From the NCBI GenBank assembly GCA_964540725.1, contig CAZINU010000001.1, positions 159,419-223,418 on the forward strand: DNA of 64,000 bases, in the 5' to 3' direction. The position numbers were made by a program, and so were the translations under genes. Source of the stretch: an uncultured Candidatus Peribacteria bacterium. Lineage in GTDB: Bacteria > Patescibacteriota > Gracilibacteria > BD1-5 > UBA2023. Below, one piece after another: positions 1 through 64,000 of this stretch; positions within the stretch are counted from its first letter, which is position 1; every line of letters begins with the position of its first letter. The notes beneath the pieces were generated by a model. The model did not search any database, had not been told where the DNA came from, and saw only the letters and a program-made list of their open reading frames with translations.

Positions 1-319
1 TACGTACAACGGGTACGAAATTCCTTTGGAAGACTATCTCGTGCTTTCCCGATCCGCGTCCGGAGACTCGGTGGCCGTCCCTTTCGGGTTGGTGCGCCCC
101 GCGATTTCCCAGGCCGTCGGTCGCTCCTATCGGGAATATGCCGGAATAGCGGACGAATCGGAACGGATCTCGCGGTTTTACGAAGAATGCGTCGTACCGG
201 AATTGCCGGAATAATCCCTTCCATTTTTCGAAAAAATCCGTATCTTTCTGGCAATTTCCGCGCCGCGTGGCTCAAAAAGCCGCCGCGGCGCCCTTTATTC
301 GCCCTAACGTCCGAATTTC

Positions 320-1768
320 ATGGCTTCCAACGAAACCGTCGTCCGCTTCAATAACGTCTCGTTCAAATTCGATACGGGAAAAATCATTCTCGACGAAGTC
401 GATTTCTCTATCCGGAAAGGCTCCAAAATTACCGTCATGGGGCAAAACGGGGCGGGGAAGAGCACGATTTTCAAGATGATTACCGGCGCCATCAAGAACA
501 AATACGGAACCATCAACGTCGACAAGGACCTCTCCATCGCCACGGCCTTCCAGTCGATGCTGCCGGAAGACAAGGCGCTCGATATCCGCGCGTACTTCCG
601 AAAATATTCGAAGGACGACGCGTACAACATCGACGTCAAGATTCAGAACGTACTCGAAACGGTGAATCTGAAAGCTCCGCTCGACCGCCTCGTCGGATCG
701 TTTTCCGGCGGACAGCAGGCGCGCCTTCTTCTTGCCGCGGCGCTCATCCAAAACCCGGACATCCTCCTTTTGGACGAGCCGACCAACAACCTCGATACCG
801 CCGGCATCGAGCACTTGACCGATTTTCTCATCGCGTACCCGAAAACGGTCGTCGTCATCTCCCACGACGCCGACTTTTTGAACGCGTTTACCGACGGGGT
901 TCTGTATTTGGACGTGAATACCCACAAGGTCGAACAGTACGTCGGAAACTACCACGACGTGGTCGAACAGATTTCCGCCCGCATCGAAAAGGAAAACCGC
1001 AAGAACGCCCTTATGGCGAAGGAAGCCCAAGCCAATAAGGAACAAGCCGAAGTCTTCGCCCACAAGGGTGGAAAACTCCGACTCGTCGCGAAAAAAATGC
1101 GTGACAAGGCCGAGGAGCTCGAAGAAAACATGGTCGACGTCCGCCGGGAGGACAAGACGATCCGTTCGTTCGATATCCCCGCGCAGGAAGGTATTGGCGG
1201 GTGCATATTGCAGCTCGATTCGGTGACGGTGATGCGCGACCACGAGCCCGTCGAGACCCCCGTCGACGTCAAACTCTACCGCGGTCGGCATTTGCTTCTC
1301 TCCTGACCGAACGGCATTGGAAAAACGACGTTGCTCGAAAAGCTCGCTTCTGGCCATGCCAAGGGCGAGCACGTGGAGGACGGCGTAAAAATCGGGTACT
1401 ACCGGCAGGATTTTACGAACCTCGACTGGAACGAAACGGCGCTCGAATGCCTCTCGAAGGCCGACCCGAACATGCGCGAGCAGGATCTCCGCTCGATGGC
1501 GGCCGGCTTCCTCATTACCGGCGAAGTCATGAAGACGAAAATCGGCCACCTCTCCGACGGGCAGAAGGCCCTCGTTTCGTTCGCCCGCCTCGTCCTCGAA
1601 AAGCCGGGACTTCTCATTTTGGACGAACCGACCAACCACGTGAATTTCCGCCACATTCCGGTTATCGCCGAGGCGCTCGACCGCTACGAAGGGACCATGA
1701 TCCTCGTTTCGCACGTACAGGAATTCGTGTGGCAGATTCGCATCGACGACTATTTGGAACTCGAATAA
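320..1768 (+). CDS. ABC-F family ATPase (two tandem ABC domains, no membrane domain), one in-frame TGA
   Basis: ORFs 320-1306 and 1331-1768 share a frame. The first domain has GQNGAGKST, FSGGQQAR and LLLDEPTN. The TGA at 1304-1306 sits where the second Walker A needs Gly (LLLS-[TGA]-PNGIGKTTLL). LSDGQKAL and LILDEPTNH follow. Confidence 0.9.
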
Positions 1769-1790
1769 GGGTTCCGAACGCTTTCCGGGC

Positions 1791-2060
1791 ATGCCCTTTT
1801 TCGCCTACGTCCTCAAGTGTTCCGACGGAACCCTCTACTGCGGTTCCACGCCGGATTTGGAGCGCCGTCTTCATGAACACAACCACCTGAAAACGGGCGC
1901 GAAGTACACCCGGGGGCGCCGTCCCGTAGAACTCGCGCATTCCGAATCGTTCGAAACCCTTTCGGAGGCGAGGAAGCGGGAAAACGAAATCAAGAAAATG
2001 GACCGGGCCGCGAAAACGCGGCTTATTTCCGCCGCCAAACCGCCGGAAACGAGTTCGTAA
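1791..2060 (+). CDS. GIY-YIG nuclease superfamily small protein (UPF0213-like)
   Basis: The 89-aa ORF starts FFAYVLKCSDGTLYCGSTPDLERRLHEHN and carries ...RKRENEIKK, the typical GIY-YIG core. It ends in TAA. Confidence 0.8.
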   Translation: MPFFAYVLKCSDGTLYCGSTPDLERRLHEHNHLKTGAKYTRGRRPVELAHSESFETLSEARKRENEIKKMDRAAKTRLISAAKPPETSS

Positions 2061-3720
2061 TCCGGCTTCCGCGCACGCGTTCCAATCAGAGGAAGCGGTT
2101 TTCGAACACGACTTGGACGAGGTTCGCCCCCGAAAAAGACGGACCGGCGTTTTCGGACGGCGGCATTCCGTTCTCGGCTGGTCCTCGCCCCTCCGGGGCT
2201 GCGGAGGCCTTCGCCCGGAATCCGCCATCCGAAAACGCTTCCCCCATCGAAAGCTCGAACCCCGAAAGGTAGCGGTGGAGTTGGGCTTCGTCCGAAAGTT
2301 CGAAGGCCGGCACGTTTTCGAGCCGCCGGTTCTTTCCCAAGATCCAATTCGGCTCGAAGGTTCCGTGGTCCATGCGGCCGATCCGTTCGCCCAGACGGAG
2401 GAAGTAGAGCTTCGAAACGAGTTCGTCCAACCCCGGAACGTTCCGAACGGCGAGCACGTCGTTGCCGTACCGGAAAAACCGGTGGGCGTCGAAATCGGGG
2501 GTTCAAAGCGATCGGACGGCTTCGCGGATGCGGTCGCCTTCGCGCGGCGACCATTCGGAGAGTCCGGCGTTCGCCGCGGTCCGGAACGGTTTCGAGGGTT
2601 CCGGGCTCGGCGCGGTCTTTCGAATTTTCGCGACGAAGAATCCCCCCGCTTCTTCGACGTGGGGCCAGAACCGCTTTTGGAACGTGATTTCGAAAACGCC
2701 CGGAAGTTCTTTCGCCGCCCCTTCGAGCACCCCCTCGTTTTCGAACCGGTTCAACGTGCAGGTCGAATAGAGAAGCTCCCCGCCGGTTTTCAGGGCCGAA
2801 ATGCCCGCGACGAGGAGTTTTTGTTGGAGTCGGGCGATGGTTTTGACGTTCTTCAGATTCCAATGCTTGAGCGATTCTTCCGCCTTGAATCCGATACCCT
2901 CGCCCGAACAGGGGGCGTCGAGCAGGATTCGATCGAAGGTTTCCGGAAGCGTCCCGAAGAGCGCCGCGTTCATGTTCGTTACGCCCGTTCGGTCGAACGT
3001 TCCCATCCGTTCGACGTTTTCGATGAGCGACGAAATCCGTTCTTTCGCGAATTCGTTCGCGACGACGAACGCGTTCGGAAAGTGTTCGGAAAGTTGGGTA
3101 GTTTTGCCGCCCGGGCTCGCCGCCATATCCAGTATAAGGAACTCCGCAAAACGCGGACTTCGCGCTCAAATCTCCGCGCCTCATTCGACATACCCATACG
3201 GTACGTCTCATTCCGGTACTCGATTTTCGGGCGAATTCCATCGTTTTTCGGAGTCCTTGCCACTGTCGAAATCATCTTCGTCCGACCATGGAGCGGGAAC
3301 GTCTCGAAAACCGTCTCCCATTAAAAGGTTTTCGAGACGTTCCCCGGAACGGTCGGACGAAACGTCCTTCCAAATCCGGTATTTTCCACTTCCGCCCTCC
3401 GCCAATTTCCAAACGCTCATCGACGCCGAAAGTTCCTGCACGTAGAAATCGCCCAAGAGGTGTTCGGGCGTGCTTCAAAGCGCGACGGACGTGTCGGCTC
3501 GGTCGATTCTGAACGCGGTCGCGTTTTCGGTGGGCGAGAACGTCCATCCGGCCCTCGTTTTCTCCGCGACGAATTCGGCCGGATTGGCTCGGGAAGGGTT
3601 GATTCGGAGAGTCTTTTTGAGCGGACGGAGGAGTTGTGCGCGGAACGCTTCGAATTCCGCGGGATTCCCGGAAAAGAATTCGGATCGGAAATACTCGAGG
3701 AACGCGTTCGAAATGGCCAT
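2023..3720 (-). CDS. NOL1/NOP2/Sun-family rRNA m5C methyltransferase (RsmF-like)
   Basis: Fragments 3475-3720, 3208-3456, 2503-3126 and 2086-2457 share one frame. The joined product has FYVQELSASM, LDMAASPGGKTTQL, DAPCSGEG and YSTCTL motifs. In-frame TGAs are at 3475, 3208, 3181, 3166, 2503 and 2086. The first in-frame TAA is at 2023. Confidence 0.85.
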
Positions 3721-3779
3721 GGCGGATTTTGAAAAAAGCGAGGCGCCACTATACTCGGTCCGTCAGTAACTTCAACTCC

Positions 3780-4688
3780 ATGCAGGAATTCTTCCACGAA
3801 CTCTCGACGTCCTTCCTCGCGCTCGGCACGGCGGCGGGCATGCTCGCTCTTGCGAACATCATCTTCATCGACATCGTCATGTCCGGCGACAATGCCATTC
3901 TTATCGGTATGGCGACCAGAAAATTACAGGGTCGCGACCGGAAACGGGCAATCGCGCTCGGTATCTTCCTCGCCACCGCGCTCCGCGTCGTCTTCGCGCT
4001 CATGGCGACGCTCCTCCTTTCGATCGTCGGACTGAAACTCGCCGGAGGAATCCTGTTGCTCTACGTCGTTTGGAAGTTCTACAAGGAGCTTCGGTGAGAG
4101 CATCACGAACATGCTTCGGGTGATGCCGTAACGTTTGGTGCCGCCGTTTGGACCATCGTCATGGCCGACGTCTCCATGAGCCTCGACAACGTTCTCGCGG
4201 TCGCGGGCGCGGCCCACGGAAACCTCGCCGCTCTCGCCATCGGCCTCATCGTGTCGATCATCCTCATGGCGTTCGCGTCCAACGCTATTGCCAAGATGCT
4301 CGATACGTACCCGCAAATTCAGTGGCTCGGCCTCGCGGTCATTCTCTTCGTGGCCATGGAAATGGTACTGGCCGGTTCCGCGGAGGTGGAAAACAAGGTC
4401 TTCCACGTCAATCTCGTCCCCTTCGTCGCCTTCGTCATCGGCGCGATTTTCCTGGTATTGCAGCAGAAATACGTCAAACCGCTCGCGCGCGAAAAGATGC
4501 GTGCGTGGATATCCGACCGGTTCGCGTCGATTCTCGTCGTCAATATCGTCGCCTTCCTCCTGTTCGTCCATTTCGGAGACCTGATTGCCGGATTCTTCGC
4601 TTCGCATCCGGCCATGCTGTGGTCGGCTTCCCTCGCGCTCTTCCTCGCGCTTTTGGAGGTCGTTTCGGTGTTGAAAAGTCGCGGATAG
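3780..4688 (+). CDS. TerC-family integral membrane protein
   Basis: The two halves (DIVMSGDNAILIG and DVSMSLDNVLAVAG repeats) are in one frame and are joined by the TGA at 4095-4097. The start is ATG at 3780 (MQEFFHEL) and the stop is TAG. Confidence 0.85.
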
Positions 4689-4710
4689 GGGCAATCGGAC
4701 TGAAATTCCG

Positions 4711-5121
4711 TTATCTCGCTCCTTCCACCCGTTTCCGCATTCTCGCGGCTAATTTTCCGATTTCCGCGTAGTGCTGCACGACGTACGTTCGAATCGATCG
4801 GCTCATGGATTCATTGTACGTATGCGAAAGCTTATTCCGGGATTCCAAAAGTCGGTACCACGTTTCCGGGTTCTCTATGAGTTTCGCCGAGAAAGCCACT
4901 TGGTACGTTTCACGCGCTAACCGACCCTCCATGTTTTCGCCGAGATAGGAGAGGGTAGATTTTAGGGTTTTCCAAGAAAGTTCGAGACAGTATTCGAACC
5001 GTTGCATGGCTCCGTCCATTTCCAAATCGGAGAGGTCCTCCGATTTTTCCAAAGCCGAAGCGAGGGTGCCGTACGCTTTTTCGAACGCGGCTATGCGCGC
5101 GAGGACTTCTTTTTGGTCCAT
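4711..5121 (-). CDS. HEPN-domain protein (nucleotidyltransferase substrate-binding, HI0074-like), putative toxin
   Basis: The 136-aa product has FEKAYGTL, RFEYCLELSWKTLK and SRNKLSHTY (an RX4-6H-like HEPN motif). It overlaps the upstream MNT gene by 31 nt. Confidence 0.8.
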   Translation of the reverse strand: MDQKEVLARIAAFEKAYGTLASALEKSEDLSDLEMDGAMQRFEYCLELSWKTLKSTLSYLGENMEGRLARETYQVAFSAKLIENPETWYRLLESRNKLSHTYNESMSRSIRTYVVQHYAEIGKLAARMRKRVEGAR

Positions 5122-5390
5122 AATGGTTTCGTATTGGAAAGGGCTATTCTTTCGAACGCGGCGTCTGCTTGGGCAAAATCTACCAAATCGACGCGAACGG
5201 GAAATTCTTCCCGTAGAACAAATCCGAGTTTCAGATAGGTATCGGCATCAATCGGAGCATTTCCACGGATACCGATATCGTAATCCGAATTCGATCGCGG
5301 TCTCTTTACGCGGCTCCCAAAAAGAAAAGCCTCGTATTTATCCGGCGTTATTCCTTCGCGTTTGAGAATTTTGATGATGCGTTCGATCAT
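5091..5390 (-). CDS. Minimal nucleotidyltransferase (MNT) domain protein, putative antitoxin
   Basis: The 99-aa product has the FLFGSRVKR...SDYDIGI pattern (GS-X10-DxD). It lies immediately upstream of the HEPN gene and overlaps it. Confidence 0.8.
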   Translation of the reverse strand: MIERIIKILKREGITPDKYEAFLFGSRVKRPRSNSDYDIGIRGNAPIDADTYLKLGFVLREEFPVRVDLVDFAQADAAFERIALSNTKPLWTKKKSSRA

Positions 5391-5443
5391 GCCCGGAGTA
5401 TACGTATTTTCATCGGAATTCCAATCGCGTGATCCATGGGCGG

Positions 5444-5941
5444 CTATCTCCGCTCACTCACCATTCTCCGGGCGTCCCGGTCGAGATCGCGCTCCTTCAG
5501 GACCTGCTTTTTGTCGTAGGCCTTTCGGCCCCGGGCGAGGGCGACCTGGATTTTTGCCAAATTCCCCTTGAAGTACGCTTCGGTCGCGATGAGCGCGACG
5601 CCCTTTTCCTTCACTTTCCCTGCGAGCCGGTCGAGGTCCTTTCGTTTCAGAAAGAGTTCACGGTCACGGGTAGGGTCGACCGCGCCCTTGATGCCGGGGG
5701 CGTGGGAATATGGGGAAATCCGCATGCCCGTAACGACGGCGCGGCCTCCGGCAATGATTACGTAACTGCCTTTGAGGTTGCATCCGCCTTCGCGCAAGCT
5801 CTGTACCTCCCACCCGAAGAGCTTGACGCCCGCCTCCAGCGTTTCGAGCACTTCGAAATCGAAGAGCGCCTTCTTGTTCTGGGCGACCTGGGTGATTTTC
5901 GGGGAAGGGCGTTTGGATTCGGACATTTTGACTTTTGACAT
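5444..5941 (-). CDS. smpB: SsrA-binding protein SmpB
   Basis: The product has QNKKALFDFEVLETLEAGVKLFGWEVQSLREG, ISPY and ALIATEAYFKGNLAKIQVALARGRKAYDKK. The start is ambiguous (ATG at 5974, 5941 or 5926). The stop is TAG. Confidence 0.9.
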   Translation of the reverse strand: MSKVKMSESKRPSPKITQVAQNKKALFDFEVLETLEAGVKLFGWEVQSLREGGCNLKGSYVIIAGGRAVVTGMRISPYSHAPGIKGAVDPTRDRELFLKRKDLDRLAGKVKEKGVALIATEAYFKGNLAKIQVALARGRKAYDKKQVLKERDLDRDARRMVSERR

Positions 5942-5989
5942 TTCCAGAATACTATCCGCCCGCGGAATTTTCACAAGGGAGGATTTTCA

Positions 5990-6249
5990 TGAAGAAAGTG
6001 CTTTGGGGGCTTTTTTGGCCGCATTCCATGTCGTCATGCTCGGGTTTTTCACTCTCGTGACGCTGGTTGCCTGGTACCTGTTCGCGAGCGCCATCGGCGG
6101 ATTCCTTTCCGGATTGCTCGAGGGGTATTCGCTTCTGGCCGGAACCCTCGCGTTCGCCGTAACGCTTTTTTTGGTTGGGCAAGTTTCGAACTCTTCGTGC
6201 TCGTACGAAACATGGGTATCGAATTTCGGACCCACCTGGCTGCCCGTAA
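5990..6249 (+). CDS. Possible small membrane protein, interrupted by two frame changes at T-homopolymers
   Basis: AAGGGAGG-N6-ATG lies at 5990. The hydrophobic sequence (LAAFHVVMLGFFTLVTLVAWYLFASAIGG...) continues in another frame after the T6 run near 6013. A third frame after the T7 run (6165-6171) reaches TAA at 6247, just before a terminator. Confidence 0.3.
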
Positions 6250-6256
6250 GGGGTTC

Positions 6257-6281
6257 ACCGGTTCTTAGAACCGGTTTTTTT
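6257..6281 (+). terminator. Rho-independent terminator
   Basis: ACCGGTTC-tta-GAACCGGT forms an 8-bp stem followed by T7. Confidence 0.6.
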
Positions 6282-6304
6282 ATGCGAGGCCCGTTTTTTC
6301 CAGC

Positions 6305-7042
6305 CTACTTTCCGAAATTCCGCTTCGCCCCCTTCAAACTCGACAGGGCCGCGTCGAATTCTTCGCGCGAAAAATCGGGCCAGTACGTCTTCGTGAAAAA
6401 GTATTCCGAGTATTCGCTTTGGTAGAGGAAGAATCCGGAATGCCGAACGTCGCCCCCGGTGCGGACGATGAGATCGGGCGGGGGAAGGTCGCCCGTGTCC
6501 AAATATCTCAGGAAGCCCTTTTCGTCGAGTGCCGAAGGATCCGCGCCGTCCGCAATGGCGCGTTTCGCCGCTTCGACGATTTCGTCTTGTCCGCCGTATC
6601 CGACGGCAAGAACCAAGCATCGGCCGGAAGACGTCGCCGTTTCCCTTTCGGAGCGTTCGAGCGCCTCGCGAACGTTCGCTGGCACAATGGACCGGTTTCC
6701 GATCCATCGGAACCGCACGTCGCGTTTTTTCAATTTCGCCACGAGCGTGCCGACGCGTTCGAGAAGGAGGCGGTAGAGGTGGGAGAGTTCTTCTTCGCTC
6801 CGTTCCTCGATATTCTTTTTTGCCACGGCCCAGAAACTGACGACCGATACGCTGGAATCGAAGGACCAATCGGCAACGTCCTCCAAGACGTCGGCGCCCT
6901 TGGTGTGGCCGAGTAAGGTCTTGAGCTCGTGGGACTTCGCCCAACGGCGGTTCCCATCCATAATGAAGGCTGCATGGGGGCCGTGAAAAACGGTTTCTTC
7001 GCGAGCGGTCTCGTTTTTGGCGGACTCCGGGGTGCTGTTCAT
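6305..7042 (-). CDS. uppS: Undecaprenyl diphosphate synthase (isoprenyl transferase)
   Basis: The product has HAAFIMDGNRRWAK, GYGGQDEIV and LIVRTGGDVRHSGFFLYQSEYSEYFF. These are classic cis-prenyltransferase motifs. Confidence 0.9.
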   Translation of the reverse strand: MNSTPESAKNETAREETVFHGPHAAFIMDGNRRWAKSHELKTLLGHTKGADVLEDVADWSFDSSVSVVSFWAVAKKNIEERSEEELSHLYRLLLERVGTLVAKLKKRDVRFRWIGNRSIVPANVREALERSERETATSSGRCLVLAVGYGGQDEIVEAAKRAIADGADPSALDEKGFLRYLDTGDLPPPDLIVRTGGDVRHSGFFLYQSEYSEYFFTKTYWPDFSREEFDAALSSLKGAKRNFGK

Positions 7043-7072
7043 GGGGGAATAAGTATGGGGATGCGAAAGGTT

Positions 7073-7468
7073 TTACTTCGCCCGCTCCAAATAATTCTGC
7101 AAAATAATCGACGCGGCCATCTCGTCGACGCGCCCGGCGTCTTTTCGCGTTACGCCCGCCTGTTCGAGGCTAAAGTAGGCCGTCTCGCTCGAAAATCGTT
7201 CGTCTTCCTCGTGAATCGGGAGACTCGGAAACGCCTTCCGGAGTTCCGCCGCGAACGAGCGCATTTGGAGGGTTTCGCGGGAAACGCTTCCGTCCATATG
7301 GTTCGGAAGTCCGAGAACGAACCCCGTAACGCCGCGTTCCGCGACGATTTTTCCAATCGTCTCGACCGCTCCTTTTTTCGGAATTCCACCGATGGGAATC
7401 GCGACGCCCGCAACCTCGGCGGCAATGCCGAGACGCTTGGTTCAGAAATCGATTCAGAGAAGGGGCAT
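7073..7468 (-). CDS. ruvX: Putative pre-16S rRNA nuclease / Holliday-junction-resolvase-like YqgF
   Basis: The N-terminus is only recovered with TGA=Gly: MPLL-[TGA]-IDF-[TGA]-TKRLGIAA gives the GIDFGTKRIG motif (TGA at 7454 and 7442). The C-terminus is GFVLGLPNHMDGS...DERFSS. Confidence 0.9.
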
Positions 7469-7481
7469 GGCGGTCTCGGCG

Positions 7482-7946
7482 TTACTTGGCCACGACCTCC
7501 ACTCGCATCCGAACGTACGTATCCTCGCCCAAGTGGATCTTCACGTCGGCGGAGCCGACGCTTTTCAGATGGTGTCCGCCGGGAAGTTCGACATGCCGCC
7601 GTTCGAGGGGAACGCCGAATTCTTTTTTAATCCGCTCGATGATTTCGTGCTCGCCGACGCCGCCGAAGATTTTTCCGCCGGAACCGGCCATTTCGAACCG
7701 GAGGGTTTTGGCATGGAGGGTTTCGGCGATTTTGTGACGCTCTTCGATCAGGTGGCGCTTTTCGTCCTGCTTCTTTTTGACGCGGTTTTTTTCCGCCTCG
7801 ATCGCCCGGGCGTCCATAAGAACGGCGAGACCCTTCGGTACGAGGTAGTTTTTCGCCTGGGCGTGGCCGACCTCGACGATTTCGCCCTCTTTGCCGATTC
7901 AGGCGATGCGCTGCAAGAGTTTTACGGAAAGCTTGTCGTTGGCCAT
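7482..7946 (-). CDS. rplI: Ribosomal protein L9
   Basis: MANDKLSVKLLQRIA-[TGA 7899]-IGKEGEIVEVGHAQAKNYLVPKGLAV is the N-terminal domain. The C-terminal domain is ORF 7482-7817. Confidence 0.9.
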
Positions 7947-8170
7947 GCGAATGAAACGGTTAGGAATTTCCGGCGTCTCCGCCGAATACGAAGGATCCTC
8001 GTCAATCCGGAAGCGGCGAGTGCGGAATCTTTCCCGTCTCCAGTTTGAAGGGGGTTTGTTCCATGATGGCGAGACAACGTCGTACCCGGTCCGCTACTCA
8101 AGCGCTTTTGCGGGCGTTCGGTGCGTGGGCGTCGGGGGCGTGCGCAAGATGGTGCATGGTGTGGCGGGGT

Positions 8171-8481
8171 TATCTTCCGGTTCTCGGCATCGGGCGTCCG
8201 ATCGGGTGTTCTTCCACGAGCGCTCAGAGCCTTTCGAAATGGCCGTCGTCCGAATTTCCGCAGCGTTCGCAGAACCCTTCGGAATCCGAAATGGAAGCTC
8301 CGCATCCGTCGCAGGCGTGGATGCTGACGAGCACTCCGAGGTACCGTCCGACGGCATCGCCGGTTTCCAGCAAAACGCGCTGCGTTTCGGGGGATTCGAG
8401 CCGGTCGATTTTAGCGTAAATCCGAAGGGCTTCGGCGTAGTGTCCTTCGTTGGAAAGATGATCTGCCAAGGTGAGCGACAT
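8171..8481 (-). CDS. Hypothetical Cys-rich (zinc-ribbon-like) protein
   Basis: The 85-aa ORF has CDGCG...CERCG pairs. It ends in TGA (8224). Reading through adds 17 codons to TAA at 8171. Confidence 0.45.
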
Positions 8482-8506
8482 GGTATTGAAAGTTAGGACC
8501 GTTCGA

Positions 8507-9613
8507 TTATTCCTCGTCGGAAGGGGCGGTACCTTCCTCTTCCACTACCGGTGCCGGTTCTCCCCCGACGGTTTCGAGGATGATGCGGTACCCGAGGAGT
8601 TCGGACGCGAGGTTGATGTTCGTTCCGCCCTTTCCGAGAACCTTGGGTTTTTCTTCGGAGGTGACGGTGGCGGTGATAATCTTGTTTTCTTCGTCGATTT
8701 CGACGTCCGTAACTTCCCCCGGAACGAGCGCCTTTTTGGCGAGCTCGCGCATGTCGGGAACGTAGTTGATGATGTCGATCTTTTCTCCGGCGAGTTCGTC
8801 GACGACGGTTTTGACGCGGATGCCCTTCGGACCGATGAGGGATCCCGCCGGGTCGATTTCGTCGTATTCGGTGGCGGCGATGAGCTTGGTTTTCAGACCG
8901 GGAATGCGGGCGATGGAAACGATTTCGACCGATCCGTCCTCGACTTCCGGAACGTTGGCCTCGAAGAGTTTGATGACGAGTTCCTTGTCGCGGCGGGTAA
9001 GAACGACGCGCGGGCCGGTCATGGTATCTTCTTCGATTCGGGCGACGTAGAGGTACATGCGCTGCCCCGGAACGTAGCGGTCTTTGCTGACCTGTTCGGA
9101 TTTCGGGAGTACGACCTGGGTGCCGTTGTAATCGAAGATGACCCGGTTCTTTTCGACGAGCTCGATCTTCAGGTTCACGATCTGCCCTTCCTTGTCTTTG
9201 AAGAGGTTGAAGACCTTCTCCTTTTCGGTTTCCTGAATTTTTTGAACGATGACCTGGCGGGCGGCTTGGCTCGCGATGCGTCCGAATCCTTCCGAGGAAA
9301 GCACCTCGTCGGTGACGTCGATTTCGAGGGTGTCGCCGATCTCGAATCCGGCAGCGTCTTCGCCCAGGTCTTCGAGGCTGATCTGGGTTTCGGGATCTTC
9401 GACCGTCTCGACGACGGTCTTCAGGAGGGAGATTTCGATTGTGTTCGTATCGAAGTCGATCTTGACCTCGACGTTGGAATCCTTGTTTCCGAAATCCTTC
9501 TTGTAGGCCGTTTTAATGGCGGCTTCGATGATTTCTACGAGCTTTTCGCGGGAAATCTTCTTTTCGGTGGAGATTTGGGCGATGGCCTGTTCGATTTTCT
9601 GAAGGTCGATCAT
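8507..9613 (-). CDS. nusA: Transcription termination/antitermination factor NusA
   Basis: An uninterrupted 368-aa ORF with an N-terminal domain, an S1-like region and two KH regions (LIGPKGIRVKTV, VLGKGGTNINLA). Confidence 0.95.
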   Translation of the reverse strand: MIDLQKIEQAIAQISTEKKISREKLVEIIEAAIKTAYKKDFGNKDSNVEVKIDFDTNTIEISLLKTVVETVEDPETQISLEDLGEDAAGFEIGDTLEIDVTDEVLSSEGFGRIASQAARQVIVQKIQETEKEKVFNLFKDKEGQIVNLKIELVEKNRVIFDYNGTQVVLPKSEQVSKDRYVPGQRMYLYVARIEEDTMTGPRVVLTRRDKELVIKLFEANVPEVEDGSVEIVSIARIPGLKTKLIAATEYDEIDPAGSLIGPKGIRVKTVVDELAGEKIDIINYVPDMRELAKKALVPGEVTDVEIDEENKIITATVTSEEKPKVLGKGGTNINLASELLGYRIILETVGGEPAPVVEEEGTAPSDEE

Positions 9614-9810
9614 GGCGGGAAAGGGTAGGGGGTATTTACGAAAAAAGAATTCGTCCAGGCGAATTCCTTGCTTCGTTTCTGCCGACTATTGTACGGGTTT
9701 TCGGAATTTTGCAAGGCGTGGTCGCGAAAAAATCCCACGTTCAACGGTACCGGGCATTTTTCCGAACGTCAAGCCGTCTTTCTGGTCAGGAAGTTCGGCC
9801 ATATGGTAGG

Positions 9811-11028
9811 ATGGAAACGGACTTTCAACCCCTCAGAATGCGAATCTTCCAAAAATCCTTCCAGGCCGCGACGCTCGCGTGTCTCGTCGCTCTTCAATCC
9901 GGCCACGCCCTTTTTGCCGCGGAATCCTCTTCCGGCGCCGTTTCCGAAACCGTAAAGACCGGCAAGCGCACCTTCGTCGTCACTGCGTACTATTCGCCGC
10001 TTCCCGATCAGAAACGGTATCTCAAAGGCACGTACGAAGCCGATATTCGCCTGAACGGAAACGGTACGCACGGAGCGAGCGGAAAGCCGGTATATCCCGG
10101 CATGCTCGCCGCCCCGAAGCACTATCCGTTCGGAACCGCCATCAAGCTCGAAGGGCTCGGCGTCGGCGTCGTCGACGACCGCGGGGGCGCCATCGTCAAG
10201 GCGGGGGAGCGCGGCCAATCGCACGACCGTATCGACGTGTGGATGGGGTACGGCGACGAGGGGCTCGCCCGCGCCCTTTCGTGGGGTCGGCGGACCGTTC
10301 AGGGCGACGTAATCGCCATTGCCGATGCGAAAATTCGTCCGAACGTCGCCGTTGCGGGGCTTCCGAAGGCCGGACTTGCCGTCGTTTCCAAGCCCGCCAA
10401 GCCCGCGCCCCCCTCCGTTTCCGATCGAATATTTTCGGAGCCCGTCGGCGCTAACAGTTCGACCGGCATGGTTCGGGCGTTGTCCGAGCGCCTCATAGCG
10501 GTCGGATACCTCGAATCCGCTCCGAGCGAAGCGTTCAACGGCGACGTAAAATTCGCCCTCATCCGTTTTCAGACCGACCGGGGGTTGCTGAAGGGGAAGA
10601 ACGATTCGAACGCCGGATACTACGGTCCCGCGACCCGCAAGGCCTTGAAGGCCGCCTACGAAACCTATCTCAAAGACAAGAAGGATGCCGATTCCGACGT
10701 GGAAGGCATGCTCGCGACCGCCCTTTCGAGCGCGAAAGCCGTTTCCGCCGAGTCGGCCAATCTCCGCAAAGCGGTCGAATCTATGGGAACGCCCAAGGAC
10801 GGCGAGGTCGGGTCGCACATCCGCTCGCTCCAGGAGATGCTCGTTCGCCTCGGTTACCTCGACGCGAAACCGACCGGCACGTACGGTCCGAAAACGAAAG
10901 AGGCCGTCGCCAAATTCCAGATCGACGCCGGGCTCGTTTCCGGATTCTCCGACCCGAACGCGGGAAAATTCGGAAAACTTACGAAGAGCCGGTTCTTGTT
11001 GTCGATGTTGGAGGGGGCGAAGAAATAA
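9811..11028 (+). CDS. Secreted cell-wall protein: 3D (MltA/Rpf-type) domain plus two peptidoglycan-binding repeats
   Basis: A signal-like N-terminus is followed by TAYYSPLP...NGNGTHGASG...VVDDRGGAIV...RIDVW (3D domain). Two PG_binding_1-like repeats follow (LIAVGYL...FQTDRGL and LVRLGYL...FQIDAGL). An alternative start is at 9838. Confidence 0.75.
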   Translation: METDFQPLRMRIFQKSFQAATLACLVALQSGHALFAAESSSGAVSETVKTGKRTFVVTAYYSPLPDQKRYLKGTYEADIRLNGNGTHGASGKPVYPGMLAAPKHYPFGTAIKLEGLGVGVVDDRGGAIVKAGERGQSHDRIDVWMGYGDEGLARALSWGRRTVQGDVIAIADAKIRPNVAVAGLPKAGLAVVSKPAKPAPPSVSDRIFSEPVGANSSTGMVRALSERLIAVGYLESAPSEAFNGDVKFALIRFQTDRGLLKGKNDSNAGYYGPATRKALKAAYETYLKDKKDADSDVEGMLATALSSAKAVSAESANLRKAVESMGTPKDGEVGSHIRSLQEMLVRLGYLDAKPTGTYGPKTKEAVAKFQIDAGLVSGFSDPNAGKFGKLTKSRFLLSMLEGAKK

Positions 11029-11262
11029 GCGGATTCGAACCCGCTCGAAAGCGTCGATGCCGGGATGGATCGAGGAGGCATTCCGAATCGTTCCAACGAC
11101 CCGTTTCCACTATGAAAAAGTCCCCTTGCGTACTCCGGCGGAAAGCCGGGATTCGGAGGGGGACCATGTTACCGGAGGGTGTTTTGTGTGAGTACGTTGA
11201 CCAGTTAGCTGATAACGGTGGCGCACCGTCGCGGCCGGTACCGCGACGTCGCAAATTACAGC

Positions 11263-13197
11263 CTACTTTCCCCGCCGAGTCAACCGTTTTTTCGAATCCG
11301 CTCCGGAGTCTCCCCGATCACCTGACGCCGCCGTTTCCGGCTCGAAATCGATGCGTCCGTACGCGCGTTCGACCGAGACGAGCCGAACCCGGAGCCTCGT
11401 TCCGAAGGCGGGAAATTCGGATTCGCGAACCCGTCCCCGTCCATTTTTCGTCCCGAGATAAACCGCCCCTTCGATGCCGTTTTCGAGTCGCACGTAGTAC
11501 GCGTAACGGGACCTTCCGACGACCGTGGCATCGAACGATTCGCCGATATGGCGTTCCATGTATCGGGCGGAGTCGAACGATTCGACCGTCCGTTCGAGTT
11601 CTTCGGCCCGCCGCTCGGTTTCGGAGCACCGGTTCGCGACTTCCGGCAGCATTGCCGCGAGGCGGGTCTTTTCGGTCGAATCGAGCCGCTTCCGTATCCA
11701 ATCCTTGATAATCCGGTGGGCGACCAGGTCGGGGTACCGGCGGATGGGCGACGTGAAATGGGTGTAGTACTCGAGTGCGAGGCCGTAGTGGCCGAGCGGC
11801 TTTTCCGAATACCGGGCTTTCGAGAGTTTCGAAAGGAGAAGCCGTTCGACGGGCGGAAGGTTCGGAATCCGTTTGAGGGCGGAATACGCTTCCCGAACGT
11901 CCTTGGGCCGCGCTCCGGATTTCGGGAACCGGATGCCGTACGACGCGAACAGTTCGGAAAGTTCCAGATTCTTTTCTTCGGACGGCGGTTCGTGCACGCG
12001 GTAGATGAAGGGGGCGAATTCGGAGAGGGATTTCGAAATTTCCTCGTTCGCGATGACCATGAACGTTTCGATGAGCCGGTGCGAAGCCACGCGTTCGCGT
12101 TCGCGGATTTCCAAAGGCTCGCCGGAGGCGTCGAGTTCCACTTTCAATTCCGGCAGGTCGAAGTCGATCCGCCCCTCTTTTTCGCGGCGCCGGTCGATTT
12201 TTTCGGCGAGTTCGTAGGCCGAATCGACGAGCGCGAGAATTTCCGGGGTCGGCGCGGCGGACGAACGGTCGCGTTCGTGCCAGGCTTGGACTTCTTCGTA
12301 CGTGCAGCGCCGGTTCGACCGAATTTCGGTCTCCTCCAGCCGCTTCTTCCGAACGTTCCCGTCCGGGTCGATTTCCATGAATACCGACAGGCAGAGCTTC
12401 CTTCCTCCCGGATGGAGGGAGCAGAGGTCGTTCGAGAGCCTTTCCGGAAGCATGGGCACGACGCGGTCCGACAGGTAGCACGACGTTCCGCGTCGGAACG
12501 CCTCCCGGTCGAGCGGACTTCCGGCTCGGACGTACTCCGCCACGTCGGCGATGTGGACGCCGAGTTCGTAACGTCCGCCGCCCAGGCGCTCCACGGAGAT
12601 GGCGTCGTCCAAATCCTTCGCGTCGGCGCCGTCGATGGTAATGACGACGCGGTCCGACAAATCGCGTCGCCTCGGGGCCGAATCGGCGTCTTCGGACAAT
12701 CGGGAAGCTTCCGAAAGGACGCGCTCCGGAAAGACCGTGGGAATCCCGCTTTCGCGTACGAGGATTTCCCGCTCGGTCCGAACGTCGTCGGAACGCCCGA
12801 TGCGTTCCGTGACCGTGGCGTTCGTTTTCGCGCCGAACCCTTCGACGCGTACCGAAACCGTTTCGCCATCCCGGGCGCCGCCGATGCGTTCCATGGGAAC
12901 GAAGAGGCGGGCGCCCTCCGGAACCTTGGTCTCCACGAAGGCGTACGGCCGTCCGCGGACGGGTCTGAGGATTCCGAAAATCGGTCCTGGCCCGCGCCGG
13001 AGGATTTTTACGATCTTCGCTTCGGCATCCCGCCCTTCTTCCGCCCGGCGTACCGGTACCGCCTCAACGCCATCGCCGTCGAACGCGTCGCCGCGGTTTC
13101 GGGATCCTACGAAAAAGACCGTCCCGTCCTCGGATTCGAGTCGGCCGTATCTCGGGTCGGTTTGGCGGTAGGTTCCGCGGATGGGGCGCTTGGACAT
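11263..13197 (-). CDS. rnr: Ribonuclease R (RNB family 3'-5' exoribonuclease with C-terminal S1)
   Basis: A 644-aa ORF with ITIDGADAKDLDDAIS and HFTSPIRRYPDLVAHR RNB motifs and a C-terminal S1-like segment. Confidence 0.9.
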   Translation of the reverse strand: MSKRPIRGTYRQTDPRYGRLESEDGTVFFVGSRNRGDAFDGDGVEAVPVRRAEEGRDAEAKIVKILRRGPGPIFGILRPVRGRPYAFVETKVPEGARLFVPMERIGGARDGETVSVRVEGFGAKTNATVTERIGRSDDVRTEREILVRESGIPTVFPERVLSEASRLSEDADSAPRRRDLSDRVVITIDGADAKDLDDAISVERLGGGRYELGVHIADVAEYVRAGSPLDREAFRRGTSCYLSDRVVPMLPERLSNDLCSLHPGGRKLCLSVFMEIDPDGNVRKKRLEETEIRSNRRCTYEEVQAWHERDRSSAAPTPEILALVDSAYELAEKIDRRREKEGRIDFDLPELKVELDASGEPLEIRERERVASHRLIETFMVIANEEISKSLSEFAPFIYRVHEPPSEEKNLELSELFASYGIRFPKSGARPKDVREAYSALKRIPNLPPVERLLLSKLSKARYSEKPLGHYGLALEYYTHFTSPIRRYPDLVAHRIIKDWIRKRLDSTEKTRLAAMLPEVANRCSETERRAEELERTVESFDSARYMERHIGESFDATVVGRSRYAYYVRLENGIEGAVYLGTKNGRGRVRESEFPAFGTRLRVRLVSVERAYGRIDFEPETAASGDRGDSGADSKKRLTRRGK

Positions 13198-13286
13198 GGC
13201 TTTGGTCCCGAGAGTATACCGCGCAAATTCCCAAAAGCGAATTTCCCGCGGTTTTGATTTTTTGGGAACCGGGGTAGAATCCCCCC

Positions 13287-13784
13287 ATGGACCTCGCCAA
13301 TCTTTCCCCCGAAAAGGCCGTACTGCTCGTCGGAATCTTCCTCGGCCTTTTCTGGCTCTTTTCCGGATGGTTCCGGAAGTCCGGTTCCGACACGCTTCGA
13401 GCGCCCGGAGGATTGGAATCGGGCGTTGGCCGGATTTCCGATTCGCGCACCGATTGGGATACCGGATTCGATATTTCCGGAACCGGCGCGCCGAAATTCG
13501 GTTCCCGAAGTTCCGCCAACGCGAACGTTCCGAAGTCCGGCTTCGAACGGACGATCGACCGGTGGGTGGGGGGAATTCTAGCGGGGAGGGCGTCGGTCGA
13601 AGTTCGAAGGAAGTTCCAAGAATCGCCCGCCGCGGCCATCGTCGGAGCCGTTTTTTGTTTCGCGTTCCTTTCCGAAATCGTTATCGCCGCCGCCGTACTC
13701 TTTGCCGCCTACGCGGTCATGAAGTGGAAGGGCGGCCGATCGGACGAACTGTACGGCATCTTCAAAGGCATTCCCCCGAAATAG
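13287..13784 (+). CDS. Hypothetical membrane protein
   Basis: A 165-aa ORF with hydrophobic segments at both ends. I recognised no motif. Confidence 0.5.
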   Translation: MDLANLSPEKAVLLVGIFLGLFWLFSGWFRKSGSDTLRAPGGLESGVGRISDSRTDWDTGFDISGTGAPKFGSRSSANANVPKSGFERTIDRWVGGILAGRASVEVRRKFQESPAAAIVGAVFCFAFLSEIVIAAAVLFAAYAVMKWKGGRSDELYGIFKGIPPK

Positions 13785-13787
13785 GCC

Positions 13788-14063
13788 ATGCGAACGCTCT
13801 TCGTCTCTCTTCGCGCCGCGCTCCTCACCCTGGTTTTCCTGTTCGGCCTCCTGTACGCCGTCGTCGGATTCGGGTATTTCGGAGTGTCGCTGTATTTCTG
13901 GAATTCCGACTTTTTCGCGTCGGCGATTCCGGCCGCCTATACCTTCTTTATCGGATTCGTCGGCATCGCCGTTTCGGTAGTGTCAGCCCGGCAACTTTCC
14001 AAAGCCAACCGCGAATGGGCCCGGCCGCGGTCGGATTCCCCCGAAGCCGAACCTTCCGAATAA
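13788..14063 (+). CDS. Hypothetical small membrane protein
   Basis: A 91-aa ORF with two or three predicted TM helices. It starts 4 nt after the previous stop. Confidence 0.5.
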   Translation: MRTLFVSLRAALLTLVFLFGLLYAVVGFGYFGVSLYFWNSDFFASAIPAAYTFFIGFVGIAVSVVSARQLSKANREWARPRSDSPEAEPSE

Positions 14064-14072
14064 CCCAAGCCT

Positions 14073-14873
14073 ATGGAATCGAAATTTTCCCTTGCCCTGG
14101 GCGGCGGAGCCGCCCGAGGACTCGCGCATATCGGCGCCATCCGCGCGTTCGAGGAATCCGGTTTCCGGCCATCGGCCGTCGCCGGCACCAGCATGGGCGC
14201 TATCGTCGCGGCGTTGCTCGCGTTCGGAAAAACGTCCAGCGAAATGGTTGGAATCGCGGCGTCCGTACCGTATTTCAAACTGCTCGACTCCGATCTTCGG
14301 TCGGGACTCATCGGTGGGAAAAAGATTGAAAAATACCTTCGGACGCTTTTTGGAGACGCGAAGATCGAAGACGCGAAGATTCCGCTCGCCATCGTCGCAA
14401 CCGATATCCTCACGGGCGGGAAGCGGGTATTCCGGGAAGGCGACGCAGTATCGGCCATTCGGGCTTCCATCGGAATTCCGGGCGTTCTCAAGCCCTTCGA
14501 ATACGATGGAACGCAGTACGTCGACGGCGGGATTTCCGAAAACCTTCCGGTCGAAGAATTGCCGGACGGTCCCGTACTCGCCGTATCGGTCTTGCGCGAC
14601 GTCGGCCGGCCCATTAAAACCCGGGCGAAGGTTCTCGGATTCGAATGGAACCACGCCATCTTCGGCATGGGATACCAGATTCTCCAAAAGACCATCGATA
14701 TCATGATGGCGCAAAACGAGGCCCGATCCCTCGCGAGCCGCCCGGGCGTCACGCTCCTCCATCCCAGGTTCGAGGGCATCGATTACTACGAATTCCATCG
14801 ACATGCCGAAATCGTCCGAATCGGTTACGAAACCGCCAAGGCCGCGGCGGAAACCCTCCGTTTTCCAAAATAA
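14073..14873 (+). CDS. Patatin-like phospholipase
   Basis: The product has LALGGGAARGLAHIG (oxyanion GGGxRG), GTSMG (GxSxG nucleophile) and a later DGG motif. Confidence 0.85.
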   Translation: MESKFSLALGGGAARGLAHIGAIRAFEESGFRPSAVAGTSMGAIVAALLAFGKTSSEMVGIAASVPYFKLLDSDLRSGLIGGKKIEKYLRTLFGDAKIEDAKIPLAIVATDILTGGKRVFREGDAVSAIRASIGIPGVLKPFEYDGTQYVDGGISENLPVEELPDGPVLAVSVLRDVGRPIKTRAKVLGFEWNHAIFGMGYQILQKTIDIMMAQNEARSLASRPGVTLLHPRFEGIDYYEFHRHAEIVRIGYETAKAAAETLRFPK

Positions 14874-14954
14874 TCCCCATGATCTTCCTTCTTATCGCCG
14901 CCGCGTTCGCCGCCGCGCTGGCATTCGCCTTTTACTCGAAATAACCCGCGACCC

Positions 14955-15665
14955 ATGCAACGGTTTTATCTTCCCGACGTTCCGACGGAAACGGTTACCG
15001 CGTCCGATTCCGCGTTCGTCCACCAAATTTCGCGCGTACTCCGGTGCGCGCCCGGAGATCGCGTCGTGCTGTTTTCCGATGCCGGAGGGGGCGAATACGA
15101 AATTCGGGAAATTTCCAAAAAATCGGTTTCGTTCGTCCGGATTCGCGCGATCGCCCCTTCGTGCGACCCGGGGATTTTTATAACGCTCTACCAAGCGCTC
15201 CCCAATCGGTTCGAAAAAATCGAATACCTCCTGCAGAAGGGGGTCGAGGCCGGAATTTCGGAATTCGTATTTTTTCCGGCGGAACGTTCCCAAAAACTCG
15301 TCGTAACGCCCGCGAAAATCGAACGTTTCGAATCCATCGTCCGGGAGGCGCTCGAACAGTGCGGAGGGTTCTGCCTGCCGAAAATCCGTTTTGAAAAAGG
15401 GTTCCCCGCCATTCCGGAATGAATGTCCGCCGTATTCCTCCATACGGCCCCGGAGTGCCGGAGCATACGGGAGTTCCTCCGCGGAATTCCCCTGGAAACG
15501 CGTTCCGTCGGAATGTTCGTAGGACCGGAAGGGGGCTTCTCCGCCGACGAGCTCGCCCGGTGCCAGATTCTCTCCGCCGTTCCCGTGCGGGCGGGCAATC
15601 GGATTCTCCGAACGGAAACGGCGGGCGTCGTCATGGCGTTCTGCTTGCTCCGAATGATGGAATAG
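14955..15665 (+). CDS. rsmE: 16S rRNA m3U1498 methyltransferase RsmE
   Basis: ORFs 14955-15422 and 15423-15665 share a frame and are joined by the TGA at 15420. The product starts MQRFYL and carries EQCGG and FVGPEGGFS...RILRTETA SPOUT motifs. Confidence 0.85.
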
Positions 15666-15745
15666 GCGTTTTGACTTTTTCGTTTCCGTCCGTACGATAC
15701 GTTCGTCCGGGATTTCCGCGAAAACAGAAAAGGAAGGAGTGAACG

Positions 15746-15925
15746 ATGGAGCAAATCCTCCAGATGTTGCCCGCAAAAGTCGCCATGGTCTTCGGAGCGT
15801 TCGTCTCGACGTTCGTTTCGGCTGCGGCCATTGGCGTTCCCACTCCGATGGCCGTAACGGGAGGTTTCCTCTCCGCCCTGGTCGTCGCCGCCACCACCAA
15901 CCTCGCGCTCCTTCTCGGGGATTGA
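15746..15925 (+). CDS. Possible 59-aa hydrophobic peptide (SD-led) ending in TGA
   Basis: GGAGTGAACG-ATG has a GGAG SD. The product is MEQILQMLPAKVAMVFGAFVSTFVSAAAIGVPTPMAVTGGFLSALVVAATTNLALLLGD. It is followed by TGA and then a terminator 15 nt later. Under table 25 the frame stays open for more than 600 codons. Confidence 0.3.
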   Translation: MEQILQMLPAKVAMVFGAFVSTFVSAAAIGVPTPMAVTGGFLSALVVAATTNLALLLGD

Positions 15926-15940
15926 CCCCGGCGGACGCGA

Positions 15941-15968
15941 AAAAACCGGCGCTTAGGCGCCGGTTTTT
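15941..15968. terminator. Bidirectional rho-independent terminator
   Basis: A5-CCGGCGC-ttag-GCGCCGG-T5. The loop contains the TAA that closes the read-through form of the convergent gene. Confidence 0.6.
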
Positions 15969-17434
15969 CTTTTCTGGGAGGGGACGTTCTTTTTTCGGAT
16001 TTTTTTCTGGACCTTCGCTCCGTCCAACTTCGCTCCCGAAGGATCTTCGCTGACGTAGAGGGCTTCGTCGAACCATTTCGCCCGACGGGAGAGCGATTCG
16101 AACGGTTCGGTCAGAAGCTCGTGGCTCCGTCATTCGTAGTAGGAAACCTCGGTCAGCTTTCCGTCCGTTCCGATTTTTCCGCCGACGATGATGCCCGTAT
16201 GCTGTCCGACGTACCCGACGACGCCCCTTCCTTCCGGAGTCGTCCATTCGAGTCGGGCGAATCCGCGGTTCGGATCGTCGGTCATCGCGTACCAGAATAC
16301 GACGGGGTTTCCCTTCGCGAGACTTTTCACGATGGAGGCCGCGTCGAACGTGCCCTTGTCGATCTTCAATCCGTACCGTTTCAATTCCCTTCGGACGTAG
16401 GGGAGGGTCCCGTCGGCGTGGATTCCGTATCCGGTCAGCTTTTTCGGATTGGAACTCTGCCGACCGTCGATCCGTCCGACGAACCCCTTTTCCGGATCCG
16501 ACCATACGCGCGCTCCGCCCCGGTATTCGGGAAGTTCCGGAAACGAAGGGAGAAGGAGGACGACGGCTTCCTCCGCGATGGGGGATTCGCCCTTTCGGAG
16601 CCGATACGAATTCAGGAGGTCGCGGAGGGAGTTCGATTCGCACGAAAGGGGGTAGGCCTGCTTCGTATGCGGGATGTTTCCGGGAACGGAGAGTTTTCCG
16701 TCGAAATTCAGGAACCGTTTGCGGGCATAGGCGTACGCCGCGAAGTAGCGGGTTTGGGGGCCGACGAGCTCCCGTTCGATCGTTTTGCGCATGGCGTCGA
16801 CTTTTGCCGCGTCAAAGACCGGAATCCCGAGTTCCTCGAGAGTTCGGAGGGCGGCTTCGTCGGAGGGCGCCGAGGTCTTTCCTTCGTACGCCTTCCGAAT
16901 CGCGGCCGGCAGGGTTTTTCGACGTTTTTCCACGGATTTCGAAACGTCGCCTCCCGCTTCCCTCAGGGAAAGGAGGATATGGGCGTACGCTCCGAACAAC
17001 GCCCCGTCCTCCTTGAGGGCGGGCGCGGCAAGAATGCGTTTTTGGAGGTTCGCGAGATAGGCGGGATGGATTTCGGCCTTCGCGTCGATTTCCGAGACCA
17101 TCTCGAAGTTGGTGCGGAAGCGTTCCCTCGTCTGCGCCGGAGCGTTCCCGTACCGGGTGAGCACGTAGGCCGGAAGGCGTTTCTTCGCGAGCGCGTCGGC
17201 CAGCCGGTTGAGACTCTCCGCCGCGCGGAGCTTGCTTTCCCCGCCCGTTCCCGACATCCCGTCCGTTTTTCGTTCCGGAGCGGGAATTCTTTCGGATACG
17301 GGGGAGGGGATTCCGGTTCCGGAACCCGATTCGGATTCCGTGCCGGAAAGCGCTTCCGTCGGCCAGGCGGCGGAAGCGAGGAGGGCGGCGGAGGAAATCG
17401 TCGCGGCCGCGAAGGCCGCCGGGGCGAGGCGCAT
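15953..17434 (-). CDS. Secreted protein with C-terminal C39-like (papain-fold) peptidase domain
   Basis: A signal peptide (MRLAPAAFAAATISSAALLASAAW) begins at ATG 17434. The C-terminal region has QAYPLSCESNSLRDLL...GQHTGIIVG. A TGA at 16130 precedes 58 more codons to TAA at 15953. Confidence 0.6.
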
Positions 17435-17526
17435 GCTTTTGGATCGATTTCGGCGGAGTATAGGCACGTAAGGGCGTTTGTCGAAAAAAGGCGCCCGATT
17501 TTTCGGATTTCGGATATCATGCCGCC

Positions 17527-18360
17527 ATGGATGCCAAGATTTATGCCCACCCTTCGGTGCTGGACGGAAATTTCGGAAACAACGCGTTCGGACGTTTTTC
17601 CGACGCTCCGAACGAACTGTTCGTTCCGCACCGGACATTCGGAACCCTGGACGACGTCCGCCCCGGCTCGAAACCTGCCTTTCGGGAATTCGGAACGGGC
17701 GGTTCGCCGGTCGAATATCCGGGATTGGAGGCGTTCGTTTCCGCCCGGTGGAACGGAATTCCCCTTCACGTGTTCGATAATCACAACCACGCGCTCGCGT
17801 TCTGGTGCGAAGCGTTTTCGAACGGCGTTTTCGACCGGGGGGCGATTCTCGCGCATATCGACATGCACTCCGATCTTTGGCCGAACGAAAGCGATCTCGA
17901 TCTTTCCCGATCGGGCGACGCCGCCTACGTGGAAGCCTTCGTGAACGAAAAAACCTCCGTCGGAACCTACGTGGAGCCGGCCATGCGTTCCGGAATGTTC
18001 GCCGAATTCGTTCGCGTTGAAGGGGAGGGGGACCTGCGTCGGGAATGGGCGAACGTCGGAATCGGAAAGTACGGTCCGGAAGTCTTTCCCAATGCCGTCG
18101 AATCTCCGAACGCCCCCGTTGCCGAAGTTCGCGACAACCTTTCGGAAGGTCCGTACCGGGGTGGGAAGCCCTTTCCGGACATCGTGTTGAATCTCGATCT
18201 CGACTTCTTCGCGCCGGATCTGGAGGACGTTCCGTTCGAATTGAAGCGGGACGTCATTTTGGCCTTCGCCCGGCGTTCGAAGGCAATTACCGTCGCCACG
18301 AGCCCGTGCTTCATCGAGCCGGGTCGGGCAATTTCGGCGCTTCGGAACATTTTCGGATAG
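17527..18360 (+). CDS. Hypothetical protein, UPF0489/arginase-fold-like metal-binding motifs
   Basis: The 277-aa product has HVFDNHNHALAFW, HIDMHSD and LDLDFF. The family assignment is from memory only. Confidence 0.5.
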   Translation: MDAKIYAHPSVLDGNFGNNAFGRFSDAPNELFVPHRTFGTLDDVRPGSKPAFREFGTGGSPVEYPGLEAFVSARWNGIPLHVFDNHNHALAFWCEAFSNGVFDRGAILAHIDMHSDLWPNESDLDLSRSGDAAYVEAFVNEKTSVGTYVEPAMRSGMFAEFVRVEGEGDLRREWANVGIGKYGPEVFPNAVESPNAPVAEVRDNLSEGPYRGGKPFPDIVLNLDLDFFAPDLEDVPFELKRDVILAFARRSKAITVATSPCFIEPGRAISALRNIFG

Positions 18361-18457
18361 AAGGGTACGACCTTTCGGCGCTCCGGGGCAAGGCATGGAA
18401 AAGAACGAATTTTTTCCAATTCCGAAATTCGAAAAACGATGTCCGTGGACGAAGAAT

Positions 18458-18483
18458 GAAAAACCCCGCCCTTTCCGGGCGGG
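18458..18483 (-). terminator. Rho-independent terminator directly after the E1-like gene
   Basis: On the minus strand CCCGCCC-ggaaa-GGGCGGG is followed by GTTTTTC. It begins 10 nt after the TGA at 18494. Confidence 0.65.
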
Positions 18484-18493
18484 TGGAAACTCG

Positions 18494-19312
18494 TCACTTC
18501 GCGGCACAAACGCACTCCGGGTGCGGAGGCAGTTCGAACCGACGGCTCGAAAGGGGCGCTTCGAGAATTCCGGGGATGCCGGAAACCGAGAATACGATCC
18601 AGTTCGAACCGATGGGCGGAAGGGCGTGTTCGGTTCCTTCGAGCAGGAGATCGAGCGAAGCCCGCGAAGCGGTCTTCGCGAGAAACGACTGGTCGATACC
18701 GATGCCCGGAGCCGTTTTGGCATCGCGGGAGGAAGAACAGTCGGCCTTCCCGCCGGTTTTGCGGAACGTTTCGAGAAAATCCTTTCGGTTTTGGTATTCG
18801 AGGAAGCACGAATAACAGGCCGATTTTGGTCGGCAGACGAGAATTTCGCCTCCGCACCCGCGCTCGAACATGCTGACGAACACGGCGGCCGTTCCCGATT
18901 CCCTCGCGATTTCGCCGGAATAGGCGCGCGAAGCGTCGGTATCGGTTCCGACGACGACGAGGTCGGATTCCGCGACCGCCCGTTCGAATTCGGTACGGGC
19001 ATCGAAGACGCTTTTCGGAAACGCGAGAACGTCCGGAAGCGGCTCGAGCGAATACCGTTCGAGGAGCCGCTTGGCCGCCTCGGCTTTGTTTTGGCCGACG
19101 TACTCGGCTCCGCATGCGTGGCGGACCAGGTTGCCGGGCTCGAGGACGTCGCCGTCGAAGAGCCGGAACCGTTCGATTCCGCACCTGAAGAGGTCGAGCG
19201 CGATTTCGGCCGCCCCGCCGAGACCGACGACGGTCACGGTTTTTCCGGAGAGCGGGGCATGGAGGGGGTCCCGGCGCGCGTTGGGTTGGCGGTAGGGCGA
19301 TTCGGTACGCAT
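18494..19312 (-). CDS. E1-like ThiF/MoeB-family adenylyltransferase
   Basis: AAAGGA-N6-ATG lies at 19312. The product has GKTVTVVGLGGAAEIALDL (Rossmann GxGxxG), FDGDVLEPGNLVRH, VVVGTDTD and a CYSC motif. It ends in TGA. Strict table 25 would extend it to TAA at 18287. Confidence 0.8.
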   Translation of the reverse strand: MRTESPYRQPNARRDPLHAPLSGKTVTVVGLGGAAEIALDLFRCGIERFRLFDGDVLEPGNLVRHACGAEYVGQNKAEAAKRLLERYSLEPLPDVLAFPKSVFDARTEFERAVAESDLVVVGTDTDASRAYSGEIARESGTAAVFVSMFERGCGGEILVCRPKSACYSCFLEYQNRKDFLETFRKTGGKADCSSSRDAKTAPGIGIDQSFLAKTASRASLDLLLEGTEHALPPIGSNWIVFSVSGIPGILEAPLSSRRFELPPHPECVCAAK

Positions 19313-19418
19313 GGAAGTTCCTTTCGCGGTTCGTTCTTTCCCGTCCGGAGTTGCCGGGTTTCGGGAGGGCGTTGTGGCGTCCGAGCGAGATTCTCGCGTT
19401 CGGACGCCGGATTCCGCC

Positions 19419-19667
19419 TTATCGGCGGCATTTCGCGAAGCTTCGGAAGTTTCGGCCGATACGGGAGAAAAAATCGGCGTCTCCGCGTTCGGCGGCCTCT
19501 TTCGCTTCGGGGGTGGTATCGGCCGCCACCGCTCCGCCGGGACCGACGACGAGCGACGTCGACTCTCCCCGGGTAAAGGGGAGGATGAGCCGTTCGGTCG
19601 CCGTGACGTCGACCGTGCGGCGGTGGCCGTCGATGCCGAGGTCTTCGAGTTTGAGGGGTTGTGCCAT
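19419..19667 (-). CDS. Small 82-aa protein between the E2-like and E1-like genes
   Basis: It has AAAGGAG-N6-ATG and a TAA stop. There is no C-terminal GG and I recognised no motif. It is in frame with the upstream E2-like ORF. Confidence 0.45.
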   Translation of the reverse strand: MAQPLKLEDLGIDGHRRTVDVTATERLILPFTRGESTSLVVGPGGAVAADTTPEAKEAAERGDADFFSRIGRNFRSFAKCRR

Positions 19668-19724
19668 GGTTCGCTCCTTTCGTTTGGCATGGAAAAAGGG
19701 GTTCCGGCCGTCTGGCCGGAACGT

Positions 19725-20189
19725 TCAGGCTTCGGGGAGTATCCACTTCCCCGTCGCGAGTTTTACCTCGTAGGCGTGGAGCCAAGCGGCCGCGAGGTTC
19801 AGGACGGTGACGACCGAGAACTTCGTTTCCCAGCCTTGTCCCGAGGCTCCGTCGGGCTTCATGACGCAGAGAACGATTCCGTCGGAATCTTCGTCGTACC
19901 CGAGATGGTGGAATTCGTGCATCCCGGAGGATTCGCACGTTTCGATCACGTCGGAATCGCAGACGGCGACCCTCGGATAGGCGTAGGGATACTCCTTCGG
20001 ATACTCCGCCCGAACCCGGTACGCGTTCCCGCTATGGGTAACGAAGAACCCTTCGGCGAACAGCCGGTCGCCTTCCGTCATGAGGCGGAAGGCCGGGAAC
20101 GCATCGGCGAGCATGTCGTGCTCGTACGCGAGGCGCTTCAGGTATTTTTCGGGATTCGGTTGAACCCAGTTCGGAAGTACGGCGTTCAT
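19725..20189 (-). CDS. Prokaryotic E2-like (UBC-fold) protein
   Basis: It has AAAGGAGA-N4-ATG. The 154-aa product has EYPKEYPYAYPRVAV followed by HHLGYDEDSDGIVLCVMKP (candidate catalytic Cys) and a W...VLNLAAAWL helix. It ends in TGA. Confidence 0.65.
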   Translation of the reverse strand: MNAVLPNWVQPNPEKYLKRLAYEHDMLADAFPAFRLMTEGDRLFAEGFFVTHSGNAYRVRAEYPKEYPYAYPRVAVCDSDVIETCESSGMHEFHHLGYDEDSDGIVLCVMKPDGASGQGWETKFSVVTVLNLAAAWLHAYEVKLATGKWILPEA

Positions 20190-20219
20190 GGTTTCTCCTT
20201 TCTTTTGAGATATGGGGGC

Positions 20220-21425
20220 TTACGAGAGTCCCTCCGGAACTTCGCCGTCGCGGGGGACGGCGTTCCGGCGTACGAGTTCCGGACGGCGGGGCGGTTCGTT
20301 CCGACGGTTCGAGGTTCCTTCGCGGAGGGCGTCGGCTGAAGCCCTCGCCCTTTCCCGCCTTTGACGTATGACCTCCGAAAACCAATTCGGATCCGACGTC
20401 CGCCTACTGCGTTGGACTGGGGGTTCCGATGAGGAAGCGTCCGGCTCGGCAGTTTCCGGGGGGTTCGTCGGAAGGGGTACGGAACCGGCGATTTCCGGCG
20501 ACTCCGGGGGGTCGAAAGATTCCGGACGGCTTGGAGTTTCGCCGTTCGTTCGGAACGCCTCCCGTTCGTTTCTCGAAGGCCGGCCCGACCGTGGCGCACG
20601 CACGAGCCGGCGCCCGGAGCCGTTCGCCGCGTACGGCGGAACCGGCCAGTCGCCGTCTCCGCCTTCGCTTCTTGGTCCCTTCCACACCCGCTTCCATACG
20701 AAAACGGCTGCGGCCGCGAGCATGCCGGCAACGGCAAGGGCGGCCATTCTTCCGGGCGGTTTGGAAAAATCTTGCGGCGGACGGATGGGCGGATGGTCGA
20801 ACCCACCCCCGTTTTCAAGGGGTTCCGGGCTCGGTTCGGACTTCGGAGCGACCGAATCGCGGTAGACGGGCGCCGGGGCAAAATCCCTTTTCGCGGCGGC
20901 CGGAGAGGGGGGTGAAAATTTTTCGGCCCCTACGGCGGCCATCGACGGTTTCGGTCCGGTCTTCGGCTCCGATTTTTCGGCTGGTACGATCCATTCCGTC
21001 GCGGGTTTTGGCGCTATTGCCGCCGTGGACGGACCGTTTTCGGAGGGCTCCCGATCGACGGTTCGTTCGGCGGCATTTTTCGCCGACTGGGCGAGCCGTC
21101 CGAAGGTTCGGACGGCCGTTTCGAGCGTTTCGAGCGTCGAAATCCGTTCGTCCAGGGAAACGGATTCGTCCCGGTACGCCTGATGCGCCATCGTCGCGTA
21201 TTTGTCACGAAGGTCGGCCCCCATTCCCGAAATCTCCCGCCAACGGGCGGACGTTTGGGAATTCGGATCGGATTCGGCCAATGCGGCAAGTTTTTCGGCG
21301 CTCGCCGTTCCTTCCGCGGTCTTCTTCGGCAGTTCGAACGCGAATGCCGACGACCAGAAGAGAACGGCGAAAAGTACCGATACGAACGCGGCTGGCCGGC
21401 TGTTTCGAAAAGAAGTTTCCATCAT
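20220..21425 (-). CDS. Hypothetical membrane-anchored Pro/Ser-rich protein
   Basis: AAAGGA-N5-ATGATG. It has an N-terminal signal/TM (AAFVSVLFAVLFWSSAFA), a mid TM (MAALAVAGMLAAAAVFVW) and a TAA stop. Confidence 0.55.
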   Translation of the reverse strand: MMETSFRNSRPAAFVSVLFAVLFWSSAFAFELPKKTAEGTASAEKLAALAESDPNSQTSARWREISGMGADLRDKYATMAHQAYRDESVSLDERISTLETLETAVRTFGRLAQSAKNAAERTVDREPSENGPSTAAIAPKPATEWIVPAEKSEPKTGPKPSMAAVGAEKFSPPSPAAAKRDFAPAPVYRDSVAPKSEPSPEPLENGGGFDHPPIRPPQDFSKPPGRMAALAVAGMLAAAAVFVWKRVWKGPRSEGGDGDWPVPPYAANGSGRRLVRAPRSGRPSRNEREAFRTNGETPSRPESFDPPESPEIAGSVPLPTNPPETAEPDASSSEPPVQRSRRTSDPNWFSEVIRQRRERARASADALREGTSNRRNEPPRRPELVRRNAVPRDGEVPEGLS

Positions 21426-21679
21426 TCCCGTCCTTTCATGGCTTGGATGGATTCGAAGATCGCCCGGGCCCGTTCGCGTTTTTTCGCGGAATCGGCGATT
21501 TCCGGAGAATTTCCCCGGACGAGGGGCGGTTTTTGCGGTTCGCAGGTTTTTGCGGCGACCCGGGTTCCGTCGTATCCCCGGAGAATTCCGGACGGTTCGG
21601 ACCCGAACCCGCGAATCCCCAGGATTCCGCAGCCGGAAAGGGCTATGGCGCATACGAAGGCGCAAGCGAGCGTTTTCAT
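21422..21679 (-). CDS. Small lipoprotein
   Basis: AAGGA-N7-ATG. MKTLACAFVCAIALSGC is a textbook signal plus lipobox. Its TGA stop overlaps the next start (ATGATG). Confidence 0.6.
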   Translation of the reverse strand: MKTLACAFVCAIALSGCGILGIRGFGSEPSGILRGYDGTRVAAKTCEPQKPPLVRGNSPEIADSAKKRERARAIFESIQAMKGRE

Positions 21680-21691
21680 AACGGATTCCTT

Positions 21692-22198
21692 TCAGAGGTG
21701 GTTTCGGCGGATGGCCGAGTAGAGGGGGCGGATATCCGAAACGGATATCCCAACCTCGGGTTTCCCGAGGATTTCGGCGATTTCTTCGATGCTGATTTCT
21801 CCCGCCAATTCGGGTGACGACCGGCGTACGAATACCCGGACGGCCAACGTCGGAACGTGGCAAAGGAACGAGAATTCGAACGCTCCGGTCCTCCAACCGT
21901 TCCCGGATATCCGGGCCGCGAGCCAGGGGTTTCTCCGACCGCTTTGACCTTCGGGTTCGAAACGATCCCCGAATTCTTCGGCGGCCGCTCGGAGGTTCCG
22001 ATAGGCGTCGCCGGCGACTTTCGAATTCGTTCGGATAGCTCTTCCGAGCGGTCCGCGGATGAGGGAAAAGATTCCCAGGATCGACGATTTCATGACCCAG
22101 AAGGCGGTGGCGAAAATCGCGATTCCCCGACCGAGCGGGCCGGAGAGCAGCGCCCTGGAGAGAACCTCGGCACGGAAGTATTCGTTGAAAACGGACAT
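21692..22198 (-). CDS. Hypothetical protein with C-terminal sigma-70 region-4-like HTH
   Basis: AAAGGAGG-N5-ATG. The C-terminal ELAGEISIEEIAEILGKPEVGISVS resembles an ECF sigma region 4. It ends in a TGA that overlaps the next SD. Confidence 0.45.
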   Translation of the reverse strand: MSVFNEYFRAEVLSRALLSGPLGRGIAIFATAFWVMKSSILGIFSLIRGPLGRAIRTNSKVAGDAYRNLRAAAEEFGDRFEPEGQSGRRNPWLAARISGNGWRTGAFEFSFLCHVPTLAVRVFVRRSSPELAGEISIEEIAEILGKPEVGISVSDIRPLYSAIRRNHL

Positions 22199-22233
22199 GG
22201 CCGCCTCCTTTCTTTTCTGTGGATGTTAATGAG

Positions 22234-22301
22234 CGTCCGGCGGGGTTTCCCGCCGGACGGAGGGGCGATAGCGCGCGCCTCCCCGTCCGGCGGGAAACCC
22301 C
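22234..22301 (-). promoter_or_regulatory. Three-copy alternative-hairpin element (terminator/attenuator-like)
   Basis: CGTCCGGCGGG (22234-22244), its complement (22249-22259) and a second direct copy (22284-22294) allow two pairings. One is an 11-bp local hairpin. The other is a 19-bp long hairpin (22242-22260 with 22283-22301). Confidence 0.5.
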
Positions 22302-22302
22302 T

Positions 22303-24408
22303 TTATCCGTCTTCCGTTCTGATGGAAATCGGAACCAGATCGGGGCCGTATTCGCCACCCCCCGCTCCGACCGTCTTTTCCGAGAGGTGGACGGGAAGGT
22401 TTCCGGACGATTCCGGCAAACCAGCGCTTCTTCGTCGGACGCGTTCTTCCGGAAGAACCTTCAGGACTTTCCAGAACGTCAGGAAGTATCCGCGACCGGA
22501 TTTCGCCCTGAGGACGACCGCGTTTTTTTCGAGCGCTTCCCTGGGGAGCGGGCCCGAATACGGATTGGCGATGGCGTACAAAGTGGCGAGCGCCGTTCCC
22601 GAATACATGGAGGCCGGTTCCGCCGACGGATGGTTCAAATCGCCCTCGCTCGGGCCGAACGGGGAACCGGGATGCTTGTGCCAATTGAACGGACGGCAGA
22701 ATCCGAGGAGCGGATGTCCGCCGCTCTCCGTCCCCGCCCGCTTGAGGAATTCGAGCGCGAGGGAACGCTCGTATTCGCCGTAGTCCGCCCCCATCCGTTT
22801 CCGGTAGGCGTTCCGAAAGAACGAGAGGTCCCAGATTTCGTGCGACACGGGCGTCGCGCGTTCTTGGAAGAGGTGCGGAATTTCAAGATTCGAAAGTCGG
22901 AAAACGCCGTTCGATACCGAATACGGGCTCGCGAACCAGAATCCGCCGGTTTCGTTTCCGGAACTCCGTATTTCGGGTGAATCGAGACGTTCCGCAATCG
23001 TTTCGAGGTCGCGAGTCGAAACCGAAAGTTCCGAAATTTCGCGGAACTCCCGCTGCTTTTCCCGCTCCCTTTCCGCCATGGCCGAAATCATCAGTCGGTC
23101 CAACCGTTTCGAGAGCGCCGTTTCGAACCGTCCGTTCGAAAGTTCGGCGGTTTCGAATCCGAGCGATTTCGCATGCCGTCGAATTCCGTGGTCGTACCAT
23201 GCGAGGGAAAGCGCCGAGCCCCCGTCGCCGTGCACGAGCGTCGCGGCGAAATTTCCGCCGACCGTCTCCGTTCGCATCGTGACCGATCAGGAGAGCGAGG
23301 AATCGGAAACCACGTCGGAAGGAGCGGGGGGAGAGAATCCTTTCGAAAGGAGAAATCGCACGAACGTTCGATAGGTTTCCATCCGAAGCTTCCGTTCATG
23401 GGCGATTTCCGCGAGCGGGAGACCTTCGTCCAGCGTTCGAACCGGGAGCGCGGTTTTTTCGGTTGCCCCCGTTCGGGGCGCGGTACTTCCGTTCGGAGCG
23501 AGGACGTTTCCCGATTCGTCCGAACCGTCCGTTCGCGGGTTTTTCGGAAGCCGTTCGATGGTTTCGAATTTCGGAAGGAGTTTTCGGTATTTCCGGGGTT
23601 CGGGAGCGCCCCCGACCGTTTCGCCCGCTCTCGCCGCATCGTCCGTCCGGGCTTCCGGCTTCGGGGCGTTTTCGGCATTCCGTCCATCCGGTCCGATAGC
23701 CGTTCCGACCGCTTCGAAACCGAACCCGATCCGCGTTCGCGGCGGTTGAGACGTTCGTCCGACCGAACGGCCCAGGAGAAATCCCGCGAACGCGGCGAAC
23801 GCGGCGAAGGCGAGTCCGCCGAACGCACCGGAACCGTTCGGAAGCGCTCGTTCCGGAACGCGTTCCGCGGACGCCGTTTCGCCGTTTTCCGGCGGATCTT
23901 CGACGGCCTTCCGGGCGGATTCGGAAACGTCCGAACGGTCGGAACGGGACTTTGCCACGGATTCGGCCGGTCACTTTGGAAGACCGGTCGTTTCTTCAAT
24001 CGGTTTGGGCGTCGTGCCGAAATTTTTCCGTAGGTTAGAAGGCGGAATCGCGACGCCGCCGCCCGCCCGTTCTGAAACTTCTTCCGTCGACGCTTCGGGT
24101 CGTCCGCCCGCCGTTTCCGGAACGGCCGTGACCCTCCGATTCGGGATTTCGCCGTTCTCGACGGCGGCTGGAACCGAAAGGGGGTCCTTGGGAAATTCTT
24201 CCGCCACCGTTTTCTCCGAAACCGGCCCGATCGGAGTGGGGGCCAATTCGACCGGATCCGCCTTCGTTTTCATGGGCGAGCAGGCGGAGAGGACGGCGGC
24301 GAAGACCGCGGAGCGGAGGAAGTTCGATCGGGCGCCGACGGTTTTTCCGGGCGGATTTCCGAATGTTTTCGAAGGGGGCATGAAGGCTTTTTGAAGATGC
24401 GGGAACAT
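22303..24408 (-). CDS. Large (~700 aa) putative lipoprotein/secreted protein read through two TGAs
   Basis: Fragments 23971-24408 (lipobox AAVLSAC), 23287-23958 and 22303-23277 share a frame. No SD or convincing start follows the TGAs at 23971 and 23287. The stop is TAA at 22303. Confidence 0.55.
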
Positions 24409-24484
24409 GGGCGCGGTGGTGGTACGGCGCCGATTCTCCGTCTTCCGGAAATGAAAAAAACGGAAAAAGCCACGAAAAAGCCAC

Positions 24485-24510
24485 GAAAAAACCGGGGAAT
24501 TCCCCGGCTT
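24485..24510 (-). terminator. Rho-independent terminator after the MBL gene
   Basis: The palindrome CCGGGGAATTCCCCGG is followed on the minus strand by T6. Confidence 0.6.
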
Positions 24511-24542
24511 TTTCGATTGGAACCGCGTTGGCCAAGTTCCGA

Positions 24543-27500
24543 TTACTCTCGGCCTTCTTCCATTTCGAGCATTTGTCGCATTTCCATTTCGAGCGTTTCG
24601 AAAAGTTCCCCGTTCTTGTCCATTCGGTGGATCACGAGAAGGTTTTCGAAAGATTTGAGGGGATCGCCCCGGTTCTCTTCCGCGTCGCGGGCACAGTACC
24701 GAATTTGGTCCATCGCCGCGCGAATCGGCTTATATCCTTCGAGCGAGCGGATGGTATCGTCGACCGCCATTCGAATGCCGTATTGAACGGCGGTTTCGTC
24801 AATCGTGGGAAGTTCGGAATCCCAGTCCGATTCCGAAATGTCCAAGGTATCCGGATTCTCGAGTCGGGATCGAAGTTCGGCGACGCGCTGTTCGTACGTC
24901 TTCCGGCGTCCGCGAGCCTCGTCCAGTTCGAGCGTCCGGCGCTCCCGGTTCTTTCCGAATTCGAAAGCTCGGCTCTGGTGCCTTTGGAGATCTCTCCGCG
25001 CCCAATGCAGGGTGCTGTCGCCCCCCTTTCCCGATACGTATACCCGCTTCTGTTCGTCCGAACCGAATTCTTCCCGAAGAAGCGGCGAAAGTCCGGAGAG
25101 GAGAGCGTCCCGATCGGAGAGCAGCCGTTCCATCTCCGCGATTCCGTCCCCAAGCGGCGCCGTCGCGATCGAAATCGCGCCGTCGGACGAGCCTCGTTCG
25201 CGCAGTTCCTTTCCTATTTGGAACATCCGTTTCCGAAGGGCCGATATTTGCGATTCGAGATGTTCCGGAACGTACGAGAGGATTCGGTTCAGCGATTCGA
25301 CGGCGGAACGTTCCGCCCGCTCCCTTTCCTCGAGTCTGGCGATCGCGTTTTTAATCCGCTCGACGTCGTTCTCCGCCTTAGCCTCGAGTTGTCTTGCTTC
25401 TGCAAGGTCGCGCTCAAGCTTCTTTATGGCGTCCTGAATCCGTTCTGCCTTCCCCGGACGATCAATGCCCCGAAGCGGGCGTTGTCCGGTCTGTACGAAC
25501 CATTTTACATCGTCGGAAGTTCGGAGTCCGGCGAATATTTCGGAAACCATCCGGTTTTTTTGGATGACGGATTCCCTCATCGCATGAGCCCGCTCACGAA
25601 GCGTCGTCAGGATTCCGTCGCTTTCCTCTCCGGTCGCCATCTGCCCGCTTCTTCGTTCGTGGCGTTTAGCCCGCCTCCGGTCATGCGGGTGCCGGCGTTC
25701 GACGGAGGTTTTCCGAAGTAGCTTGGACATCCCTTCGATTTCATTCTCGAGCCTCCCTATTTCCGCCTCATCCTTCCGTATCGACCGGACCAGTTCGAGT
25801 CCGTCGAGCAGGAATTTCGCGCCCACGAGCCCGACCTTCGAATGGGCCTCCGAGAACATCGATTGCAATCGGAGCTCGTAGGCGCCCAACAGTTCCCGAG
25901 CCTTCGCCGCGATTGTCTTCGCCCGCTTGGCTTCCGAGATTGCGTCGCCCGCTTCCTTTTTCGAGCCGCTCGCTCCGGGGGCGATGGGGGCTTCTCCGTT
26001 CGAGTCCGGCGTCCGCGACGGCTTTCCGCCGCCTTGCTCGTTCGTTCTTGCCGGAACGTTCCGAGGTTTTCGCGGGACGGATTCGCGAACCGTTTCCCGT
26101 ACTTTTCTCGCAACCTTTTTCCGAACCAGTTCGCTTCCGCGGAAAATGAGCCGCTCTCCGAGTTCCGGGATGACGAGGCTTTCCGGATAATACCCGTAGT
26201 CGTAGAGGAATGCCGCGAGATCCGCCTGGGCCCCGTCGTCGCCGTGGATAAGGACGATCTTCTGATTGGGCGCGAGCTTCAGGCTTTCCAGATAGGTCAG
26301 GTTGTCTTCCGCGTCGGCGTGCCCGGAAAGGAACCGGTAGCTCTCGATCTTTGCCCGGATAAGCACGTTCGCATCCTCGATTTCGACGAAACGTTCGTGC
26401 TCCGGAACGTCCGTCCGGACGTCCGGACCGTCGTCTTCCATACGCGTTCCCGTGACATTCAAGAGTTTTCGGCCCACGGTTCCCTTCGCCATGTATCCGG
26501 GAAACAGGAACGCCGATTGCGAATCGCCCCCGAAACTTTTCAAGTACGAGACGATGGGGCCGCCGTTCGCCATTCCGGAAGCGGTGACGACGATCTTCCG
26601 CTCATTCCGGTCGTTTTTGTGGAATTCCCGATCCTCTTCCGTCGAGATGATTTCGTAGTATCCGTGGCTCGGATCCAGGTATTCGATGAAGTCTTCCAGA
26701 TTCTTCCGTTCGCGTTCGAGGTAGTCGCTTCCGAGCGCGTGGCGGATGGCATCGGCTTCGGGGAGCGAGAGTTCCGAAAGCCTTCGGCGGGCTGAGAAGA
26801 CGTAATTCCGAAGGTGCTTTACGCCCGACGGGGAATCGACGTAGATTTTCACGTTCTTGTCGATCTTTCCCTCGGCCTTCAGTTTCACCGTCCGGTAGAG
26901 GATATTTTGAAGCCGGTCGAGCGAGAAGCAGCTTTCGAAGACCCGGCGATGGGTTTTCGTCCGCTCCACGAGCCCGGTTTCGAATTCGTCGCGCCCCTTC
27001 TCGAAATCTTTGCGAACCCGGTCGCGGTAGGTGGATTCGATGACCGCCACGTCGATGGGAACGTCCGCCGGCGGAACGGGAACGCCGCAGGGGTGGATGT
27101 CCCACTTGTACGACCCGACGTCGCCCGAAAAGAGCACGTGCTTGTAGTCGCCGTGCAAATCGTCGTAAATTCGAAACAGCACGCTCGTGCTTCCGATGAT
27201 GTGGCCGGCGTCGTAGAACCGGAACGCGATCTTTCCGGGGACGACGTCCTTCCAGCCGTCCGATATTTCGTGGGTGGTGATATGGTCGAACGCCCGCTCT
27301 ACCGCCGTCAGATCGTACGGGGGAGGAGGGACCTCGAACCGCTTCTTCCAATTGGCGTCGTTTCGGTCGATTCCGTATTCTTCGAGCGTTTGGATCGCTT
27401 GCCGATACCGGGTCGCCGGCGGCGCGTCGTGGGTTCTTTCCATGCGGTTTCCCGATCCGTCGGTACTTCTGGCGACCTGGGGAACCCCGTCGCCCCGGGA

Positions 27501-27923
27501 TTCGTACTGTTCGAGCGTTTGGAGCGCGTTCGAAATCTTTCGGACTTTTTCATCCGATTGACGCCTTTTGGCCTCGTAATCTTTCATGCTGATTTTCGCG
27601 CTGTCTTCCCAGGATATGAACGCGGCATCCGCCGTATCGTCGGTGGAAAAAATCGGCGCGTCCAGTTCCCCGCCGCCGGAAAACGCCCTCGGGGTGTCGG
27701 CGATATGGTCGAAGTGGGGGTGCGTTTGATAGACGGCGATAGCCCTCCGCATAAGGTCTTCGGTCTTCCGATCCGGAACGTTCGCGCCCTGGAATCCCCC
27801 GGTGTCGACGAGTTGGCTGTAGACGGTTTTTCCGTATCGGACGATGAGTTCGTGGCACGACCCGGTCAGGTTCGGGCCATCGGGCGTTCCGATTCCTCCG
27901 TGCGATACGATTTCGAATTCCAT
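24543..27923 (-). CDS. Metallo-beta-lactamase/beta-CASP nuclease with long C-terminal coiled-coil extension
   Basis: The product has THPHFDHI (HxHxDH), FYDAGHIIGS and FLSGHAD (beta-CASP motif C). About 480 residues of heptad-like, E/R/K/L-rich sequence follow. There is no TGA in about 1127 codons. Confidence 0.75.
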   Translation of the reverse strand: MEFEIVSHGGIGTPDGPNLTGSCHELIVRYGKTVYSQLVDTGGFQGANVPDRKTEDLMRRAIAVYQTHPHFDHIADTPRAFSGGGELDAPIFSTDDTADAAFISWEDSAKISMKDYEAKRRQSDEKVRKISNALQTLEQYESRGDGVPQVARSTDGSGNRMERTHDAPPATRYRQAIQTLEEYGIDRNDANWKKRFEVPPPPYDLTAVERAFDHITTHEISDGWKDVVPGKIAFRFYDAGHIIGSTSVLFRIYDDLHGDYKHVLFSGDVGSYKWDIHPCGVPVPPADVPIDVAVIESTYRDRVRKDFEKGRDEFETGLVERTKTHRRVFESCFSLDRLQNILYRTVKLKAEGKIDKNVKIYVDSPSGVKHLRNYVFSARRRLSELSLPEADAIRHALGSDYLERERKNLEDFIEYLDPSHGYYEIISTEEDREFHKNDRNERKIVVTASGMANGGPIVSYLKSFGGDSQSAFLFPGYMAKGTVGRKLLNVTGTRMEDDGPDVRTDVPEHERFVEIEDANVLIRAKIESYRFLSGHADAEDNLTYLESLKLAPNQKIVLIHGDDGAQADLAAFLYDYGYYPESLVIPELGERLIFRGSELVRKKVARKVRETVRESVPRKPRNVPARTNEQGGGKPSRTPDSNGEAPIAPGASGSKKEAGDAISEAKRAKTIAAKARELLGAYELRLQSMFSEAHSKVGLVGAKFLLDGLELVRSIRKDEAEIGRLENEIEGMSKLLRKTSVERRHPHDRRRAKRHERRSGQMATGEESDGILTTLRERAHAMRESVIQKNRMVSEIFAGLRTSDDVKWFVQTGQRPLRGIDRPGKAERIQDAIKKLERDLAEARQLEAKAENDVERIKNAIARLEERERAERSAVESLNRILSYVPEHLESQISALRKRMFQIGKELRERGSSDGAISIATAPLGDGIAEMERLLSDRDALLSGLSPLLREEFGSDEQKRVYVSGKGGDSTLHWARRDLQRHQSRAFEFGKNRERRTLELDEARGRRKTYEQRVAELRSRLENPDTLDISESDWDSELPTIDETAVQYGIRMAVDDTIRSLEGYKPIRAAMDQIRYCARDAEENRGDPLKSFENLLVIHRMDKNGELFETLEMEMRQMLEMEEGRE

Positions 27924-28084
27924 GAAAACCCCGCGTTTATGTATAACAAGAAAATCTTTTATCCAGAAGTCAATAATACGCAAGCCTCATTTTGACAATC
28001 ATTCGTTTTTGCTTAAAAAAATCTTGATTTCCGAGCGGAACGCATATATTTCACATCGAAGGAACGCTCCTAAATTCTTCTCCC

Positions 28085-29185
28085 ATGCGAACTCTCGCCC
28101 GCATAGCGGCAGCCGTTGCCGCTTCCTCCCTAGCCGTGCCGGCATCATTTGCCGCCATCGGTTTTTCCGGCTACTTCTCGGAATCCCCCGATTTCCGAAT
28201 CGAACGGACCTTCCAGTACGACAATTCGTACACGTATTTGGTCCGCGTTTGTAACGACGGGGGAACCCCGTCCGTGGCCGGCACTTTGAAGATCGCCATC
28301 GGCCGGTCGTCTTCCAATAAGGAAGAACGTCATTATAACGGAGTCATTCCCCCGGCCGACACCTGTACGAATTACGAAATCAGGAACGTCCGCCGGTACG
28401 GAACCGCCTCCGAACGGACGTATCCCGTCAGCGTGTCCGTCTCTTGGCAAGGGCGCGAACGCGAATTCAACAGCAAGAACAATTCGAAGGTCATTCCGGC
28501 ATCGACGACCTCGACCCCGACCGGAAGTTGGACGTCGAACACGTCCGACCCTTCCGACAACGTCTATGCGGGACGGACGTGGTACTATCCCAACGGCAAT
28601 CCGTGTTACGGATACCGGTATGCGGACGGCACCTACCGGTACCAGGATGGCCGAACGTACTCGTACGATTCCTACGGCTGCTCCTATGGCGGCAACATCG
28701 TTCCGGGAACGAGCGGGTACTATTGGCAGGGATACCCCGTGTATTCCGGGTATTCCGGGTACGTGGAAATGACCCCGCAGACGCAGTATCCGTCGTGGAA
28801 TTCGTATAATGATTACTGGCCCACGCAGTATTATCAAGCCTCAAACGTTTACTCCCGTCCGAATTTCACCGTAACCCGTATCGGTCGGGACGGCAGCTAT
28901 CGGAACATTCTGGCAACCGTTTGTAACTGGGGGAACGACATGTCGGCCTTCGCGAACTTGAATCTCGATATCGAGAACGTTTCGACGGGTGGCAAGTACC
29001 GGTCGACCGACTACGTCAAACTTCTGAATGGCCAGTGCCGCGACATTTCCGTAAGCTTTTCGAGTTTTTCCTTCAATCGGAGCGGATCCTACGCTTTCCG
29101 TGCCACCGTGGACCCTGACAACCAGTTCTCCGAGCAGAACGAATCCGACAATACGTTCAATACGAACGTTTGGTACGAGAGGTAG
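28085..29185 (+). CDS. Secreted protein with two CARDB-like domains flanking a Tyr/Gly-rich linker
   Basis: It has a signal peptide. The C-terminal ATVDPDNQFSEQNESDNTF is the typical CARDB ending. The central YYPNGNPCYGYRYADGTYRYQDGRTYSYDSYG region is low complexity. Confidence 0.65.
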   Translation: MRTLARIAAAVAASSLAVPASFAAIGFSGYFSESPDFRIERTFQYDNSYTYLVRVCNDGGTPSVAGTLKIAIGRSSSNKEERHYNGVIPPADTCTNYEIRNVRRYGTASERTYPVSVSVSWQGREREFNSKNNSKVIPASTTSTPTGSWTSNTSDPSDNVYAGRTWYYPNGNPCYGYRYADGTYRYQDGRTYSYDSYGCSYGGNIVPGTSGYYWQGYPVYSGYSGYVEMTPQTQYPSWNSYNDYWPTQYYQASNVYSRPNFTVTRIGRDGSYRNILATVCNWGNDMSAFANLNLDIENVSTGGKYRSTDYVKLLNGQCRDISVSFSSFSFNRSGSYAFRATVDPDNQFSEQNESDNTFNTNVWYER

Positions 29186-29197
29186 GAAGGTCTTTTG

Positions 29198-29231
29198 AAA
29201 ACCCCGCCGATACGGTATCGGCGGGGTTTTC
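29198..29231 (+). terminator. Rho-independent terminator
   Basis: ACCCCGCCGATA-cgg-TATCGGCGGGGT is followed by T4. Confidence 0.65.
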
Positions 29232-29301
29232 GTTTGCCCGAGTCCGTTCATGGGAAGAGCGCCGCTCCGACTCCGTTTTTTTTGAAATCCGTATTTTTTT
29301 C

Positions 29302-29340
29302 TTGCATTCAAAATTAGCACATATATAATGTACGTGCTAA
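29302..29340 (+). promoter_or_regulatory. Sigma-70-like promoter overlapping a CIRCE (HrcA) operator upstream of clpB
   Basis: TTGCAT (29302)-N16-TATAAT (29324). TTAGCACAT-N9-ACGTGCTAA at 29314-29340 has the 9-N9-9 CIRCE architecture. Confidence 0.7.
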
Positions 29341-29428
29341 ATCCGAAGAAGGGAGCATGCCGAAACGGCTACGGAGACGAGTCGGATCCCTTCCGGAAGC
29401 GGCGGATACTTTCTTATCCACCCATTCC

Positions 29429-32005
29429 ATGAACTTCGAAAAATATACCCGCCAAGCCCAAAAGCGCCTCTCGGAGGCCGAGTCGCTCGCGTTCGACGCG
29501 AAACATTCCACGCTCGAAGGCGTCCATATCCTCGCCGCCATGCTCGCGTCGAACGAATCGGTCGCTCCGGAATTGCTCAAATCGGCCGGTGCGAACGTGG
29601 CCACGCTCAGCAATGCCGCGAACGCGCGACTCTCGACGCTCGCGAAAATTTCCGGACCGTCGGCGAACCCGGTCGTGTCGCCGGAATTGCGCGAGGTTTT
29701 TTCCAAGGCGGAAAAATTCGCTTCCGGCATGGGGGACGAGTACGTTACCGAAGAGCATATCGTTCTCGCCCTTGCCGAAGCGGCCTCGCTGAAACCGGCC
29801 TTCGAATCGTCCGGAACCGACGCGAAGAAATTGAAATCCGCCCTCGATACCCTGCGTGCCGGAGAGCGCGTTACGTCGCCCGATGCCGAAGAACTCCGCG
29901 GATCCCTCGCCAAATTCACGACCGACCTTATCGAACTCGCGAGAAAGGGAAAGATTGACCCGGTCATCGGACGCGAAGACGAGATTCGCCGCACCATTCA
30001 AATTCTCTCGCGTCGAACGAAGAACAATCCCGTACTCATCGGTGACCCCGGAGTGGGGAAGACGGCCATCGTCGAAGGCATCGCCCGAAAGATCGTGGAC
30101 GGCGACGTTCCCGATTCGCTCAAAGGAAAGCGCCTTCTCACGCTCGACTTGGGCGCGCTCATCGCCGGGGCCAAGTACCGCGGCGAATTCGAAGAGCGTC
30201 TGAAGGCCGTGGTGAAGGAAGTAGAAAAATCCGAAGGTTCGACCATTCTCTTCATCGACGAGCTCCACACCATCGTGGGCGCCGGAAACCAGGAGGGCGG
30301 GGCCGATGCCGGCAATCTGCTCAAACCCGCGCTCGCCCGCGGAACCGTCAAAGTCATCGGCGCGACGACCGTGGCCGAATACCGGAAGTACGTGGAAAAA
30401 GACGCGGCGCTCGAACGGCGCTTCCAACCCGTAACGGTCGACGAACCCACGCCGGAAGATACGCTCGCCATCCTTCGCGGTATTAAGGAAAAGTACGAAA
30501 CGTTCCACGGTATCTCGATTGCCGACCGCGCCCTCGAAGACGCCGTCGAACTTTCCGTCAAGTACGTAGCCGACCGCAAGCTTCCCGACAAGGCCATCGA
30601 CCTTATCGACGAGGCGGCCGCAAGCGTAAAGATGAGCTCCACGTCGAAACCGGTCGAACTCGACAAGCTCGAAAAGGAAATCCGTTCGCTCGAAATCGAA
30701 CGTGAGGCGAAGAAATCCGAAGCGTCCTTAGACGCCGGTACCGCGGCCGAACTCGAGGCCGAAATCGCGACGAAACGCGAAACCCTTCGGGCCCGCCTTG
30801 CCAAGTGGGAGACCGAGAAGAAGTGCATCGACCGCATGAAAGAAGGTCGCGCCAAGATCGACGCGCTGAAGATCCAGGCGGAAGACTTCGAACGCCGCGC
30901 CGACTTCTCGGCCGTCGCCCGCATTCGGTACGCCGAAATTCCGGCCGTCGAAAAAGATATTTCCGATGCCGAAAAAGAGCTTGCGGAAATTCGTGAGCGC
31001 GGCGAGTCCAGCCTTCGGGAGCGGGTCGATCGCGAAGACGTCGCTTCGGTCGTCGCCAAGTGGACGGGAATTCCCACCGGAAAACTCCTCGAAACCGAGA
31101 AGGAAAAATACCTGAAGCTCTTCGAACGGCTTTCCGACCGCGTCGTCGGACAAGATGCCGCCGTCAGGAAGGTAGCCGAAGCCATCCAACGCGCCAAGGC
31201 CGGGCTTTCCGACCCGAAGCGCCCCATCGGCTCGTTTCTCTTCCTCGGCCCGACCGGGGTGGGGAAGACCGAAACGGCGAAGGCTTTGGCCTCGGAGCTC
31301 TTCTCGGACCCCGGCGCGTTCATCCGCATCGACATGAGCGAGTACGGCGAAGCGCATGCGGTCGCCCGAATGATCGGATCGCCCCCGGGATACGTCGGGC
31401 ACGAAGAAGGCGGCCAACTGACCGAAGCCGTCCGCCGTAAGCCGTACTCCGTCATTCTCTTCGACGAAATTGAAAAGGCCCACCCCGACGTCTTCAATGT
31501 CTTCCTTCAGATTCTCGACGACGGACGGTTGACCGACGGGAAGGGGCGGACGGTGAATTTCCGCAATACGGTCGTCATTATGACGTCGAACCTTTTAACC
31601 GGGTATCCTACCGAAGGAAAGACCGAGGCGGAAGTCCGCAAGGGGATCGCGAGCGAACTTGCGAAGAGGCTCCGGCCCGAGTTCGTGAACCGCATCGACG
31701 ATATCGTGCTCTTCAATCCGCTCTCCGAAGGCATTCTCGAAATTATTGCCGCCATGCTGCTTTCGCAGGTAGCTGAACATTTGTCCGAGCGGAAGATCCG
31801 CGCGACGTTCTCACCTTCGATCCGCTCCGAGGTCGCGAAGCTTGGATTCGACCCCGAATTCGGCGCCCGCCCCATGCGTCGAGCCGTGACCGAATACGTG
31901 GTCAACCCGCTCGCGCTCAAGATTCTCTCGGGCGAAATCTCGGAAGGCGACGGCGTGGAGGTTTCGTTCGAGAACGGCGCCGTTACGGTGGTGAAATCGG
32001 CCTAA
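29429..32005 (+). CDS. clpB: Chaperone/disaggregase ClpB
   Basis: It has a Clp N-domain and two AAA modules ([13 protein letters not shown] and [14 protein letters not shown]) with a long middle coiled-coil. The start is MNFEKYT at 29429. Confidence 0.95.
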
Positions 32006-32043
32006 TGCGCCGGAACCGCCCACGAACGTTCCCATGTGAAAAA

Positions 32044-32067
32044 AGTCCGGAGCATCCGGGCTTTTTT
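32044..32067 (+). terminator. Rho-independent terminator after clpB
   Basis: AGTCCGGA-gca-TCCGGGCT is followed by T6. Confidence 0.55.
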
Positions 32068-32184
32068 CGGGGTTTCGGCGTCGGGGAATTTTCTATGAAT
32101 CCGCCCGGCACGCCCGTATTTTCTCTTGACAAAGCCGGTTTCGTGACATAATCGAAATAATATATGGAAATATAAGGTCAGAAT

Positions 32185-32739
32185 ATGTCCATAGGTCGTC
32201 TTTCCGGGTTTCTCGCCAGTCACGTCGGTAAACGGGGGAATCCTTCGGTTTCGCAATTACGGAACCATTTTGCCGAATTGGTTTTGGAACCCGCCTCACA
32301 GGATTCGAGAATCCCCTTCGAATGGTCTGACGCGCTTCGGGCGTGTATTTTGGAGAACGACCCAATCAACCGGGTGTACGACGCCATCGACCGGATTCTT
32401 TCCCTCGAATCCACACCCGAAGGGATTCGTGACGAGCTTCGCCGGACGACGGACGAGTACCGGAACGTTCCCATGCCGTCGCGACGCAAGAAAATATCCG
32501 ACGGAACGACGTCCCGGGCGTGTTTCCGGGTCGTTTCCTACCTTCTCGCCATGCGGCTCATCGACGACGCCGAACGGTTTTTCCGAACGACCGAGGATGA
32601 CTTTCTCTCACGGAAACCCGACGCGCTCTGGGCGGAGAACGAATTCGTCGCGCTCGCGAAAGATTTGTATACCGATCTCGTCATTCTGGGGGGCGCCGAA
32701 GAATTGCGCGAAATGTTCCGAGACTTCAAGTTGCCTTAA
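32185..32739 (+). CDS. Hypothetical protein
   Basis: A 184-aa ORF behind a TTGACA ... CATAAT promoter-like pair (32126-32152). I recognised no motif. Confidence 0.5.
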   Translation: MSIGRLSGFLASHVGKRGNPSVSQLRNHFAELVLEPASQDSRIPFEWSDALRACILENDPINRVYDAIDRILSLESTPEGIRDELRRTTDEYRNVPMPSRRKKISDGTTSRACFRVVSYLLAMRLIDDAERFFRTTEDDFLSRKPDALWAENEFVALAKDLYTDLVILGGAEELREMFRDFKLP

Positions 32740-32787
32740 ACTTCGCGGGTACCATCGAGACGTCCGAATCATTTCCATTCCCGACCC

Positions 32788-34005
32788 GTGCCCTTCTTCG
32801 AACATATTCTGAACGCGTTCAGAAGCATCCGCGCGAACAAGATGCGGACGGCTTTGTCGAGTCTCGGCATCGTTATCGGGGTAACGTCGGTCATCGTACT
32901 CATGGCGTTCGGCGAGGGCGCACAACGGAGCATCCAATCGAATATCGAATCGCTCGGAACGAACCTCCTCACCCTTCGTCCGGGAGGAAACCGACAGGGC
33001 GACGTCCGTCAGACGAACGTCCGTACTTCCAACATCTTTACGCTCGACGATACCGAGGGGATTCGAAAACTTCCGGGCATCGAGGCGGTTTCTCCGGTCG
33101 CTTCGGCGTCCCGGCAGGTTATCGTCGGAAATAAGAACGCGAACGTTTCGATTTCGGGTGTCGGTGGCGAATACTCGAAGATTCGCAACATGAAGGCCCA
33201 ATACGGATCGTTCATAACCGAAGACGACGTCCGGTCGCGGGCGAAGGTGGCGGTTCTCGGCCCTACGACCGCGTCCAATTTTTTCGGAACCGAAAACCCG
33301 CTCGGCCGCGATATCAAAGTAGGAAACGTTTTTCTTAAAATCGTCGGCATCGCCGAATCGAAAGGGTCGGGCGGCGGGCCGGTTTCGGTGAGCGACGACG
33401 CAATCTACGTTCCCATTACCACCCTGCAAGACCGTTTTCTCGGCAACAAGTACGTCTCGCAGTTCGTCATCATGGCCGAATCGTCCGATGCCATGGATTC
33501 CGCGAAACAGGCAGTGACCGACCATTTTCTCTCGAAATTCAAAATTTCCGACGCGTCGAAGGCGAATTTTTCGGTTTCGAGTTCGGCCGAAATGCTCGCG
33601 ACCGTTTCGAGCGTTACCGGAACGCTCAAAGCCTTTCTCGCGGGCATTGCGGCCATATCGCTCATCGTCGGCGGCATCGGCATTATGAATATCATGCTCG
33701 TGTCGGTTTCCGAACGTACTCGGGAAATCGGTATCCGCCGTTCCATCGGGGCATTGAATTCCGACATTGCCGCCCAGTTTCTGACCGAAGCCGTCGTTCT
33801 TACCTTCTTTGGCGGCATCGTCGGCGTGCTGTTGAGTTTCGCGCTCGTTCGCGCCGCCTCCGCGCTCTCCATTTCGGCCGTCATAACGTCGTCGTCCGTC
33901 CTACTTTCGTTCGGGTGCAGCGTTGCCATCGGCATAGTGTTTTGATTTTTGCCGGCGTTCAAGGCGACGAGACTGAAACCCATAGACGCCCTGCGTTCCG
34001 AATAA
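32788..34005 (+). CDS. MacB/FtsX-family ABC transporter permease
   Basis: The product has NKMRTALSSLGIVIGV, a periplasmic domain and an FtsX 4-TM C-terminus. The TGA at 33943 restores GIVF-[G]-FLPAFKATRLKPIDALRSE. The start is GTG. Confidence 0.9.
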
Positions 34006-34026
34006 GCGTCCATTTCCTTTTTTCCC

Positions 34027-36147
34027 ATGACTAAGAAAACCCTCGCCTCCGTCCTCGCCATCTTCATCGTTTCCTCGGGCGGATGGTACGCGTATTTCGC
34101 TTCGAAGAAAGAAAACGCCCGTCCGATTCTTCCGACCGAGACGGATGCGGTCGCCGTTTTTACCGGAACCGTCCGTTCGACCATCCAAGGGGTCGGAACC
34201 GTCACGACGTCTTCCACTCAGACCCTCCAATTCAACTCGAACGGGAAAATCGTGGCATGGAACGTCGCCCCCGGAAATCACGTCAAAAAGGGGCAGGTAT
34301 TGGCCGAAGTCGATTCGCGCGACGTCGATAATGACATCCGAAACGCGACGCTCTCGCTCAAGAACGCCGAACTTTCGTACGAGAAGCTGTTTTCGAGCGT
34401 CAAAGATTCCCAAATCGCGTCGGCCGAGGCCTCCATCGCCCAAGCCGAACGCTCCATTGCCTCCGCTCCCGCGGAAATCGAAAACCTCGAAATGGAGCGT
34501 GTTGCGAAGGTCTCGGACCAGCGTGCTTCCATCGCCCAAACCGAACGTTCCGTCGAACTTGCCCGCGAAAAACTCGCGATTCTCGAAAGCGACGTTTCCT
34601 ACGTGAAGGCGTCATCCGAAGATACGGTCGCGAAGTCCGGTACCGATCTCGCGTATATTCTTTCGAGCGCTTCGATCAGTGCCGACAACCAACTTTCCGA
34701 CGCCCGTTCGTTCGTTCGGGAAATGGAATCTTCGGTTCTGAATCTGGACGAACCGAACGCGGTACCATACGAGTTTTCGGCCAAGGACGCTTCGAAGGGG
34801 ACCGCGGCCCTCGGGTCGTTCGAAGCGTTCCGGGGAAAGATTCCCTCGTACGCGGCGTCGCTCGATTCGGCCGATTTTTCCAGCACCGGCGGCGTACTTG
34901 CCTTCCTTTCCGAACGCGAGGCCTTCGCAAGCCTGGGAATCGCTTCGGCCGACGCCCTTTCCCGGGCGCTCGAGGCGAGCTTGCCAGTGGGAAACCTTCC
35001 GCAATCCACGATCAATTCCCTCGCGAGCACCGCCGCGTCGTACCGATCGAAATTCACGTCGGTCCTCTCCGATGCCGCTTCGGTTCGGAAGCAAATCGCC
35101 GCGCTGGAAGATCCGGCCCTCGTTCGGCAGAGTGCGGACAATACGGTCGCGAACAAGAACCAGTCGATTCTCGAACAGCGCTCTTCGATTGCTTCGCTCG
35201 AATCGACCCTCGCTTCCCAGCGAGCCGCGCTCTCGAAGCTCGAAAGCGATTATGAGATAAAGATCCGGCAAAAACGCGAAAGCGTGCTTTCGCTCGAGGA
35301 AAGCCTGAAAACCGCCCGCCTGAACCTTCAAGATTTGAAGGACGGTCCCACCGATACCGAAATCGCGAGCGCGAAGAATCAGATCGAGCAGGCGAAAATA
35401 TCCCTGGAAAAAACGAGGAAGAAAAAGGAAGATTTTCAAATTATCGCCGGTTTCGACGGAATCGTGACGGCCAGCAATGGGAAAGTGGGGGAAATTTCCA
35501 CGAATTCGAATTCGTCCGACGCCGCCGCCACGAGCGTAACGGTTGAAATTCCGGGTCTCTACGAAATCAGCGTGCTGGTCGATCAGCTCGACGTCGTGAA
35601 GGTCCGGGCCGGACAAAAAACGGAGATCGCGTTCGACTCGTACCCGGGACAATCGTTTCTCGGGAAAGTTTCCGAAGTCGATCCGACCCCCGTAACGAGC
35701 CAAGGAGTCGTTTCGTACCGGGCGAAAATCCTTTTCCAATCGGACGAGCTCCGAATTTATAACAGCATGACGGCGAACGTCGCCATCGTAACCGAAGAGC
35801 GGCAAGATGCCACGCTCGTTCCGACCGTCGCCATTTCGGCGGATTCCGAGGGAAAAAAGACGGTCCGCATATGGAAAAACGGACGCTCGGTCGTCAGAGA
35901 GGTCGAGACGGGGCTTTCCGAAGGGGCGAATACCGAAATACTTTCCGGCGTTACGATTGGTGACCGCGTGGCAACGGCCGCGTTCAATCTTTCGAAAACG
36001 AATGGAAATTCCGGATTTTCCCTCTTCAATCTCGGTCGTCGGTCGTCTTCGACGTCGTCGGGATCTCGAAACGGCACGTCTTCTTCGTCTTCGTCCCAAC
36101 GGTCCGCCCCTTCGGGCGGCGAGATGGGCCCTCCGCCCGGAATGTAG
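34027..36147 (+). CDS. HlyD/MacA-type periplasmic adaptor (membrane fusion protein) with very long coiled coil
   Basis: It has an N-terminal TM, a barrel-sandwich segment (NGKIVAWNVAPGNHVKKGQVLAEVD), long coiled coils, a second lipoyl half (IIAGFDGIVT) and a beta-barrel C-terminus. Confidence 0.8.
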   Translation: MTKKTLASVLAIFIVSSGGWYAYFASKKENARPILPTETDAVAVFTGTVRSTIQGVGTVTTSSTQTLQFNSNGKIVAWNVAPGNHVKKGQVLAEVDSRDVDNDIRNATLSLKNAELSYEKLFSSVKDSQIASAEASIAQAERSIASAPAEIENLEMERVAKVSDQRASIAQTERSVELAREKLAILESDVSYVKASSEDTVAKSGTDLAYILSSASISADNQLSDARSFVREMESSVLNLDEPNAVPYEFSAKDASKGTAALGSFEAFRGKIPSYAASLDSADFSSTGGVLAFLSEREAFASLGIASADALSRALEASLPVGNLPQSTINSLASTAASYRSKFTSVLSDAASVRKQIAALEDPALVRQSADNTVANKNQSILEQRSSIASLESTLASQRAALSKLESDYEIKIRQKRESVLSLEESLKTARLNLQDLKDGPTDTEIASAKNQIEQAKISLEKTRKKKEDFQIIAGFDGIVTASNGKVGEISTNSNSSDAAATSVTVEIPGLYEISVLVDQLDVVKVRAGQKTEIAFDSYPGQSFLGKVSEVDPTPVTSQGVVSYRAKILFQSDELRIYNSMTANVAIVTEERQDATLVPTVAISADSEGKKTVRIWKNGRSVVREVETGLSEGANTEILSGVTIGDRVATAAFNLSKTNGNSGFSLFNLGRRSSSTSSGSRNGTSSSSSSQRSAPSGGEMGPPPGM

Positions 36148-36166
36148 TTTCCTTCCTTCGTACCGC

Positions 36167-36844
36167 ATGCTCGAACTTCGTGACATCGTCAAAACCTACC
36201 GCATGGGCGGGGAAGATTTGAACGTGCTGAAAAAGGTCTCCGTCAAGGTCGGCGACGGCGAATTCGTTGCCATCATGGGGCCGTCGGGGTCCGGAAAATC
36301 GACTCTTATGAACATTATCGGCCTCCTCGACGTTCCGAGTTCCGGCGAATACCGGCTCGACGGCGTTCCGGTTGAAAAGCTTTCGGGCGACGAACAATCG
36401 GAGTTCCGAGGAAAGAAGGTGGGATTCGTCTTTCAGGGGTACAACCTCATCCCAAGGCTCTCGGCCATCGAACAGGTCATGCTCCCGCTCGCGTACCAAG
36501 GGGTAGGAAGATTCGAACGCCGCAAGCGTGCCGAAGCCGCCCTCGAGCGCGTGGGGCTTTCCGATAAAAAGGACAACAAGCCAAACGAACTCTCCGGAGG
36601 ACAGCAGCAGCGCGTCGCCATTGCCCGCGCCATCGTCGGAAACCCGTCGATCATTCTGGCGGACGAACCGACGGGGGCGCTCGACTCCAAGACGGGGTCG
36701 GAAATCTTGGATATCTTCGAGAGCGTCCATAAAGAGGGGAAAACCATCGTGCTCATTACCCACGAAAGCGAAATCGCGGCCCGCGCCAAGCGCGTCATCC
36801 ACGTGAAAGACGGGAGGATCGAGTCGGACGAACGGGTTCGGTAA
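36167..36844 (+). CDS. MacB/LolD-type ABC transporter ATP-binding protein
   Basis: The product has [26 protein letters not shown] and [11 protein letters not shown]. Confidence 0.9.
   Translation: MLELRDIVKTYRMGGEDLNVLKKVSVKVGDGEFVAIMGPSGSGKSTLMNIIGLLDVPSSGEYRLDGVPVEKLSGDEQSEFRGKKVGFVFQGYNLIPRLSAIEQVMLPLAYQGVGRFERRKRAEAALERVGLSDKKDNKPNELSGGQQQRVAIARAIVGNPSIILADEPTGALDSKTGSEILDIFESVHKEGKTIVLITHESEIAARAKRVIHVKDGRIESDERVR
36581..36837 (+). repeat. 257-bp direct repeat, copy 1 (3' end of the ABC ATPase gene)
   Basis: It is identical to 40841-41097 except for 2 mismatches (36583 and 36601). The offset is 4260 bp. Confidence 0.9.
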
Positions 36845-36908
36845 AAAAAAGCGATTTTTTGTCATGGCGAAAAAAACCTGGTAGAGTGGTCGGGTTACGC
36901 ACTTAACC

Positions 36909-37565
36909 ATGCACGATATGGAAGGGGATACCAATATCAAAACGGACGTGAGGTTTTCGGAAGGGGGCCCCAAGGCTCCCGAGATGACCCGGGAACGGTT
37001 CGCGAAGGATATGATGGCGCAGTTTTTCGACGAGAAACTGATCGCTCCCGAGCGGAGCCTTGAGGTTATTCAGGGCGGTCTCGACACGAACGAAAAAGCT
37101 CGGGCCCTCGCGCCCGACGCCCTCGACGCCCTTCTTGGGAGCGACGAACAGATTCGCGAATCTTTTCAGAAATTCGCGAATGGAGAATTGCCCATTACGG
37201 GCTTGTCGCTCGATTCGAAGCGCTTGGCCTCCATGAGCACTTTCATACTTGTCTTAAGGGGTGCCATGAATCATGGAACTTCTTTTATGGGGTACATGAA
37301 CCAGCTCTACGGTACGGATGTCCGCCCCGATACTCCCGTCCTCACGTCCGACGGGGCGAAGGTTCCGTTCATCGAAGCCATTGCTCGTGAAGTCTATGAC
37401 AAAATTATCGCCAACTCGCGCGCACAATTGCGGTCGCTCTCCCAAGACGTTGCCAAGACGACGGGCAAGCCGGCACCGAAGTTCGGAGGAAGCACGACCC
37501 CGGGCTATACTCCCGGAGTCTCGGCAGGGAGCGCATTGGACTCTGAAGGAGCCGCTTCGCTCTAG
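36909..37565 (+). CDS. Hypothetical protein
   Basis: A 218-aa ORF ending before a strong terminator. I recognised no motif. Confidence 0.45.
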   Translation: MHDMEGDTNIKTDVRFSEGGPKAPEMTRERFAKDMMAQFFDEKLIAPERSLEVIQGGLDTNEKARALAPDALDALLGSDEQIRESFQKFANGELPITGLSLDSKRLASMSTFILVLRGAMNHGTSFMGYMNQLYGTDVRPDTPVLTSDGAKVPFIEAIAREVYDKIIANSRAQLRSLSQDVAKTTGKPAPKFGGSTTPGYTPGVSAGSALDSEGAASL

Positions 37566-37576
37566 AAATCTCCAAG

Positions 37577-37608
37577 AAAAAACCCCCGACCGTACGGTCG
37601 GGGGTTTT
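37577..37608. terminator. Bidirectional terminator
   Basis: A6-CCCCCGACCG-ta-CGGTCGGGGG-T4 lies between convergent genes. Confidence 0.7.
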
Positions 37609-37627
37609 CGAAGGATTCCCGTCTCGC

Positions 37628-38260
37628 CTAACACCCCGTGCTTCCGTCGGCCGCGCAGGGCGAGAAGAGGTCGGACGATCCGGAATACGTTCCGGGTTCT
37701 TTCCCGGAAACGACGTAGTCTTCCGCCTTGCTCGTCGCCCACTCGTGTTCGTGGTTCCAGCCGTTCCAATCGTAGCGCCATTCGTTCCAGCCGATGCCGA
37801 GGTGTTTGACGTAGATGCCGTGGCCGGCGAGGATTTTTCCGATTTTCCGCCCCGTCATGCACGGCTTGGAATAGCAGTAGACGACGAGCTCCTTATCCTT
37901 CGGGAGCGCTCGGAATCCCGCGACGATGCGGTCGACTTCGCCGTAGGCGGATTCGTCGGGGTTCTTGTAGGCCGGAACGTTGACCGCTCCGACGATGTGC
38001 GATTTCTCGTATTCTTCCGCGCTCCGAAGGTCGACGAGCAGGTACTTCGACGTTCCCTTGGCAATGTCCTTCCGAAGCCCGTGCGGACTCACCGTCACGG
38101 CGTTTTCCGTGGCGTAGTAGTCGGCGATCAATTCTTGGGCGTCGGGTTTCGGGGAGGGGAGAACGCCGAAATAATCGAGCGCGTATTGGACTGCGAGGGT
38201 CGTAGCTATGATCGCGAGAGCGGCAATCGATTGGGTGAGGAGGGGTTTCTGGGATGACAT
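37628..38260 (-). CDS. Membrane-anchored rhodanese-domain sulfurtransferase
   Basis: It has an N-terminal TM. The rhodanese core is LLVDLRSAEEYEKSHIVGAVNVP, with active-site loop VVYCYSKPCMTGRK. Confidence 0.8.
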   Translation of the reverse strand: MSSQKPLLTQSIAALAIIATTLAVQYALDYFGVLPSPKPDAQELIADYYATENAVTVSPHGLRKDIAKGTSKYLLVDLRSAEEYEKSHIVGAVNVPAYKNPDESAYGEVDRIVAGFRALPKDKELVVYCYSKPCMTGRKIGKILAGHGIYVKHLGIGWNEWRYDWNGWNHEHEWATSKAEDYVVSGKEPGTYSGSSDLFSPCAADGSTGC

Positions 38261-38571
38261 GGGGATAGGTGGTTACCCGGGGAGTATATTCGACTTTCGG
38301 GTTTGTCGAGGACGGCGTGGGTACCGAAAACATACCGGAAAATGCCCGAATTCCGTTCGGGGGCTATTGGAAAAGTTCGTCAATGACGTCCGACGATGCT
38401 TTCACGGGCGGATACGGGGTGGAAAAGCCCGGAATTTTCCGTTTCGTTCGCAAAACCCGGTAAGACGAGCGGCAGATTCTTTTTCGGAACAGAAGTGGAA
38501 AACTTGGTTTTTTCCGCTTCCTTGGTATACTTTTTCGGATTCCCTTTTCTTTCCGTTACATTCGCACCGTC

Positions 38572-40530
38572 ATGTTTTTTCAAACCGCGCGTGATTTTCT
38601 CAATCGGGAGTCTTTTCGGATTATCGCCAGTTCGATCAGGAAAGGAAACGGCGTATTCCTTCTCGGGCTTGGCATTTCCATTGTGAGCGCCGCAACGTCC
38701 GTCGTGCTTCCGTATCTGTCGAAGCTGGAAATCGACCAGATGGTGGCAAAGCGGGGATTCCAGGCATTCTGAACGTCTTTTGAGGCGTTCGAGGTCTTTG
38801 CCGCAATCCTTGCGGCGTATTTTATCGTCTCCTTTTTGGAGAAAATCATTACCGAAAGTCTCGGGGATTTTCTTCGGGAACGGGAGGAGATATTCCGGCA
38901 CGAAACCGACCTTTTCCTGTACGAACGAATTGCCCGAATGGAGATCGGCCTCACGCTTTCTTCGCGTTTTCAGGACGTTATGCGCTACGTTGACAGTAAA
39001 TTGGACGAAATCGTGAATACCGTGGTCGGAACTCCGAAGAAACTGTTGGAAATCACCGTACGCCTCGCCGGAATGTGAAGCATTCTCGCGATATTCGATT
39101 GGAAAACCCTCGCGGTAGTCGCCGTTGGCGGATTCGCCACTTTTCTCTTGGGCAGACTGGAATTTCGGAACAATCACCGAATGGGGTACGATCAGGAGCT
39201 CCGAGATCTGGAACATCTCGTTTTTTCCGTCCCGTGGGAACTTCGGAAGAATCTCGCGGCACTTTCCCAGAACGGGGCGGTGCATTCCGTTCTCGCCACC
39301 CTCACGCGGAGCATTCACGAAAAACAGAGACTTGCGCGCCCGTATCAGAGAAAAAAAGTATTTATCGGTTCCGGAATTTTTCTCGTCGATTCGGCGGTTT
39401 CGATCCTCATTAAGGCGGGAGTCGGGTATTTCGTTTTTCAAGGAACGCTCTCGGTAGGGATGGTCACGATGTCGGTATTGTACGCAGACCGTCTTGCGTC
39501 CGCGATACGGCAGGCCACGGAGGCGTATTTCGACATTCGGAAAACGCGATTCGACTTTTCTTTTTTCGAGGAGTTCCTGAAAATATCGGCTCCCGTTGGT
39601 TCGAAGAGGGGTTTTGGAAGTATCGGATCGGGAATATCGTTTCGGAACGTATCCTTTTCTTATCCGGATTCGCGCGAACTTGAGCGACCCTTCTTCGAGC
39701 TGATCGAGAGACAGCTTAAAATCATGAAAGCCATGGGGGATTATCCGTGGCAAATCAATCGATTGCAGGACGAATTGCTTAAATTCGAAAACGGAAAAGG
39801 CGAATCGGAGGGTTCCAACATGCCGGTGTTCGAAAATTTCCATTTCGAATTCGTTCCCGGGAACGTGTACGGAATCGTCGGAAAGAACGGAGCCGGAAAA
39901 ACGACTCTCGTGAATCTCATCTCGGGATTTTTTCACTCCTACGGCGGTGAAATCCTGTTCGACGGGAAAAATATCCGCGACTGGACGAACGAAGGTTTTT
40001 CGAACGTCATTTCCGTCATATCGCAAATACCCTATACGTACGGCGTGTACGGGGATTCTACGGTTCGGAACAACCTGCTTCTCGGAGTGGACCGAAAGGT
40101 TTCGGACGAAGAGCTTTTCTTGCTGTTGCACGACTTTCGGTTGGATCGGAAAATTCGGAAGTCACCCAAGGGAATTGATTCCGAAATCGAAAAGGATATA
40201 CATTTTTCCTGAGGGGAACGCCAGATTCTTTCCATAATTCGCACGCTTCTTCAAAATCGTCCGATCGTCGTGTTGGACGAGGGAACGAATCAACTCGATG
40301 CCGAAAACGAAGCCGTCGTCATGGAACGCCTCCTTGCGGAGCGTAAGGGAAAGATCATTCTTTTCGTCACGCACCGCATGAATACGATATCGCGCGCGGA
40401 CGAGGTGCTCTGCGTCGAAAACGGGCGAATCGTGGCTCATGGGAAACCGAAGGATCTTCTCGAGGCGGACGATAATCCGTACGCGAAATTCTACCGGGCG
40501 CAAATCCTGCACGAGAAAACGGGCGATTAA
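38572..40530 (+). CDS. Fused permease-ATPase ABC exporter (MsbA-like), three in-frame TGAs
   Basis: Four fragments share one frame, with TGAs at 38770, 39076 and 40210. Walker A is GKNGAGKTT. The signature is restored as HFS-[G]-GERQ. Walker B is [11 protein letters not shown]. Confidence 0.85.
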
Positions 40531-40567
40531 CGTGGGGCCCGTACGTCCGCAAGAACGAAGCCGTCAC

Positions 40568-40736
40568 GGGGGGAATCGATTATCGTTCCTCGGAACCCCT
40601 TGCGACGGCGAGCGCCATTCAAAGCACTCGCAACCCGGACGCCCGCTTCGCGGGTCGCCGGGGTCGCCGCGGCTTCGATTCTCCTCGGATCCTCCTAAGA
40701 ACAAAAAAACGCCCCGCTTCCGCGGAGCATTTTTTG
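40568..40736 (+). ncRNA. Structured element A (candidate ncRNA) with terminator; paralogue of element B
   Basis: A 12-bp closing helix pairs GGGGGGAATCGA (40568) with TCGATTCTCCTC (40675). The 20-nt core CGTTCCTCGGAACCCCTTGC is identical to element B. Internal GC hairpins are present. A hairpin plus T6 lies at 40711-40736. Confidence 0.35.
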
Positions 40737-40840
40737 TGTTCTTTTGGTACCACCAGAGTGGTACTATGCGAACTTTCGGTAGAGTTGTCAATATATGCGT
40801 ACGGGGAAATGATCCCAATAATCAAAGTTTTACTTTAATA

Positions 40841-41101
40841 CCGAACGAACTCTCCGGAGGGCAGCAGCAGCGCGTCGCCATTGCCCGCGCCATCGTCGGA
40901 AACCCGTCGATCATTCTGGCGGACGAACCGACGGGGGCGCTCGACTCCAAGACGGGGTCGGAAATCTTGGATATCTTCGAGAGCGTCCATAAAGAGGGGA
41001 AAACCATCGTGCTCATTACCCACGAAAGCGAAATCGCGGCCCGCGCCAAGCGCGTCATCCACGTGAAAGACGGGAGGATCGAGTCGGACGAACGGGTGTA
41101 G
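40841..41101 (+). pseudogene. 3' fragment (copy 2) of the MacB-type ABC ATPase gene
   Basis: It encodes only [16 protein letters not shown]...[10 protein letters not shown] without a Walker A. It is near-identical to 36581-36837 and ends in TAG. Confidence 0.85.
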
Positions 41102-41115
41102 GTTCGCGTTCCCGG

Positions 41116-41550
41116 TTAGTCCGGAAAGTGGATTCACGGCATCGGAACGCCCATCATGGTCAAACTCCCGCACAGCTCCGAGTAGTCTTCAGCCATTCCT
41201 TCCAAAATCCGGAGCTGTTCGGGTGAGAGTTCTTCGGGGTTTACCATTCGAAAAATGACGCGGGCAGCCTCCATGCAACTCTTGATGGTGTCGAACCCCC
41301 GGTCGTCTCCGAGCAAATCGTTTCCGAGCGTAAGGACCGATCGAAAACGGTACGCCTTTTCTTCGAAGGACAATTCGGACTGCATTTCGACGATATCGAG
41401 CGCGGACGACGCAACGGAGTCGGAAAAATTGGGAGTTCTAGATTCCTGGTCCAATCCGGGGCCGATGGCCGATGTTTGGAGTACTTCGAAAATATCGTCG
41501 CGCGCGTTCATGGGCGTTCGGTTTTTAAGGAAACTGCTTTCCGTACGCAT
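41116..41550 (-). CDS. Hypothetical protein
   Basis: The 138-aa ORF ends in TGA (41134). Five more codons lead to TAA at 41116. Confidence 0.45.
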
Positions 41551-41823
41551 CGGGGGAAAAAACGGTGCGGTTCGGAGGGTGGGGAATTTTTAAGAACTTG
41601 GGCGAACGGGTCGGTTCGGAAAGAATGTCATCGACGTCCTTCGGGCGATAATAGGCGATTTTCGAAAAAATCCAGTCGTGACGGGTTTTTTTCGAAAATC
41701 GCCATCGTGAACCTTCGGAATTTCGATTGTTGGCACTTTTCGTGCTCCTTTCTACGATTTTCCGCAACAGAAAAAGCCTCCCAAGGGAATTGAGAGGCCT
41801 TTTCCAGTACTGATGATAATGTT

Positions 41824-41898
41824 TGGTACCCCCAAGGAGAATCGAACTCCTGTTACCACCGTGAGAGGGTGGTGTCCTAGCCGCTAGACGATGAGGGC
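41824..41898 (-). tRNA. tRNA-Glu (anticodon CUC), CCA encoded
   Basis: Hand-folded cloverleaf: acceptor GCCCTCA/TGGGGGT, the D-arm TCGTCTAGCGGCTAGGACA typical of tRNA-Glu, anticodon stem CCACC/GGTGG with loop CTCTCAC, and T-arm AGGAG-TTCGATT-CTCCT. Confidence 0.88.
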
Positions 41899-42077
41899 GT
41901 ACGGAAGGGGATTGGGTTACCCCTTCTCGGACTCTTCTTTGCGTACGATCGCGAGAATCAGTTCGTTCAGATACCCGTACGTCCCCGCTTCCGCATTTTT
42001 CGGTTTTCCGACCGGTTCGACGCTTCCGTTTGGAAGTACGGTCGGGGGCCGGTCGGCCTCCTTTTTCCGATCCATGC

Positions 42078-42515
42078 TTACTTCTTGATGTCGGAGGTGA
42101 TACCCATCGAGCGGGCGGAACCGGCGACGATGCTCATCGCGTGGTCCATGTCGTTCGCGTTGAGGTCGGGCATCTTAAGCTCGGCGATTTTCTTGAGTTG
42201 GTCCATGGAGAGGTGGCCGACCTTGTCCTTGTGCGGAAGCTTGGAACCGGACTGGAGCTTGAGCTCGGTCTTGATGAGGTAGGTCATCGGCGGCTGCTTC
42301 GTGTAGAAGTCGAAGGTGCGGTCTTCGTAGATGTTGATGACGGTCGGAAGAACCATCCCCATGCGGTCTTTGGTCGCGTCGTTGAACTGCTTGCAGAATT
42401 CGGCGATTTGGATACCTGTGGGACCGAGGGCGGTACCTACCGGAGGTGCCGGGTTTGCCTGTCCGGCCTTCAGCTGAAGCTTGACGACCTTGGACGGAGT
42501 GCGTTTCTTTGCCAT
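42078..42515 (-). CDS. rplK: Ribosomal protein L11
   Basis: MAKKRTPSKVVKLQLKAGQANPAPPVGTALGPTGIQIAEFCKQFN... The upstream part of the long ORF 42078-43784 is antisense to ruvB. Confidence 0.95.
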   Translation of the reverse strand: MAKKRTPSKVVKLQLKAGQANPAPPVGTALGPTGIQIAEFCKQFNDATKDRMGMVLPTVINIYEDRTFDFYTKQPPMTYLIKTELKLQSGSKLPHKDKVGHLSMDQLKKIAELKMPDLNANDMDHAMSIVAGSARSMGITSDIKK

Positions 42516-42716
42516 GGTGGAAAAAACGGAATCGGAAAATAGAAGTGGTACGGCCGGGTAGAGGAGAAGTGTCCGGACGGTTTTTTTAGAAGCGGGGGAA
42601 TTATACGGAAGTTCCCAATATTGCAATACCAAACGCCCCTTTTCCTTTCGGAAGAAAAGTTTCTCCCTTTCGACAACTTTGCATATAGTACGAAAAACCC
42701 CTTCAGGAAGCTTCCC

Positions 42717-43745
42717 ATGGCCATCGAATCCAAGAAAACCGCCCCGAAACCCGACCGTATCGTCGCGAGCGTCGAGGAAGCCGTCGACGTTCCCGTCGAG
42801 GCGGCGCTTCGACCCGCGCGCTTGTCCGAGTACGTGGGACAAGAAGCGATCAAGCGGCATTTGTCGGTTGCCGTCGGTTCGGCGAAAGCGCGGAAAGCGC
42901 CCCTCGAACACGTGCTTCTCTACGGTCCGCCGGGGCTCGGAAAAACCACGCTCGCTTCCATCTTGGCACACGAAATGGGTTCGTCGCTCAAAACGACCTC
43001 CGGCCCCGCCGTCGAGAAGCCGGCCGACCTCCTCTCGCTTCTGACCGGCCTCACCGAGGGCGACGTGCTCTTCATCGACGAAATCCACCGATTGAAACCC
43101 CAGGCCGAAGAGATTCTCTACAGCGCCATGGAAGACTACGCCGTCGATATCATGGTCGGCTCCGGAACCGGCGCCTCCTCCGTTCGGATGGACCTGCCCA
43201 AATTCACCCTCGTGGGCGCCACGACCAAGCTTTCGAAGCTCACGGGCCCGCTTCGCGACCGTTTCGGCAACGTGCTCAAGCTCGACTTCTACGAACTCTC
43301 CGAACTCGTGTCCATCGTGCTTCGGTCCATGCGCATTCTCGGGCTCGAACCCGTTCCGGCCGTCGCCGAATCGGTCGCCCGGCGAAGCCGCGGAACTCCG
43401 CGCATCGCGAACCGGTTCGTCAAAATCCTGCGCGACTACGATGCGGTCGGCACTTCCGCGACGACAGCGGAACAAGCCGACGAAATCTTTTCGTTCCTCT
43501 GAGTGGACGAAGTGGGGCTCGACGCGCTCGACCGCAAACTCCTCTCCACCCTCGCGTTCAAATTCGCGGGCGGCCCGGTGGGGCTCTCCACCCTCGCGTC
43601 CATCGTGGGCGAAGAAGAGGAGACCGTCGAAGACGTGGTCGAGCCGTTCCTGCTCAAGGCCGGCTACCTCGAACGCACGCCCCGCGGTCGCCGCCTGACC
43701 GCCGCCGGGGAAGACCGCATTCGGCTTTCCGGAATCATCGGGTAG
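42717..43745 (+). CDS. ruvB: Holliday junction branch-migration ATPase RuvB
   Basis: The product has [22 protein letters not shown] and RGTPRIANR. The TGA at 43500 restores L-[G]-VDEVGLD before the winged-helix C-terminus. Confidence 0.95.
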
Positions 43746-43813
43746 TTGCCCGCCCTTCGGATGCCCGTGAAAAAACCGCCCCACGCAGGGGCGGTCTCGG
43801 AACGCCGGCGCCG

Positions 43814-43993
43814 TTACGTTTTTTCGGCGCGCAGCGAGCGGAGTTGCGCCAAGTTAACCAGGAGTTGGAGTTCTTGGTACCTCGGACGTCCGGACTCCTG
43901 AAGGACTCGGCGAACGATGACGGGAAGCTCGTCTTCGCCAATCGGAATTTTCTCCGATGGCGGTCGGCTGGCCGAAAAGAGCTGGTGAATCAT
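43814..43993 (-). CDS. Possible 59-aa protein
   Basis: AAAGGA lies about 8 nt upstream of the ATG, inside an 18-bp palindrome GAACGTC-cttt-GACGTTC (43996-44013). The stop is TAA. I recognised no motif. Confidence 0.3.
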   Translation of the reverse strand: MIHQLFSASRPPSEKIPIGEDELPVIVRRVLQESGRPRYQELQLLVNLAQLRSLRAEKT

Positions 43994-44189
43994 ATGAACG
44001 TCCTTTGACGTTCGACAAGACGCTACGGGGCCCATTTTGAAAACTCTCCTTTCTGATTGTGCCTTTGTTTGTGCGGAGTGTATGGTAATTAAAATAGGAA
44101 AAGAGTCAAAATAACTGAGAAACCTTGATTTTTCAGGGAGTTCCGTATGATTTTCCGCGCAATCGTTCCAAACAAAGGAGGAAAAAACG

Positions 44190-44486
44190 ATGCGCATCAT
44201 TTTTCTCGTCGTCGCGGGGGTCCGCCATTTGTTCCCCCCGATTCCGGCATATCCGGTCGGCGTAATCGACCGCCTTGCGGCCGTTCCGTATCCGATGCCC
44301 GCCTTTCCGCTTCCGCGGACGGCGCGTTCCATGCCGTATCCGGACAATCCGCGGAAGGATTCCGTTCCGGTCCGTCGTCACCTTCCCCGCGGCATCTACC
44401 GCGACGGAATGGCGGCTCGCTCGGAATCGCCGCCCGCCCGCGCTTCGGGCTCCCGTTCCGGCCGTCGTAACGGCAGTCGGAAGTAG
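44190..44486 (+). CDS. Possible small Pro/Arg-rich secreted protein
   Basis: AAAGGAGG-N8-ATG. The N-terminus is hydrophobic (MRIIFLVVAG). The stop is TAG, and a terminator follows. Confidence 0.4.
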   Translation: MRIIFLVVAGVRHLFPPIPAYPVGVIDRLAAVPYPMPAFPLPRTARSMPYPDNPRKDSVPVRRHLPRGIYRDGMAARSESPPARASGSRSGRRNGSRK

Positions 44487-44513
44487 CGTCGCCACGAAGG
44501 TTCCGGCAGTACG

Positions 44514-44538
44514 AAAAAGCCCCCGTCCGGGGGCTTTT
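44514..44538 (+). terminator. Rho-independent terminator
   Basis: GCCCCC-gtcc-GGGGGC is followed by T4. Confidence 0.6.
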
Positions 44539-44573
44539 CCTTTGGCGCTCGGGTTCTTTCTTTCGAATGGTCG

Positions 44574-44951
44574 CTATTCCTTGCTGACGCTTTCGAACAT
44601 GAGCTCCATGAGCAGCGCGATGAATATGAGGAGGAGCCCCGTCCGTATCGTCAAAAGCGCGAACGCGTTGAAGATGAGCACGGCCATGAGCCCTCCCGAG
44701 AGGATGGCCCCCTGTCGGACGGACGCCCGGAGCGTGCCGGCATGGGGTTCGCCCCGGTAGTAGATCTTCTTGAACAGGTAGAGCGTGAGGGCGAGGAACG
44801 ACGCGGCGGCGAGAAATGCCGAGGTGCCCATGGCGATGAACGCCACCCGCAGGTTCGATTCGGGGTCGAGGTACGAAAAAAGCAGGATGCCCGAAAGGGC
44901 GCTCGTAACCAGAATGATCCAGAGAATGAAGAGGGAAGTGTTCGTTTTCAT
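44574..44951 (-). CDS. Hypothetical 4-TM membrane protein
   Basis: A 125-aa ORF with four hydrophobic helices and a TAG stop. Confidence 0.55.
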   Translation of the reverse strand: MKTNTSLFILWIILVTSALSGILLFSYLDPESNLRVAFIAMGTSAFLAAASFLALTLYLFKKIYYRGEPHAGTLRASVRQGAILSGGLMAVLIFNAFALLTIRTGLLLIFIALLMELMFESVSKE

Positions 44952-44954
44952 CGG

Positions 44955-45458
44955 CTAATCGAGGCGTTTGTCGGAAAGGTAGTCGTCTTTTTCGAACCGC
45001 ACGGCCGCCTCGCCTTTTCGGTATTCGAGCCCCAATTTTATCGCGGCTTCGGCGCCGTTGTGGAGTTCGCCCCAAGTGGCGTAATCCAACATCCCGGATC
45101 TTCCGGAGAGTTGCGCGACGCGCCGTTCGAACCTTCGCAAGTCGGCCGCCCCGAGGGACCGGAGTTTTTCCGTGAGTTCCACGAACTCCTGTCTCGTCAG
45201 GGATTTGATGCCGCGTCCGGAGAATCGGGATTCGGTCCATCTTCGGAACGCTTCCATGAGTTCCGAAGATTGGTCGGACTCCAATTTCGCGTGCACCAAA
45301 CCGCCGATTTTTCGAATTCGGTTTTGAACGCTTTCGGGAACGAAGAAGAAGCCGTCCCGGAGTTCCGCTCCGGCTTTGATGAGGTTGGATTCGGACAAAA
45401 GTCTGGATTCGCCCAATCGGTCGGCGTCAGTACGTTCGGGGAGCGGAACGTTCGGCAT
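44955..45458 (-). CDS. Hypothetical protein
   Basis: A 167-aa ORF whose stop lies 4 nt upstream of the next gene's start. I recognised no motif. Confidence 0.5.
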   Translation of the reverse strand: MPNVPLPERTDADRLGESRLLSESNLIKAGAELRDGFFFVPESVQNRIRKIGGLVHAKLESDQSSELMEAFRRWTESRFSGRGIKSLTRQEFVELTEKLRSLGAADLRRFERRVAQLSGRSGMLDYATWGELHNGAEAAIKLGLEYRKGEAAVRFEKDDYLSDKRLD

Positions 45459-45647
45459 GTGTTGGAGGGGGTGACGAAGGTAATTGACAAGTTCGATAAT
45501 ATTCGTTTCCAGTGAAAATCAAGGAGATCGTTCCGTGATTTTGGTAAAAATTCCAGCCTCAATTTCTTTTCGAATCCGAAGGTCGTATCTTTACCAAGGC
45601 GGACTCTCGGGGTTTACGAACTATCCGGATGCAGGCGGATGGCTCAA

Positions 45648-46559
45648 TTACGTTCCGCCGGCCGGATTCGAGGCGCTCCCGTCCGCCACCGCCCCATAGC
45701 CGGAGGGTGCGGAAAAATTCGGCATCCCCGCATACCGCGCGTTCCACGTCGTTTGCCGCTTGGCGTAGTTCCGGGTGTTTTTCCGTACGAGTTCCCGGCA
45801 CTCGTCGAGCGTCAGCTCGCCCTTCAAGTACCGTATGACCTCGGCATACCCGATCGTTTTCAGTCCGAAGGCGTTTTCTCCGGAGCGTTCGGCCAATTTC
45901 CGCGCCTCCCCGACGAGCCCGTCGTCGAACATGCCCGCCACCCGCGCGTCGATTTTTTCGTAGAGCGCTTCGCGGTCGCCGTCGTACGGCGTGACGAACC
46001 GGGCGTCCGGGTACCGGAGTTTCCGCTCTGAACGCGAAGCGGCTTTCGACTTGCCGGTTTTTTCGAACACCTCGAGCGCCCGGACAACGTAGCGGAAATT
46101 GTTCGGATGGAGTTCGTCCGCGTAGGTCGGGTCGACCGACTTCAGCCGGTTCCAAAGGGCCTCGTTTCCGTTTTCGAGCCGGAACGCTTCGAGCTTCGCC
46201 CGGTAATCCCAGTCGGGCGGAACTTCCGGAACGTCGAATTCGAAAAGGAGCACGTCGAGGTAGAGCCCGGTTCCCCCGCAAACGACGGGAACGTTTCCGC
46301 GCGATCGGATGCCGGCGATCGCCTCTTCGGCCGCCGCGCGCCATTCCACGGCCGAAAAATCGCGGTCCGGTTCGCAGAGGTCGAGGCAGTGATGGGGAAT
46401 GCCGCGCATTTCCTCCGGACGGACCTTGCCCGTTCCGATGTCCATTCCTCGGAAAATCTGGCGCGAGTCCGCCGAAACGACCTCGCCGCCGTACCGTTCG
46501 GCGAGGTCGATCGAGAGCGCGGTCTTTCAGCAGGCCGTCGGGCCGTAGACGACGATCAT
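45648..46559 (-). CDS. miaA: tRNA dimethylallyltransferase MiaA
   Basis: The N-terminus is recovered with table 25: MIVVYGPTAC-[TGA 46527]-KTALSIDLA gives the P-loop GPTAxGKT. SADSRQIFRGMDIGTGK and the rest of the MiaA core follow. Confidence 0.9.
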
Positions 46560-46566
46560 CCGTGCC

Positions 46567-46854
46567 TTAGTACTTCGCCGGGTAGTCCCCGAACGGAGCC
46601 TCCCCCTCCGCTTCGGCGTCTTCGTCCTCGTCGTAGCTGTTCATTATGTCCTGCGTCCAGCGGGCGAGGGCGTGGAGGTTTTCGTTCAAGCTCATGTTCC
46701 GCCAGTCGATGGAATAGTCGATCGGTTCGGTTTCGGTGCCTTCGATGTAGAACGCGGTAATTACCGAATAGCCGTGTTGGTCGGCGATTTCGTTCAACTT
46801 TCGGATGTATTCTTCGGCCACGTCGGCGAATTCTTTTCGGGAAAGGTGTTTCAT
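46567..46854 (-). CDS. Hypothetical acidic protein
   Basis: A 95-aa ORF with a TAA stop and an Asp/Glu-rich C-terminus. Confidence 0.5.
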   Translation of the reverse strand: MKHLSRKEFADVAEEYIRKLNEIADQHGYSVITAFYIEGTETEPIDYSIDWRNMSLNENLHALARWTQDIMNSYDEDEDAEAEGEAPFGDYPAKY

Positions 46855-46915
46855 GGTATCGGGTTTCGGAACGCGCCGATAGTATCGGTTTTTCGCGTTC
46901 CGGCAAGTCGGAAGC

Positions 46916-48205
46916 CTAGTCGACCGGGCAACTTTCGATTCCTTCGAATTTTCTCGGTAAGGCCGAACCGTCGGGAACCTTGTCGAGCAAATCCGGCCAA
47001 TCTTTGCGGATGTCGGCCAGAATGCTCCGGATGTCGTCGAAATTTTCGACCGATACGAGCCGCGTCCGGTACCCCTTCACGCCGGGGAATCCGTGCAGGT
47101 ATTCCACCAGGTGCTTGCGGGCCTCCAAGGCGCCCTTCCGCCCTTTGCGTTCGACGAGCAATTGCCCGTGCGATTCCATGACCGAAAGAATTTCCGACAG
47201 GGTGGGGGAGTATTTGCCCGGCAAAAAGCACCAGGGGTTGCCGAAGCTGCTCCTGCCAATCATGAAACCGTCCAAGTCCTCGAATAAACGGCGAACTCCG
47301 CTTTCATTCCTGTGCGCCTCGCTCATCGTACCGGGTAAGTACGCTTCGCTCCGGTGCTCGGATTTCAAGCGGATTTCATCCGTTTCTTCGAGGACGGGCA
47401 TCGTTCCGTTTCGACTACCTTCGTCCGCTGAATTCCTCAGCTCGTCGTCCCCCGGAAAGATCGTTTCCTCCCGGTTCGCCGGATGCCGCGTTTTTAAAAT
47501 TCCGTCGTCGTAATCCGTAATGTCGCCGTTCGCGATGACGGGAATGGAAAGTTCCTGCTTCAGCCGGTAAATGCCCGTGAAATCGGCTTTGCCGGCAAAG
47601 GCTTGCTGGTACGTTCGGCCGTGGACGGTAATAAGGTCGGCTCCGGCGTTCTCGAGCCCCTTGCAGAATTCGACGAGGAGCGAGTCGTCCGCCCAACCGA
47701 GCCGGGTTTTGACCGAAACGGGAATCGAAACGGCCTTCGCCATTTCCTCCACGATATTGAACGCGGTGTCGCGGTTGATCATGAGGCTCGACCCGTGCCC
47801 GCTTTTGACGACCTTCTTTGCCGGGCATCCCATGTTGATATCCACGCCCGACGCGCCGTACGATTCGATAATTTTCGCCGCCTCCCGGAAGGTTTCGGGG
47901 TCTTTTCCGAATATTTGGAATACGATGGGACGCTCCCCGATATCGTGGGGGAGCACTTCTTTCGCGAGGTGCTTCGAACGCACCAACCCGTCGGCGCTGT
48001 AGAACTCCGAAAACGCCACTACGTGGGGGGCGACGCGCTTTACGGTGAGGCGGTACGGACCGTCGGTATACCCGTCCATCGGCGCGAGGGCGACGATGGG
48101 GCCCCTGGCCGCCAAGTCTTTCCAAAATCCTTTGGAGCCCTGAAAGACGTCCTTCTCGTGAATTTGCCCGTTTTTGAGGGCCCCTATGGATTGATGATTC
48201 GTCAA
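46916..48205 (-). CDS. tRNA-dihydrouridine synthase (Dus family) with an internal insertion
   Basis: The product has LAPMDGYTDGPYR, DINMGCPAKKV and HGRTYQQ. The probable start is TTG at 48205 (uncertain). About 70 extra residues lie before the FMIGRSSFGNPW segment. Confidence 0.8.
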   Translation of the reverse strand: MTNHQSIGALKNGQIHEKDVFQGSKGFWKDLAARGPIVALAPMDGYTDGPYRLTVKRVAPHVVAFSEFYSADGLVRSKHLAKEVLPHDIGERPIVFQIFGKDPETFREAAKIIESYGASGVDINMGCPAKKVVKSGHGSSLMINRDTAFNIVEEMAKAVSIPVSVKTRLGWADDSLLVEFCKGLENAGADLITVHGRTYQQAFAGKADFTGIYRLKQELSIPVIANGDITDYDDGILKTRHPANREETIFPGDDELRNSADEGSRNGTMPVLEETDEIRLKSEHRSEAYLPGTMSEAHRNESGVRRLFEDLDGFMIGRSSFGNPWCFLPGKYSPTLSEILSVMESHGQLLVERKGRKGALEARKHLVEYLHGFPGVKGYRTRLVSVENFDDIRSILADIRKDWPDLLDKVPDGSALPRKFEGIESCPVD

Positions 48206-48232
48206 GCGCAATTCGTGGAATAAGAAAAAAAC

Positions 48233-48817
48233 ATGCGGTACTATATCCGTGTCGCTTCCAAACCAAAACGAAAAACACACGGTATGAACGTTCCCCAGGC
48301 AAACCCGGCCCTCGCCGAAATCCGCTCCCTGAAAGAATCCGCCAAGGCGCAGATTCGCGAAAATTTCGCCATTCCCAAGTCCATCCCTTCGCTCGCGCTC
48401 GTTTCGATCGAAGACGAAGCGCAGCGGAACTTCCTTTTGGAAGGACTCTCCGCTATCGGCATCGCCGCCGTCGCGCTCCACGTCGATTCGGTGCCCGAAC
48501 TCAAGCACGTCGGCGCCATGAAACGCCTTCATCCGAACGAACTCTACGCGTTCGATTTCGTCGTGTTCGACGGAAAGGACGAGAACGTCGACCTCGTAAA
48601 GTGCATGAAATCGGGCATCGTTCCCATCGTATCGCAGAAGAACGTGTTCGCCGGAATCCTGAAAGAATTCAATCCCATGAAGTTCGAAGGCAACGCCTTC
48701 CTCTTCAAGGACGACAACCCCTTCTGCATGTTCGCCCAATCCGTTTCCTACCTTGAGAACGTGAAATTTCCGGAAGACCGCCGCGTCCTCATGAAGAACG
48801 TCCTCTCGACCTTCTAA
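48233..48817 (+). CDS. Small protein resembling the C-terminal half of a GT-B glycosyltransferase (GlgA-like)
   Basis: The product has FDFVVF...CMKSGIVPIVSQKNVFAGILKEFNPMKFEGNAFLF. The similarity is judged by eye. An alternative start is at 48284. Confidence 0.4.
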   Translation: MRYYIRVASKPKRKTHGMNVPQANPALAEIRSLKESAKAQIRENFAIPKSIPSLALVSIEDEAQRNFLLEGLSAIGIAAVALHVDSVPELKHVGAMKRLHPNELYAFDFVVFDGKDENVDLVKCMKSGIVPIVSQKNVFAGILKEFNPMKFEGNAFLFKDDNPFCMFAQSVSYLENVKFPEDRRVLMKNVLSTF

Positions 48818-48957
48818 AACGCCTCTGCCAACCCTCCCGATCGAAAAGGCGGTCCGTATGCACCCGCCTTTTTTCGTTTTGGGAAATGTTTCGGGTCGGA
48901 CGGAATTTTCCGCTCCGTACCCGCTCCTGGCTCTTTTTAAGAGGTAATCTCCATATT

Positions 48958-49020
48958 TTAGCACACTCATATAAAACGTGCTAAAAAGCATTTGACAGGA
49001 GGGGTTGGCACGCATATACT
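48958..49020 (+). promoter_or_regulatory. CIRCE (HrcA) operator followed by a sigma-70-like promoter upstream of dnaK
   Basis: TTAGCACAC-N9-ACGTGCTAA lies at 48958-48984. It is followed by TTGACA (48992)-N17-TATACT (49015). Confidence 0.7.
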
Positions 49021-49052
49021 TGGGTGCGAATTATCCATTGTCTTTTTTCCGT

Positions 49053-50939
49053 ATGTCTAAAATCATCGGCATCGACCTCGGTACCACCAACTCCTGCGTC
49101 GCCTTCATGGAAGGCGGACAAGCCAAAGTGATTCCCAATGCCGAGGGCGGCCGCACCACGCCGTCGGTCGTCGCGTCGAAGGGCGGCGATACGCTCGTCG
49201 GCATGCCGGCCAAGCGCCAGGCCGTCATGAACCCGGCCCAGACCATCTATTCCGCCAAGCGCTTCATCGGCCGGAAGTTCAGCGAAGTCGGCAGCGAACT
49301 CAAGACCGTTCCGTTCAAAGTGACCGAAGGTCCGGACGGGGGATGCCTTATCGAGTTCAACGGCCAAGCCGTCCGCCCCGAGGAGATTTCGGCCAAGGTT
49401 CTCGAAAAGCTCAAGGAAGACGCCGAGAAGTTCTTGAATGAGAAGGTAACCGAAGCCGTCATCACCGTTCCGGCCTACTTCAACGACTCCCAGCGGCAAG
49501 CGACCATCAACGCCGGAAAAATCGCCGGCCTCGACGTCAAGCGCATCGTCAACGAACCCACCGCCGCCGCCCTCGCGTACGGCATCGAGAAGAAGAAGGA
49601 CGAAAGGGTCGCCGTCTACGACTTCGGAGGCGGAACCTTCGACATCTCCATTCTCGAAATCGGGGCGGAGGGAACCTTCGAGGTGCTCGCTACCAACGGC
49701 GACACCCACCTCGGAGGCGACGACTTCGACCAGAAGATCTTCGAATGGATCGTCGAAGAATTCAAGAAGGACCAGGGCGTCGACCTTACGAAGGACCCCA
49801 TGGCCGTCCAGCGCGTCAAGGACGAAGCCGAAAAGGCGAAGAAGGAGCTCTCGTCCGCATCCGAAACCGATATCAACCTGCCGTACATCACGGTCGACGC
49901 TTCCGGGCCGAAGAACCTCTTCATGAAGCTCTCTCGCGCCAAGTTCGAAGAACTCGTCTACGACCTCGTGCAACGCTCGGTCGAACCGTGCCGCAAGGCC
50001 CTTTCCGACGCGGGACTCCAAGCTTCGCAGATCGACGAAGTCATCCTCGTCGGAGGCTCCACCCGCGTTCCGCTCGTCATTAAAAAGGTCGAAGAAATCT
50101 TCGGAAAGAAGCCCAACGCGTCCGTCAATCCCGACGAAGCCGTCGCCGTGGGCGCGGCCGTCCAGGCGGGTATCATCCGCGGCGACGTCACCGACGTCCT
50201 CCTCTTGGACGTTACGCCGCTTTCCCTCGGTATCGAAACCTTGGGCGGCGTCATGACCCGAATGATCGAGCGCAATACGACCATCCCGACGAGCAAATCG
50301 CAGGTCTACTCCACCGCCGCCGACAATCAGGATTCGGTCGAAATCCACGTCCTCCAAGGTGAGCGCGAAATGGCGGGCGACAACAAATCGCTCGGACGCT
50401 TCATTCTTTCGGGCATCGCCCCGGCACCCCGCGGCATGCCGCAGATCGAAGTCACCTTCGATATCGACGCTTCCGGCGTCCTCCACGTAACCGCCAAGGA
50501 CAAGGGAACCGGAAAAGAACAGAAGGTCTCCATCCAGGGTTCCACCGGAATGGACGACAAGGAAGTCGAAAAGCTCGTCAAAGAAGCCGAAGCCAACCGC
50601 GAAGCCGACAAGAAGCGCAAGGAAGGCATCGAAGCCCGCAACCATGCCGATTCGGCCCTCTATCAGGCCGAAAAGACGATGAAAGATAACGAAGGCAAAT
50701 TCGACGACGCCCTGAAGGCCGAAGCCGAAGGCAAGGTGGCCGATTTAAAGAAGGTGCTCGAAGATTCGAACGCTTCGAAGGAATCTATCGAAGAGGCTAC
50801 CAAATCGCTCACCGAGGTAATGATGAAGATCGGTCAGGAAATCTATTCCAAGGCCCAGAATTCGACCGACGCCGGCAATGCCGGACAGGGCGGGGAAGGG
50901 GAGGCTTCCTCCGAGTCGGAGGGAAGCAAGGCGGAATAA
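49053..50939 (+). CDS. dnaK: Molecular chaperone DnaK (Hsp70)
   Basis: The product starts [14 protein letters not shown] and carries [17 protein letters not shown] and a C-terminal lid. Confidence 0.97.
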
Positions 50940-50959
50940 CCGCCTCTCCGCGACGACGA

Positions 50960-50998
50960 GAATTCCCCGGTTCCGGCCGGGGAATTCTTGATTTTTTT
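50960..50998 (+). terminator. Rho-independent terminator after dnaK
   Basis: GAATTCCCCGG-ttccgg-CCGGGGAATTC is followed by a T-rich tract. Confidence 0.65.
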
Positions 50999-51372
50999 CG
51001 ACAGTATGATGCAATACGCCTTATTTCCTAACCCCTCCCGCCATGAAACTGAAACCGGATCCGAACGCGTCTCCCGAGTACCCGGCCGTCCCTCCTTCCG
51101 TCCCTGCCAACGCCCAAGTTTCGCGCTTTCGCTCCGTATCGGCCCGTATGCGCGTATGCGAGGGGGTGGTCGATCCGGGGGAATGCGTCGGAAGAACGAC
51201 CGGTTGCACGCCGGAGAAATGCGAAATCTTCGCCTCCCGAGTGGCCCGCCTTCTCGTCTGTACGAGAATGGCATGGAATTTGCCCAAACGGAAGTAGGGG
51301 GTTCGGAGCGATTTGACACCCGCAAAACCTTCCATAGAATGCGCCCGCTTCGGTTCTCCGAGGTTCCCATGT

Positions 51373-51447
51373 TGGGGTATCGCCAAGCGGTAAGGCAGCG
51401 GATTTTGACTCCGCCACGCGGGGGTTCGAATCCCTCTACCCCAGCCA
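51373..51447 (+). tRNA. tRNA-Gln (anticodon UUG), CCA encoded
   Basis: TGGGGTATCGCCAAGCGGTAAGGCA matches the tRNA-Gln 5' half, including the U1-A72 pair. The anticodon stem is GCGGA/TCCGC with loop TTTTGAC. The T-arm is GGGGG-TTCGAAT-CCCTC. The acceptor 3' strand is TACCCCA, followed by G-CCA. Confidence 0.9.
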
Positions 51448-51462
51448 TAAGGGTCATAAACG

Positions 51463-51492
51463 CAAAGGGAAGCCGAAAACGGCTTCCCTTTG
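51463..51492. terminator. 13-bp hairpin between tRNA-Gln and the recombinase gene
   Basis: CAAAGGGAAGCCG-aaaa-CGGCTTCCCTTTG. It lies inside the still-open recombinase reading frame. Confidence 0.5.
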
Positions 51493-51555
51493 CCGTTATC
51501 GGAGTTCGAACTTTTTTTCCCGCCCCCCTTCTTCTTTTTGGACCTCGTTAGAACT

Positions 51556-53216
51556 TCACGATGGAAAATGCCTTGGAATAGCGGTTTCAGGCGGAAGTTC
51601 ACTATGCGCCCCCGATGAACGATGACGTAGTCGAAAATCGCTTTCGCCACTCATCGTTTTTTTCGTGGCGGGAAGTTTTTGAAATTGGTAGCGAGCTCTC
51701 TCGCGTAGGATAATGGTTCGTTTATCATCTCCGCGTTCCTTTCGGATACCGCGGGAAGGTTGGCGAGACGGTTCTTCGTCTCTTCGATTTCGACTTCCAG
51801 CTTGGATAACTGGTCGCGGATTTTTTCCTTCAGGAAAGGAAGCGTTTCCTCTACGTAGACCTTTAAGTTCCGTTGGCTTTCCCCTTCGAGCCTTCCGAGT
51901 TTTTTCCGAAGCAGGTTTCCGACGTCTTCTTGGAGTTTCCCTTCGGATTCGAGTCGAATCTCGATTGCCGTTTTGAGAAGTTTCATTTCTTCTTCGTCGA
52001 AGACCAGTTTCGATATGATTTCCTCGTTCAGAAGATTTTCCAGTGTGATGCCCGATATGAACTCGTTGTCGCAAGCCCCCTTTTTATTACAGGAGCAACG
52101 GTAGTATTGGTAGGATTTCTCCTTCTTTTTCTTGGTTTCCGCGGTAAACGGACGGAGCGATCAATTTTTCACGGCCGTTTCGTAATCCGTTCCGTCTCCC
52201 ATTTGGCACGGACAACGGACGATTCCTTTCCAAAGATACACTTCGTTTCATTCCCCCCATCCGCCTTTCGGTCAGCATTTCTTGCCTTCTCGAACGGCCC
52301 GGCATTGGTCGAACAGCCGTTTCGATATCAGGGGTACGAACGTTCCGAGTTCCCGTATCCGTTCGGTATAATCGACGACGACGCTTCATTCGCCGATTTC
52401 CATGAACGGGTATTTTTCTCGCAAGTACTCCCTTGCTTCGTTGTCGGGCATCTTATATTCGATTGCCACCCGACCCCAGTACAATTCCTGCGACAACATC
52501 TTTTCCACGTCCTTTTTCGTGAATTCCTCGATAATCTCGGGTTTTTCTCCGGAACGGTATTTCCGAAATCCGAGGCCGTTCAGTTTTTCTGCCAAGCTTT
52601 CGAAGCTGTACTCCCCCGTGGAATACAGTTCGAAACAGTTTATGACGGCCTCGTTTATCCGATGGTTCGTGTCGATTTCTACGCGCGTATATTTTCCTCT
52701 TCCATTCCGTACGTATCATCTCGGCACTTGTCAGGAAATCGTTCCTTTCTCACGAATGGCACTATCGAGGTTCATGACGCCACCGCGGGATTTCTCCATG
52801 CTTTCGAAGACCGCTTCGTTTATGGCGTCCGCAAGTGCTTTCTTTCCCGACAGCACGGAACAATCGAAGCCTTCCCGTATCGAATATACCTTAACGACGT
52901 TCCCGACCACGTACCTTTTCAGAACGTCTCATTCTTCGAAGTTTCTCGCCAAACGCGAAGCCATGTAGACGAAAACCCCGTCGATTCTTTCGCCTTCGCC
53001 GAGAACGTTCCTTTTCCGTATCTCTTCCAGCATTTCCGTAAACTCGTCCCGACATCCAGCGACGAAGCTCGATTTGTTGTCCTTGAAAACTTTCACGATT
53101 TCGAATCAGCGCTTTCGGCATTCCGTGGTCAGCGCGTCGATTTGAAAGTCGATCGAAACCGAACGGTCCTTGTGTTTCAGACTGCTCCTTCTGGCGTAAA
53201 TGAAGACTTTTTCCAT
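51556..53216 (-). CDS. Large serine recombinase (integrase), 9 in-frame TGAs, 3' end undefined
   Basis: MEKVFIYARRSS...SIDFQ (catalytic Ser) and YMASRLARN mark the resolvase domain. The recombinase domain has PLISKRLFDQCRAV. The zinc ribbon is VRCPCQMGDG...YQYYRCSC. A coiled coil follows, then the C-terminal AIFDYVIVHRGRIVNFRL. There is no in-frame TAA or TAG until 51021, so the frame crosses tRNA-Gln antisense. Confidence 0.85.
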
Positions 53217-53735
53217 TGCGGGCGTGGGTTATGGAACCGTCGGCTTATTACCGTCTCCGAATCTTGAAATCGACGATGGTTCCGCTCGAATCCGTCACCG
53301 TTTCGAGTTCGTCCGTCGGACCGAAATTCATGAAGTACCGGAAAAGGTCTTTTCGGTACTTCCACAGGTAGAGCGCGAGGAGTCCGAAGGCTTGGTTCGG
53401 AAAGTGGTCTTTCGCTTCGGATATTGTCGGTTCGGTCCAATTCCTTTTCGAAGCGTGTTTTCATAAGGAATCGAGAGCGTGCTTGGAAGCTCTCGGAAGG
53501 TTCGGCAGGTTGGCCATGAACCCCCTTACGGCTTCGGAAAGGTTTTCGGCGATGCCGATGGCTTCGGCGGTCGAAATCTCGTTTCAGCGGTACCGGTAGC
53601 CCTTTCCGTCGGGAGAAAGGAGTTTTTTCAAAATCTGCTCGATTTCGCGTTCTTTCCTCGCGTCGTACGGTTGGTTCGCCATAGGATTTCGGGTTAACCC
53701 GTAAAAGATACCGAAAAAATCCGAAACCGAAAATC

Positions 53736-54497
53736 CTACAGCCATTCTGCGACTTTTTTGAAAGAACGATTCAAGGCTTCCTTGCGTTCTTCGTCGCTCC
53801 TTCCGTCGTCTTCCACGAATCACGGAACGAACAGCACGGCGATTATCGGGAAAACGAAGAATCAGGCGGAGAAGGCTTCGAACCATTCGGGCGTGGTACC
53901 GATTCCGTCGAATATCTTTACGGGAACCATAAAAAGAGCGAAAAACGCGAACCAGTGCTTCTTCAAAAGCGTGGTGATGACGAGTATCGCGTAAAGGAAT
54001 CCGAGACCGCTCAAAAGCGATGCCATCGCCACGAAGAAGAGAACGAATCATCGGACGTTCGACGGAATCTTCGAAAGGATTGCGTCGGCGGTTTTGATCG
54101 CTTCGCAAATCCAAGCGAGAACTTCTATCCAAAGGGGGTATCGCGTTTCCTTCGGTCGCGGTTTTTCCACGGTCGGTTTCGGTTCCGACGTCCGCCGAAC
54201 CGAAAGGTTCGATTTGAGGCTTTCGTATTCTTCCATCATCGCAACGAAATCGGCCCCCTTTCATCAGCGGTCTGGGTGGTATTTCATCGCGAGTTTGCGT
54301 TTTTGCCCTTCGAGCAAGGCTTCTTCGCCGACGAAGTACCGGTCTTTGGGGAAGTGTTTCATACGCGCGGTCGGGTAATGGAAAAACCTTTCCGCGATTG
54401 TATCTGGGAAAAATGTCTTGTCCGGTGCTTTAGTGCGGAGATTGCGCGGTACCCGAGTCGATACGCGGAAAACGCCCAGACACGCTCGAACACGCAT
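53736..54497 (-). CDS. J-domain (DnaJ-like) membrane protein
   Basis: KRKLAMKYHPDR-[TGA][TGA]-KGADFVAMMEEYESL restores HPD-x-GG (54261-54266). Hydrophobic helices follow. There are 5 in-frame TGAs in total. The stop is TAG at 53736. Confidence 0.75.
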
Positions 54498-54515
54498 CGG
54501 CTTTTTTCGTCATTT

Positions 54516-55211
54516 TTACGACCTTTCCGATTCCAAAACCCCTCGAACGGTTTCCAAGGTGAGGAGTCCGAAGTTTTCGGGAAAGTACGTTTTCCGATTC
54601 TGGTCTTCGGGGTCTATTCGGAACAGTCCGAGGTTTTCCGTTTTGGAATACAGGATTCGCGATTGCCACTGCTTCATTCATAGGGCGAAAACCTTTCGGA
54701 CGGAGAAGTCTTTCCTTTCCAAGAGTTCCAGCATTCAGGCGAAAACCCTTTCCGATTCGTCCGCATACCCTTTTCCGACGGTTTCGGAACTCCCGGTTTC
54801 GAGCGAAAGGCAAGGAGCCGAGAGCGTTCGGTATCAGGGTTTCACGGCTCCGTCGGACGACTTGCCCGTAAAAAGGAGCACGCACGCGGGAATCTTCGTT
54901 CCGTTCACGCTCGCGGACGTGAAGGAAACGTTCGGATACCCGTCTCACGGAAGGAGGCGGTTCGCCATTTTCCTGAAATGTTCGAGAACGGTTTTCAATA
55001 TCGGCAGTGCCAAGAGCGCGGAAGAAACGGTTTTCGGATCCACTTTCAGTTCGAAGACGACGAAAGATTGCGAACGTACTATCCGTCCGACCATCCGGTC
55101 GGGAGCGAGCGTTTCGTGGAAAGAGAAGAACGCGGGAATTTTCGAAGATTCCACGGCCCTTTCCAACGCGTCGCGGAGCGTCGTCCTATCTTCCATCGCC
55201 GATTTCGACAA
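54516..55211 (-). CDS. Hypothetical island protein (4 in-frame TGAs)
   Basis: ORF 54945-55211 continues in frame through TGAs at 54945, 54834, 54735 and 54678 to TAA at 54516. The composition looks protein-like, but I recognised no motif. Confidence 0.5.
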
Positions 55212-55671
55212 GCCTCGCCATCTCCGCGCGTATCTGTTCCAATTCCTCCGTTTTCTTTTCTTCGCTCATCCCGAGCTCTTCGAGCTTCATTCGGAGCTTG
55301 TCGGATTTCAAATCGGAATCGAAAGGGTTGGAAGAATCCGAAGAGAACGAATCGAGTTCGGCTTTGCGTATTTCGTTTTCGAGTTCGCGTTGGCGGATGG
55401 CGATGGTTTTCAACGCGTGGACGGTAGCCCGTTCCTTTTCGGCGAGTTTCCTGTATTCGGTTTCGGCCTTGGAAAGCGGTTTGCCTTGTCGTGATTCCGA
55501 CCGTTCCGAAGTTTTGGAAGAAGACGGCGTGTGCCAGAATGCGAAGAACGCGACGAGCGCGAGAACCGCTATGAGTCCGAAAGAGTCGCCGTCCGTCGGA
55601 CTTTCCTTCTTGGGTATCGGCTTCGGAGATTCCGTCGCCGTGGCGTACGCCGTTCGGTAAAGTGCGTCCAT
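55186..55671 (-). CDS. Hypothetical TM plus coiled-coil island protein
   Basis: It starts MDALYRT, has a TM helix (FGLIAVLALVAFFAFW) and then an E/K/L-rich coiled coil. The stop is TAG. Confidence 0.5.
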   Translation of the reverse strand: MDALYRTAYATATESPKPIPKKESPTDGDSFGLIAVLALVAFFAFWHTPSSSKTSERSESRQGKPLSKAETEYRKLAEKERATVHALKTIAIRQRELENEIRKAELDSFSSDSSNPFDSDLKSDKLRMKLEELGMSEEKKTEELEQIRAEMARLVEIGDGR

Positions 55672-55740
55672 AGTAAGGGAAAAATGAAGGTGTAATCGGC
55701 GTTTTCTGCGCCTCGTTATCTCCAATGGATGCCACGGACG

Positions 55741-55835
55741 TTTTCTCAAATCTTTTTCCGACTTTTTTCGCGTTTCGACACGCGACCGCACGCCGAAGCG
55801 GAAAAGTCGGATTTTTGAAAAAAGATTTGAGAAAA
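55741..55835. repeat. Long imperfect inverted repeat inside the island
   Basis: TTTTCTCAAATCTTTTT..CCGACTTTT (55741-55766) matches AAAAGTCGG..AAAAAGATTTGAGAAAA (55802-55835). The two arms flank a GC-rich 35-nt spacer. Confidence 0.5.
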
Positions 55836-56357
55836 CGGATCGCTTTTCGAATTGGATGGAAGTTCGGCTCCGTCCGACGGCTTACCAATTCATTTTTTTC
55901 GACATGAAGAAAACTACCGAAGAAACCACGTGAGGATTCTATTTCCACTCCGACGATTTCGAACCGTCGAGAAAGCTCGAAGACGGCGATTCCTTCGCGC
56001 ACTACCGTTTTCATTTCCTTTGCCGGTACGCGCTCGACGTGCGGGGAATCGAGGATTTTTCCTTCACGGTTTGAGAATTCGTGGAAAACGCCAAGGCGAA
56101 GAAGATTTGAAATCCCGAAAAACTCTCGGCGTCGCTTCTCGACGGTTGCGTACCCGAAAACCCGTACCTTTCCTTCTCTATGGAAAACGGGGTTCCGAAG
56201 ATTTCCGTTTCACAGCCGAACTGAAGGGGAAGCATAGGCGAAAACCTCGTCGTGCTCGATTCGGCGACTTGCTCCGCGGTTTCGAAAGACGCCGAAGCGT
56301 TCAAGTTCCTTTGTTCGGTCGTGAAGAACTGCCGAGGTTAGCGAACCGATTCGAAAA

Positions 56358-56396
56358 GAAAAATCCCGAACCGTAGTCAACGGTTCGGGATTTTTT
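56358..56396. terminator. Bidirectional terminator inside the island
   Basis: ATCCCGAACCG-tagtcaa-CGGTTCGGGAT has A-runs and T-runs on both sides. Confidence 0.6.
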
Positions 56397-56743
56397 GAAA
56401 AAGTCGGTTTTTTTCTTGAGAAAACGCGGAACCCATCCATTTCGCAAGACAACGGCTGACCGAGTACAAACGGTCGTCCCAGAGCGGTGAGTCCCCGAGG
56501 ATATAAAACCGCGCAAATGGGTCGCGATGAGCCGAAACGCGAGGCATTCCTTGGCGAACGCAGTCCGATATACGGAACGGGTTCGAACTTCTCCGTTTTG
56601 GCGAAAGCCAAACGAGTGATAAGTCCCTAACGGGATGAGTGGTAGCGACGAGCGTTTTTTCGTGCTCGCTCTTCTTTTTGTCGGTTTTGAAAGAGCGGGC
56701 ACGCCCCACGAATCGAATCCTCAATCGGAACAGGCTACAAAAA

Positions 56744-57982
56744 CTACCGCTCTCTATCTTTCAATAAGACTATGAAATCTTCAAGATTCATGAGCCAGCC
56801 CTTCTGCCTGTCCGTATAGGTTTCATGAAGTTTCTTCGGGAGGATGAGTTGAAGATTTTCACTTCGCATCTCGTCCGTTTGAGATTCGCTGATTGCTGTT
56901 TGAAGAGTGATGAGATGTTTTTTCTCGATTCGTTTCGCTTCGGCTAAAACCTGTCTCCATCTGTCTTTACAGGTTGTCTTCGCGCCCAGCATTGTCAGTT
57001 TACTTATTGGAAAAGCGGGATTTCTGTATTCGTCGATTCATGGAAAGAGGAAATCCGGTTTGGAGCGGTTTTCCGTTATTTCAGTTCTTGAATGCCTGAT
57101 GGATCTGCTTTTGAAAAGATGTTCTATATGGTTTTCCAAACTTGCTCAAGCGCGACTTTTCCTTCTGTTTTGAACATGGAGCGAGAAACCTATGAATCCT
57201 TCAACGTCGGCAATGCCCCGACCATCCATGAATCATTGGGAAAGCCTGTCAGCCAGATGATAACGCTCCAAGGTTCTAAAAAGTACCTCCTCACGTTCCA
57301 TCCACGCCATAAGGACGGAATCTGAATCATCCAAGGCATCGACGCCTTTCAAAGTTTGCCGAGCGTATTCGGAAAAGATTTTCGTACTTGGAAACGAGTC
57401 TTTTCAAAAACGAGAAAGCATATCTTCCAAGAATGTCTCGTCTTCCGTCTCCACCTGAAATCCTATCGCTTCCAAAATTGTTTTTGCTGCGAACTCGATT
57501 CGAACCTGTCAGGTTTCAATTTCGCTCCTGACTGAAAATCAAGGATGGGCTGACGTCGTTAGGCCAAAGAGCCATTCTAATTGGCTGGCGATAGTCGAAT
57601 CGTTTTCGGCAATAATGATCAACAGCCGTCAGTTCGGTAATTTGCCGATGATTAGTAAGTCGCCTTCATTGGCGCATTCAGAGACGCTGGTTGTCGGAAA
57701 ATAGAGCCTATATTCAGAACGTCAGGTTTTCTCGAAACTTTTAGCCCTTGGGTCATACCAAGTCACCGTTCATTCATCCGAGACGGCTTCGTCGTCAAAA
57801 TCGTTGAGGTACAGAAAATGCGCTTCGAAATACTTCTTTTCTTGCTCCTCTCACAACATCGTTTTAAGTCCTTTTACCCCATTGAACTCGTGCTGATTCG
57901 AATTCGCGGGATTCGCTTCGACTGCGCTCAATCGCTTTGCAGCGATGCTCTCAAAATATTTGGAAAGATACCCGTTTTCCAT
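56744..57982 (-). CDS. Type II restriction endonuclease, EcoRII-like (10 in-frame TGAs)
   Basis: Hand-joined 412-aa product. The N-terminus is MENGYLSKYFESIAAKRLSAVEANPANSNQHEFNG. The C-terminus is PDFLFP...GAKTTCKDRWRQVLAEAKRIEKKHLITLQTAISESQTDEM. The family call is from memory of EcoRII-type sequences. The ATG directly follows the methylase TAA. Confidence 0.75.
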
Positions 57983-59263
57983 TTATGCCGTAGTTATCAA
58001 AGAAGGAGCGTCCTCTTTCATTTTAGCCAACAAGGGCGAATAAAGCGATAGCTGTTGATTTTTTATACCCATGATATGGGGTTTCATTGCTCGCGCTGCT
58101 TCGCTCATAACTGGAACGACGACGGAGTTTCCGAATTGCCTATAAGCTTGGGTGTCGGAGACCGGGATTTTGAAAGAATCGGGAAATCACATCAGACGCG
58201 CGCATTCACGGGGTGTAAGTCGCCTTGGATTCTTATTTTTACCCCTTGAGACGAGTATTTCCGAACCATCTTTGTAATATCGGGCGGAGAGAGTTCGACT
58301 TGTGTCATTCGGCGTCACCAATCCGAATCAGAACCCATTTCACTTCGCCTTGTGCTTCTCGGCGTATCATTGTAAGTATGCCCACAGCTTGTCTGATAGG
58401 GTGAACTTCGATTGAACTTTTCATTTGGAACCGTGAATGTACCTATTTCCATCATGTTCAATTGGCAATTCCGTTCCGTCCTCTGGATGAAGGATGAAGT
58501 TCATCTTCGGTGCCGATAATGGAATGTTGAAGGAGTCCCATGAAAAATCAGTCTTCTCCCTGAATCCAACTATCAGTATTCGTTCCCGATGTTGTGGAAC
58601 CCAAGATTTTCCATCTACGACCTTCCAATGTACGTCATAACCCAATTCATCTCGTAATGTTTGTAAGATTACGCGGAACGTATTGCCTTTATCATGGGAA
58701 ACAAGATTTTTTACGTTTTCCAGCAAGAAAGCCGAAGGGCGTTTTTCTGCGATAATTCTTGCGACATCAAAAAAAAGAGTTCATTGGGTGGTACATTCGA
58801 AACCATGAGGACGACCAAGGGAGTTCTTTTTACTTACCCCAGCGATAGAGAATGGCTGACAAGGGAAACCTGCCAGCAATACATCATGATTCGGTATATC
58901 TTTCGCTTCAACTTTGGTAATATCTCACTCCACCTTGTGATCCTCCCCGAAGTTCTCGACGTAAGTTTTTACTGACCAAGGACTCCATTCGCTCGTAAAC
59001 ACGCACTTTCCGCCTGCTTGTTCGAAACCAAGGCGAATGCCACCGATTCAGGCGAAGAGGTCTATGAACGTGAAATCTTGTCCGCCATTTGTTCAGTTCT
59101 TGGAGGAAAGGGCTTCTTTAAGGGCTGGGATTATCAAGGATGGGGTGGGGATTTCACCTTTTTCCCAACGTCGAATGGTACGAGAGTTCCTTCATAAAAT
59201 GTTCGCGATTTCTCATTGAGAAAAGCGTAATCGGGCCTTTGCGAGCATTTCTTGCGGACTCAT
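57983..59263 (-). CDS. DNA cytosine-5 methyltransferase with N-terminal HTH (11 in-frame TGAs)
   Basis: An Xre-like HTH (SQ-[G]-EIANIL-[G][13 protein letters not shown]) precedes the methylase motifs. These are motif I FIDLFA-[G]-IGG, motif [10 protein letters not shown], motif VI ENV, motif [24 protein letters not shown]-[G]-FPD and QFGNSV. Confidence 0.9.
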
Positions 59264-59308
59264 ATTTTCGTTTTACTGGGTAAGATTTCGGACAAAATAT
59301 CCGGATTC

Positions 59309-59345
59309 TGACACATGTCAAAAGGCATTTTATGTATTTTTACAT
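59309..59345. promoter_or_regulatory. Palindromes in the AT-rich region upstream of the methylase (candidate operators)
   Basis: TGACA-ca-TGTCA lies at 59309-59320 and ATGTA-tttt-TACAT at 59332-59345. Confidence 0.35.
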
Positions 59346-59501
59346 AAAACCATATGTAATTTATAAGCGAAACACAATTTATTTGTGGATTTACTCGTCT
59401 CAAAGAAGAAAAGCCTCCGTTAATCTCGCTAAATCGTCAGGCTTACAGCCTTTCATAAAGAGTTCTAACACTGCCTCCTCGGGTCAGCCATTCTCGAATC
59501 A

Positions 59502-59706
59502 AAAATCCCCCGAAAGGGGGATTTGTTGTTCGAGAAGGCGGGGTAGAGGGATTCGAAGCCGCCGCCTTCCGTCTCGTCCGCCGGAGGCGGCGAGGCGGTA
59601 CGGAGCCACTATTCGTGGCTCCGTAGGCAAGGGGTTCCGAGGAACGAGCGTCCGGCGCCGCATCGCGGCCCGGCGCGACATTCCGAGGAAAGAATCCCTC
59701 TACCCC
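59502..59706 (-). ncRNA. Structured element B (candidate ncRNA) with terminator; paralogue of element A
   Basis: On the minus strand the 5' arm GGGGTAGAGGGATTC (59706-59692) pairs with the 3' arm GAATCCCTCTACCCC inside 59540-59557. Internal hairpins are present, for example ACGGAGCCAC-gaata-GTGGCTCCGT. The shared 20-nt core is at 59627-59646. An AAATCCCCC-tttc-GGGGGATTTTT terminator lies at 59503-59524. Confidence 0.35.
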
Positions 59707-59936
59707 TCCGCAAGTTTCCAACGAACGGGGGCGTATCGTTCCAACATTCCTCTATCCCCAGTACGCGGAGGGGTTTCTTCCCGAAAGCCACCGTATCGAA
59801 TCCTTCCAAATTTCGATTTGCTTTTTCTTTCGGAATCCATAGAGTCTTCGGGCTCAAAAAGGCGGGAAGGGTTTTTCGCCTGTTGATTCGGAGTGATTTT
59901 TCCATATACTCCCCACCGTCATTTTTCATTCGTACC

Positions 59937-60248
59937 ATGCTCGCAGTCGTAGAAATCGGAGGAAAGCAATACACCGTCAAAGCCGGTGACGTCATCGAAG
60001 TCGACAATCAGAACGCCGAAGTCGGCGCGAAGATTACGGCCGTTCCCCTTCTCGTCGCGAAGGAAGACGGTTCTGACGTCAAGGTCGGCACCCCGTCCGT
60101 TGAAGGATCCGAAGTTACCCTCAAGGTTCTCGAGAACTTCCAGGGCGACAAGATTCGCGTATTCAAGATGAAGTCCAAAAAGCGCTATTCCCGAACCCGG
60201 GGTTTCCGCGCGAGCCTCACGAAGCTTGAAGTCGTAAAAATCGCGTAA
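59937..60248 (+). CDS. rplU: Ribosomal protein L21
   Basis: MLAVVEIGGKQYTVKAGDVIEVD...KIRVFKMKSKKRYSRTRGFRASLTKLEV. Confidence 0.95.
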   Translation: MLAVVEIGGKQYTVKAGDVIEVDNQNAEVGAKITAVPLLVAKEDGSDVKVGTPSVEGSEVTLKVLENFQGDKIRVFKMKSKKRYSRTRGFRASLTKLEVVKIA

Positions 60249-60326
60249 AGGAGGGGGCCCGTCCGCCGCTTTCGCGATTTTCCAAAATCGTTCGCGGCCG
60301 ACGGATTTATTCCTAAACGGCAGTGA

Positions 60327-61388
60327 ATGCGTTTCAAGGTCAACGTTCGGGCCCGTCTCGAACGTCACGTACGCAATAGCCACGCCCTTCAAAAGAGCGG
60401 CGTCTACCAAATCGTTCGCAGGTTCCGGCTCCTTACGGTACTGGTTACCATCCTGCTTCCCGTATATCCGTCCTTCGGCGCGTTCGTCCTTCCCGACGAA
60501 ACGACCGTCGGCGATTATGACGAATCCACCATTATCGCCGCTTACCAGGAAGACACTTCCGAGACGATGTTCTCGCAGGATTCCGGGTTCGTAAAGCCTT
60601 CGATAGCCATTCGAAACGGTCGCGATACCGAAGGGGTCAACCGGCTTTTACCGTACGAGGTCGAACCCGGCGACAGCCTTTCCGCCATCGCCGCGAAGTT
60701 CGGCGTGAGCGTCAATTCGGTCATATGGGCGAACGATTTCTCGAAGAATCCCGTTTTGAAACCCGGGCAGGTCGTCATGATTCCTCCGGTCACGGGTGTC
60801 GTCCATACCGTCGCATCCGGCGAAACCGTCGACGCGCTGGCGTCCAAGTACAAAATCGACGCTTCCAAAATCCGCAAGCAGAACGGAATCTCCGCGACGG
60901 GCGGGCTCGTTGCTGGGCAAACCGTCATCATTCCCGGGGGCGTCCGGGTCGTTCCTGTCATAAAAAGGGAAGAGAAACCCAAGCTCGTTGCCAAGACTCT
61001 TCCGAAAAGCATCGCGCCGGCCAAGACTCCGGGGAAGAAGAGTTATTCCGTAAAATATAACGGAAACGGCAAGGGGTTCGTGTGGGGAAATTGTACCTAC
61101 TACGTCGCGACCCATAAGAACGTCACGTGGCGCGGAAACGCGAACCAGTGGCTCCGGAACGCCGCTGCGGCTGGGGTTCCAACCGGAAAGGTTCCGGCAG
61201 CGGGGGCAATCGTGTCCTTTTCCGGACGGGGATACAATCCGTACTACGGGCACGTCGGCATCGTCAGCGGCGTCGACGGGAACGATATCATCGTGAAGGA
61301 TATGAACTACCGCCGTCTCGGCGAAGTGACGATCCGTCGAGTATCGAAGAGCGATCCCACCATTCGGGGATACATCTACGCCGATTAG
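60327..61388 (+). CDS. Peptidoglycan hydrolase: two LysM repeats plus C-terminal CHAP domain
   Basis: The LysM repeats are YEVEPGDSLSAIAAKFGVSVNSVIWAN and HTVASGETVDALASKYKIDASKIRKQN. The CHAP motifs are GNCTYYVA...WRGNANQW...GHVGIV. Confidence 0.85.
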   Translation: MRFKVNVRARLERHVRNSHALQKSGVYQIVRRFRLLTVLVTILLPVYPSFGAFVLPDETTVGDYDESTIIAAYQEDTSETMFSQDSGFVKPSIAIRNGRDTEGVNRLLPYEVEPGDSLSAIAAKFGVSVNSVIWANDFSKNPVLKPGQVVMIPPVTGVVHTVASGETVDALASKYKIDASKIRKQNGISATGGLVAGQTVIIPGGVRVVPVIKREEKPKLVAKTLPKSIAPAKTPGKKSYSVKYNGNGKGFVWGNCTYYVATHKNVTWRGNANQWLRNAAAAGVPTGKVPAAGAIVSFSGRGYNPYYGHVGIVSGVDGNDIIVKDMNYRRLGEVTIRRVSKSDPTIRGYIYAD

Positions 61389-61401
61389 TTCGGGAATTCT
61401 G

Positions 61402-61435
61402 AAAAATGCCCCACGGGAACGACGGGGCATTTTTC
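61402..61435 (+). terminator. Rho-independent terminator
   Basis: ATGCCCC-acgggaacgac-GGGGCAT is followed by T5. Confidence 0.55.
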
Positions 61436-61499
61436 AGTCTCGTCTGCCCATTCCCGTGGGCGGACGTTTCGGGATATTTCGCTTCAAGAAGGGTGCGAC

Positions 61500-62339
61500 C
61501 TATTTTCCCGACTGCCACAGGAACGCCTCGAACGTGTTTTCGAGAAGCATCGCGACGGTCATCGGGCCGACTCCGCCGGGAACGGGGGTAATGTCGGCGA
61601 TTCGGACGATTCCGTCGAAATCGGCATCGCCTACGAGTTTTCCATCCGAGGTCCGGTTAATGCCGACGTCGATGACGGTCGCCCCCGGTCGGACCATGTC
61701 GGGCTTCAGAAGCCCGGGGCTTCCCGCCGCCATGATCACGACGTCGGCGTTTTTCGTGTGTTCCGACAGATCGCGCGTTTTCGAGTGGCAGACAGTGACC
61801 GTCGCTCCGGCATTCGCCAGAAGGAGCGCGAGAGGCTTGCCGACGATGTTTCCGTTTCCCACGACCGTTACGTCCTTTCATTCTAGAAGGATTCCGTAAT
61901 GGGAAAGGAGCCGGAGGATTCCCTTCGGGGTACAGGGAACGAAACCGCTTTGACGGTTAAGGAAAATTCCGGACACGCTCGCCTGAGTGAATCCGTCGAC
62001 GTCCTTTTCGGGCGAAATCGCGTCGACGACGGCATTTCGGTCCACGTGGGCGGGAAGGGGGAGTTGGACGATGATCGCATGGGTCCCCGAGTCGTTGTTC
62101 CGATCCCGAACGACATCGAGCACGTTTTTCGTCGACGCGTTTTCGGAAAGTTCGACGAGTTCGAATTCCATGCCGACTTCCTCGCAAGCCCGACGTTTTT
62201 GTCGCACGTACGCCAGGCTTGCCGGATTCTCGCCCACGAGGACTACCGAGAGTTTCGGGCGTCCGTCGCAACGCGAAACGCGCTCCGAAAGCGAATTTCG
62301 AATTTCGGTCGCGAGGGTACGTCCTTCCAATATGGCCAT
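61500..62339 (-). CDS. folD: Bifunctional methylenetetrahydrofolate dehydrogenase/cyclohydrolase FolD
   Basis: Two fragments share a frame. The TGA at 61878 restores ILLE-[G][17 protein letters not shown]. The product also has VQLPLP and [14 protein letters not shown]. Confidence 0.9.
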
Positions 62340-62482
62340 AGGTTCGGTCGGGGTTCGGAAACGGAAAAACGGATGCGTGAGTATATCGAATCGGCCCGAT
62401 CGCGCAATTCTCGGGTCGACGTCGAGGCTTCGCGGGCAGCCGAAACATCGGAAAAGAATTGCTCCGGGATCGCGAAAAAAGC

Positions 62483-63196
62483 TTATGGAACCGTCGGATT
62501 CCGAACGTTCAGGCTTCCCGTTCGGAGATCGAGGAAAACGTCCTGGCTCCGGTATTTTTCACGAATGCCCAGCTCTTGCTTGTATCCAAGATTGAGTTTG
62601 AGCCGTACGACGTTCGCGAATTGCGGATCGATACAGCCCGGAATGGTCGGACACGACATCGTTCGGGCCCACATTTCGGTTCCGCGGACGAAGATGCCGA
62701 CGGTCGAACCGGTATATCCGATCGGATACCGCTCAAAGTTCGTTCCCGTCTCGTCCGACAATCGGAAAACCAACGCGTCGTTTTTGTCGTACCCCGAAAT
62801 CGACGCGATTCGGAAACGGGAATTCGGTTCTCCGAACATGGGCGCGGGAACGCTCGTTTCGTCGACGGTTCCGCAAACGTTCGATATCCGCCCCTGATCG
62901 TCGAAGGAAACGGAAGAGCCGGTAATGGCAAGGGGCGATACGGCGATAACGAAATCGGGACATCCTCCGGTAATGGTCGTACGTCCCGTAACGGCATTCG
63001 ATTTCGCGAAACGGATAATTGATTCGAATTTTTGCACGAACCCCCGAAGTTTCTCGATTTCGGTCTGCCGCTCGAAGTCGAAATTCCCCACCGTGACCGC
63101 CAGGATGCCGATAATCGCGATTACGACCATGAGTTCCGTGAGGGTGAAGGCGCGGCTTGAAACCATCCGGATGCGGTCGGAAAGGATTTTTTTCAT
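62483..63196 (-). CDS. Type IV pilin-like protein (prepilin N-terminal methylation motif)
   Basis: MKKILSDRIRMVSSRAFTLTELMVVIAIIGILAV carries the class III signal (G/A-FTLxE) plus a hydrophobic helix. Confidence 0.8.
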   Translation of the reverse strand: MKKILSDRIRMVSSRAFTLTELMVVIAIIGILAVTVGNFDFERQTEIEKLRGFVQKFESIIRFAKSNAVTGRTTITGGCPDFVIAVSPLAITGSSVSFDDQGRISNVCGTVDETSVPAPMFGEPNSRFRIASISGYDKNDALVFRLSDETGTNFERYPIGYTGSTVGIFVRGTEMWARTMSCPTIPGCIDPQFANVVRLKLNLGYKQELGIREKYRSQDVFLDLRTGSLNVRNPTVP

Positions 63197-63306
63197 GCGG
63201 AACGTTTGCAAATATGCCGATGGTATGGTATATTCGAGGGCAAGTCTTACGAAGTATACCGCTTCGGGGCCCCTCCGCAATATTATTTTCTTTCATTCCT
63301 TTTCGT

Positions 63307-64000
63307 ATGAAGCTTGCAAAAACGCTCGCAGCCTTCGCGATTGCCACCGCGTCCGTAGGATCGGCCCTCGCAGCAGAAGAAGCCGCTCCGGCCGCCGTCA
63401 CCGGCGCCACCGCCGCCACCACGATGGAAGCTCCGGCCGCCGACGCCGCCTCGGGAACCTCGGTTTCCCTGAACGTCGAAGGCGCCCCCGCCGTCGTCTC
63501 GACGACCGCCAACTCGGTTACCCTCCAGTGGAACAAGGTCGAAGCCGCCGTTTCTTACATCGTGAAGTATTCCGAGAAATCCGTCGCCACCTCCGCCGAA
63601 CCGAATCCGGTCTACGATAACGAAACCGCTCCGGTTACCGAAACCGGCGCTACCGTCGAAGGTCTCACCGAAGGAAAGACGTACTACTTCGCGGTCGTCG
63701 CCCTCGATAAGGACGGAAACGAATCCGATTCCCTCTCCGAGGAACTCGCCGTTATCCTCTCGGCCCCGGTTACCGCCTCCGGAACCTCCGCAGGTTTCGC
63801 TCTCGTTGCGGTAACCGTAAAGAACACCCGTTCCATGACGGTCGAATTCTCGGCCCCCCTCGGAACCGATCCGATCGAAGTGAAGCTCCAGAAGACCGCC
63901 AATAGCGCCACCATTCCGGTAGAATCCATCGTCGCCGATCCGATGAATCCGACGACCGCCACCGTCACCCTCGCCGCCGACCTCGAAGGCGATTCCACCT
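63307..64000 (+). CDS. Secreted protein with fibronectin type III-like domain(s), 3' partial at window end
   Basis: It is absent from the ORF track because no stop falls within the window. The signal is MKLAKTLAAFAIATASVGSALA. The FN3 pattern is SVTLQWNKVEAAVSYIVKYS...GLTEGKTYYFAVVALDKDGNES. Confidence 0.7.
   Translation, partial: MKLAKTLAAFAIATASVGSALAAEEAAPAAVTGATAATTMEAPAADAASGTSVSLNVEGAPAVVSTTANSVTLQWNKVEAAVSYIVKYSEKSVATSAEPNPVYDNETAPVTETGATVEGLTEGKTYYFAVVALDKDGNESDSLSEELAVILSAPVTASGTSAGFALVAVTVKNTRSMTVEFSAPLGTDPIEVKLQKTANSATIPVESIVADPMNPTTATVTLAADLEGDST

Follow-up and report, generated by a model that had tools for sequence, protein, structure and literature searches.

The integrase gene (int) of a genomic island in an uncultured Candidatus Peribacteria bacterium has no stop codon of its own. 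It would probably take its stop from the DNA across the island junction, its C-terminal tail would depend on the state of integration, and the arrangement would be an inherited trait of its clade. We give this reading a probability of about 0.8. The island lies in the window, the whole 64,000-nucleotide stretch that was analysed; the island and its int locus are called WIN below.

In the proposed scheme, the island would have been integrated by its large serine recombinase between tRNA-Gln and rplU of a bacterium that uses genetic code 25. Beyond about residue 557, the int frame would continue through about 33 codons of island DNA and then cross the tRNA 3' end in the copy that the island carries, the proposed att core. 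Because the frame crosses this core without a stop of its own, the stop would be supplied by the DNA on the other side of the junction. In an integrated island this would be antisense tRNA and host DNA, for 731 aa in WIN; in a circle it would be the other end of the island itself, for 623 aa. What the DNA shows directly is the layout, the conservation of that layout, and a frame that stays open in a constant phase.

The integrase open reading frame

The int ORF lies on the minus strand, from ATG at 53216 to TAA at 51023-51021, and has 731 codons with TGA read as glycine. No in-frame TAA or TAG precedes this TAA, in agreement with the preliminary description, which had read the frame as stop-less in the integrated state and antisense through tRNA-Gln to 51021. 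There are nine in-frame TGA codons, which under table 11 would be nine breaks. The final one is codon 522, and because no stop of any kind follows it, the read-through is independent of the chosen code.

The folded part of the recombinase comprises codons 1-557 (51546..53216, minus strand; Pfam, AF2 model and homologue alignment) and ends ..FHREVLT. Past the fold, the frame traverses 98 nt of island DNA (51448..51545, minus strand), a stop-free tail of 32.7 codons by frame translation that is predicted to be disordered (pLDDT below 35) and contains a 14-bp hairpin with the 15-nt att repeat beyond it. It then traverses the entire tRNA-Gln(UUG) gene in antisense (51373..51447, plus strand; ARAGORN; Rfam tRNA 60.6 bits), which lies opposite codons 590-615, and 350 nt of host DNA. 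The host-encoded continuation of the integrated state occupies 51021..51372 on the minus strand by frame translation and ends with the TAA at 51021-51023.

Pfam identifies Resolvase (PF00239, 9.6e-14) and Recombinase (PF07508, 7.1e-9) domains; Zn_ribbon_recom (PF13408) scores 2.7e-4 and 21.7 bits, under the cut-off of 25.3. PDB matches are to the catalytic domain of TP901-1 integrase (1e-10). The catalytic motif Y-A-R-R-S, with S11 as the serine nucleophile, is invariant across the homologues, as are the Cys columns of the alignment. The AlphaFold model has strands at 355-388, long helices at 408-508 and a returning hairpin at 528-543, in keeping with a zinc ribbon and its embedded coiled coil, and order extends to the final helix at 545-557, or about residue 557. 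Residues 556-731 have pLDDT below 35 and lack secondary structure. By its catalytic domain, Recombinase domain and zinc ribbon with coiled coil, the predicted enzyme is classed as a large serine recombinase.

The preliminary description had offered an indel error in the A/G homopolymers (51500-51535) as an alternative, by which a true stop would have been removed or the frame shifted. Homopolymer runs are error-prone, and in the +1 frame the conserved part closes with a TAA within GTTCTAAC, but the chance that this explains the open frame is close to nil. An independent Logan contig of the source run shows 0 differences and 0 gaps, and no corrected sequence with an earlier stop was found, as this contig matches 51373-59317 exactly. 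The homopolymer stretch has equal length and frame in the 62%-identical homologue L001, with mostly synonymous differences. Furthermore, a 132-nt alignment with six homologous loci is ungapped, in the same frame and with the same 107-nt spacing, and 13/13 loci behave alike.

A decaying pseudogene of an immobilised island is a very improbable origin as well. The host-derived extension is very long (174 residues beyond the fold) and remnants of att are present at the right end, as decay might leave them. Against this, the 731 codons contain neither TAA nor TAG, the catalytic motif is preserved and no domain is damaged, the direct repeat is perfect over 15 nt, and near-identical int genes occur in other metagenomes. 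In two of these (X2 and X3, from sludge and wastewater), window positions 51634-56735 are found with 0-3 differences over int and about 5% over neighbouring cargo, a pattern suggesting that the element has spread recently or is mosaic.

Genetic code of the host and the island

The host reads TGA as glycine (code 25), and its stops are TAA and TAG only. This assignment follows from a tRNA with anticodon UCA, from RF1 as the only release factor and from the pairing of TGA columns with glycine. The genome (1.18 Mb, 40 contigs, about 58% GC) has the UCA tRNA adjoining tRNA-Gly(GCC). Its single release factor scores above the RF1 cut-off and not above the RF2 cut-off, and no RF2 was found in the genome with the release-factor profile cut-offs. 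The gene for this RF1 (G000:C8:9870-10925), the only release-factor gene of the genome, itself carries an in-frame TGA. In an alignment of 11 recombinases, glycine is the most frequent partner in columns holding TGA (105 cells) and tryptophan never occurs there. The invariant glycine of the P-Y-G-Y motif is TGA or GGN in 11/11 sequences.

Host core genes seldom use TGA, and host dnaK has 0 TGA in 644 codons. The lower-GC island genes have 9-11 TGA each, a contrast drawn between window positions 49005-50939 (dnaK) and 51021-59263 (island). The nearest int relatives sit in DNA of about 36% GC. On codon usage and composition, the donor of the island was probably a lower-GC, TGA-richer code-25 organism.

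The island and its attachment sites

The island is 8,264 bp (8.3 kb) long, sits between tRNA-Gln and rplU, and carries an EcoRII/Dcm restriction-modification pair among its cargo. A repeat search found the 15-nt direct repeat GAATCCCTCTACCCC in perfect copies at 51428-51442 and 59692-59706, both on the plus strand. The left copy lies within the tRNA 3' end and within the ORF, and the right copy at the far end of the island. Chance is an unlikely source of this repeat: a 9-kb stretch should contain about 0.04 chance repeats of 15 nt, and this one sits at the tRNA 3' end, as in homologous elements. Inspection of the sequence also showed 18 nt of the tRNA 3' end copied in inverted orientation at 59540..59557 (TTCGAATCCCTCTACCCC as read on the minus strand). 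Upstream of tRNA-Gln, a promoter scan found a promoter-like site, TTGACA-16-TAGAAT (51313..51340, plus strand), convergent with int. A search of 50900-51800 against Rfam returned nothing except the tRNA.

Three elements have both ends in hand: WIN (8,264 bp, 15-nt repeat), L003 (6,885 bp, 20-nt repeat) and L014 (13,043 bp, 25-nt repeat in three copies). All three fit the layout of a tRNA-targeting integrative island, with the intact tRNA at one end beside the integrase gene and its displaced 3' fragment, as a direct repeat, at the other. In two genomes of the same genus (G175 and G133) the site is empty, and tRNA-Gln is followed after about 150 nt by rplU. Recombination between attP and attB by the WIN recombinase would account for the island borders and the empty site in relatives. 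The enzyme that inserted the island would be the large serine recombinase because it is the only recombinase found on the island; Pfam searches of the island ORFs found no second one.

The crossover would lie within the 15-nt repeat, and its placement is approximate because the WIN attR flank alone does not restore a canonical acceptor stem and because a degenerate tRNA-Gln 3' end, CCTCTATCCCCAG, lies beyond the right att repeat at 59752-59768. CCTCTATCCCCAG resembles the same-genus acceptor strand CTCATCCCCAG more closely than the window's own tRNA does. The end that was first displaced may be the one at 59752-59768, in which case 59707-59751 would be left over from an older insertion. A contig of run X1 joins 51447 to 59684 (depth 34, 25-nt side, 6 differences in the tRNA) and is too ambiguous to be taken as an empty site or an excision product. 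Among IMG/VR viral contigs, no relative was found, and they yielded no free or circular form.

Predicted integrated and circular forms of the integrase

In all three two-ended elements, the repeat begins on the tRNA 3' end or one base ahead of it and ends in the T-loop, inside the int ORF. The att core had been placed within the 3' end of the int ORF in the preliminary description, and this position holds for WIN, L003 and L014. With the repeat inside the ORF, an integrated and an excised element must encode different C-termini. For WIN, the same description had expected such a difference and a TAG about 32 codons past the repeat in the excised frame, and both expectations are borne out by joining the frame across the repeat. 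The joined frame reads ..GWGRGI-LSSECRAGPRCGAGRSFLGTPCLRSHE and stops at TAG 59609-59611, which is 32 codons from the repeat start and 27 beyond the repeat end, for a predicted product of 623 aa as opposed to 731 aa in the integrated state. The continuation predicted for the excised circle by this in-silico joining, 27 codons and TAG, occupies 59609..59691 on the minus strand. Translation of the tail, and with it the existence of two protein forms, would follow from these frames.

The integrated and reconstructed circular forms have 607 and 603 aa in L003. In L014 both have 623 aa, because the chromosomal int-side junction is already attP-like. The middle copy of the L014 repeat is this attP-like junction, identical over 69 nt to the left end of the element, and the order is int tail, 44 nt identical to the element left end, a 99-nt relic and the real tRNA. 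The copies of the tRNA-Gln 3' end in L014 (G301:C5) lie at 5474-5542, 18517-18585 and 18641-18665, and the 99-nt stretch between the middle copy and the tRNA is a relic of a second element.

The peptides after the core have nothing in common among the three reconstructed circular forms. In the integrated state, the stop lies 28-427 nt beyond the tRNA 3' end (10 integrated tRNA-junction loci measured). The C-terminal ends of the forms are ..GGVRK, ..LRSHE, ..TLQV, ..SLAG, ..LGVL and ..PLAA, and no degron or other motif common to the integrated and circular forms was seen.

Conservation of the open frame across the family

Seven clear homologues (594-628 aa) came from a protein search, with 31-60% identity to WIN int by BLASTP and 29-62% in the alignment. 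All seven extend beyond ..REVLT via S-S-N-S .. K-P-L-L .. G-W-G-x-G-I-R-T. The comparison was made over 13 loci from about 5 lineages, consisting of the homologue DNA, five same-class genome loci and two metagenome loci. Homologue alignment had been proposed as a means to locate the natural C-terminus, and 0/13 loci end directly after the conserved segment or have any stop between the fold and the junction. The frame enters a convergent tRNA in antisense in 12/13, with Gln(UUG), Gln(CUG), Ser(GCU) and Trp(CCA) as the targets. The phase through the T-loop is constant in the tRNA-junction loci (ATT/AAT CGA ACC/ACT, read as I/N-R-T). The spacers are 107, 110, 128 and 131 nt long, and every difference in length is a multiple of three. 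The exception is L017, in which the frame runs into DNA without a detectable tRNA; neither an Rfam family nor a tRNA was found at its junction.

The standard-code outgroup P0011 (23% identity) aligns up to R-E-V-V-T and then has an ordinary stop, and no tRNA was found near its gene. On this comparison, the stop-less int is probably inherited within a small clade of serine recombinases that target tRNA genes in code-25 bacteria.

The functional protein could instead end at about residue 557 and the state-dependent tail could be a functionless by-product, left open because only TAA and TAG end a frame in this code, because the strand is poor in T and because site constraints have frozen the DNA near att. 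This neutral account is plausible, although we hold it to be somewhat improbable. It agrees with the predicted disorder of the tail, with the unrelated peptides after the core and with the fact that the host sets the ends of the integrated state. Shuffles give a chance of 0.08-0.56 that a tail stays open, so a single locus may be open with a chance of up to 0.56. Over the five lineages, the joint chance is about 1e-3 to 1e-4, a figure that shared ancestry makes optimistic. No lineage (0/5) gained a stop in 32-40 codons, even at 24-40% GC, the range of most of the 13 loci, and the multiples of three in the spacers with their conserved phase also speak against it.

A conserved ORF of 133-150 aa lies directly upstream of int in three lineages (L003 5270-5677, L004 8118-8519, L005 58-459; also L013 and L014). 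WIN (window 53248-54264) and L001 share a different upstream protein. Pfam returned no family for the conserved upstream ORF or the other island ORFs. The proteins upstream of int are candidates for a directionality factor or a regulator.

Constraint on the tail

The stop-less tail is poorly conserved between lineages, and its two parts differ in the kind of constraint. Codons were compared within lineages. In the gene body, third positions are much less conserved than amino acids, with identities of 0.37 and 0.63 between WIN and L001. The first tail segment, S-K-K-K-K-G-G-G-K-K, is kept between the two with 6 synonymous changes (one of them GGC to TGA) and 1 non-synonymous change. This is protein-level constraint with the pattern of translated sequence, in a small sample, and it counts against the neutral account. 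In the next 22 codons (66 nt) up to the tRNA, third-position identity is at least as high as amino-acid identity (0.82, 0.77 and 0.95 for three pairs). Between SSNS and the tRNA, the constraint acts on the nucleotides and not on the protein. Therefore, part of the open frame could be a by-product of constraint on a DNA site, as the neutral account holds.

In the class with 107-nt spacers, the tail region is ungapped, and GTTCTAA and GTTCGAACTC are invariant. The alignment shows two short motifs in this region: GTTCTAAC at the VLT codons (51547..51554, minus strand), which is nucleotide-invariant and has an inverted partner at the other island end, and the palindrome GTTCGAAC at the SSNS codons (51504..51511), nucleotide-invariant in the 107-nt class. 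The partner of GTTCTAAC is the conserved left-end motif GTGTTAGAACT (59461..59471, minus strand; motif search). GTTAGAAC occurs only twice in the window, inverted and once near each island end, and its left-end copy, GTGTTAGAACT, is kept in L003 and L014. The inverted 8-mer pair GTTCTAAC/GTTAGAAC thus lies at window positions 51547-51554 and 59462-59469, about 100 nt and about 225 nt inside the att repeats, and is nucleotide-conserved across lineages. In L017 (18470-18520), both copies of the 8-mer are 25 nt apart and could form a hairpin.

A reading of these motifs as attachment sites was considered and not adopted, with the 51-bp GTTCTAAC-N35-GTTCGAAC as an attP-like site and the 41-bp GTTCTAAC-N25-GTTAGAAC of L017 as an attB-like one. 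The inner 35 nt of the former are its most variable part and lack dyad symmetry. A programmed frameshift at the A-runs was rejected, as the runs are not kept in L003 or L004.

Hairpins, transcripts and the possible fate of the message

A hairpin of 14 bp followed by GTTTAT, terminator-like in the int direction, is predicted by folding in the ORF tail (51462..51493, minus strand; dG -30, z -5.5). The preliminary description had a hairpin in the int frame as well; its presence stands, and its length is 14 bp in place of the 13 bp given there. The coordinates of that description are all confirmed. The equivalent hairpin of L001 was called terminator-like. A family-wide terminator was rejected, as the hairpin is significant only in WIN and L001 (z about -5) and moderate in L015. 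About 85 nt past the excised-form stop, the sequence itself shows another hairpin, a GC hairpin followed by a T-run when read in the direction of int (59501..59523, minus strand). The host has tmRNA (53.4 bits) and SmpB.

The RNA run X4 has low-depth contigs on 51498-51701, 52223-52635 and the restriction-modification genes, for which DNA carry-over is possible. Adapter remnants in X4 suggest an int-sense fragment that ends at 51498, in contigs that cannot show strand or ends and whose gaps in coverage carry no weight. An RNA-library contig also covers the spacer from the dnaK terminator to the tRNA-Gln promoter (51017-51212). Its adapter remnant suggests plus-strand sense, and a small RNA and read-through from dnaK are both possible sources.

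These features bear on a non-stop design, in which the integrated int transcript would end at the tail hairpin or collide with tRNA transcription before it reaches a stop. Ribosomes would then stall, and tmRNA-SmpB would tag the integrase for degradation and keep its level low while the island is integrated. The strong hairpin with its U-rich tail in the int direction in WIN and L001, the tmRNA and SmpB of the host and the convergent tRNA promoter are all compatible with this design, which we nevertheless consider unlikely. The hairpin is significant in the WIN/L001 lineage only, it lies upstream of the att core and would be active in both states, and the T-run in WIN is weak and was not called by the terminator scan.

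A related and equally doubtful proposal is that the missing stop is a built-in sensor of the integration state. Only the circular int message would gain the element-encoded TAG (59609-59611) and the terminator at 59501-59523 and become a productive mRNA. The integrated message would end at the hairpin or run into the convergently transcribed tRNA gene, the ribosomes would be rescued by tmRNA-SmpB, and the integrase would be tagged and removed. The tail, with at least 41 residues, would let the whole fold exit the ribosome while it is tethered over attP. Such a non-stop or state-sensing model is possible and is not supported across the family. If it were true, integration would switch the integrase off without a repressor.

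Comparison with known systems

In the Mx8 system (IntP/IntX), attP lies inside the int coding sequence, and integration replaces the 3' end of int and thereby changes its C-terminus (PMC6070905; also PMC4383910). The att core inside the WIN integrase frame has this layout, in the 3' part of the ORF and with a C-terminus predicted to change on integration. The analogy that the preliminary description drew to Mx8 therefore holds for the layout and does not extend to the enzyme. Mx8 Int is a tyrosine recombinase in which the swap is reported to alter specificity, whereas the WIN enzyme is a serine recombinase and falls outside that tyrosine-recombinase class. Moreover, only a predicted disordered tail would be exchanged in WIN, and no stop precedes the core in either state.

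In mycobacteriophage BPs and its relatives, attP lies in the 3' end of an ORF at a tRNA target, and stability is controlled through the removal of an ssrA-like degradation tag (PMC4557955). As in BPs, the integrated and free forms of WIN encode different C-termini at a tRNA target. In BPs it is the repressor that is split, and the integrase is a tyrosine recombinase; in WIN it is the integrase itself, with no consistent degron seen. The 'suicidal' integrases of SSV-type archaeal viruses likewise carry the recombination site in their own ORF (PMC7253208). Their gene is cut by integration into two pieces, neither of them active, whereas the whole catalytic and DNA-binding fold stays intact here.

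The WIN enzyme resembles phiC31, Bxb1, A118, TP901-1 and SPbeta in its resolvase, recombinase and zinc-ribbon domains and embedded coiled coil. To our knowledge, classical large serine integrases have their att sites outside the int ORF, in protein-coding or intergenic targets. The WIN clade differs from them in targeting at least four tRNA species. The Islander study (2014) stated that no serine integrase was known to use a tRNA gene as its target. No later paper on a serine integrase with an ORF that crosses attP was found within a partial coverage of the literature. The sequence comparison supports a serine-recombinase, tRNA-targeting variant of the Mx8-type layout with attP inside int.

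In Tn4451, the circular intermediate creates the promoter of tnpX. TnpX and the WIN enzyme are both large serine recombinases with expression signals that depend on the junction of the circular form; the signal is a 5' promoter in Tn4451 and would be the 3' end and stop codon in WIN.

Implications

An att site placed in a reading frame makes the gene product report the insertion of the element, as in a few tyrosine recombinases and in phage repressors. The precedents of the Mx8, SSV and BPs type are all tyrosine-recombinase systems, and here the arrangement appears as a conserved trait of a large serine recombinase clade. For annotation, such genes in code-25 genomes would be called with host-dependent ends that overlap tRNA genes, and filters that forbid overlap between CDS and tRNA would discard them.

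Large serine integrases are major genome-engineering tools. Their directionality has been ascribed solely to a separate directionality factor. If the C-terminus, and possibly the fate of the mRNA, changes with the state of integration, this would be a simple new control principle for these enzymes.

Follow-up and report, generated by a model that had tools for sequence, protein, structure and literature searches.

Among described restriction-modification systems, the closest to the locus considered here are EcoRII and the methylases M.EcoRII and Dcm, Type IIE/IIP enzymes of enterobacteria that act on CCWGG; SsoII, Ecl18kI and PspGI act on CCNGG or CCWGG. The locus also has counterparts in an uncharacterised family annotated as 'type II restriction endonuclease' (~400-420 aa), which occurs in Proteobacteria, Nitrospira and cyanobacteria (e.g., P0007 of Pseudomonas sp. 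RL and P0048 of Paraburkholderia sacchari). TGA-dense prophages and restriction-modification systems were previously reported in Gracilibacteria and Absconditabacteria (PMC10746230, PMC8080830, PMC6851277), and all prophages found in these two lineages in one survey were dense in in-frame TGA (PMC10746230). The isolation of SR1 and Gracilibacteria genes by recoding is, in PMC8080830, a speculation credited to Campbell et al. 2013. The code-barrier idea, TGA-dense mobile DNA and restriction-modification in these lineages have all been published before.

Here we describe a pair of genes, M and R, in a 64-kb stretch of Gracilibacteria DNA (the window). We consider it very probable that together with a promoter they make up an intact Type II restriction-modification cassette, complete in itself (C5 methylase and EcoRII-type endonuclease), on an island in a Gracilibacterium that reads UGA as glycine, and that the cassette originated in standard-code bacteria and then drifted towards TGA. 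The features of the locus are collected in Table 1.

Table 1. Features of the cassette and of the surrounding island (positions in the window)
Feature	Position	Strand	Details
Nuclease gene R	56744..57982	-	412 codons, 10 in-frame TGA, stop TAG
Methylase gene M	57983..59263	-	426 codons, 11 in-frame TGA, stop TAA
Promoter/operator-like leader	59264..59333	-	TTGACA-16-TATTTT at 59321..59294
DNA homology with L001 cassette	56814..59333	-	blastn, L001 8654-11172, 72% nt; flanks unrelated
Inserted island, ~8.3 kb	51448..59706		between tRNA-Gln and rplU
tRNA-Gln(UUG), left border of insertion	51373..51447	+	ARAGORN; Rfam RF00005 60.6 bits
Large serine recombinase ORF	51021..53216	-	PF00239, PF07508, PF13408; 9 in-frame TGA
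Five island ORFs annotated without function	53248..56341		codon-model calls; TGAs 2, 5, 4, 0, 4
GC-rich structured/inverted-repeat element	59537..59709	-	two copies of tRNA-Gln 3' end; island right end

The two genes are adjacent and co-oriented with M first, as in a Type II restriction-modification operon, and the stop of M (57985-57983) abuts the ATG of R (57982-57980). A preliminary description of this DNA had proposed such a methylase-then-endonuclease operon with TAA/ATG contact at 57983/57982, readable only with UGA as glycine, truncated in any standard-code bacterium and AT-richer than the rest of the window; all of this stands, and our recount of the in-frame TGAs gave the same numbers. 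Internal TAA and TAG codons are absent from both genes, and there is no frameshift across their 838 codons. Read with table 11, by comparison, the region falls into fragments, the longest of ~40-100 aa. Because translation by the standard code would end at codon 17 of M and codon 44 of R, the cassette would be workable only in UGA=Gly hosts. At 57-59 kb the GC content is down to 0.444-0.445, compared with 0.55-0.64 across most of the window and ~0.58 in host genes, and neither M nor R was called as a gene by the host-trained codon model. Gene calls were taken from this self-trained model; a map of the longest ORFs between TAA or TAG codons consisted largely of Arg-rich ORFs in the wrong frame. 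The abutting TAA and ATG would couple expression, with M translated first. The co-directional, abutting M-then-R arrangement and the need of both genes for UGA=Gly set the locus apart from EcoRII/M.EcoRII.

M is predicted to be a complete C5 cytosine DNA methyltransferase, closest to Dcm and M.EcoRII. It matches Pfam PF00145 (7e-90, aa 64-394, profile positions 1-323 of 324) and NCBIfam TIGR00675 dcm (329 bits, cutoff 100.65), which bears out the Dcm assignment made earlier, and PADLOC assigns it to MTase_II (3e-155). The top PDB match, 3lx6/3me5 (3e-105), includes the target-recognition region. Once TGA is read as glycine, all of the C5 motifs are present: FAGIGG (motif I, FxGxG), PCQ (IV, with the catalytic Cys), ENV (VI), QHRER (VIII, QxRxR) and GNSV (X, within FGNSVVVPV). 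As the preliminary description had noticed, TGA codons lie within such motifs, supplying the glycines of DLFA[G]IGG (codon 72, motif I) and RLM[G]FPD (codon 359), and the M TGAs stand opposite G in PDB chain 3lx6. In a difference from the EcoRII system, M falls below the curated Dcm subfamily cutoff (NCBIfam PRK10458, 434 bits vs 710), and by that model it would be Dcm-like rather than a Dcm equivalent. The inner cytosine of CCWGG is the presumed methylation target of M. A short HTH-like region at its N-terminus may autoregulate the conserved promoter.

R, 412 aa under code 25, is a predicted EcoRII-type Type II restriction endonuclease. The preliminary assignment as EcoRII-like is upheld by Pfam, in which PF09019 (EcoRII-C) covers aa 235-404 and 165/165 profile positions (1.3e-67), and by the EcoRII structures 1na6/3hqg (~1e-42 over aa 197-406), which R also resembles in its length of ~400 aa. 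PADLOC labels it REase_II. The catalytic region, comprising E283, D310, K335, K339 and the DRWRQ stretch, is invariant in 25 sequences. In the N-terminal part, aa 1-193 have no Pfam match even at E<=1, and phmmer found no match of this domain to EcoRII-N. Fold comparison was made on an AlphaFold model (pLDDT 82) of P0003, a standard-code homologue 63% identical to R. This model aligns to full-length EcoRII (E 4.5e-23, 437 columns; 41% identity to 3hqg), and its N-terminal half gave weak Foldseek matches to the B3 domains of ARF1, LEC2, BfiI-C and LlaJI.R1-N (E 0.02-0.2). At the level of the modelled fold, the N-terminal domain of R may well be B3-like, as it is in EcoRII. The catalytic core of the same model also resembles the fold of the SsoII/Ecl18kI/PspGI group (Foldseek E ~1e-9), and phmmer relates R to Ecl18kI at 0.004; these enzymes differ in having 16-18% identity and no N-terminal effector domain.

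More than 7000 homologues were found. Among those of standard code, the best reach 61-63% identity to R and 65-74% to M, and in the ~400-420 aa endonuclease family identity is full-length at 58-63%, with the same invariant residues and the same gene order (M then R in 78/81 homologous loci). This family differs from the recoded copies in that in-frame TGA occurs in 0/88 homologous loci fetched and that many loci have vsr between M and R; the recoded copies hold 19-21 TGAs (window) and 13 (L001), and neither has vsr.

The only close relative of the cassette lies on L001, a 44%-GC, TGA-recoded Gracilibacteria contig. The cassette and its promoter are the sole DNA that the window has in common with L001 by blastn, and the two islands have only M (85% aa identity) and R (77%) in common. 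The leader of ~70 nt is conserved upstream of the L001 cassette, including the palindrome TGACATGTGTCA. Many TGA<->GGN exchanges separate the two copies, which together with the recoded host of the only close relative sustains the earlier claim of an evolution within UGA=Gly hosts. A search of metagenome and viral sequences for more recoded copies yielded standard-code homologues only (48-61% identity). These comparisons indicate a cassette family that, as judged from its sequences, arose among standard-code bacteria, passed into the UGA=Gly lineage and then moved between Gracilibacteria (n=2 recoded copies). Because the family was imported from standard-code bacteria, any barrier set by the code would be at most one-way, against export. 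Such an export barrier would follow logically from the code; confinement of the cassette to recoded hosts would rest on the same n=2 copies. As a side observation, the TGA positions of the closest relative (P0001) were rendered as W by one public pipeline.

The cassette rides a small serine-recombinase island inserted beside tRNA-Gln. Four relatives (L003, L004/L005, L094 and L096) have the empty site, in the order DnaK, ~1-2 kb, tRNA-Gln, ~90-110 bp and L21. Homology to these relatives ends at 51448-51450, and the right end of the island was placed between 59706 and ~59840; within the island GC falls to 0.44-0.53. A 15-bp direct repeat, GAATCCCTCTACCCC, which is the tRNA 3' end, lies at 51428-51442 and 59692-59706. 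Serine recombinases need no such direct repeats. The recombinase ORF continues, antisense, through the tRNA with no earlier TAA or TAG, and no nearby stop is regained in a hypothetical excised circle; lacking a normal stop, the ORF suggests that the island may have lost its mobility. An excised form of the island was not observed. At the right end, the element at 59537-59709 is strongly structured (MFE -114.6 kcal/mol, z = -7.3), belongs to no Rfam family at gathering and E-value thresholds, and is absent from the relatives compared. A tmRNA/tRNA-like reading of this element was rejected, its T-arm being unable to pair. The five hypothetical proteins of the island have no Pfam or PADLOC matches. 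The TGA counts that had been given for the recombinase (9), a supposed J-domain protein (5) and a hypothetical protein (4; there are two such) are correct; the 'J-domain' label reflects an HPD-RGG motif alone, and Pfam gave no match at E<=0.01. The island resembles the TGA-dense prophages of Gracilibacteria and Absconditabacteria in being integrated mobile DNA of code 25 rich in in-frame TGA, and differs from them in that it is small, carries a recombinase and has no phage genes.

The preferred target of the cassette may be read from its own DNA. Between 50535 and 60139 there are 0 CCWGG sites where ~7 would be expected, and only 3/416 comparable 5-mer pairs are likewise missing. The island has no shortage of CCSGG, and this speaks against CCNGG specificity. 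In L001, the region 4052-20058 (tRNA-Leu to serine recombinase, taken as its island) has 4 CCWGG against 13.7 expected. The Dcm-like target-recognition region and the site avoidance over 8.4 kb support CCWGG over CCNGG as the predicted specificity, in which case R would cut unmethylated CCWGG in incoming DNA.

It is nevertheless conceivable that the genes are intact and no restriction takes place, because R is inactive, M acts as a stand-alone epigenetic methylase, or the pair persists mainly through addiction, selfishly stabilising the island. CCWGG is not avoided in the host part of the window (61 vs 69 expected), the recombinase ORF looks irregular, and the cassette has no vsr partner, unlike many standard-code relatives. 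However, the catalytic region of R is fully conserved, neither ORF contains a TAA, a TAG or a frameshift, and the promoter region is conserved between both copies; a missing host-wide avoidance would also be expected after recent acquisition. We regard the loss or lack of restriction as unlikely, and a working restriction-modification cassette as the better account.

From the perspective of codon usage, the contrast between island and host is pronounced. TGA makes up 28/1281 glycine codons in host genes and 21/61 in the restriction-modification genes (Fisher p = 3e-17), in agreement with the earlier statement that host housekeeping genes carry far fewer, and the seven genes of the window that are densest in TGA all lie on the island. 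The difference also holds among window genes matched for GC (0.50-0.545), where the island has 24/122 and the host 4/87 (p = 0.0016). A second cassette, which had been placed at 18.5-22.3 kb and contrasted with this one, does have host-like GC and fewer TGAs; with 1-2 TGAs per gene (18.3-22.2 kb), it is therefore not free of them. The host is an unusually GC-rich Gracilibacterium with a core that is nearly TGA-free, and the island/host contrast is therefore much sharper than in the reported recoded prophages.

Set against a neutral expectation from a simple base-frequency model, the island is the ordinary side of this contrast. The restriction-modification genes have TGA at 34% observed vs 25% composition-expected (p = 0.11; R p=0.10, M p=0.57) and the other island genes at 20% vs 18% (p = 0.64), whereas the host core has 2.2% vs 12.9%, a roughly six-fold depletion (p = 5e-43). 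TGA density in the island is at the level of composition, with no special enrichment, and the host core is the depleted side. In UGA=Gly hosts, GGN glycine codons would drift to TGA up to a composition-neutral share of ~1/4-1/3 of glycine codons.

A broader scenario, which we think decidedly unlikely as a whole, would make this GC-rich Gracilibacteria lineage nearly purged of UGA in its core (2-6% of glycine codons vs ~13% expected) and leave horizontally acquired islands, the present one included, as the main users of UGA=Gly. Mobile DNA exchanged inside the recoded clade would then keep tRNA-Gly(UCA) indispensable, defence cassettes would have a gene pool of their own set off by the code, and TGA richness in mobile defence genes would perhaps be upheld by selection and not by drift.

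Selection of high TGA in the cassette itself, either as a lock against standard-code competitors or as a throttle (limiting tRNA-Gly(UCA) would slow R more than M), has some points in its favour. TGA accounts for 42% of glycine codons in R and 30% in M, higher shares than in either known host (2% and 11%); both recoded copies of R are rich in TGA (10/24 glycine codons in the window, 9/27 in L001, five positions in common); and the prophages reported from these lineages are uniformly TGA-dense (PMC10746230). Yet the fractions in R, M and the other island genes match the composition-only expectation given above, the L001 methylase has only 4 TGAs, and M shares only 1/11 TGA positions with it. 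Most M positions flip between TGA and GGN from one copy to the other, which looks like saturated synonymous drift. We consider selection for TGA very unlikely. The dependence of the cassette on the code is a by-product of its residence in a recoded lineage, and nothing here marks a selected lock.

The remaining alternatives concern the code itself. Code 25, with UGA as glycine, is the predicted code of the whole window. Every called gene that ends inside the window stops with TAA or TAG. TGA is usually a common stop in a 58%-GC genome of standard code; these TAA/TAG-only ends, together with 29/47 called host genes that are free of TGA, are therefore unlike such a genome. Host TGAs fall at the Walker-A glycine and other conserved glycines. 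In R, 7/10 TGAs lie in columns where Gly is commonest among standard-code homologues, and Gly is invariant or nearly so at 44, 148, 250, 279 and 315. All 21/21 TGAs of the cassette stand opposite Gly codons in the L001 orthologues (15 GGN, 6 TGA). Host DnaK matches an NCBI protein at 100% identity, and its named best relatives (78-95% identical) are Candidatus Gracilibacteria or Patescibacteria. The tRNAs of the 64-kb window are tRNA-Glu(CUC) and tRNA-Gln(UUG) only (ARAGORN).

That M and R are a dead relic, pseudogenes with TGA stops in a standard-code host, would agree with the short table 11 ORFs but has next to no probability, given 21 TGAs with no TAA, TAG or frameshift, a Gly codon opposite every TGA in the L001 orthologues, host housekeeping TGAs at invariant glycines, no called gene that needs a TGA stop, and a host that groups with Gracilibacteria. 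Just as improbable is TGA as tryptophan (code 4), the choice made by the public pipeline for P0001, since TGA codons occupy the invariant G of FxGxG as well as the nuclease-family glycines G148 and G279, and 15 positions are opposite GGN in the orthologue and none opposite Trp.

The novelty of the locus is limited: it is an ordinary defence cassette, and it agrees with earlier knowledge of the mobile DNA integrated in such genomes. It is a well-delimited case of a defence cassette that would have crossed from the standard code into a UGA=Gly clade, circulated there and become unreadable elsewhere, and its history supports the published idea of one-way gene flow under recoding. Annotation with table 11 misses or fragments such cassettes, and the W-for-TGA translation of the closest relative is an example of how they may be misread. 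For the biology of these bacteria, the question shifts: mutation alone may account for TGA in the island, and it is the strong avoidance of TGA in the core of a 58%-GC Gracilibacterium that needs explaining.

The cassette is an ordinary EcoRII/Dcm-type restriction-modification pair on a small island in a genome that uses code 25 (UGA read as glycine). Neither frame of its methylase gene (M) and endonuclease gene (R) holds an internal TAA or TAG, and the R frame begins at the base directly after the M stop (TAA|ATG). When read with the standard bacterial code (table 11), the region gives scattered ORFs of ~40-100 aa. GC is 0.444-0.445 at 57-59 kb, versus 0.55-0.64 for most of the window. The preliminary description had reported this AT-richness, the TAA|ATG junction, TGA codons within the motifs DLFA[G]IGG and RLM[G]FPD, and in-frame TGA counts that our recount reproduced for M and R alike; its observation is confirmed and its interpretation is partly supported.

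Coordinates of the cassette, its island and other window features
Feature	Position	Strand	Details
M, C5 methylase	59263..57983	minus	426 codons, ends TAA, 11 in-frame TGA
R, endonuclease	57982..56744	minus	412 codons, ends TAG, 10 in-frame TGA
M leader	59264-59333	minus	~70 nt, promoter-like; L001 counterpart 8654-8736
Island	51448 to ~59706-59840		~8.3 kb
tRNA-Gln(UUG)	51373-51447		
Serine recombinase ORF	51021-53216	minus	
"J-domain protein"	53736-54362	minus	
Terminator-like hairpin	59507-59521	minus	
Structured element	59537-59709	minus	GC-rich, ~173 nt; MFE -114.6 kcal/mol, z = -7.3
Inverted copy, tRNA-Gln 3' end	59540-59560		
Direct copy, tRNA-Gln 3' end	59692-59706		15 bp
Cassette with ThiF/E1-like gene	18287-22198	minus	

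The closest relative of R is the protein P0001 (75-77% identity), encoded on a 34.9-kb Logan contig, L001 (GC 0.44), which is itself rich in in-frame TGAs and carries the same M-then-R pair. Compared codon by codon, all 21 TGAs of the window pair stand opposite glycine codons of L001 (15 GGN, 6 TGA); of the TGAs in the L001 pair, six lie opposite GGN in the window genes and a seventh opposite a serine codon. Among standard-code homologues, glycine is the commonest residue in 7 of the 10 columns where R has TGA, and the TGA-coded G148 and G279 are invariant. The TGAs of M align with G in the 3lx6 chain. Host genes also carry TGA at invariant glycines, for example in the Walker-A motifs S[G]PNGIGKT and AC[G]KT, and 29 of 47 are TGA-free. 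All called genes ending inside the window stop at TAA or TAG, and the best-scoring relatives of the window DnaK share 78-95% identity with it, the source-named ones being Candidatus Gracilibacteria or Patescibacteria. The entire window uses code 25. UGA as tryptophan is rejected because the TGAs align with glycine, and none of the cassette TGAs compared aligns with tryptophan; a pseudogene reading of the cassette is rejected because its TGAs all face glycine codons and host TGAs fall at invariant glycines. A public pipeline translated P0001 (L001 10001-11245) by code 4 (UGA read as Trp) rather than 25, and the deposited protein consequently has W at invariant glycine positions.

Read with TGA as glycine, M is a full-length C5 cytosine methyltransferase (PF00145, 7e-90; TIGR00675, 329 bits; PADLOC MTase_II, 3e-155). 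Among solved structures it comes closest to the cytosine methyltransferase 3lx6/3me5 (3e-105), which we take to be Shigella Dcm; the likeness extends through the target-recognition region, and M scores under the curated Dcm subfamily cutoff (PRK10458, 434 bits vs 710). A short HTH-like N-terminal segment, with weak HTH_28 and MqsA-type matches, precedes the catalytic domain. R has an EcoRII catalytic domain (PF09019, 1.3e-67) whose residues are invariant over 25 family members in the catalytic region, and its residues 197-406 match the EcoRII structures 1na6/3hqg (~1e-42). For the first 195 residues of R, Pfam gives no match even with the threshold relaxed to E<=1. An AlphaFold model of an R homologue (63% identical, pLDDT 82) aligns with full-length EcoRII, and its N-terminal half weakly matches B3-fold DNA-binding domains, B3 being the fold of EcoRII-N. 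With these Pfam, PDB-relative and PADLOC matches the proposed EcoRII/Dcm assignment stands, the predicted N-terminal domain of R being backed at fold level only.

Site avoidance and the Dcm-like recognition region favour CCWGG as the probable target. CCWGG is absent from the 9.6-kb stretch 50535-60139, which covers the entire island (0 vs ~7 expected, Poisson p = 0.0009; of the 416 5-mer pairs expected there at least 6 times, only 3 are missing), and CCSGG is not depleted in that stretch (4 vs 5.3 expected). The host part of the window has 61 CCWGG sites vs 69 expected. On L001, the span from tRNA-Leu to a serine recombinase (4052-20058), taken as its island, has 4 vs 13.7 expected. The pattern fits a recent arrival in the host and long travel on mobile DNA.

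Four relatives of the host (L003, L004/L005, L094 and L096; DnaK 92-93% identical) have, in this order, DnaK, tRNA-Gln, ~90-110 bp and rplU. In the window, tRNA-Gln and rplU lie 8.5 kb apart, homology to these relatives ends at 51448-51450, and the tRNA-Gln 3' end recurs as a direct copy. The insert holds a large serine recombinase (PF00239, PF07508, PF13408), the cassette and five other ORFs without Pfam or PADLOC match. The recognisable domains of the recombinase end at ~aa 400; with no TAA or TAG afterwards, its ORF extends a further ~140 codons, crossing the tRNA-Gln gene in antisense. An early stop is not restored at the junction of a hypothetical excised circle, and the irregular ORF may be a decaying gene or an assembly error. 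In the "J-domain protein", the two glycines of a KYHPDRGG motif are consecutive TGA codons; the protein has hydrophobic, membrane-like stretches, and no Pfam match at E<=0.01 backs its label.

The direct and inverted tRNA-Gln copies form the perfect 15-bp closing stem of the structured element, after which the terminator-like hairpin follows on the minus strand. The element matches no Rfam family and has no counterpart in the four related genomes. It may consist of an attR remnant with an inverted copy, or be an RNA carried by the island. In L004/L005 the DnaK-tRNA-Gln spacer holds a defence-type gene (Mrr_cat + HRDC, 11991-12818) whose GC (0.57) resembles that of the host and which lacks in-frame TGA. 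Given this different defence-type gene in the neighbouring spacer, the DnaK-rplU region looks like a restriction-gene hotspot.

Host genes were said to carry far fewer TGAs, and they do: TGA makes up 28/1281 (2.2%) of their glycine codons, versus 24/122 (19.7%) in other island genes and 21/61 (34%) in the cassette, or 1.8, 14.7 and 25 TGAs per 1000 codons. The seven TGA-densest genes of the window are all on the island. Equal density at similar GC was not seen within the window (GC 0.50-0.545: island 24/122 vs host 4/87, p = 0.0016). Composition alone (base frequencies multiplied for each of the five glycine codons) predicts TGA shares of 12.9% for host, 18% for island and 25% for cassette. 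Island and cassette do not differ from this expectation (p = 0.64 and 0.11), and the host core lies about six-fold under it (p = 5e-43); to mobile genes, therefore, TGA is one glycine codon like the others, and it is core genes that avoid it. The TGA density of the cassette can be explained without selection for this codon. TGA is likewise depleted in the host relatives L003 and L004 (3.0% and 6.0% of glycine codons), and non-cassette genes of L001 have 11% vs 24% expected. A contrast had also been drawn with the cassette that includes a ThiF/E1-like protein (PF00899, 6e-19; its neighbours have no Pfam match). GC there is host-like (0.60-0.62), and the genes hold 1-2 in-frame TGAs each and so are not TGA-free. 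The window host is a 58%-GC Gracilibacterium, in contrast to the 28.9% GC reported for a complete genome from this group (PMC6851277). We did not find the near-purge of TGA from core genes of such a genome, or the structured element, addressed in the papers on these lineages that we consulted.

The window island and L001 have only the cassette in common (M 85%, R 77% at the protein level; 72% nucleotide identity over window 59333..56814). The shared span includes the M leader (TTGACA-16-TATTTT), which is conserved more strongly than the coding DNA. Its TTGACA -35-like box sits within the palindrome TGACATGTGTCA, which may be a candidate operator for the HTH-like segment of M. The L001 host is a Gracilibacterium too, with a malic enzyme 91% identical to that of a Gracilibacteria MAG. 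Cassette GC (0.45) fits L001-like genomes, not the window host, and a codon model trained on host genes does not call M or R.

R has >7000 homologues, the best after P0001 (61-63% identical) coming from Pseudomonas, Paraburkholderia, Pandoraea, Nitrospira and cyanobacteria. The 88 fetched metagenomic and viral homologue loci (GC 0.34-0.65) all lack in-frame TGA; M-then-R order holds in 78 of the 81 with a methylase, and these methylases are 65-74% identical to M. A Vsr-like (mismatch-endonuclease-like) gene lies between M and R in all three standard-code loci checked (L009, L079 and L082; Pfam-confirmed for L009, PF03852, 7e-31), and gap size suggests the same for many others. Unlike the checked loci, both recoded copies lack vsr, M and R abutting in the window and lying 1 base apart in L001.

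Code-25 bacteria have restriction-modification systems, several being listed for one bacterium (PMC8080830) and one noted in a complete Gracilibacteria genome (PMC6851277). Gracilibacteria and Absconditabacteria prophages found are all dense in in-frame TGA, and some phages of these groups stay code-neutral (PMC10746230). The code-barrier idea is already in the literature: PMC8080830 credits Campbell et al. 2013 with having speculated that recoding isolates the genes of these bacteria from neighbours. As the preliminary description proposed, the pair would be truncated in a standard-code cell, with translation stopping at codon 17 in M and codon 44 in R. Import in the other direction would be permissive because TAA/TAG-terminated genes read alike in both codes. 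In the simplest history, the cassette would have been imported from standard-code bacteria and, once within the recoded clade, have spread there and drifted. Its putative confinement to recoded hosts is consistent with the sequence comparison, in which close relatives occur only there (n = 2 copies).

Follow-up and report, generated by a model that had tools for sequence, protein, structure and literature searches.

A folded att border at a tRNA-Gln island in a TGA-recoded Gracilibacteria genome, and its possible role at the 3' end of the recombinase gene

How does an island inserted at a tRNA gene come to end in a hairpin made of its own target sequence? The question is posed by element B, which lies upstream of rplU in the window (the whole stretch of DNA analysed, 64,000 nucleotides) and was originally predicted to double as the right-hand att repeat of an island that begins at a tRNA-Gln gene. 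The 15-mer GAATCCCTCTACCCC, which comprises the 3' half of the T-loop, the 3' strand of the T-stem and the 3' strand of the acceptor stem of tRNA-Gln(UUG), occurs exactly three times in the 64-kb window: on the forward strand within the tRNA gene (51428-51442), as an exact direct repeat in the outer arm of B (59692-59706), and inverted in the inner arm (59540-59554, minus strand). The shuffle expectation is 0.21 matches even with two mismatches, and three were reached in 0 of 100 shuffles. The inverted copy is perfect over 18 nt, as had been claimed (59540-59557 against 51425-51442), and extends to 20 of 21 nt when 59540-59560 is set against 51422-51442. The two arms form the perfect 15-bp stem that had been described (with flanks, 18 nt at 94%), which encloses 137 nt (59555-59691) and not the 134 nt first given, a figure obtained when the measurement starts from the 18-nt inner copy. 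Three hairpins lie inside the stem, and this interior has a G+C content of 69%, against 48.5% for the island and 57–58% for the host flanks. Folded as RNA, B has a minimum free energy of about -147 kcal/mol on either strand (z = -10.4 and -11.6); folded as DNA, z is -7.7. The segment 59502-59536, which had been included in the element, does not belong to the tRNA-derived hairpin, being instead a separate, bidirectional terminator-like hairpin. Coordinates are collected in Table 1.

Table 1. Features of the tRNA-Gln island, of elements A and B and of the recombinase family. Positions refer to the window, except for the recombinase homologues, for which contigs are given.
Feature	Position	Strand	Remarks
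Element A, paralogue of B	40568..40686	+	Opposite orientation; equals B on the - strand
A outer arm GGGGGGAATCGA	40568-40579	+	Pairs with inner arm, two G-U pairs on + strand
A copy of TCGTTCCTCGGAACCCCTTGC	40583-40603	+	Followed by S2, HP1, HP2
A inner arm TCGATTCTCCTC	40675-40686	+	Carries TTCGATTCTCCT, the tRNA-Glu T-loop and T-stem
Terminator-like hairpin after A, bidirectional	40703..40738		Same position as in B
tRNA-Glu(CUC)	41824..41898	-	1.1 kb from A; mirror geometry like tRNA-Gln and B; ARAGORN, Rfam
tRNA-Gln(UUG), integration target (attL side)	51373..51447	+	ARAGORN and Rfam
Left copy of 15-nt att identity block	51428..51442	+	T-loop GAATC, T-stem 3' strand, acceptor 3' strand
Large serine recombinase (LSR) gene	51429..53216	-	Adjoins tRNA-Gln; table-25 ORF, Pfam
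20-bp hairpin	51456..51499		Just 3' of tRNA-Gln; island-borne, within recombinase frame; peptide and DNA conserved in P0105
Palindrome AGTTCGAACT	51503..51512		Encodes 'SSNS'; about 75 nt from T-loop; kept in islands of all close LSR homologues
EcoRII-type endonuclease	56744-57982	-	Island cargo; Pfam, table-25 ORF; 10-11 in-frame TGA
C5 cytosine methyltransferase	57983-59263	-	Island cargo; Pfam, table-25 ORF; 10-11 in-frame TGA
Terminator-like hairpin, bidirectional, intrinsic type	59491..59536		Immediately inside B; downstream of B(-) on - strand
B inner arm	59540..59560	-	Inverted copy of tRNA-Gln T-loop, T-stem and acceptor 3' strand; pairs with outer arm
Stem S2	59562..59630	-	Encloses HP2 (59569-59598) and HP1 (59600-59624); MFE structures, register and compensatory pairs against A
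Stop codon of circle-form recombinase ORF	59609-59611	-	In HP1 loop; ORF reconstruction
21-nt motif TCGTTCCTCGGAACCCCTTGC	59627..59647	-	Identical in element A; E = 3e-6 within window
Hairpin Ha and second TTCCTCGGAA copy (59681-59690)	59648..59691	-	Sequence, folds
B outer arm, right copy of 15-nt att identity block	59692..59706	+	attR core, displaced tRNA 3' segment
Native rplU leader, two promoter-like sites	59707..59936	+	Homologous to L011 and L012 from about 59792
LSR homologues, tRNA Gln-UUG	L014, L016
LSR homologues, tRNA Gln-CUG	L033, L037
LSR homologue, tRNA Ser-GCU	L036

The content of the island becomes legible only under the appropriate genetic code. The L21 protein encoded to the right of B has Candidatus Gracilibacteria and 'uncultured bacterium (gcode 4)' as its nearest named relatives, and gene calls on related contigs break folD at a TGA; TGA is a sense codon in this host. 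Read with translation table 25, intact minus-strand genes extend from 51448 to 59.7 kb, with 8–11 in-frame TGA codons in each intact island gene. Table-11 ORF lists give the island the look of pseudogene debris, which is ruled out by the Gracilibacteria and 'gcode 4' homologues of L21 and by the intact table-25 genes. The island is an intact, integrative element of about 8 kb (8.3 kb). Besides the recombinase and a restriction-modification pair, it has several unknown ORFs and one protein with a J-domain-like motif; the LSR, every island gene and B read on the minus strand, or B(-), share one orientation.

Empty sites in related genomes, which the original prediction proposed as a check, were found. 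In L002, L005, L008 and L034 (L21 83–84% identical to the window's; other species-level relatives and not this strain) the order is dnaK, tRNA-Gln(UUG), 90–105 nt and rplU, with neither an island nor a B-like sequence. Because these four relatives carry dnaK, tRNA-Gln and rplU without either, B is not resident upstream of rplU, and a B hairpin beside rplU in a genome that has no island, the arrangement named at the outset as telling against an island end, was seen in none of them. The tRNA-Gln of L002 is the same as that of the window from the T-loop to CCA, and the corresponding part of the window's tRNA, from the T-loop onward, was probably supplied by the island. The closest relative, L011 (SRR22387982; L21 93% identical), is represented by a contig that begins inside a B-like element adjoining rplU, in the order ...GGCGAGGAAAAA-GAATCCCCCTGCCCC-AGCCA, terminator and rplU leader. 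Its arm GAATCCCCCTGCCCC co-varies relative to the window arm and apparently follows the tRNA-Gln sequence of its own organism, and the intact AGCCA is what would be expected of a displaced native tRNA 3' end. A seeming second, degenerate copy of the tRNA-Gln 3' end in the window, at 59741-59756, is better read as homologous to the terminator hairpin found just after the L011 tRNA end. The Logan contig L001 contains the integrated right junction only, and it enters the segment between the arms in the same orientation as the window. The organism is also present in the sample SRR5011273.

The locus thus presents three of the features by which tRNA-integrating islands are recognised, namely an empty site in relatives, a distal direct repeat of the tRNA 3' segment and a recombinase at one end, and with the four empty sites, the LSR within the island and the repeats of L036 and L011 the proposal that the outer arm of B is the right-hand att repeat of the tRNA-Gln island is supported. 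Prophages, ICEs and the tycheposons of Prochlorococcus are similar in having a recombinase gene beside an intact tRNA, a far border marked by a direct repeat of the tRNA 3' segment, an element that supplies the replacement 3' end, empty sites in relatives and defence genes as cargo. Unlike this island, with its LSR and a host in which TGA is sense, they mostly use tyrosine integrases, although a minority of tycheposons use large serine recombinases (10.1101/2020.12.28.424599).

The table-25 translation of the LSR gene matches PF00239 (Resolvase), PF07508 (Recombinase) and PF13408 (Zn_ribbon_recom), the last weakly, at 20.8 bits against a curated cut-off of 25.3. The clade is a rare one: an exhaustive HMMER search of 1.84 billion representative proteins returned only 16 LSR clusters at E <= 1e-30, and a protein search of GTDB representatives and a comparison of the family alignment with IMG/VR gave no match. 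Homologues are 41–59% identical and 594–628 aa long, and share a C-terminal extension of the form …LKPLFQGIFHREVLT…SSNS…GWGxGIRT. A TGA at 51651 in the window's gene is read as sense, and the homologues continue through the same extension; among the full-length members fetched, the majority terminate in …IRT, …NRT or a similar tail that reads the T-loop in the same frame. On each of five homologue contigs the LSR gene reads into a tRNA (Table 1), and the L016 island lies between rplU and tRNA-Gln, as in the window. In L036 the far border bears a 20-nt direct repeat, from T-loop AATCC through CCA (antisense ATGGCGGTGGGTCGGGGATT), which is 6.9 kb away and 27 nt from a tRNA-Met.

These comparisons yield a rule for the clade, in which integration takes place in the T-loop of a tRNA and identity runs from (G)AATCC to the 3' end, with crossover probably at the AA of TTCGAATCC. 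The plus-strand sequence ...CCGAGGAAAG, which abuts the crossover, is the probable P half-site of B. This side of B mimics a T-arm (GAGG-AAAGAAT-CCCTC), and the P arm of L036 is likewise T-arm-like (GTCGG-AAAT-CCCCGAC), a mimicry that represents the dyad symmetry expected of a serine-integrase site. Two features had been singled out as unexpected for such an enzyme. One, the long identity, turns out to be the norm in this recombinase clade; it arises because the island carries a replacement tRNA 3' end, and it is needed by the tRNA, not by the recombinase. The other, the inverted copy, retains its singularity, being absent from L036, L016, L014 and L033.

The frame of the LSR has no TAA or TAG before the att core and TGA is sense; the ORF and its transcript therefore cross the att site. 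With the island integrated, 731 codons pass without a stop as the frame continues antisense through the tRNA; it closes at 51021, before dnaK is reached, and the hairpin at 51456-51499 was the only terminator-like one noted along it. The tail is a translation of antisense tRNA, with GWGRGI coming from the att core and RTPAWRSQNPLPYRLAIPQ from the tRNA-Gln body. When the excised circle is reconstructed by joining 51428 to 59691, the ORF instead passes beyond …GWGRGI into B(-), where 27 codons later it meets a stop at 59609-59611, to give a product of 623 aa, the size of the homologues. The ORF of the reconstructed L036 circle likewise stops 8 codons past the repeat, and from the two circles it follows that the supply of the recombinase 3' end from the far end of the element is a property of the clade. 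Archaeal integrases of the SSV1 type provide a precedent: their ORF spans attP, their target is a tRNA gene, and integration alters the 3' part of the gene. The LSR ORF similarly spans an att site in a tRNA gene and has a 3' part that changes on integration, but SSV1-type enzymes are archaeal tyrosine recombinases whose gene is split into two large parts, whereas here the exchange is confined to the 3' UTR and a short C-terminal tail. Among LSR elements the closest parallel in layout is SCCmec, which CcrAB inserts into the 3' end of a conserved gene, with terminal inverted repeats and with direct repeats, some 15 bp long, by which the end of the gene is restored. The island shares the LSR, the 3' gene end, the repeat length and inverted repeats near the termini; it differs in that the SCCmec target is rlmH/orfX and not a tRNA, and in that the short terminal inverted repeats of SCCmec enclose no conserved structured module.

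That B is such a module is indicated by its paralogue, element A. Common to both are the 21-nt motif TCGTTCCTCGGAACCCCTTGC, a terminal GCGGCTTCGA and a terminator hairpin directly after the inner arm; between motif and terminus the sequences of A and B are almost unrelated. They nevertheless fold alike, with S2 enclosing HP1 (7–10 bp) and HP2 (12 bp, TYC loop) in a register that agrees within 1–2 nt, and 8 of 17 pairs are changed on both sides yet still pair. (In a MAFFT alignment of A and B the hairpins lie one column out of register.) In each element the two arms are complementary to one another and follow the neighbouring tRNA, although the outer arm of A is a poor copy of tRNA-Glu beyond TCGATTC. 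Arms that track the tRNA, together with a conserved interior fold, point to selected base pairing or folding, or at the least to a hairpin that physically forms, and speak against a random scar. The stretch that separates A from tRNA-Glu contains a small ORF and a fragment of an ABC ATPase, truncated at its 5' end, and looks like a decayed island. L002 ends 115 nt past its tRNA-Glu, with a different neighbour gene there.

The data contain two full copies of the module, A and B, and part of a third in L011, whose contig is cut inside it. No copy was present in 37 other loci, and blastn at word size 7 revealed no further one. A 20-mer of the conserved motif had 0 matches in GTDB representative genomes and 0 in IMG/VR. 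An 18-mer had 13 matches in JGI metagenomes, none with the flanking features of the module, and these were judged to be due to chance; the only doubtful one, L027, extends the match to 21 nt. A protein search with the 184-aa ORF over B returned itself as sole match, and a tblastn alignment of the B(-) frame with recombinase residues 499-558 (38% identity, E = 1.2) was dismissed as chance, with no DNA similarity beyond the 15-mer. Neither Rfam 15 at gathering level nor ARAGORN recognised a known RNA, tRNA or tmRNA in B or A, and Rfam at E <= 10 yielded only chance matches driven by the terminators. Within the LSR family, no inverted copy of at least 9 nt and no long-range stem was found at or near the far ends of L036, L016, L014 and L033, and k-mer scans for B-like arms in L014, L015, L016, L033, L036 and L037 gave only a plain direct repeat in L036 and a 6-bp mini-hairpin in L016. 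The module is missing from the other LSR islands examined and is therefore dispensable for the clade. We know of no described tRNA-targeting island in which an inverted repeat copy closes a stem of about 170 nt over the border.

What, then, might the module do? The reading we favour, with somewhat less than even confidence and with lambda sib as a parallel in logic, is that B(-) serves as a 3' module of the recombinase gene whose connection to that gene depends on the state of integration. The LSR inserted the island into the T-loop of tRNA-Gln, B being the distal junction (attR); the outer arm is the displaced tRNA 3' segment and the block inside the tRNA the island's replacement copy. The remainder of B is island-borne and consists of the probable P half-site, the terminator, the inverted inner arm and the hairpins Ha, HP1 and HP2. 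As long as the island is integrated, the LSR ORF and its transcript run antisense into the tRNA; in the excised circle they run into B(-), with the stop in the HP1 loop, and the circle transcript could fold into a three-hairpin structure closed by 15 bp before reaching the terminator (59530-59502). The folded module would then set the fate of the recombinase mRNA, through protection, termination or cleavage, such that recombinase expression would be tied to the integration state, and complementarity between inner arm and att core would be maintained for the module to close on the junction sequence. By construction, B is the 3' end of the recombinase transcription unit in the excised element. 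The insertion, the att repeat, the behaviour of the recombinase family, the passage of the ORF through att, the common architecture of A and B and the match of their arms to tRNAs are shown by the comparisons above; that the module acts as RNA in cis, and in which direction it affects recombinase expression, we infer.

The model for this logic is phage lambda, in which, according to the account in PMC6379469 (citing Schindler and Echols 1981), sib is a structured, terminator-associated element, co-oriented with the recombinase gene and lying across attP from its 3' end; sib is therefore linked to int only in the non-integrated form and is parted from it by integration. The reconstructed circle shows the same geometry: the structured B(-) lies across att from the LSR 3' end, is co-oriented with it, is parted from it by integration and is followed by a terminator. 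The lambda gene, however, encodes a tyrosine recombinase and ends in a stop codon of its own, and sib is a simple RNase III hairpin without the att core. In the island the ORF passes through att and core sequence makes up the stem; RNase III processing or another effect on the mRNA is putative. Several observations count against a role of B(-) as a 3' module. No recombinase adjoins A or lies between A and tRNA-Glu; both strands of B fold about equally well, which makes the assigned RNA polarity tentative and leaves room for a role at the DNA level; and attR of the window has TCCGC where the displaced tRNA end should give AGCCA, and the last five bases must therefore have changed after integration. 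Also counted against it are the closing stem, which a ribosome reaching the stop in the HP1 loop would need to open, and the lack of the module in the islands of the LSR homologues L036, L016, L014 and L033.

It is rather unlikely that the module is instead a historical scar, or a small selfish element, without present function. In one version an element of about 134 nt, rich in hairpins and with ends TTCCTCGGAA… and …GGCTTCGA, would have inserted in the centre of a palindromic att-derived sequence, in the manner of palindrome-targeting IS or MITE elements; in another, B would be the residue of serial or aberrant integrations; and in both the arms would be kept complementary by intrastrand conversion. 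Such an origin would suit the two and a half known copies, which all come from one lineage, and their absence from other islands of the LSR family. A and B have conserved element ends but unlike arms beside them, which is what insertion into different targets would give, GAA stands on both sides of the B insert, and tRNA genes commonly gather partial copies from repeated integrations (10.1101/2020.12.28.424599). However, no natural perfect palindrome of the tRNA 3' segment occurs at any empty or occupied site examined, neutral decay would not hold three helices in register through 8 double changes, and A and B have the same geometry relative to tRNA and terminator. Nor do they resemble MITEs, since their arms differ and the 64 kb hold two strongly diverged copies.

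Distinctly unlikely, in our estimate, is a function at the DNA level, in which the inner arm would be a second, inverted B'/P' half-site with a TTCGAA centre, used as an accessory or alternative recombination site. Recombinase dimers might bridge both arms and exert a res-like control over synapsis or directionality; the 137-bp segment might invert as an inverton, moving the P half-site from the crossover; or the whole island might invert between 51422-42 and 59540-60. The inner arm does hold the entire T-loop centre, with 20 of 21 nt of the target, and on one and the same strand the outer arm has AA at its centre where the inner has TT, the geometry of hix/gix-type inversion substrates. Arms and neighbouring tRNA agree in A as in B, the island brings its own serine recombinase, and both island ends consist of tRNA-3'-like sequence followed inward by a terminator. 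With Hin/Gin segments and invertons B has in common short inverted repeats with an AA/TT crossover centre that flank a small segment near a recombinase gene, but the B segment is without a promoter-like site or gene fragment, and the recombinase is of the large integrase type. These inverted repeats flank a segment seen in one orientation, in the window and in L001, the latter a single and independent Logan contig. Protein-binding sites would also leave the register of HP1, HP2 and S2, with its compensatory changes, unexplained; the half-site across the centre of the inner arm is not target-like; L036 and L016 do without the inverted copy; and accessory sites are, to our knowledge, not known for large serine recombinases.

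We consider it no more probable that B is a free-standing, structured ncRNA acting in trans and carried as island cargo. Its 3' arm would mimic the 3' end of tRNA-Gln (…CUACCCC-GCC), to which its 5' arm would be antisense, so that it could serve as a mimic of the tRNA acceptor/T-helix or could regulate, in antisense, the tRNA or the tail of the recombinase mRNA. The very strong stability z-score, an architecture that is kept and covaries in two paralogues, and the terminator directly after the element in A and B are all compatible with an RNA; G-U pairs in the arm pairing of A and in S2 of B favour the A(+)/B(-) strand, and the end of B(-) is tRNA-like, with G and then CC after the acceptor strand. 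Against this, the T-arm cannot form, the Rfam, tRNA and tmRNA searches were negative, and the conserved motif found no homologue in GTDB representatives, IMG/VR or JGI metagenomes. Moreover, a scan of both strands detected no promoter-like site just upstream of B, and A starts 38 nt past the stop codon of the upstream gene, which fits a 3'-UTR-type element and not a separate gene.

Least probable, and very doubtful, is that the A/B module is a structured nucleic acid matched to its target and takes part directly in integration by the serine recombinase or in the control of this step. It could then be a guide, or an adaptor of specificity, in the form of an RNA or a folded single strand; both strands of the tRNA target would be presented beside a conserved recombinase-recognition motif, allowing related islands to retarget from tRNA-Gln to tRNA-Glu. 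Or it could be a junction-sensing switch that would report whether the element is excised.

As the att border of a tRNA-integrating island, element B is ordinary in kind. What is new is a clade of LSRs that specialises in tRNA T-loops, in a CPR lineage with recoded TGA, the passage of a recombinase ORF through its own att, and a conserved structured module of about 170 nt with target-derived closing arms, found as two diverged paralogues matched to two tRNAs. The mobile elements of CPR bacteria with a reassigned stop codon are barely characterised, and table-11 ORF calls make TGA-recoded islands look degraded, which should serve as a warning. The targets of the clade are the T-loops of Gln-UUG, Gln-CUG, Ser-GCU and probably Glu tRNA genes, and the end of the LSR ORF and its 3' UTR differ between the integrated and the excised state. 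If the module has no role in recombination or its control, the locus is still a clean, annotated case of island turnover beside rplU in Gracilibacteria. If B(-) and its relatives do control recombinase expression or recombination, as our favoured reading of a state-dependent 3' module would have it, they would represent a new answer to the problem of directionality and expression in serine integrases, enzymes that are widely used as tools for genome engineering.

The reading frame of the serine recombinase (51021-53216, minus strand) has no stop ahead of the att core, the 15-nt segment shared by tRNA-Gln and the far border of the island; the observation extends to the homologues on L014, L016, L033, L036 and L037. 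When the island is integrated, this frame runs antisense through the tRNA; in the reconstructed circle, its stop is supplied by the far end of the element, 27 codons into B (the folded element at the far border) in the window, and after 8 codons in L036, a contig with a recombinase homologue adjoining a tRNA gene. Antisense T-loop peptides in the same frame (..IRT, ..NRT) form the C-terminus of most full-length clade members fetched. Within the same end of the gene, approximately 75 nt from the tRNA T-loop, lies a 10-bp palindrome, AGTTCGAACT (51503-51512), which encodes the peptide SSNS. It is kept in all islands with close recombinase homologues (around 11690 in L016, 8160 in L033 and 7385 in L036), although host G+C spans 36-57%, and may represent an additional recombinase-binding or regulatory site.

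TGA is a sense codon across the whole window, under a Gracilibacteria-type code (25/4), as seen for instance at 51651-53216, at 56744-59263 and in the folD region of L001, an independent Logan contig of the right junction. ORF calling with table 11 breaks the island genes and folD into fragments. Island genes contain 8-11 in-frame TGA codons each, compared to three in a host ABC exporter (652 aa). Among the island ORFs (see table) is one in which a J-domain-like motif precedes hydrophobic segments, and for which there was no Pfam match at E <= 0.01. Outside the island, at 48981-50645 on the minus strand, the 'NAD-specific glutamate dehydrogenase' family of Pfam (PF10712) matches strongly, with E = 6e-150; the real gene there is dnaK on the plus strand, which makes this match an antisense artefact.

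Features of the island, the rplU leader and the surroundings of element A
Feature	Position	Strand
EcoRII-C-type endonuclease and HTH-fused C5 cytosine methyltransferase (island cargo)	56744-59263	-
AT-rich promoter region, 37% G+C, two promoter-like sites on minus strand	59264-59490	
Island ORF, J-domain-like motif (…KYHPDRGG…), then hydrophobic segments	53736-54497	-
Two promoter-like sites in rplU leader	59815-59860 and 59883-59910	+
Downstream of A and its terminator: 5'-truncated ABC ATPase fragment, 144-aa ORF	40838-41101 and 41116-41550	

Inside a B-type element, two independent Logan contigs break at nearly the same point, close to the middle of hairpin Ha; L001 begins at window position 59668, and L011, the closest relative, begins 33 nt ahead of its arm. 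These are probably assembly breaks caused by the palindrome, and their near-coincidence gives a hint that this hairpin is present in L011 as well. The upstream promoter-like site of the rplU leader, common to L011 and L012, is similar to the region that holds the promoter of tRNA-Gln (…CCATAGA(A/G)T…GGGCT). In L012 and L013, relatives with an 86% identical L21 (the rplU product), both tRNA-Gln and a B-like arm are absent from positions 1-540, upstream of the conserved leader; AT-rich DNA with a minus-strand gene stands in their place, perhaps a different island at this hotspot or the product of a rearrangement there. Element A, a diverged paralogue of B, lies beside tRNA-Glu (40568-40738, plus strand, terminator included), and together with its neighbouring fragments probably represents what is left of a second island that has decayed.
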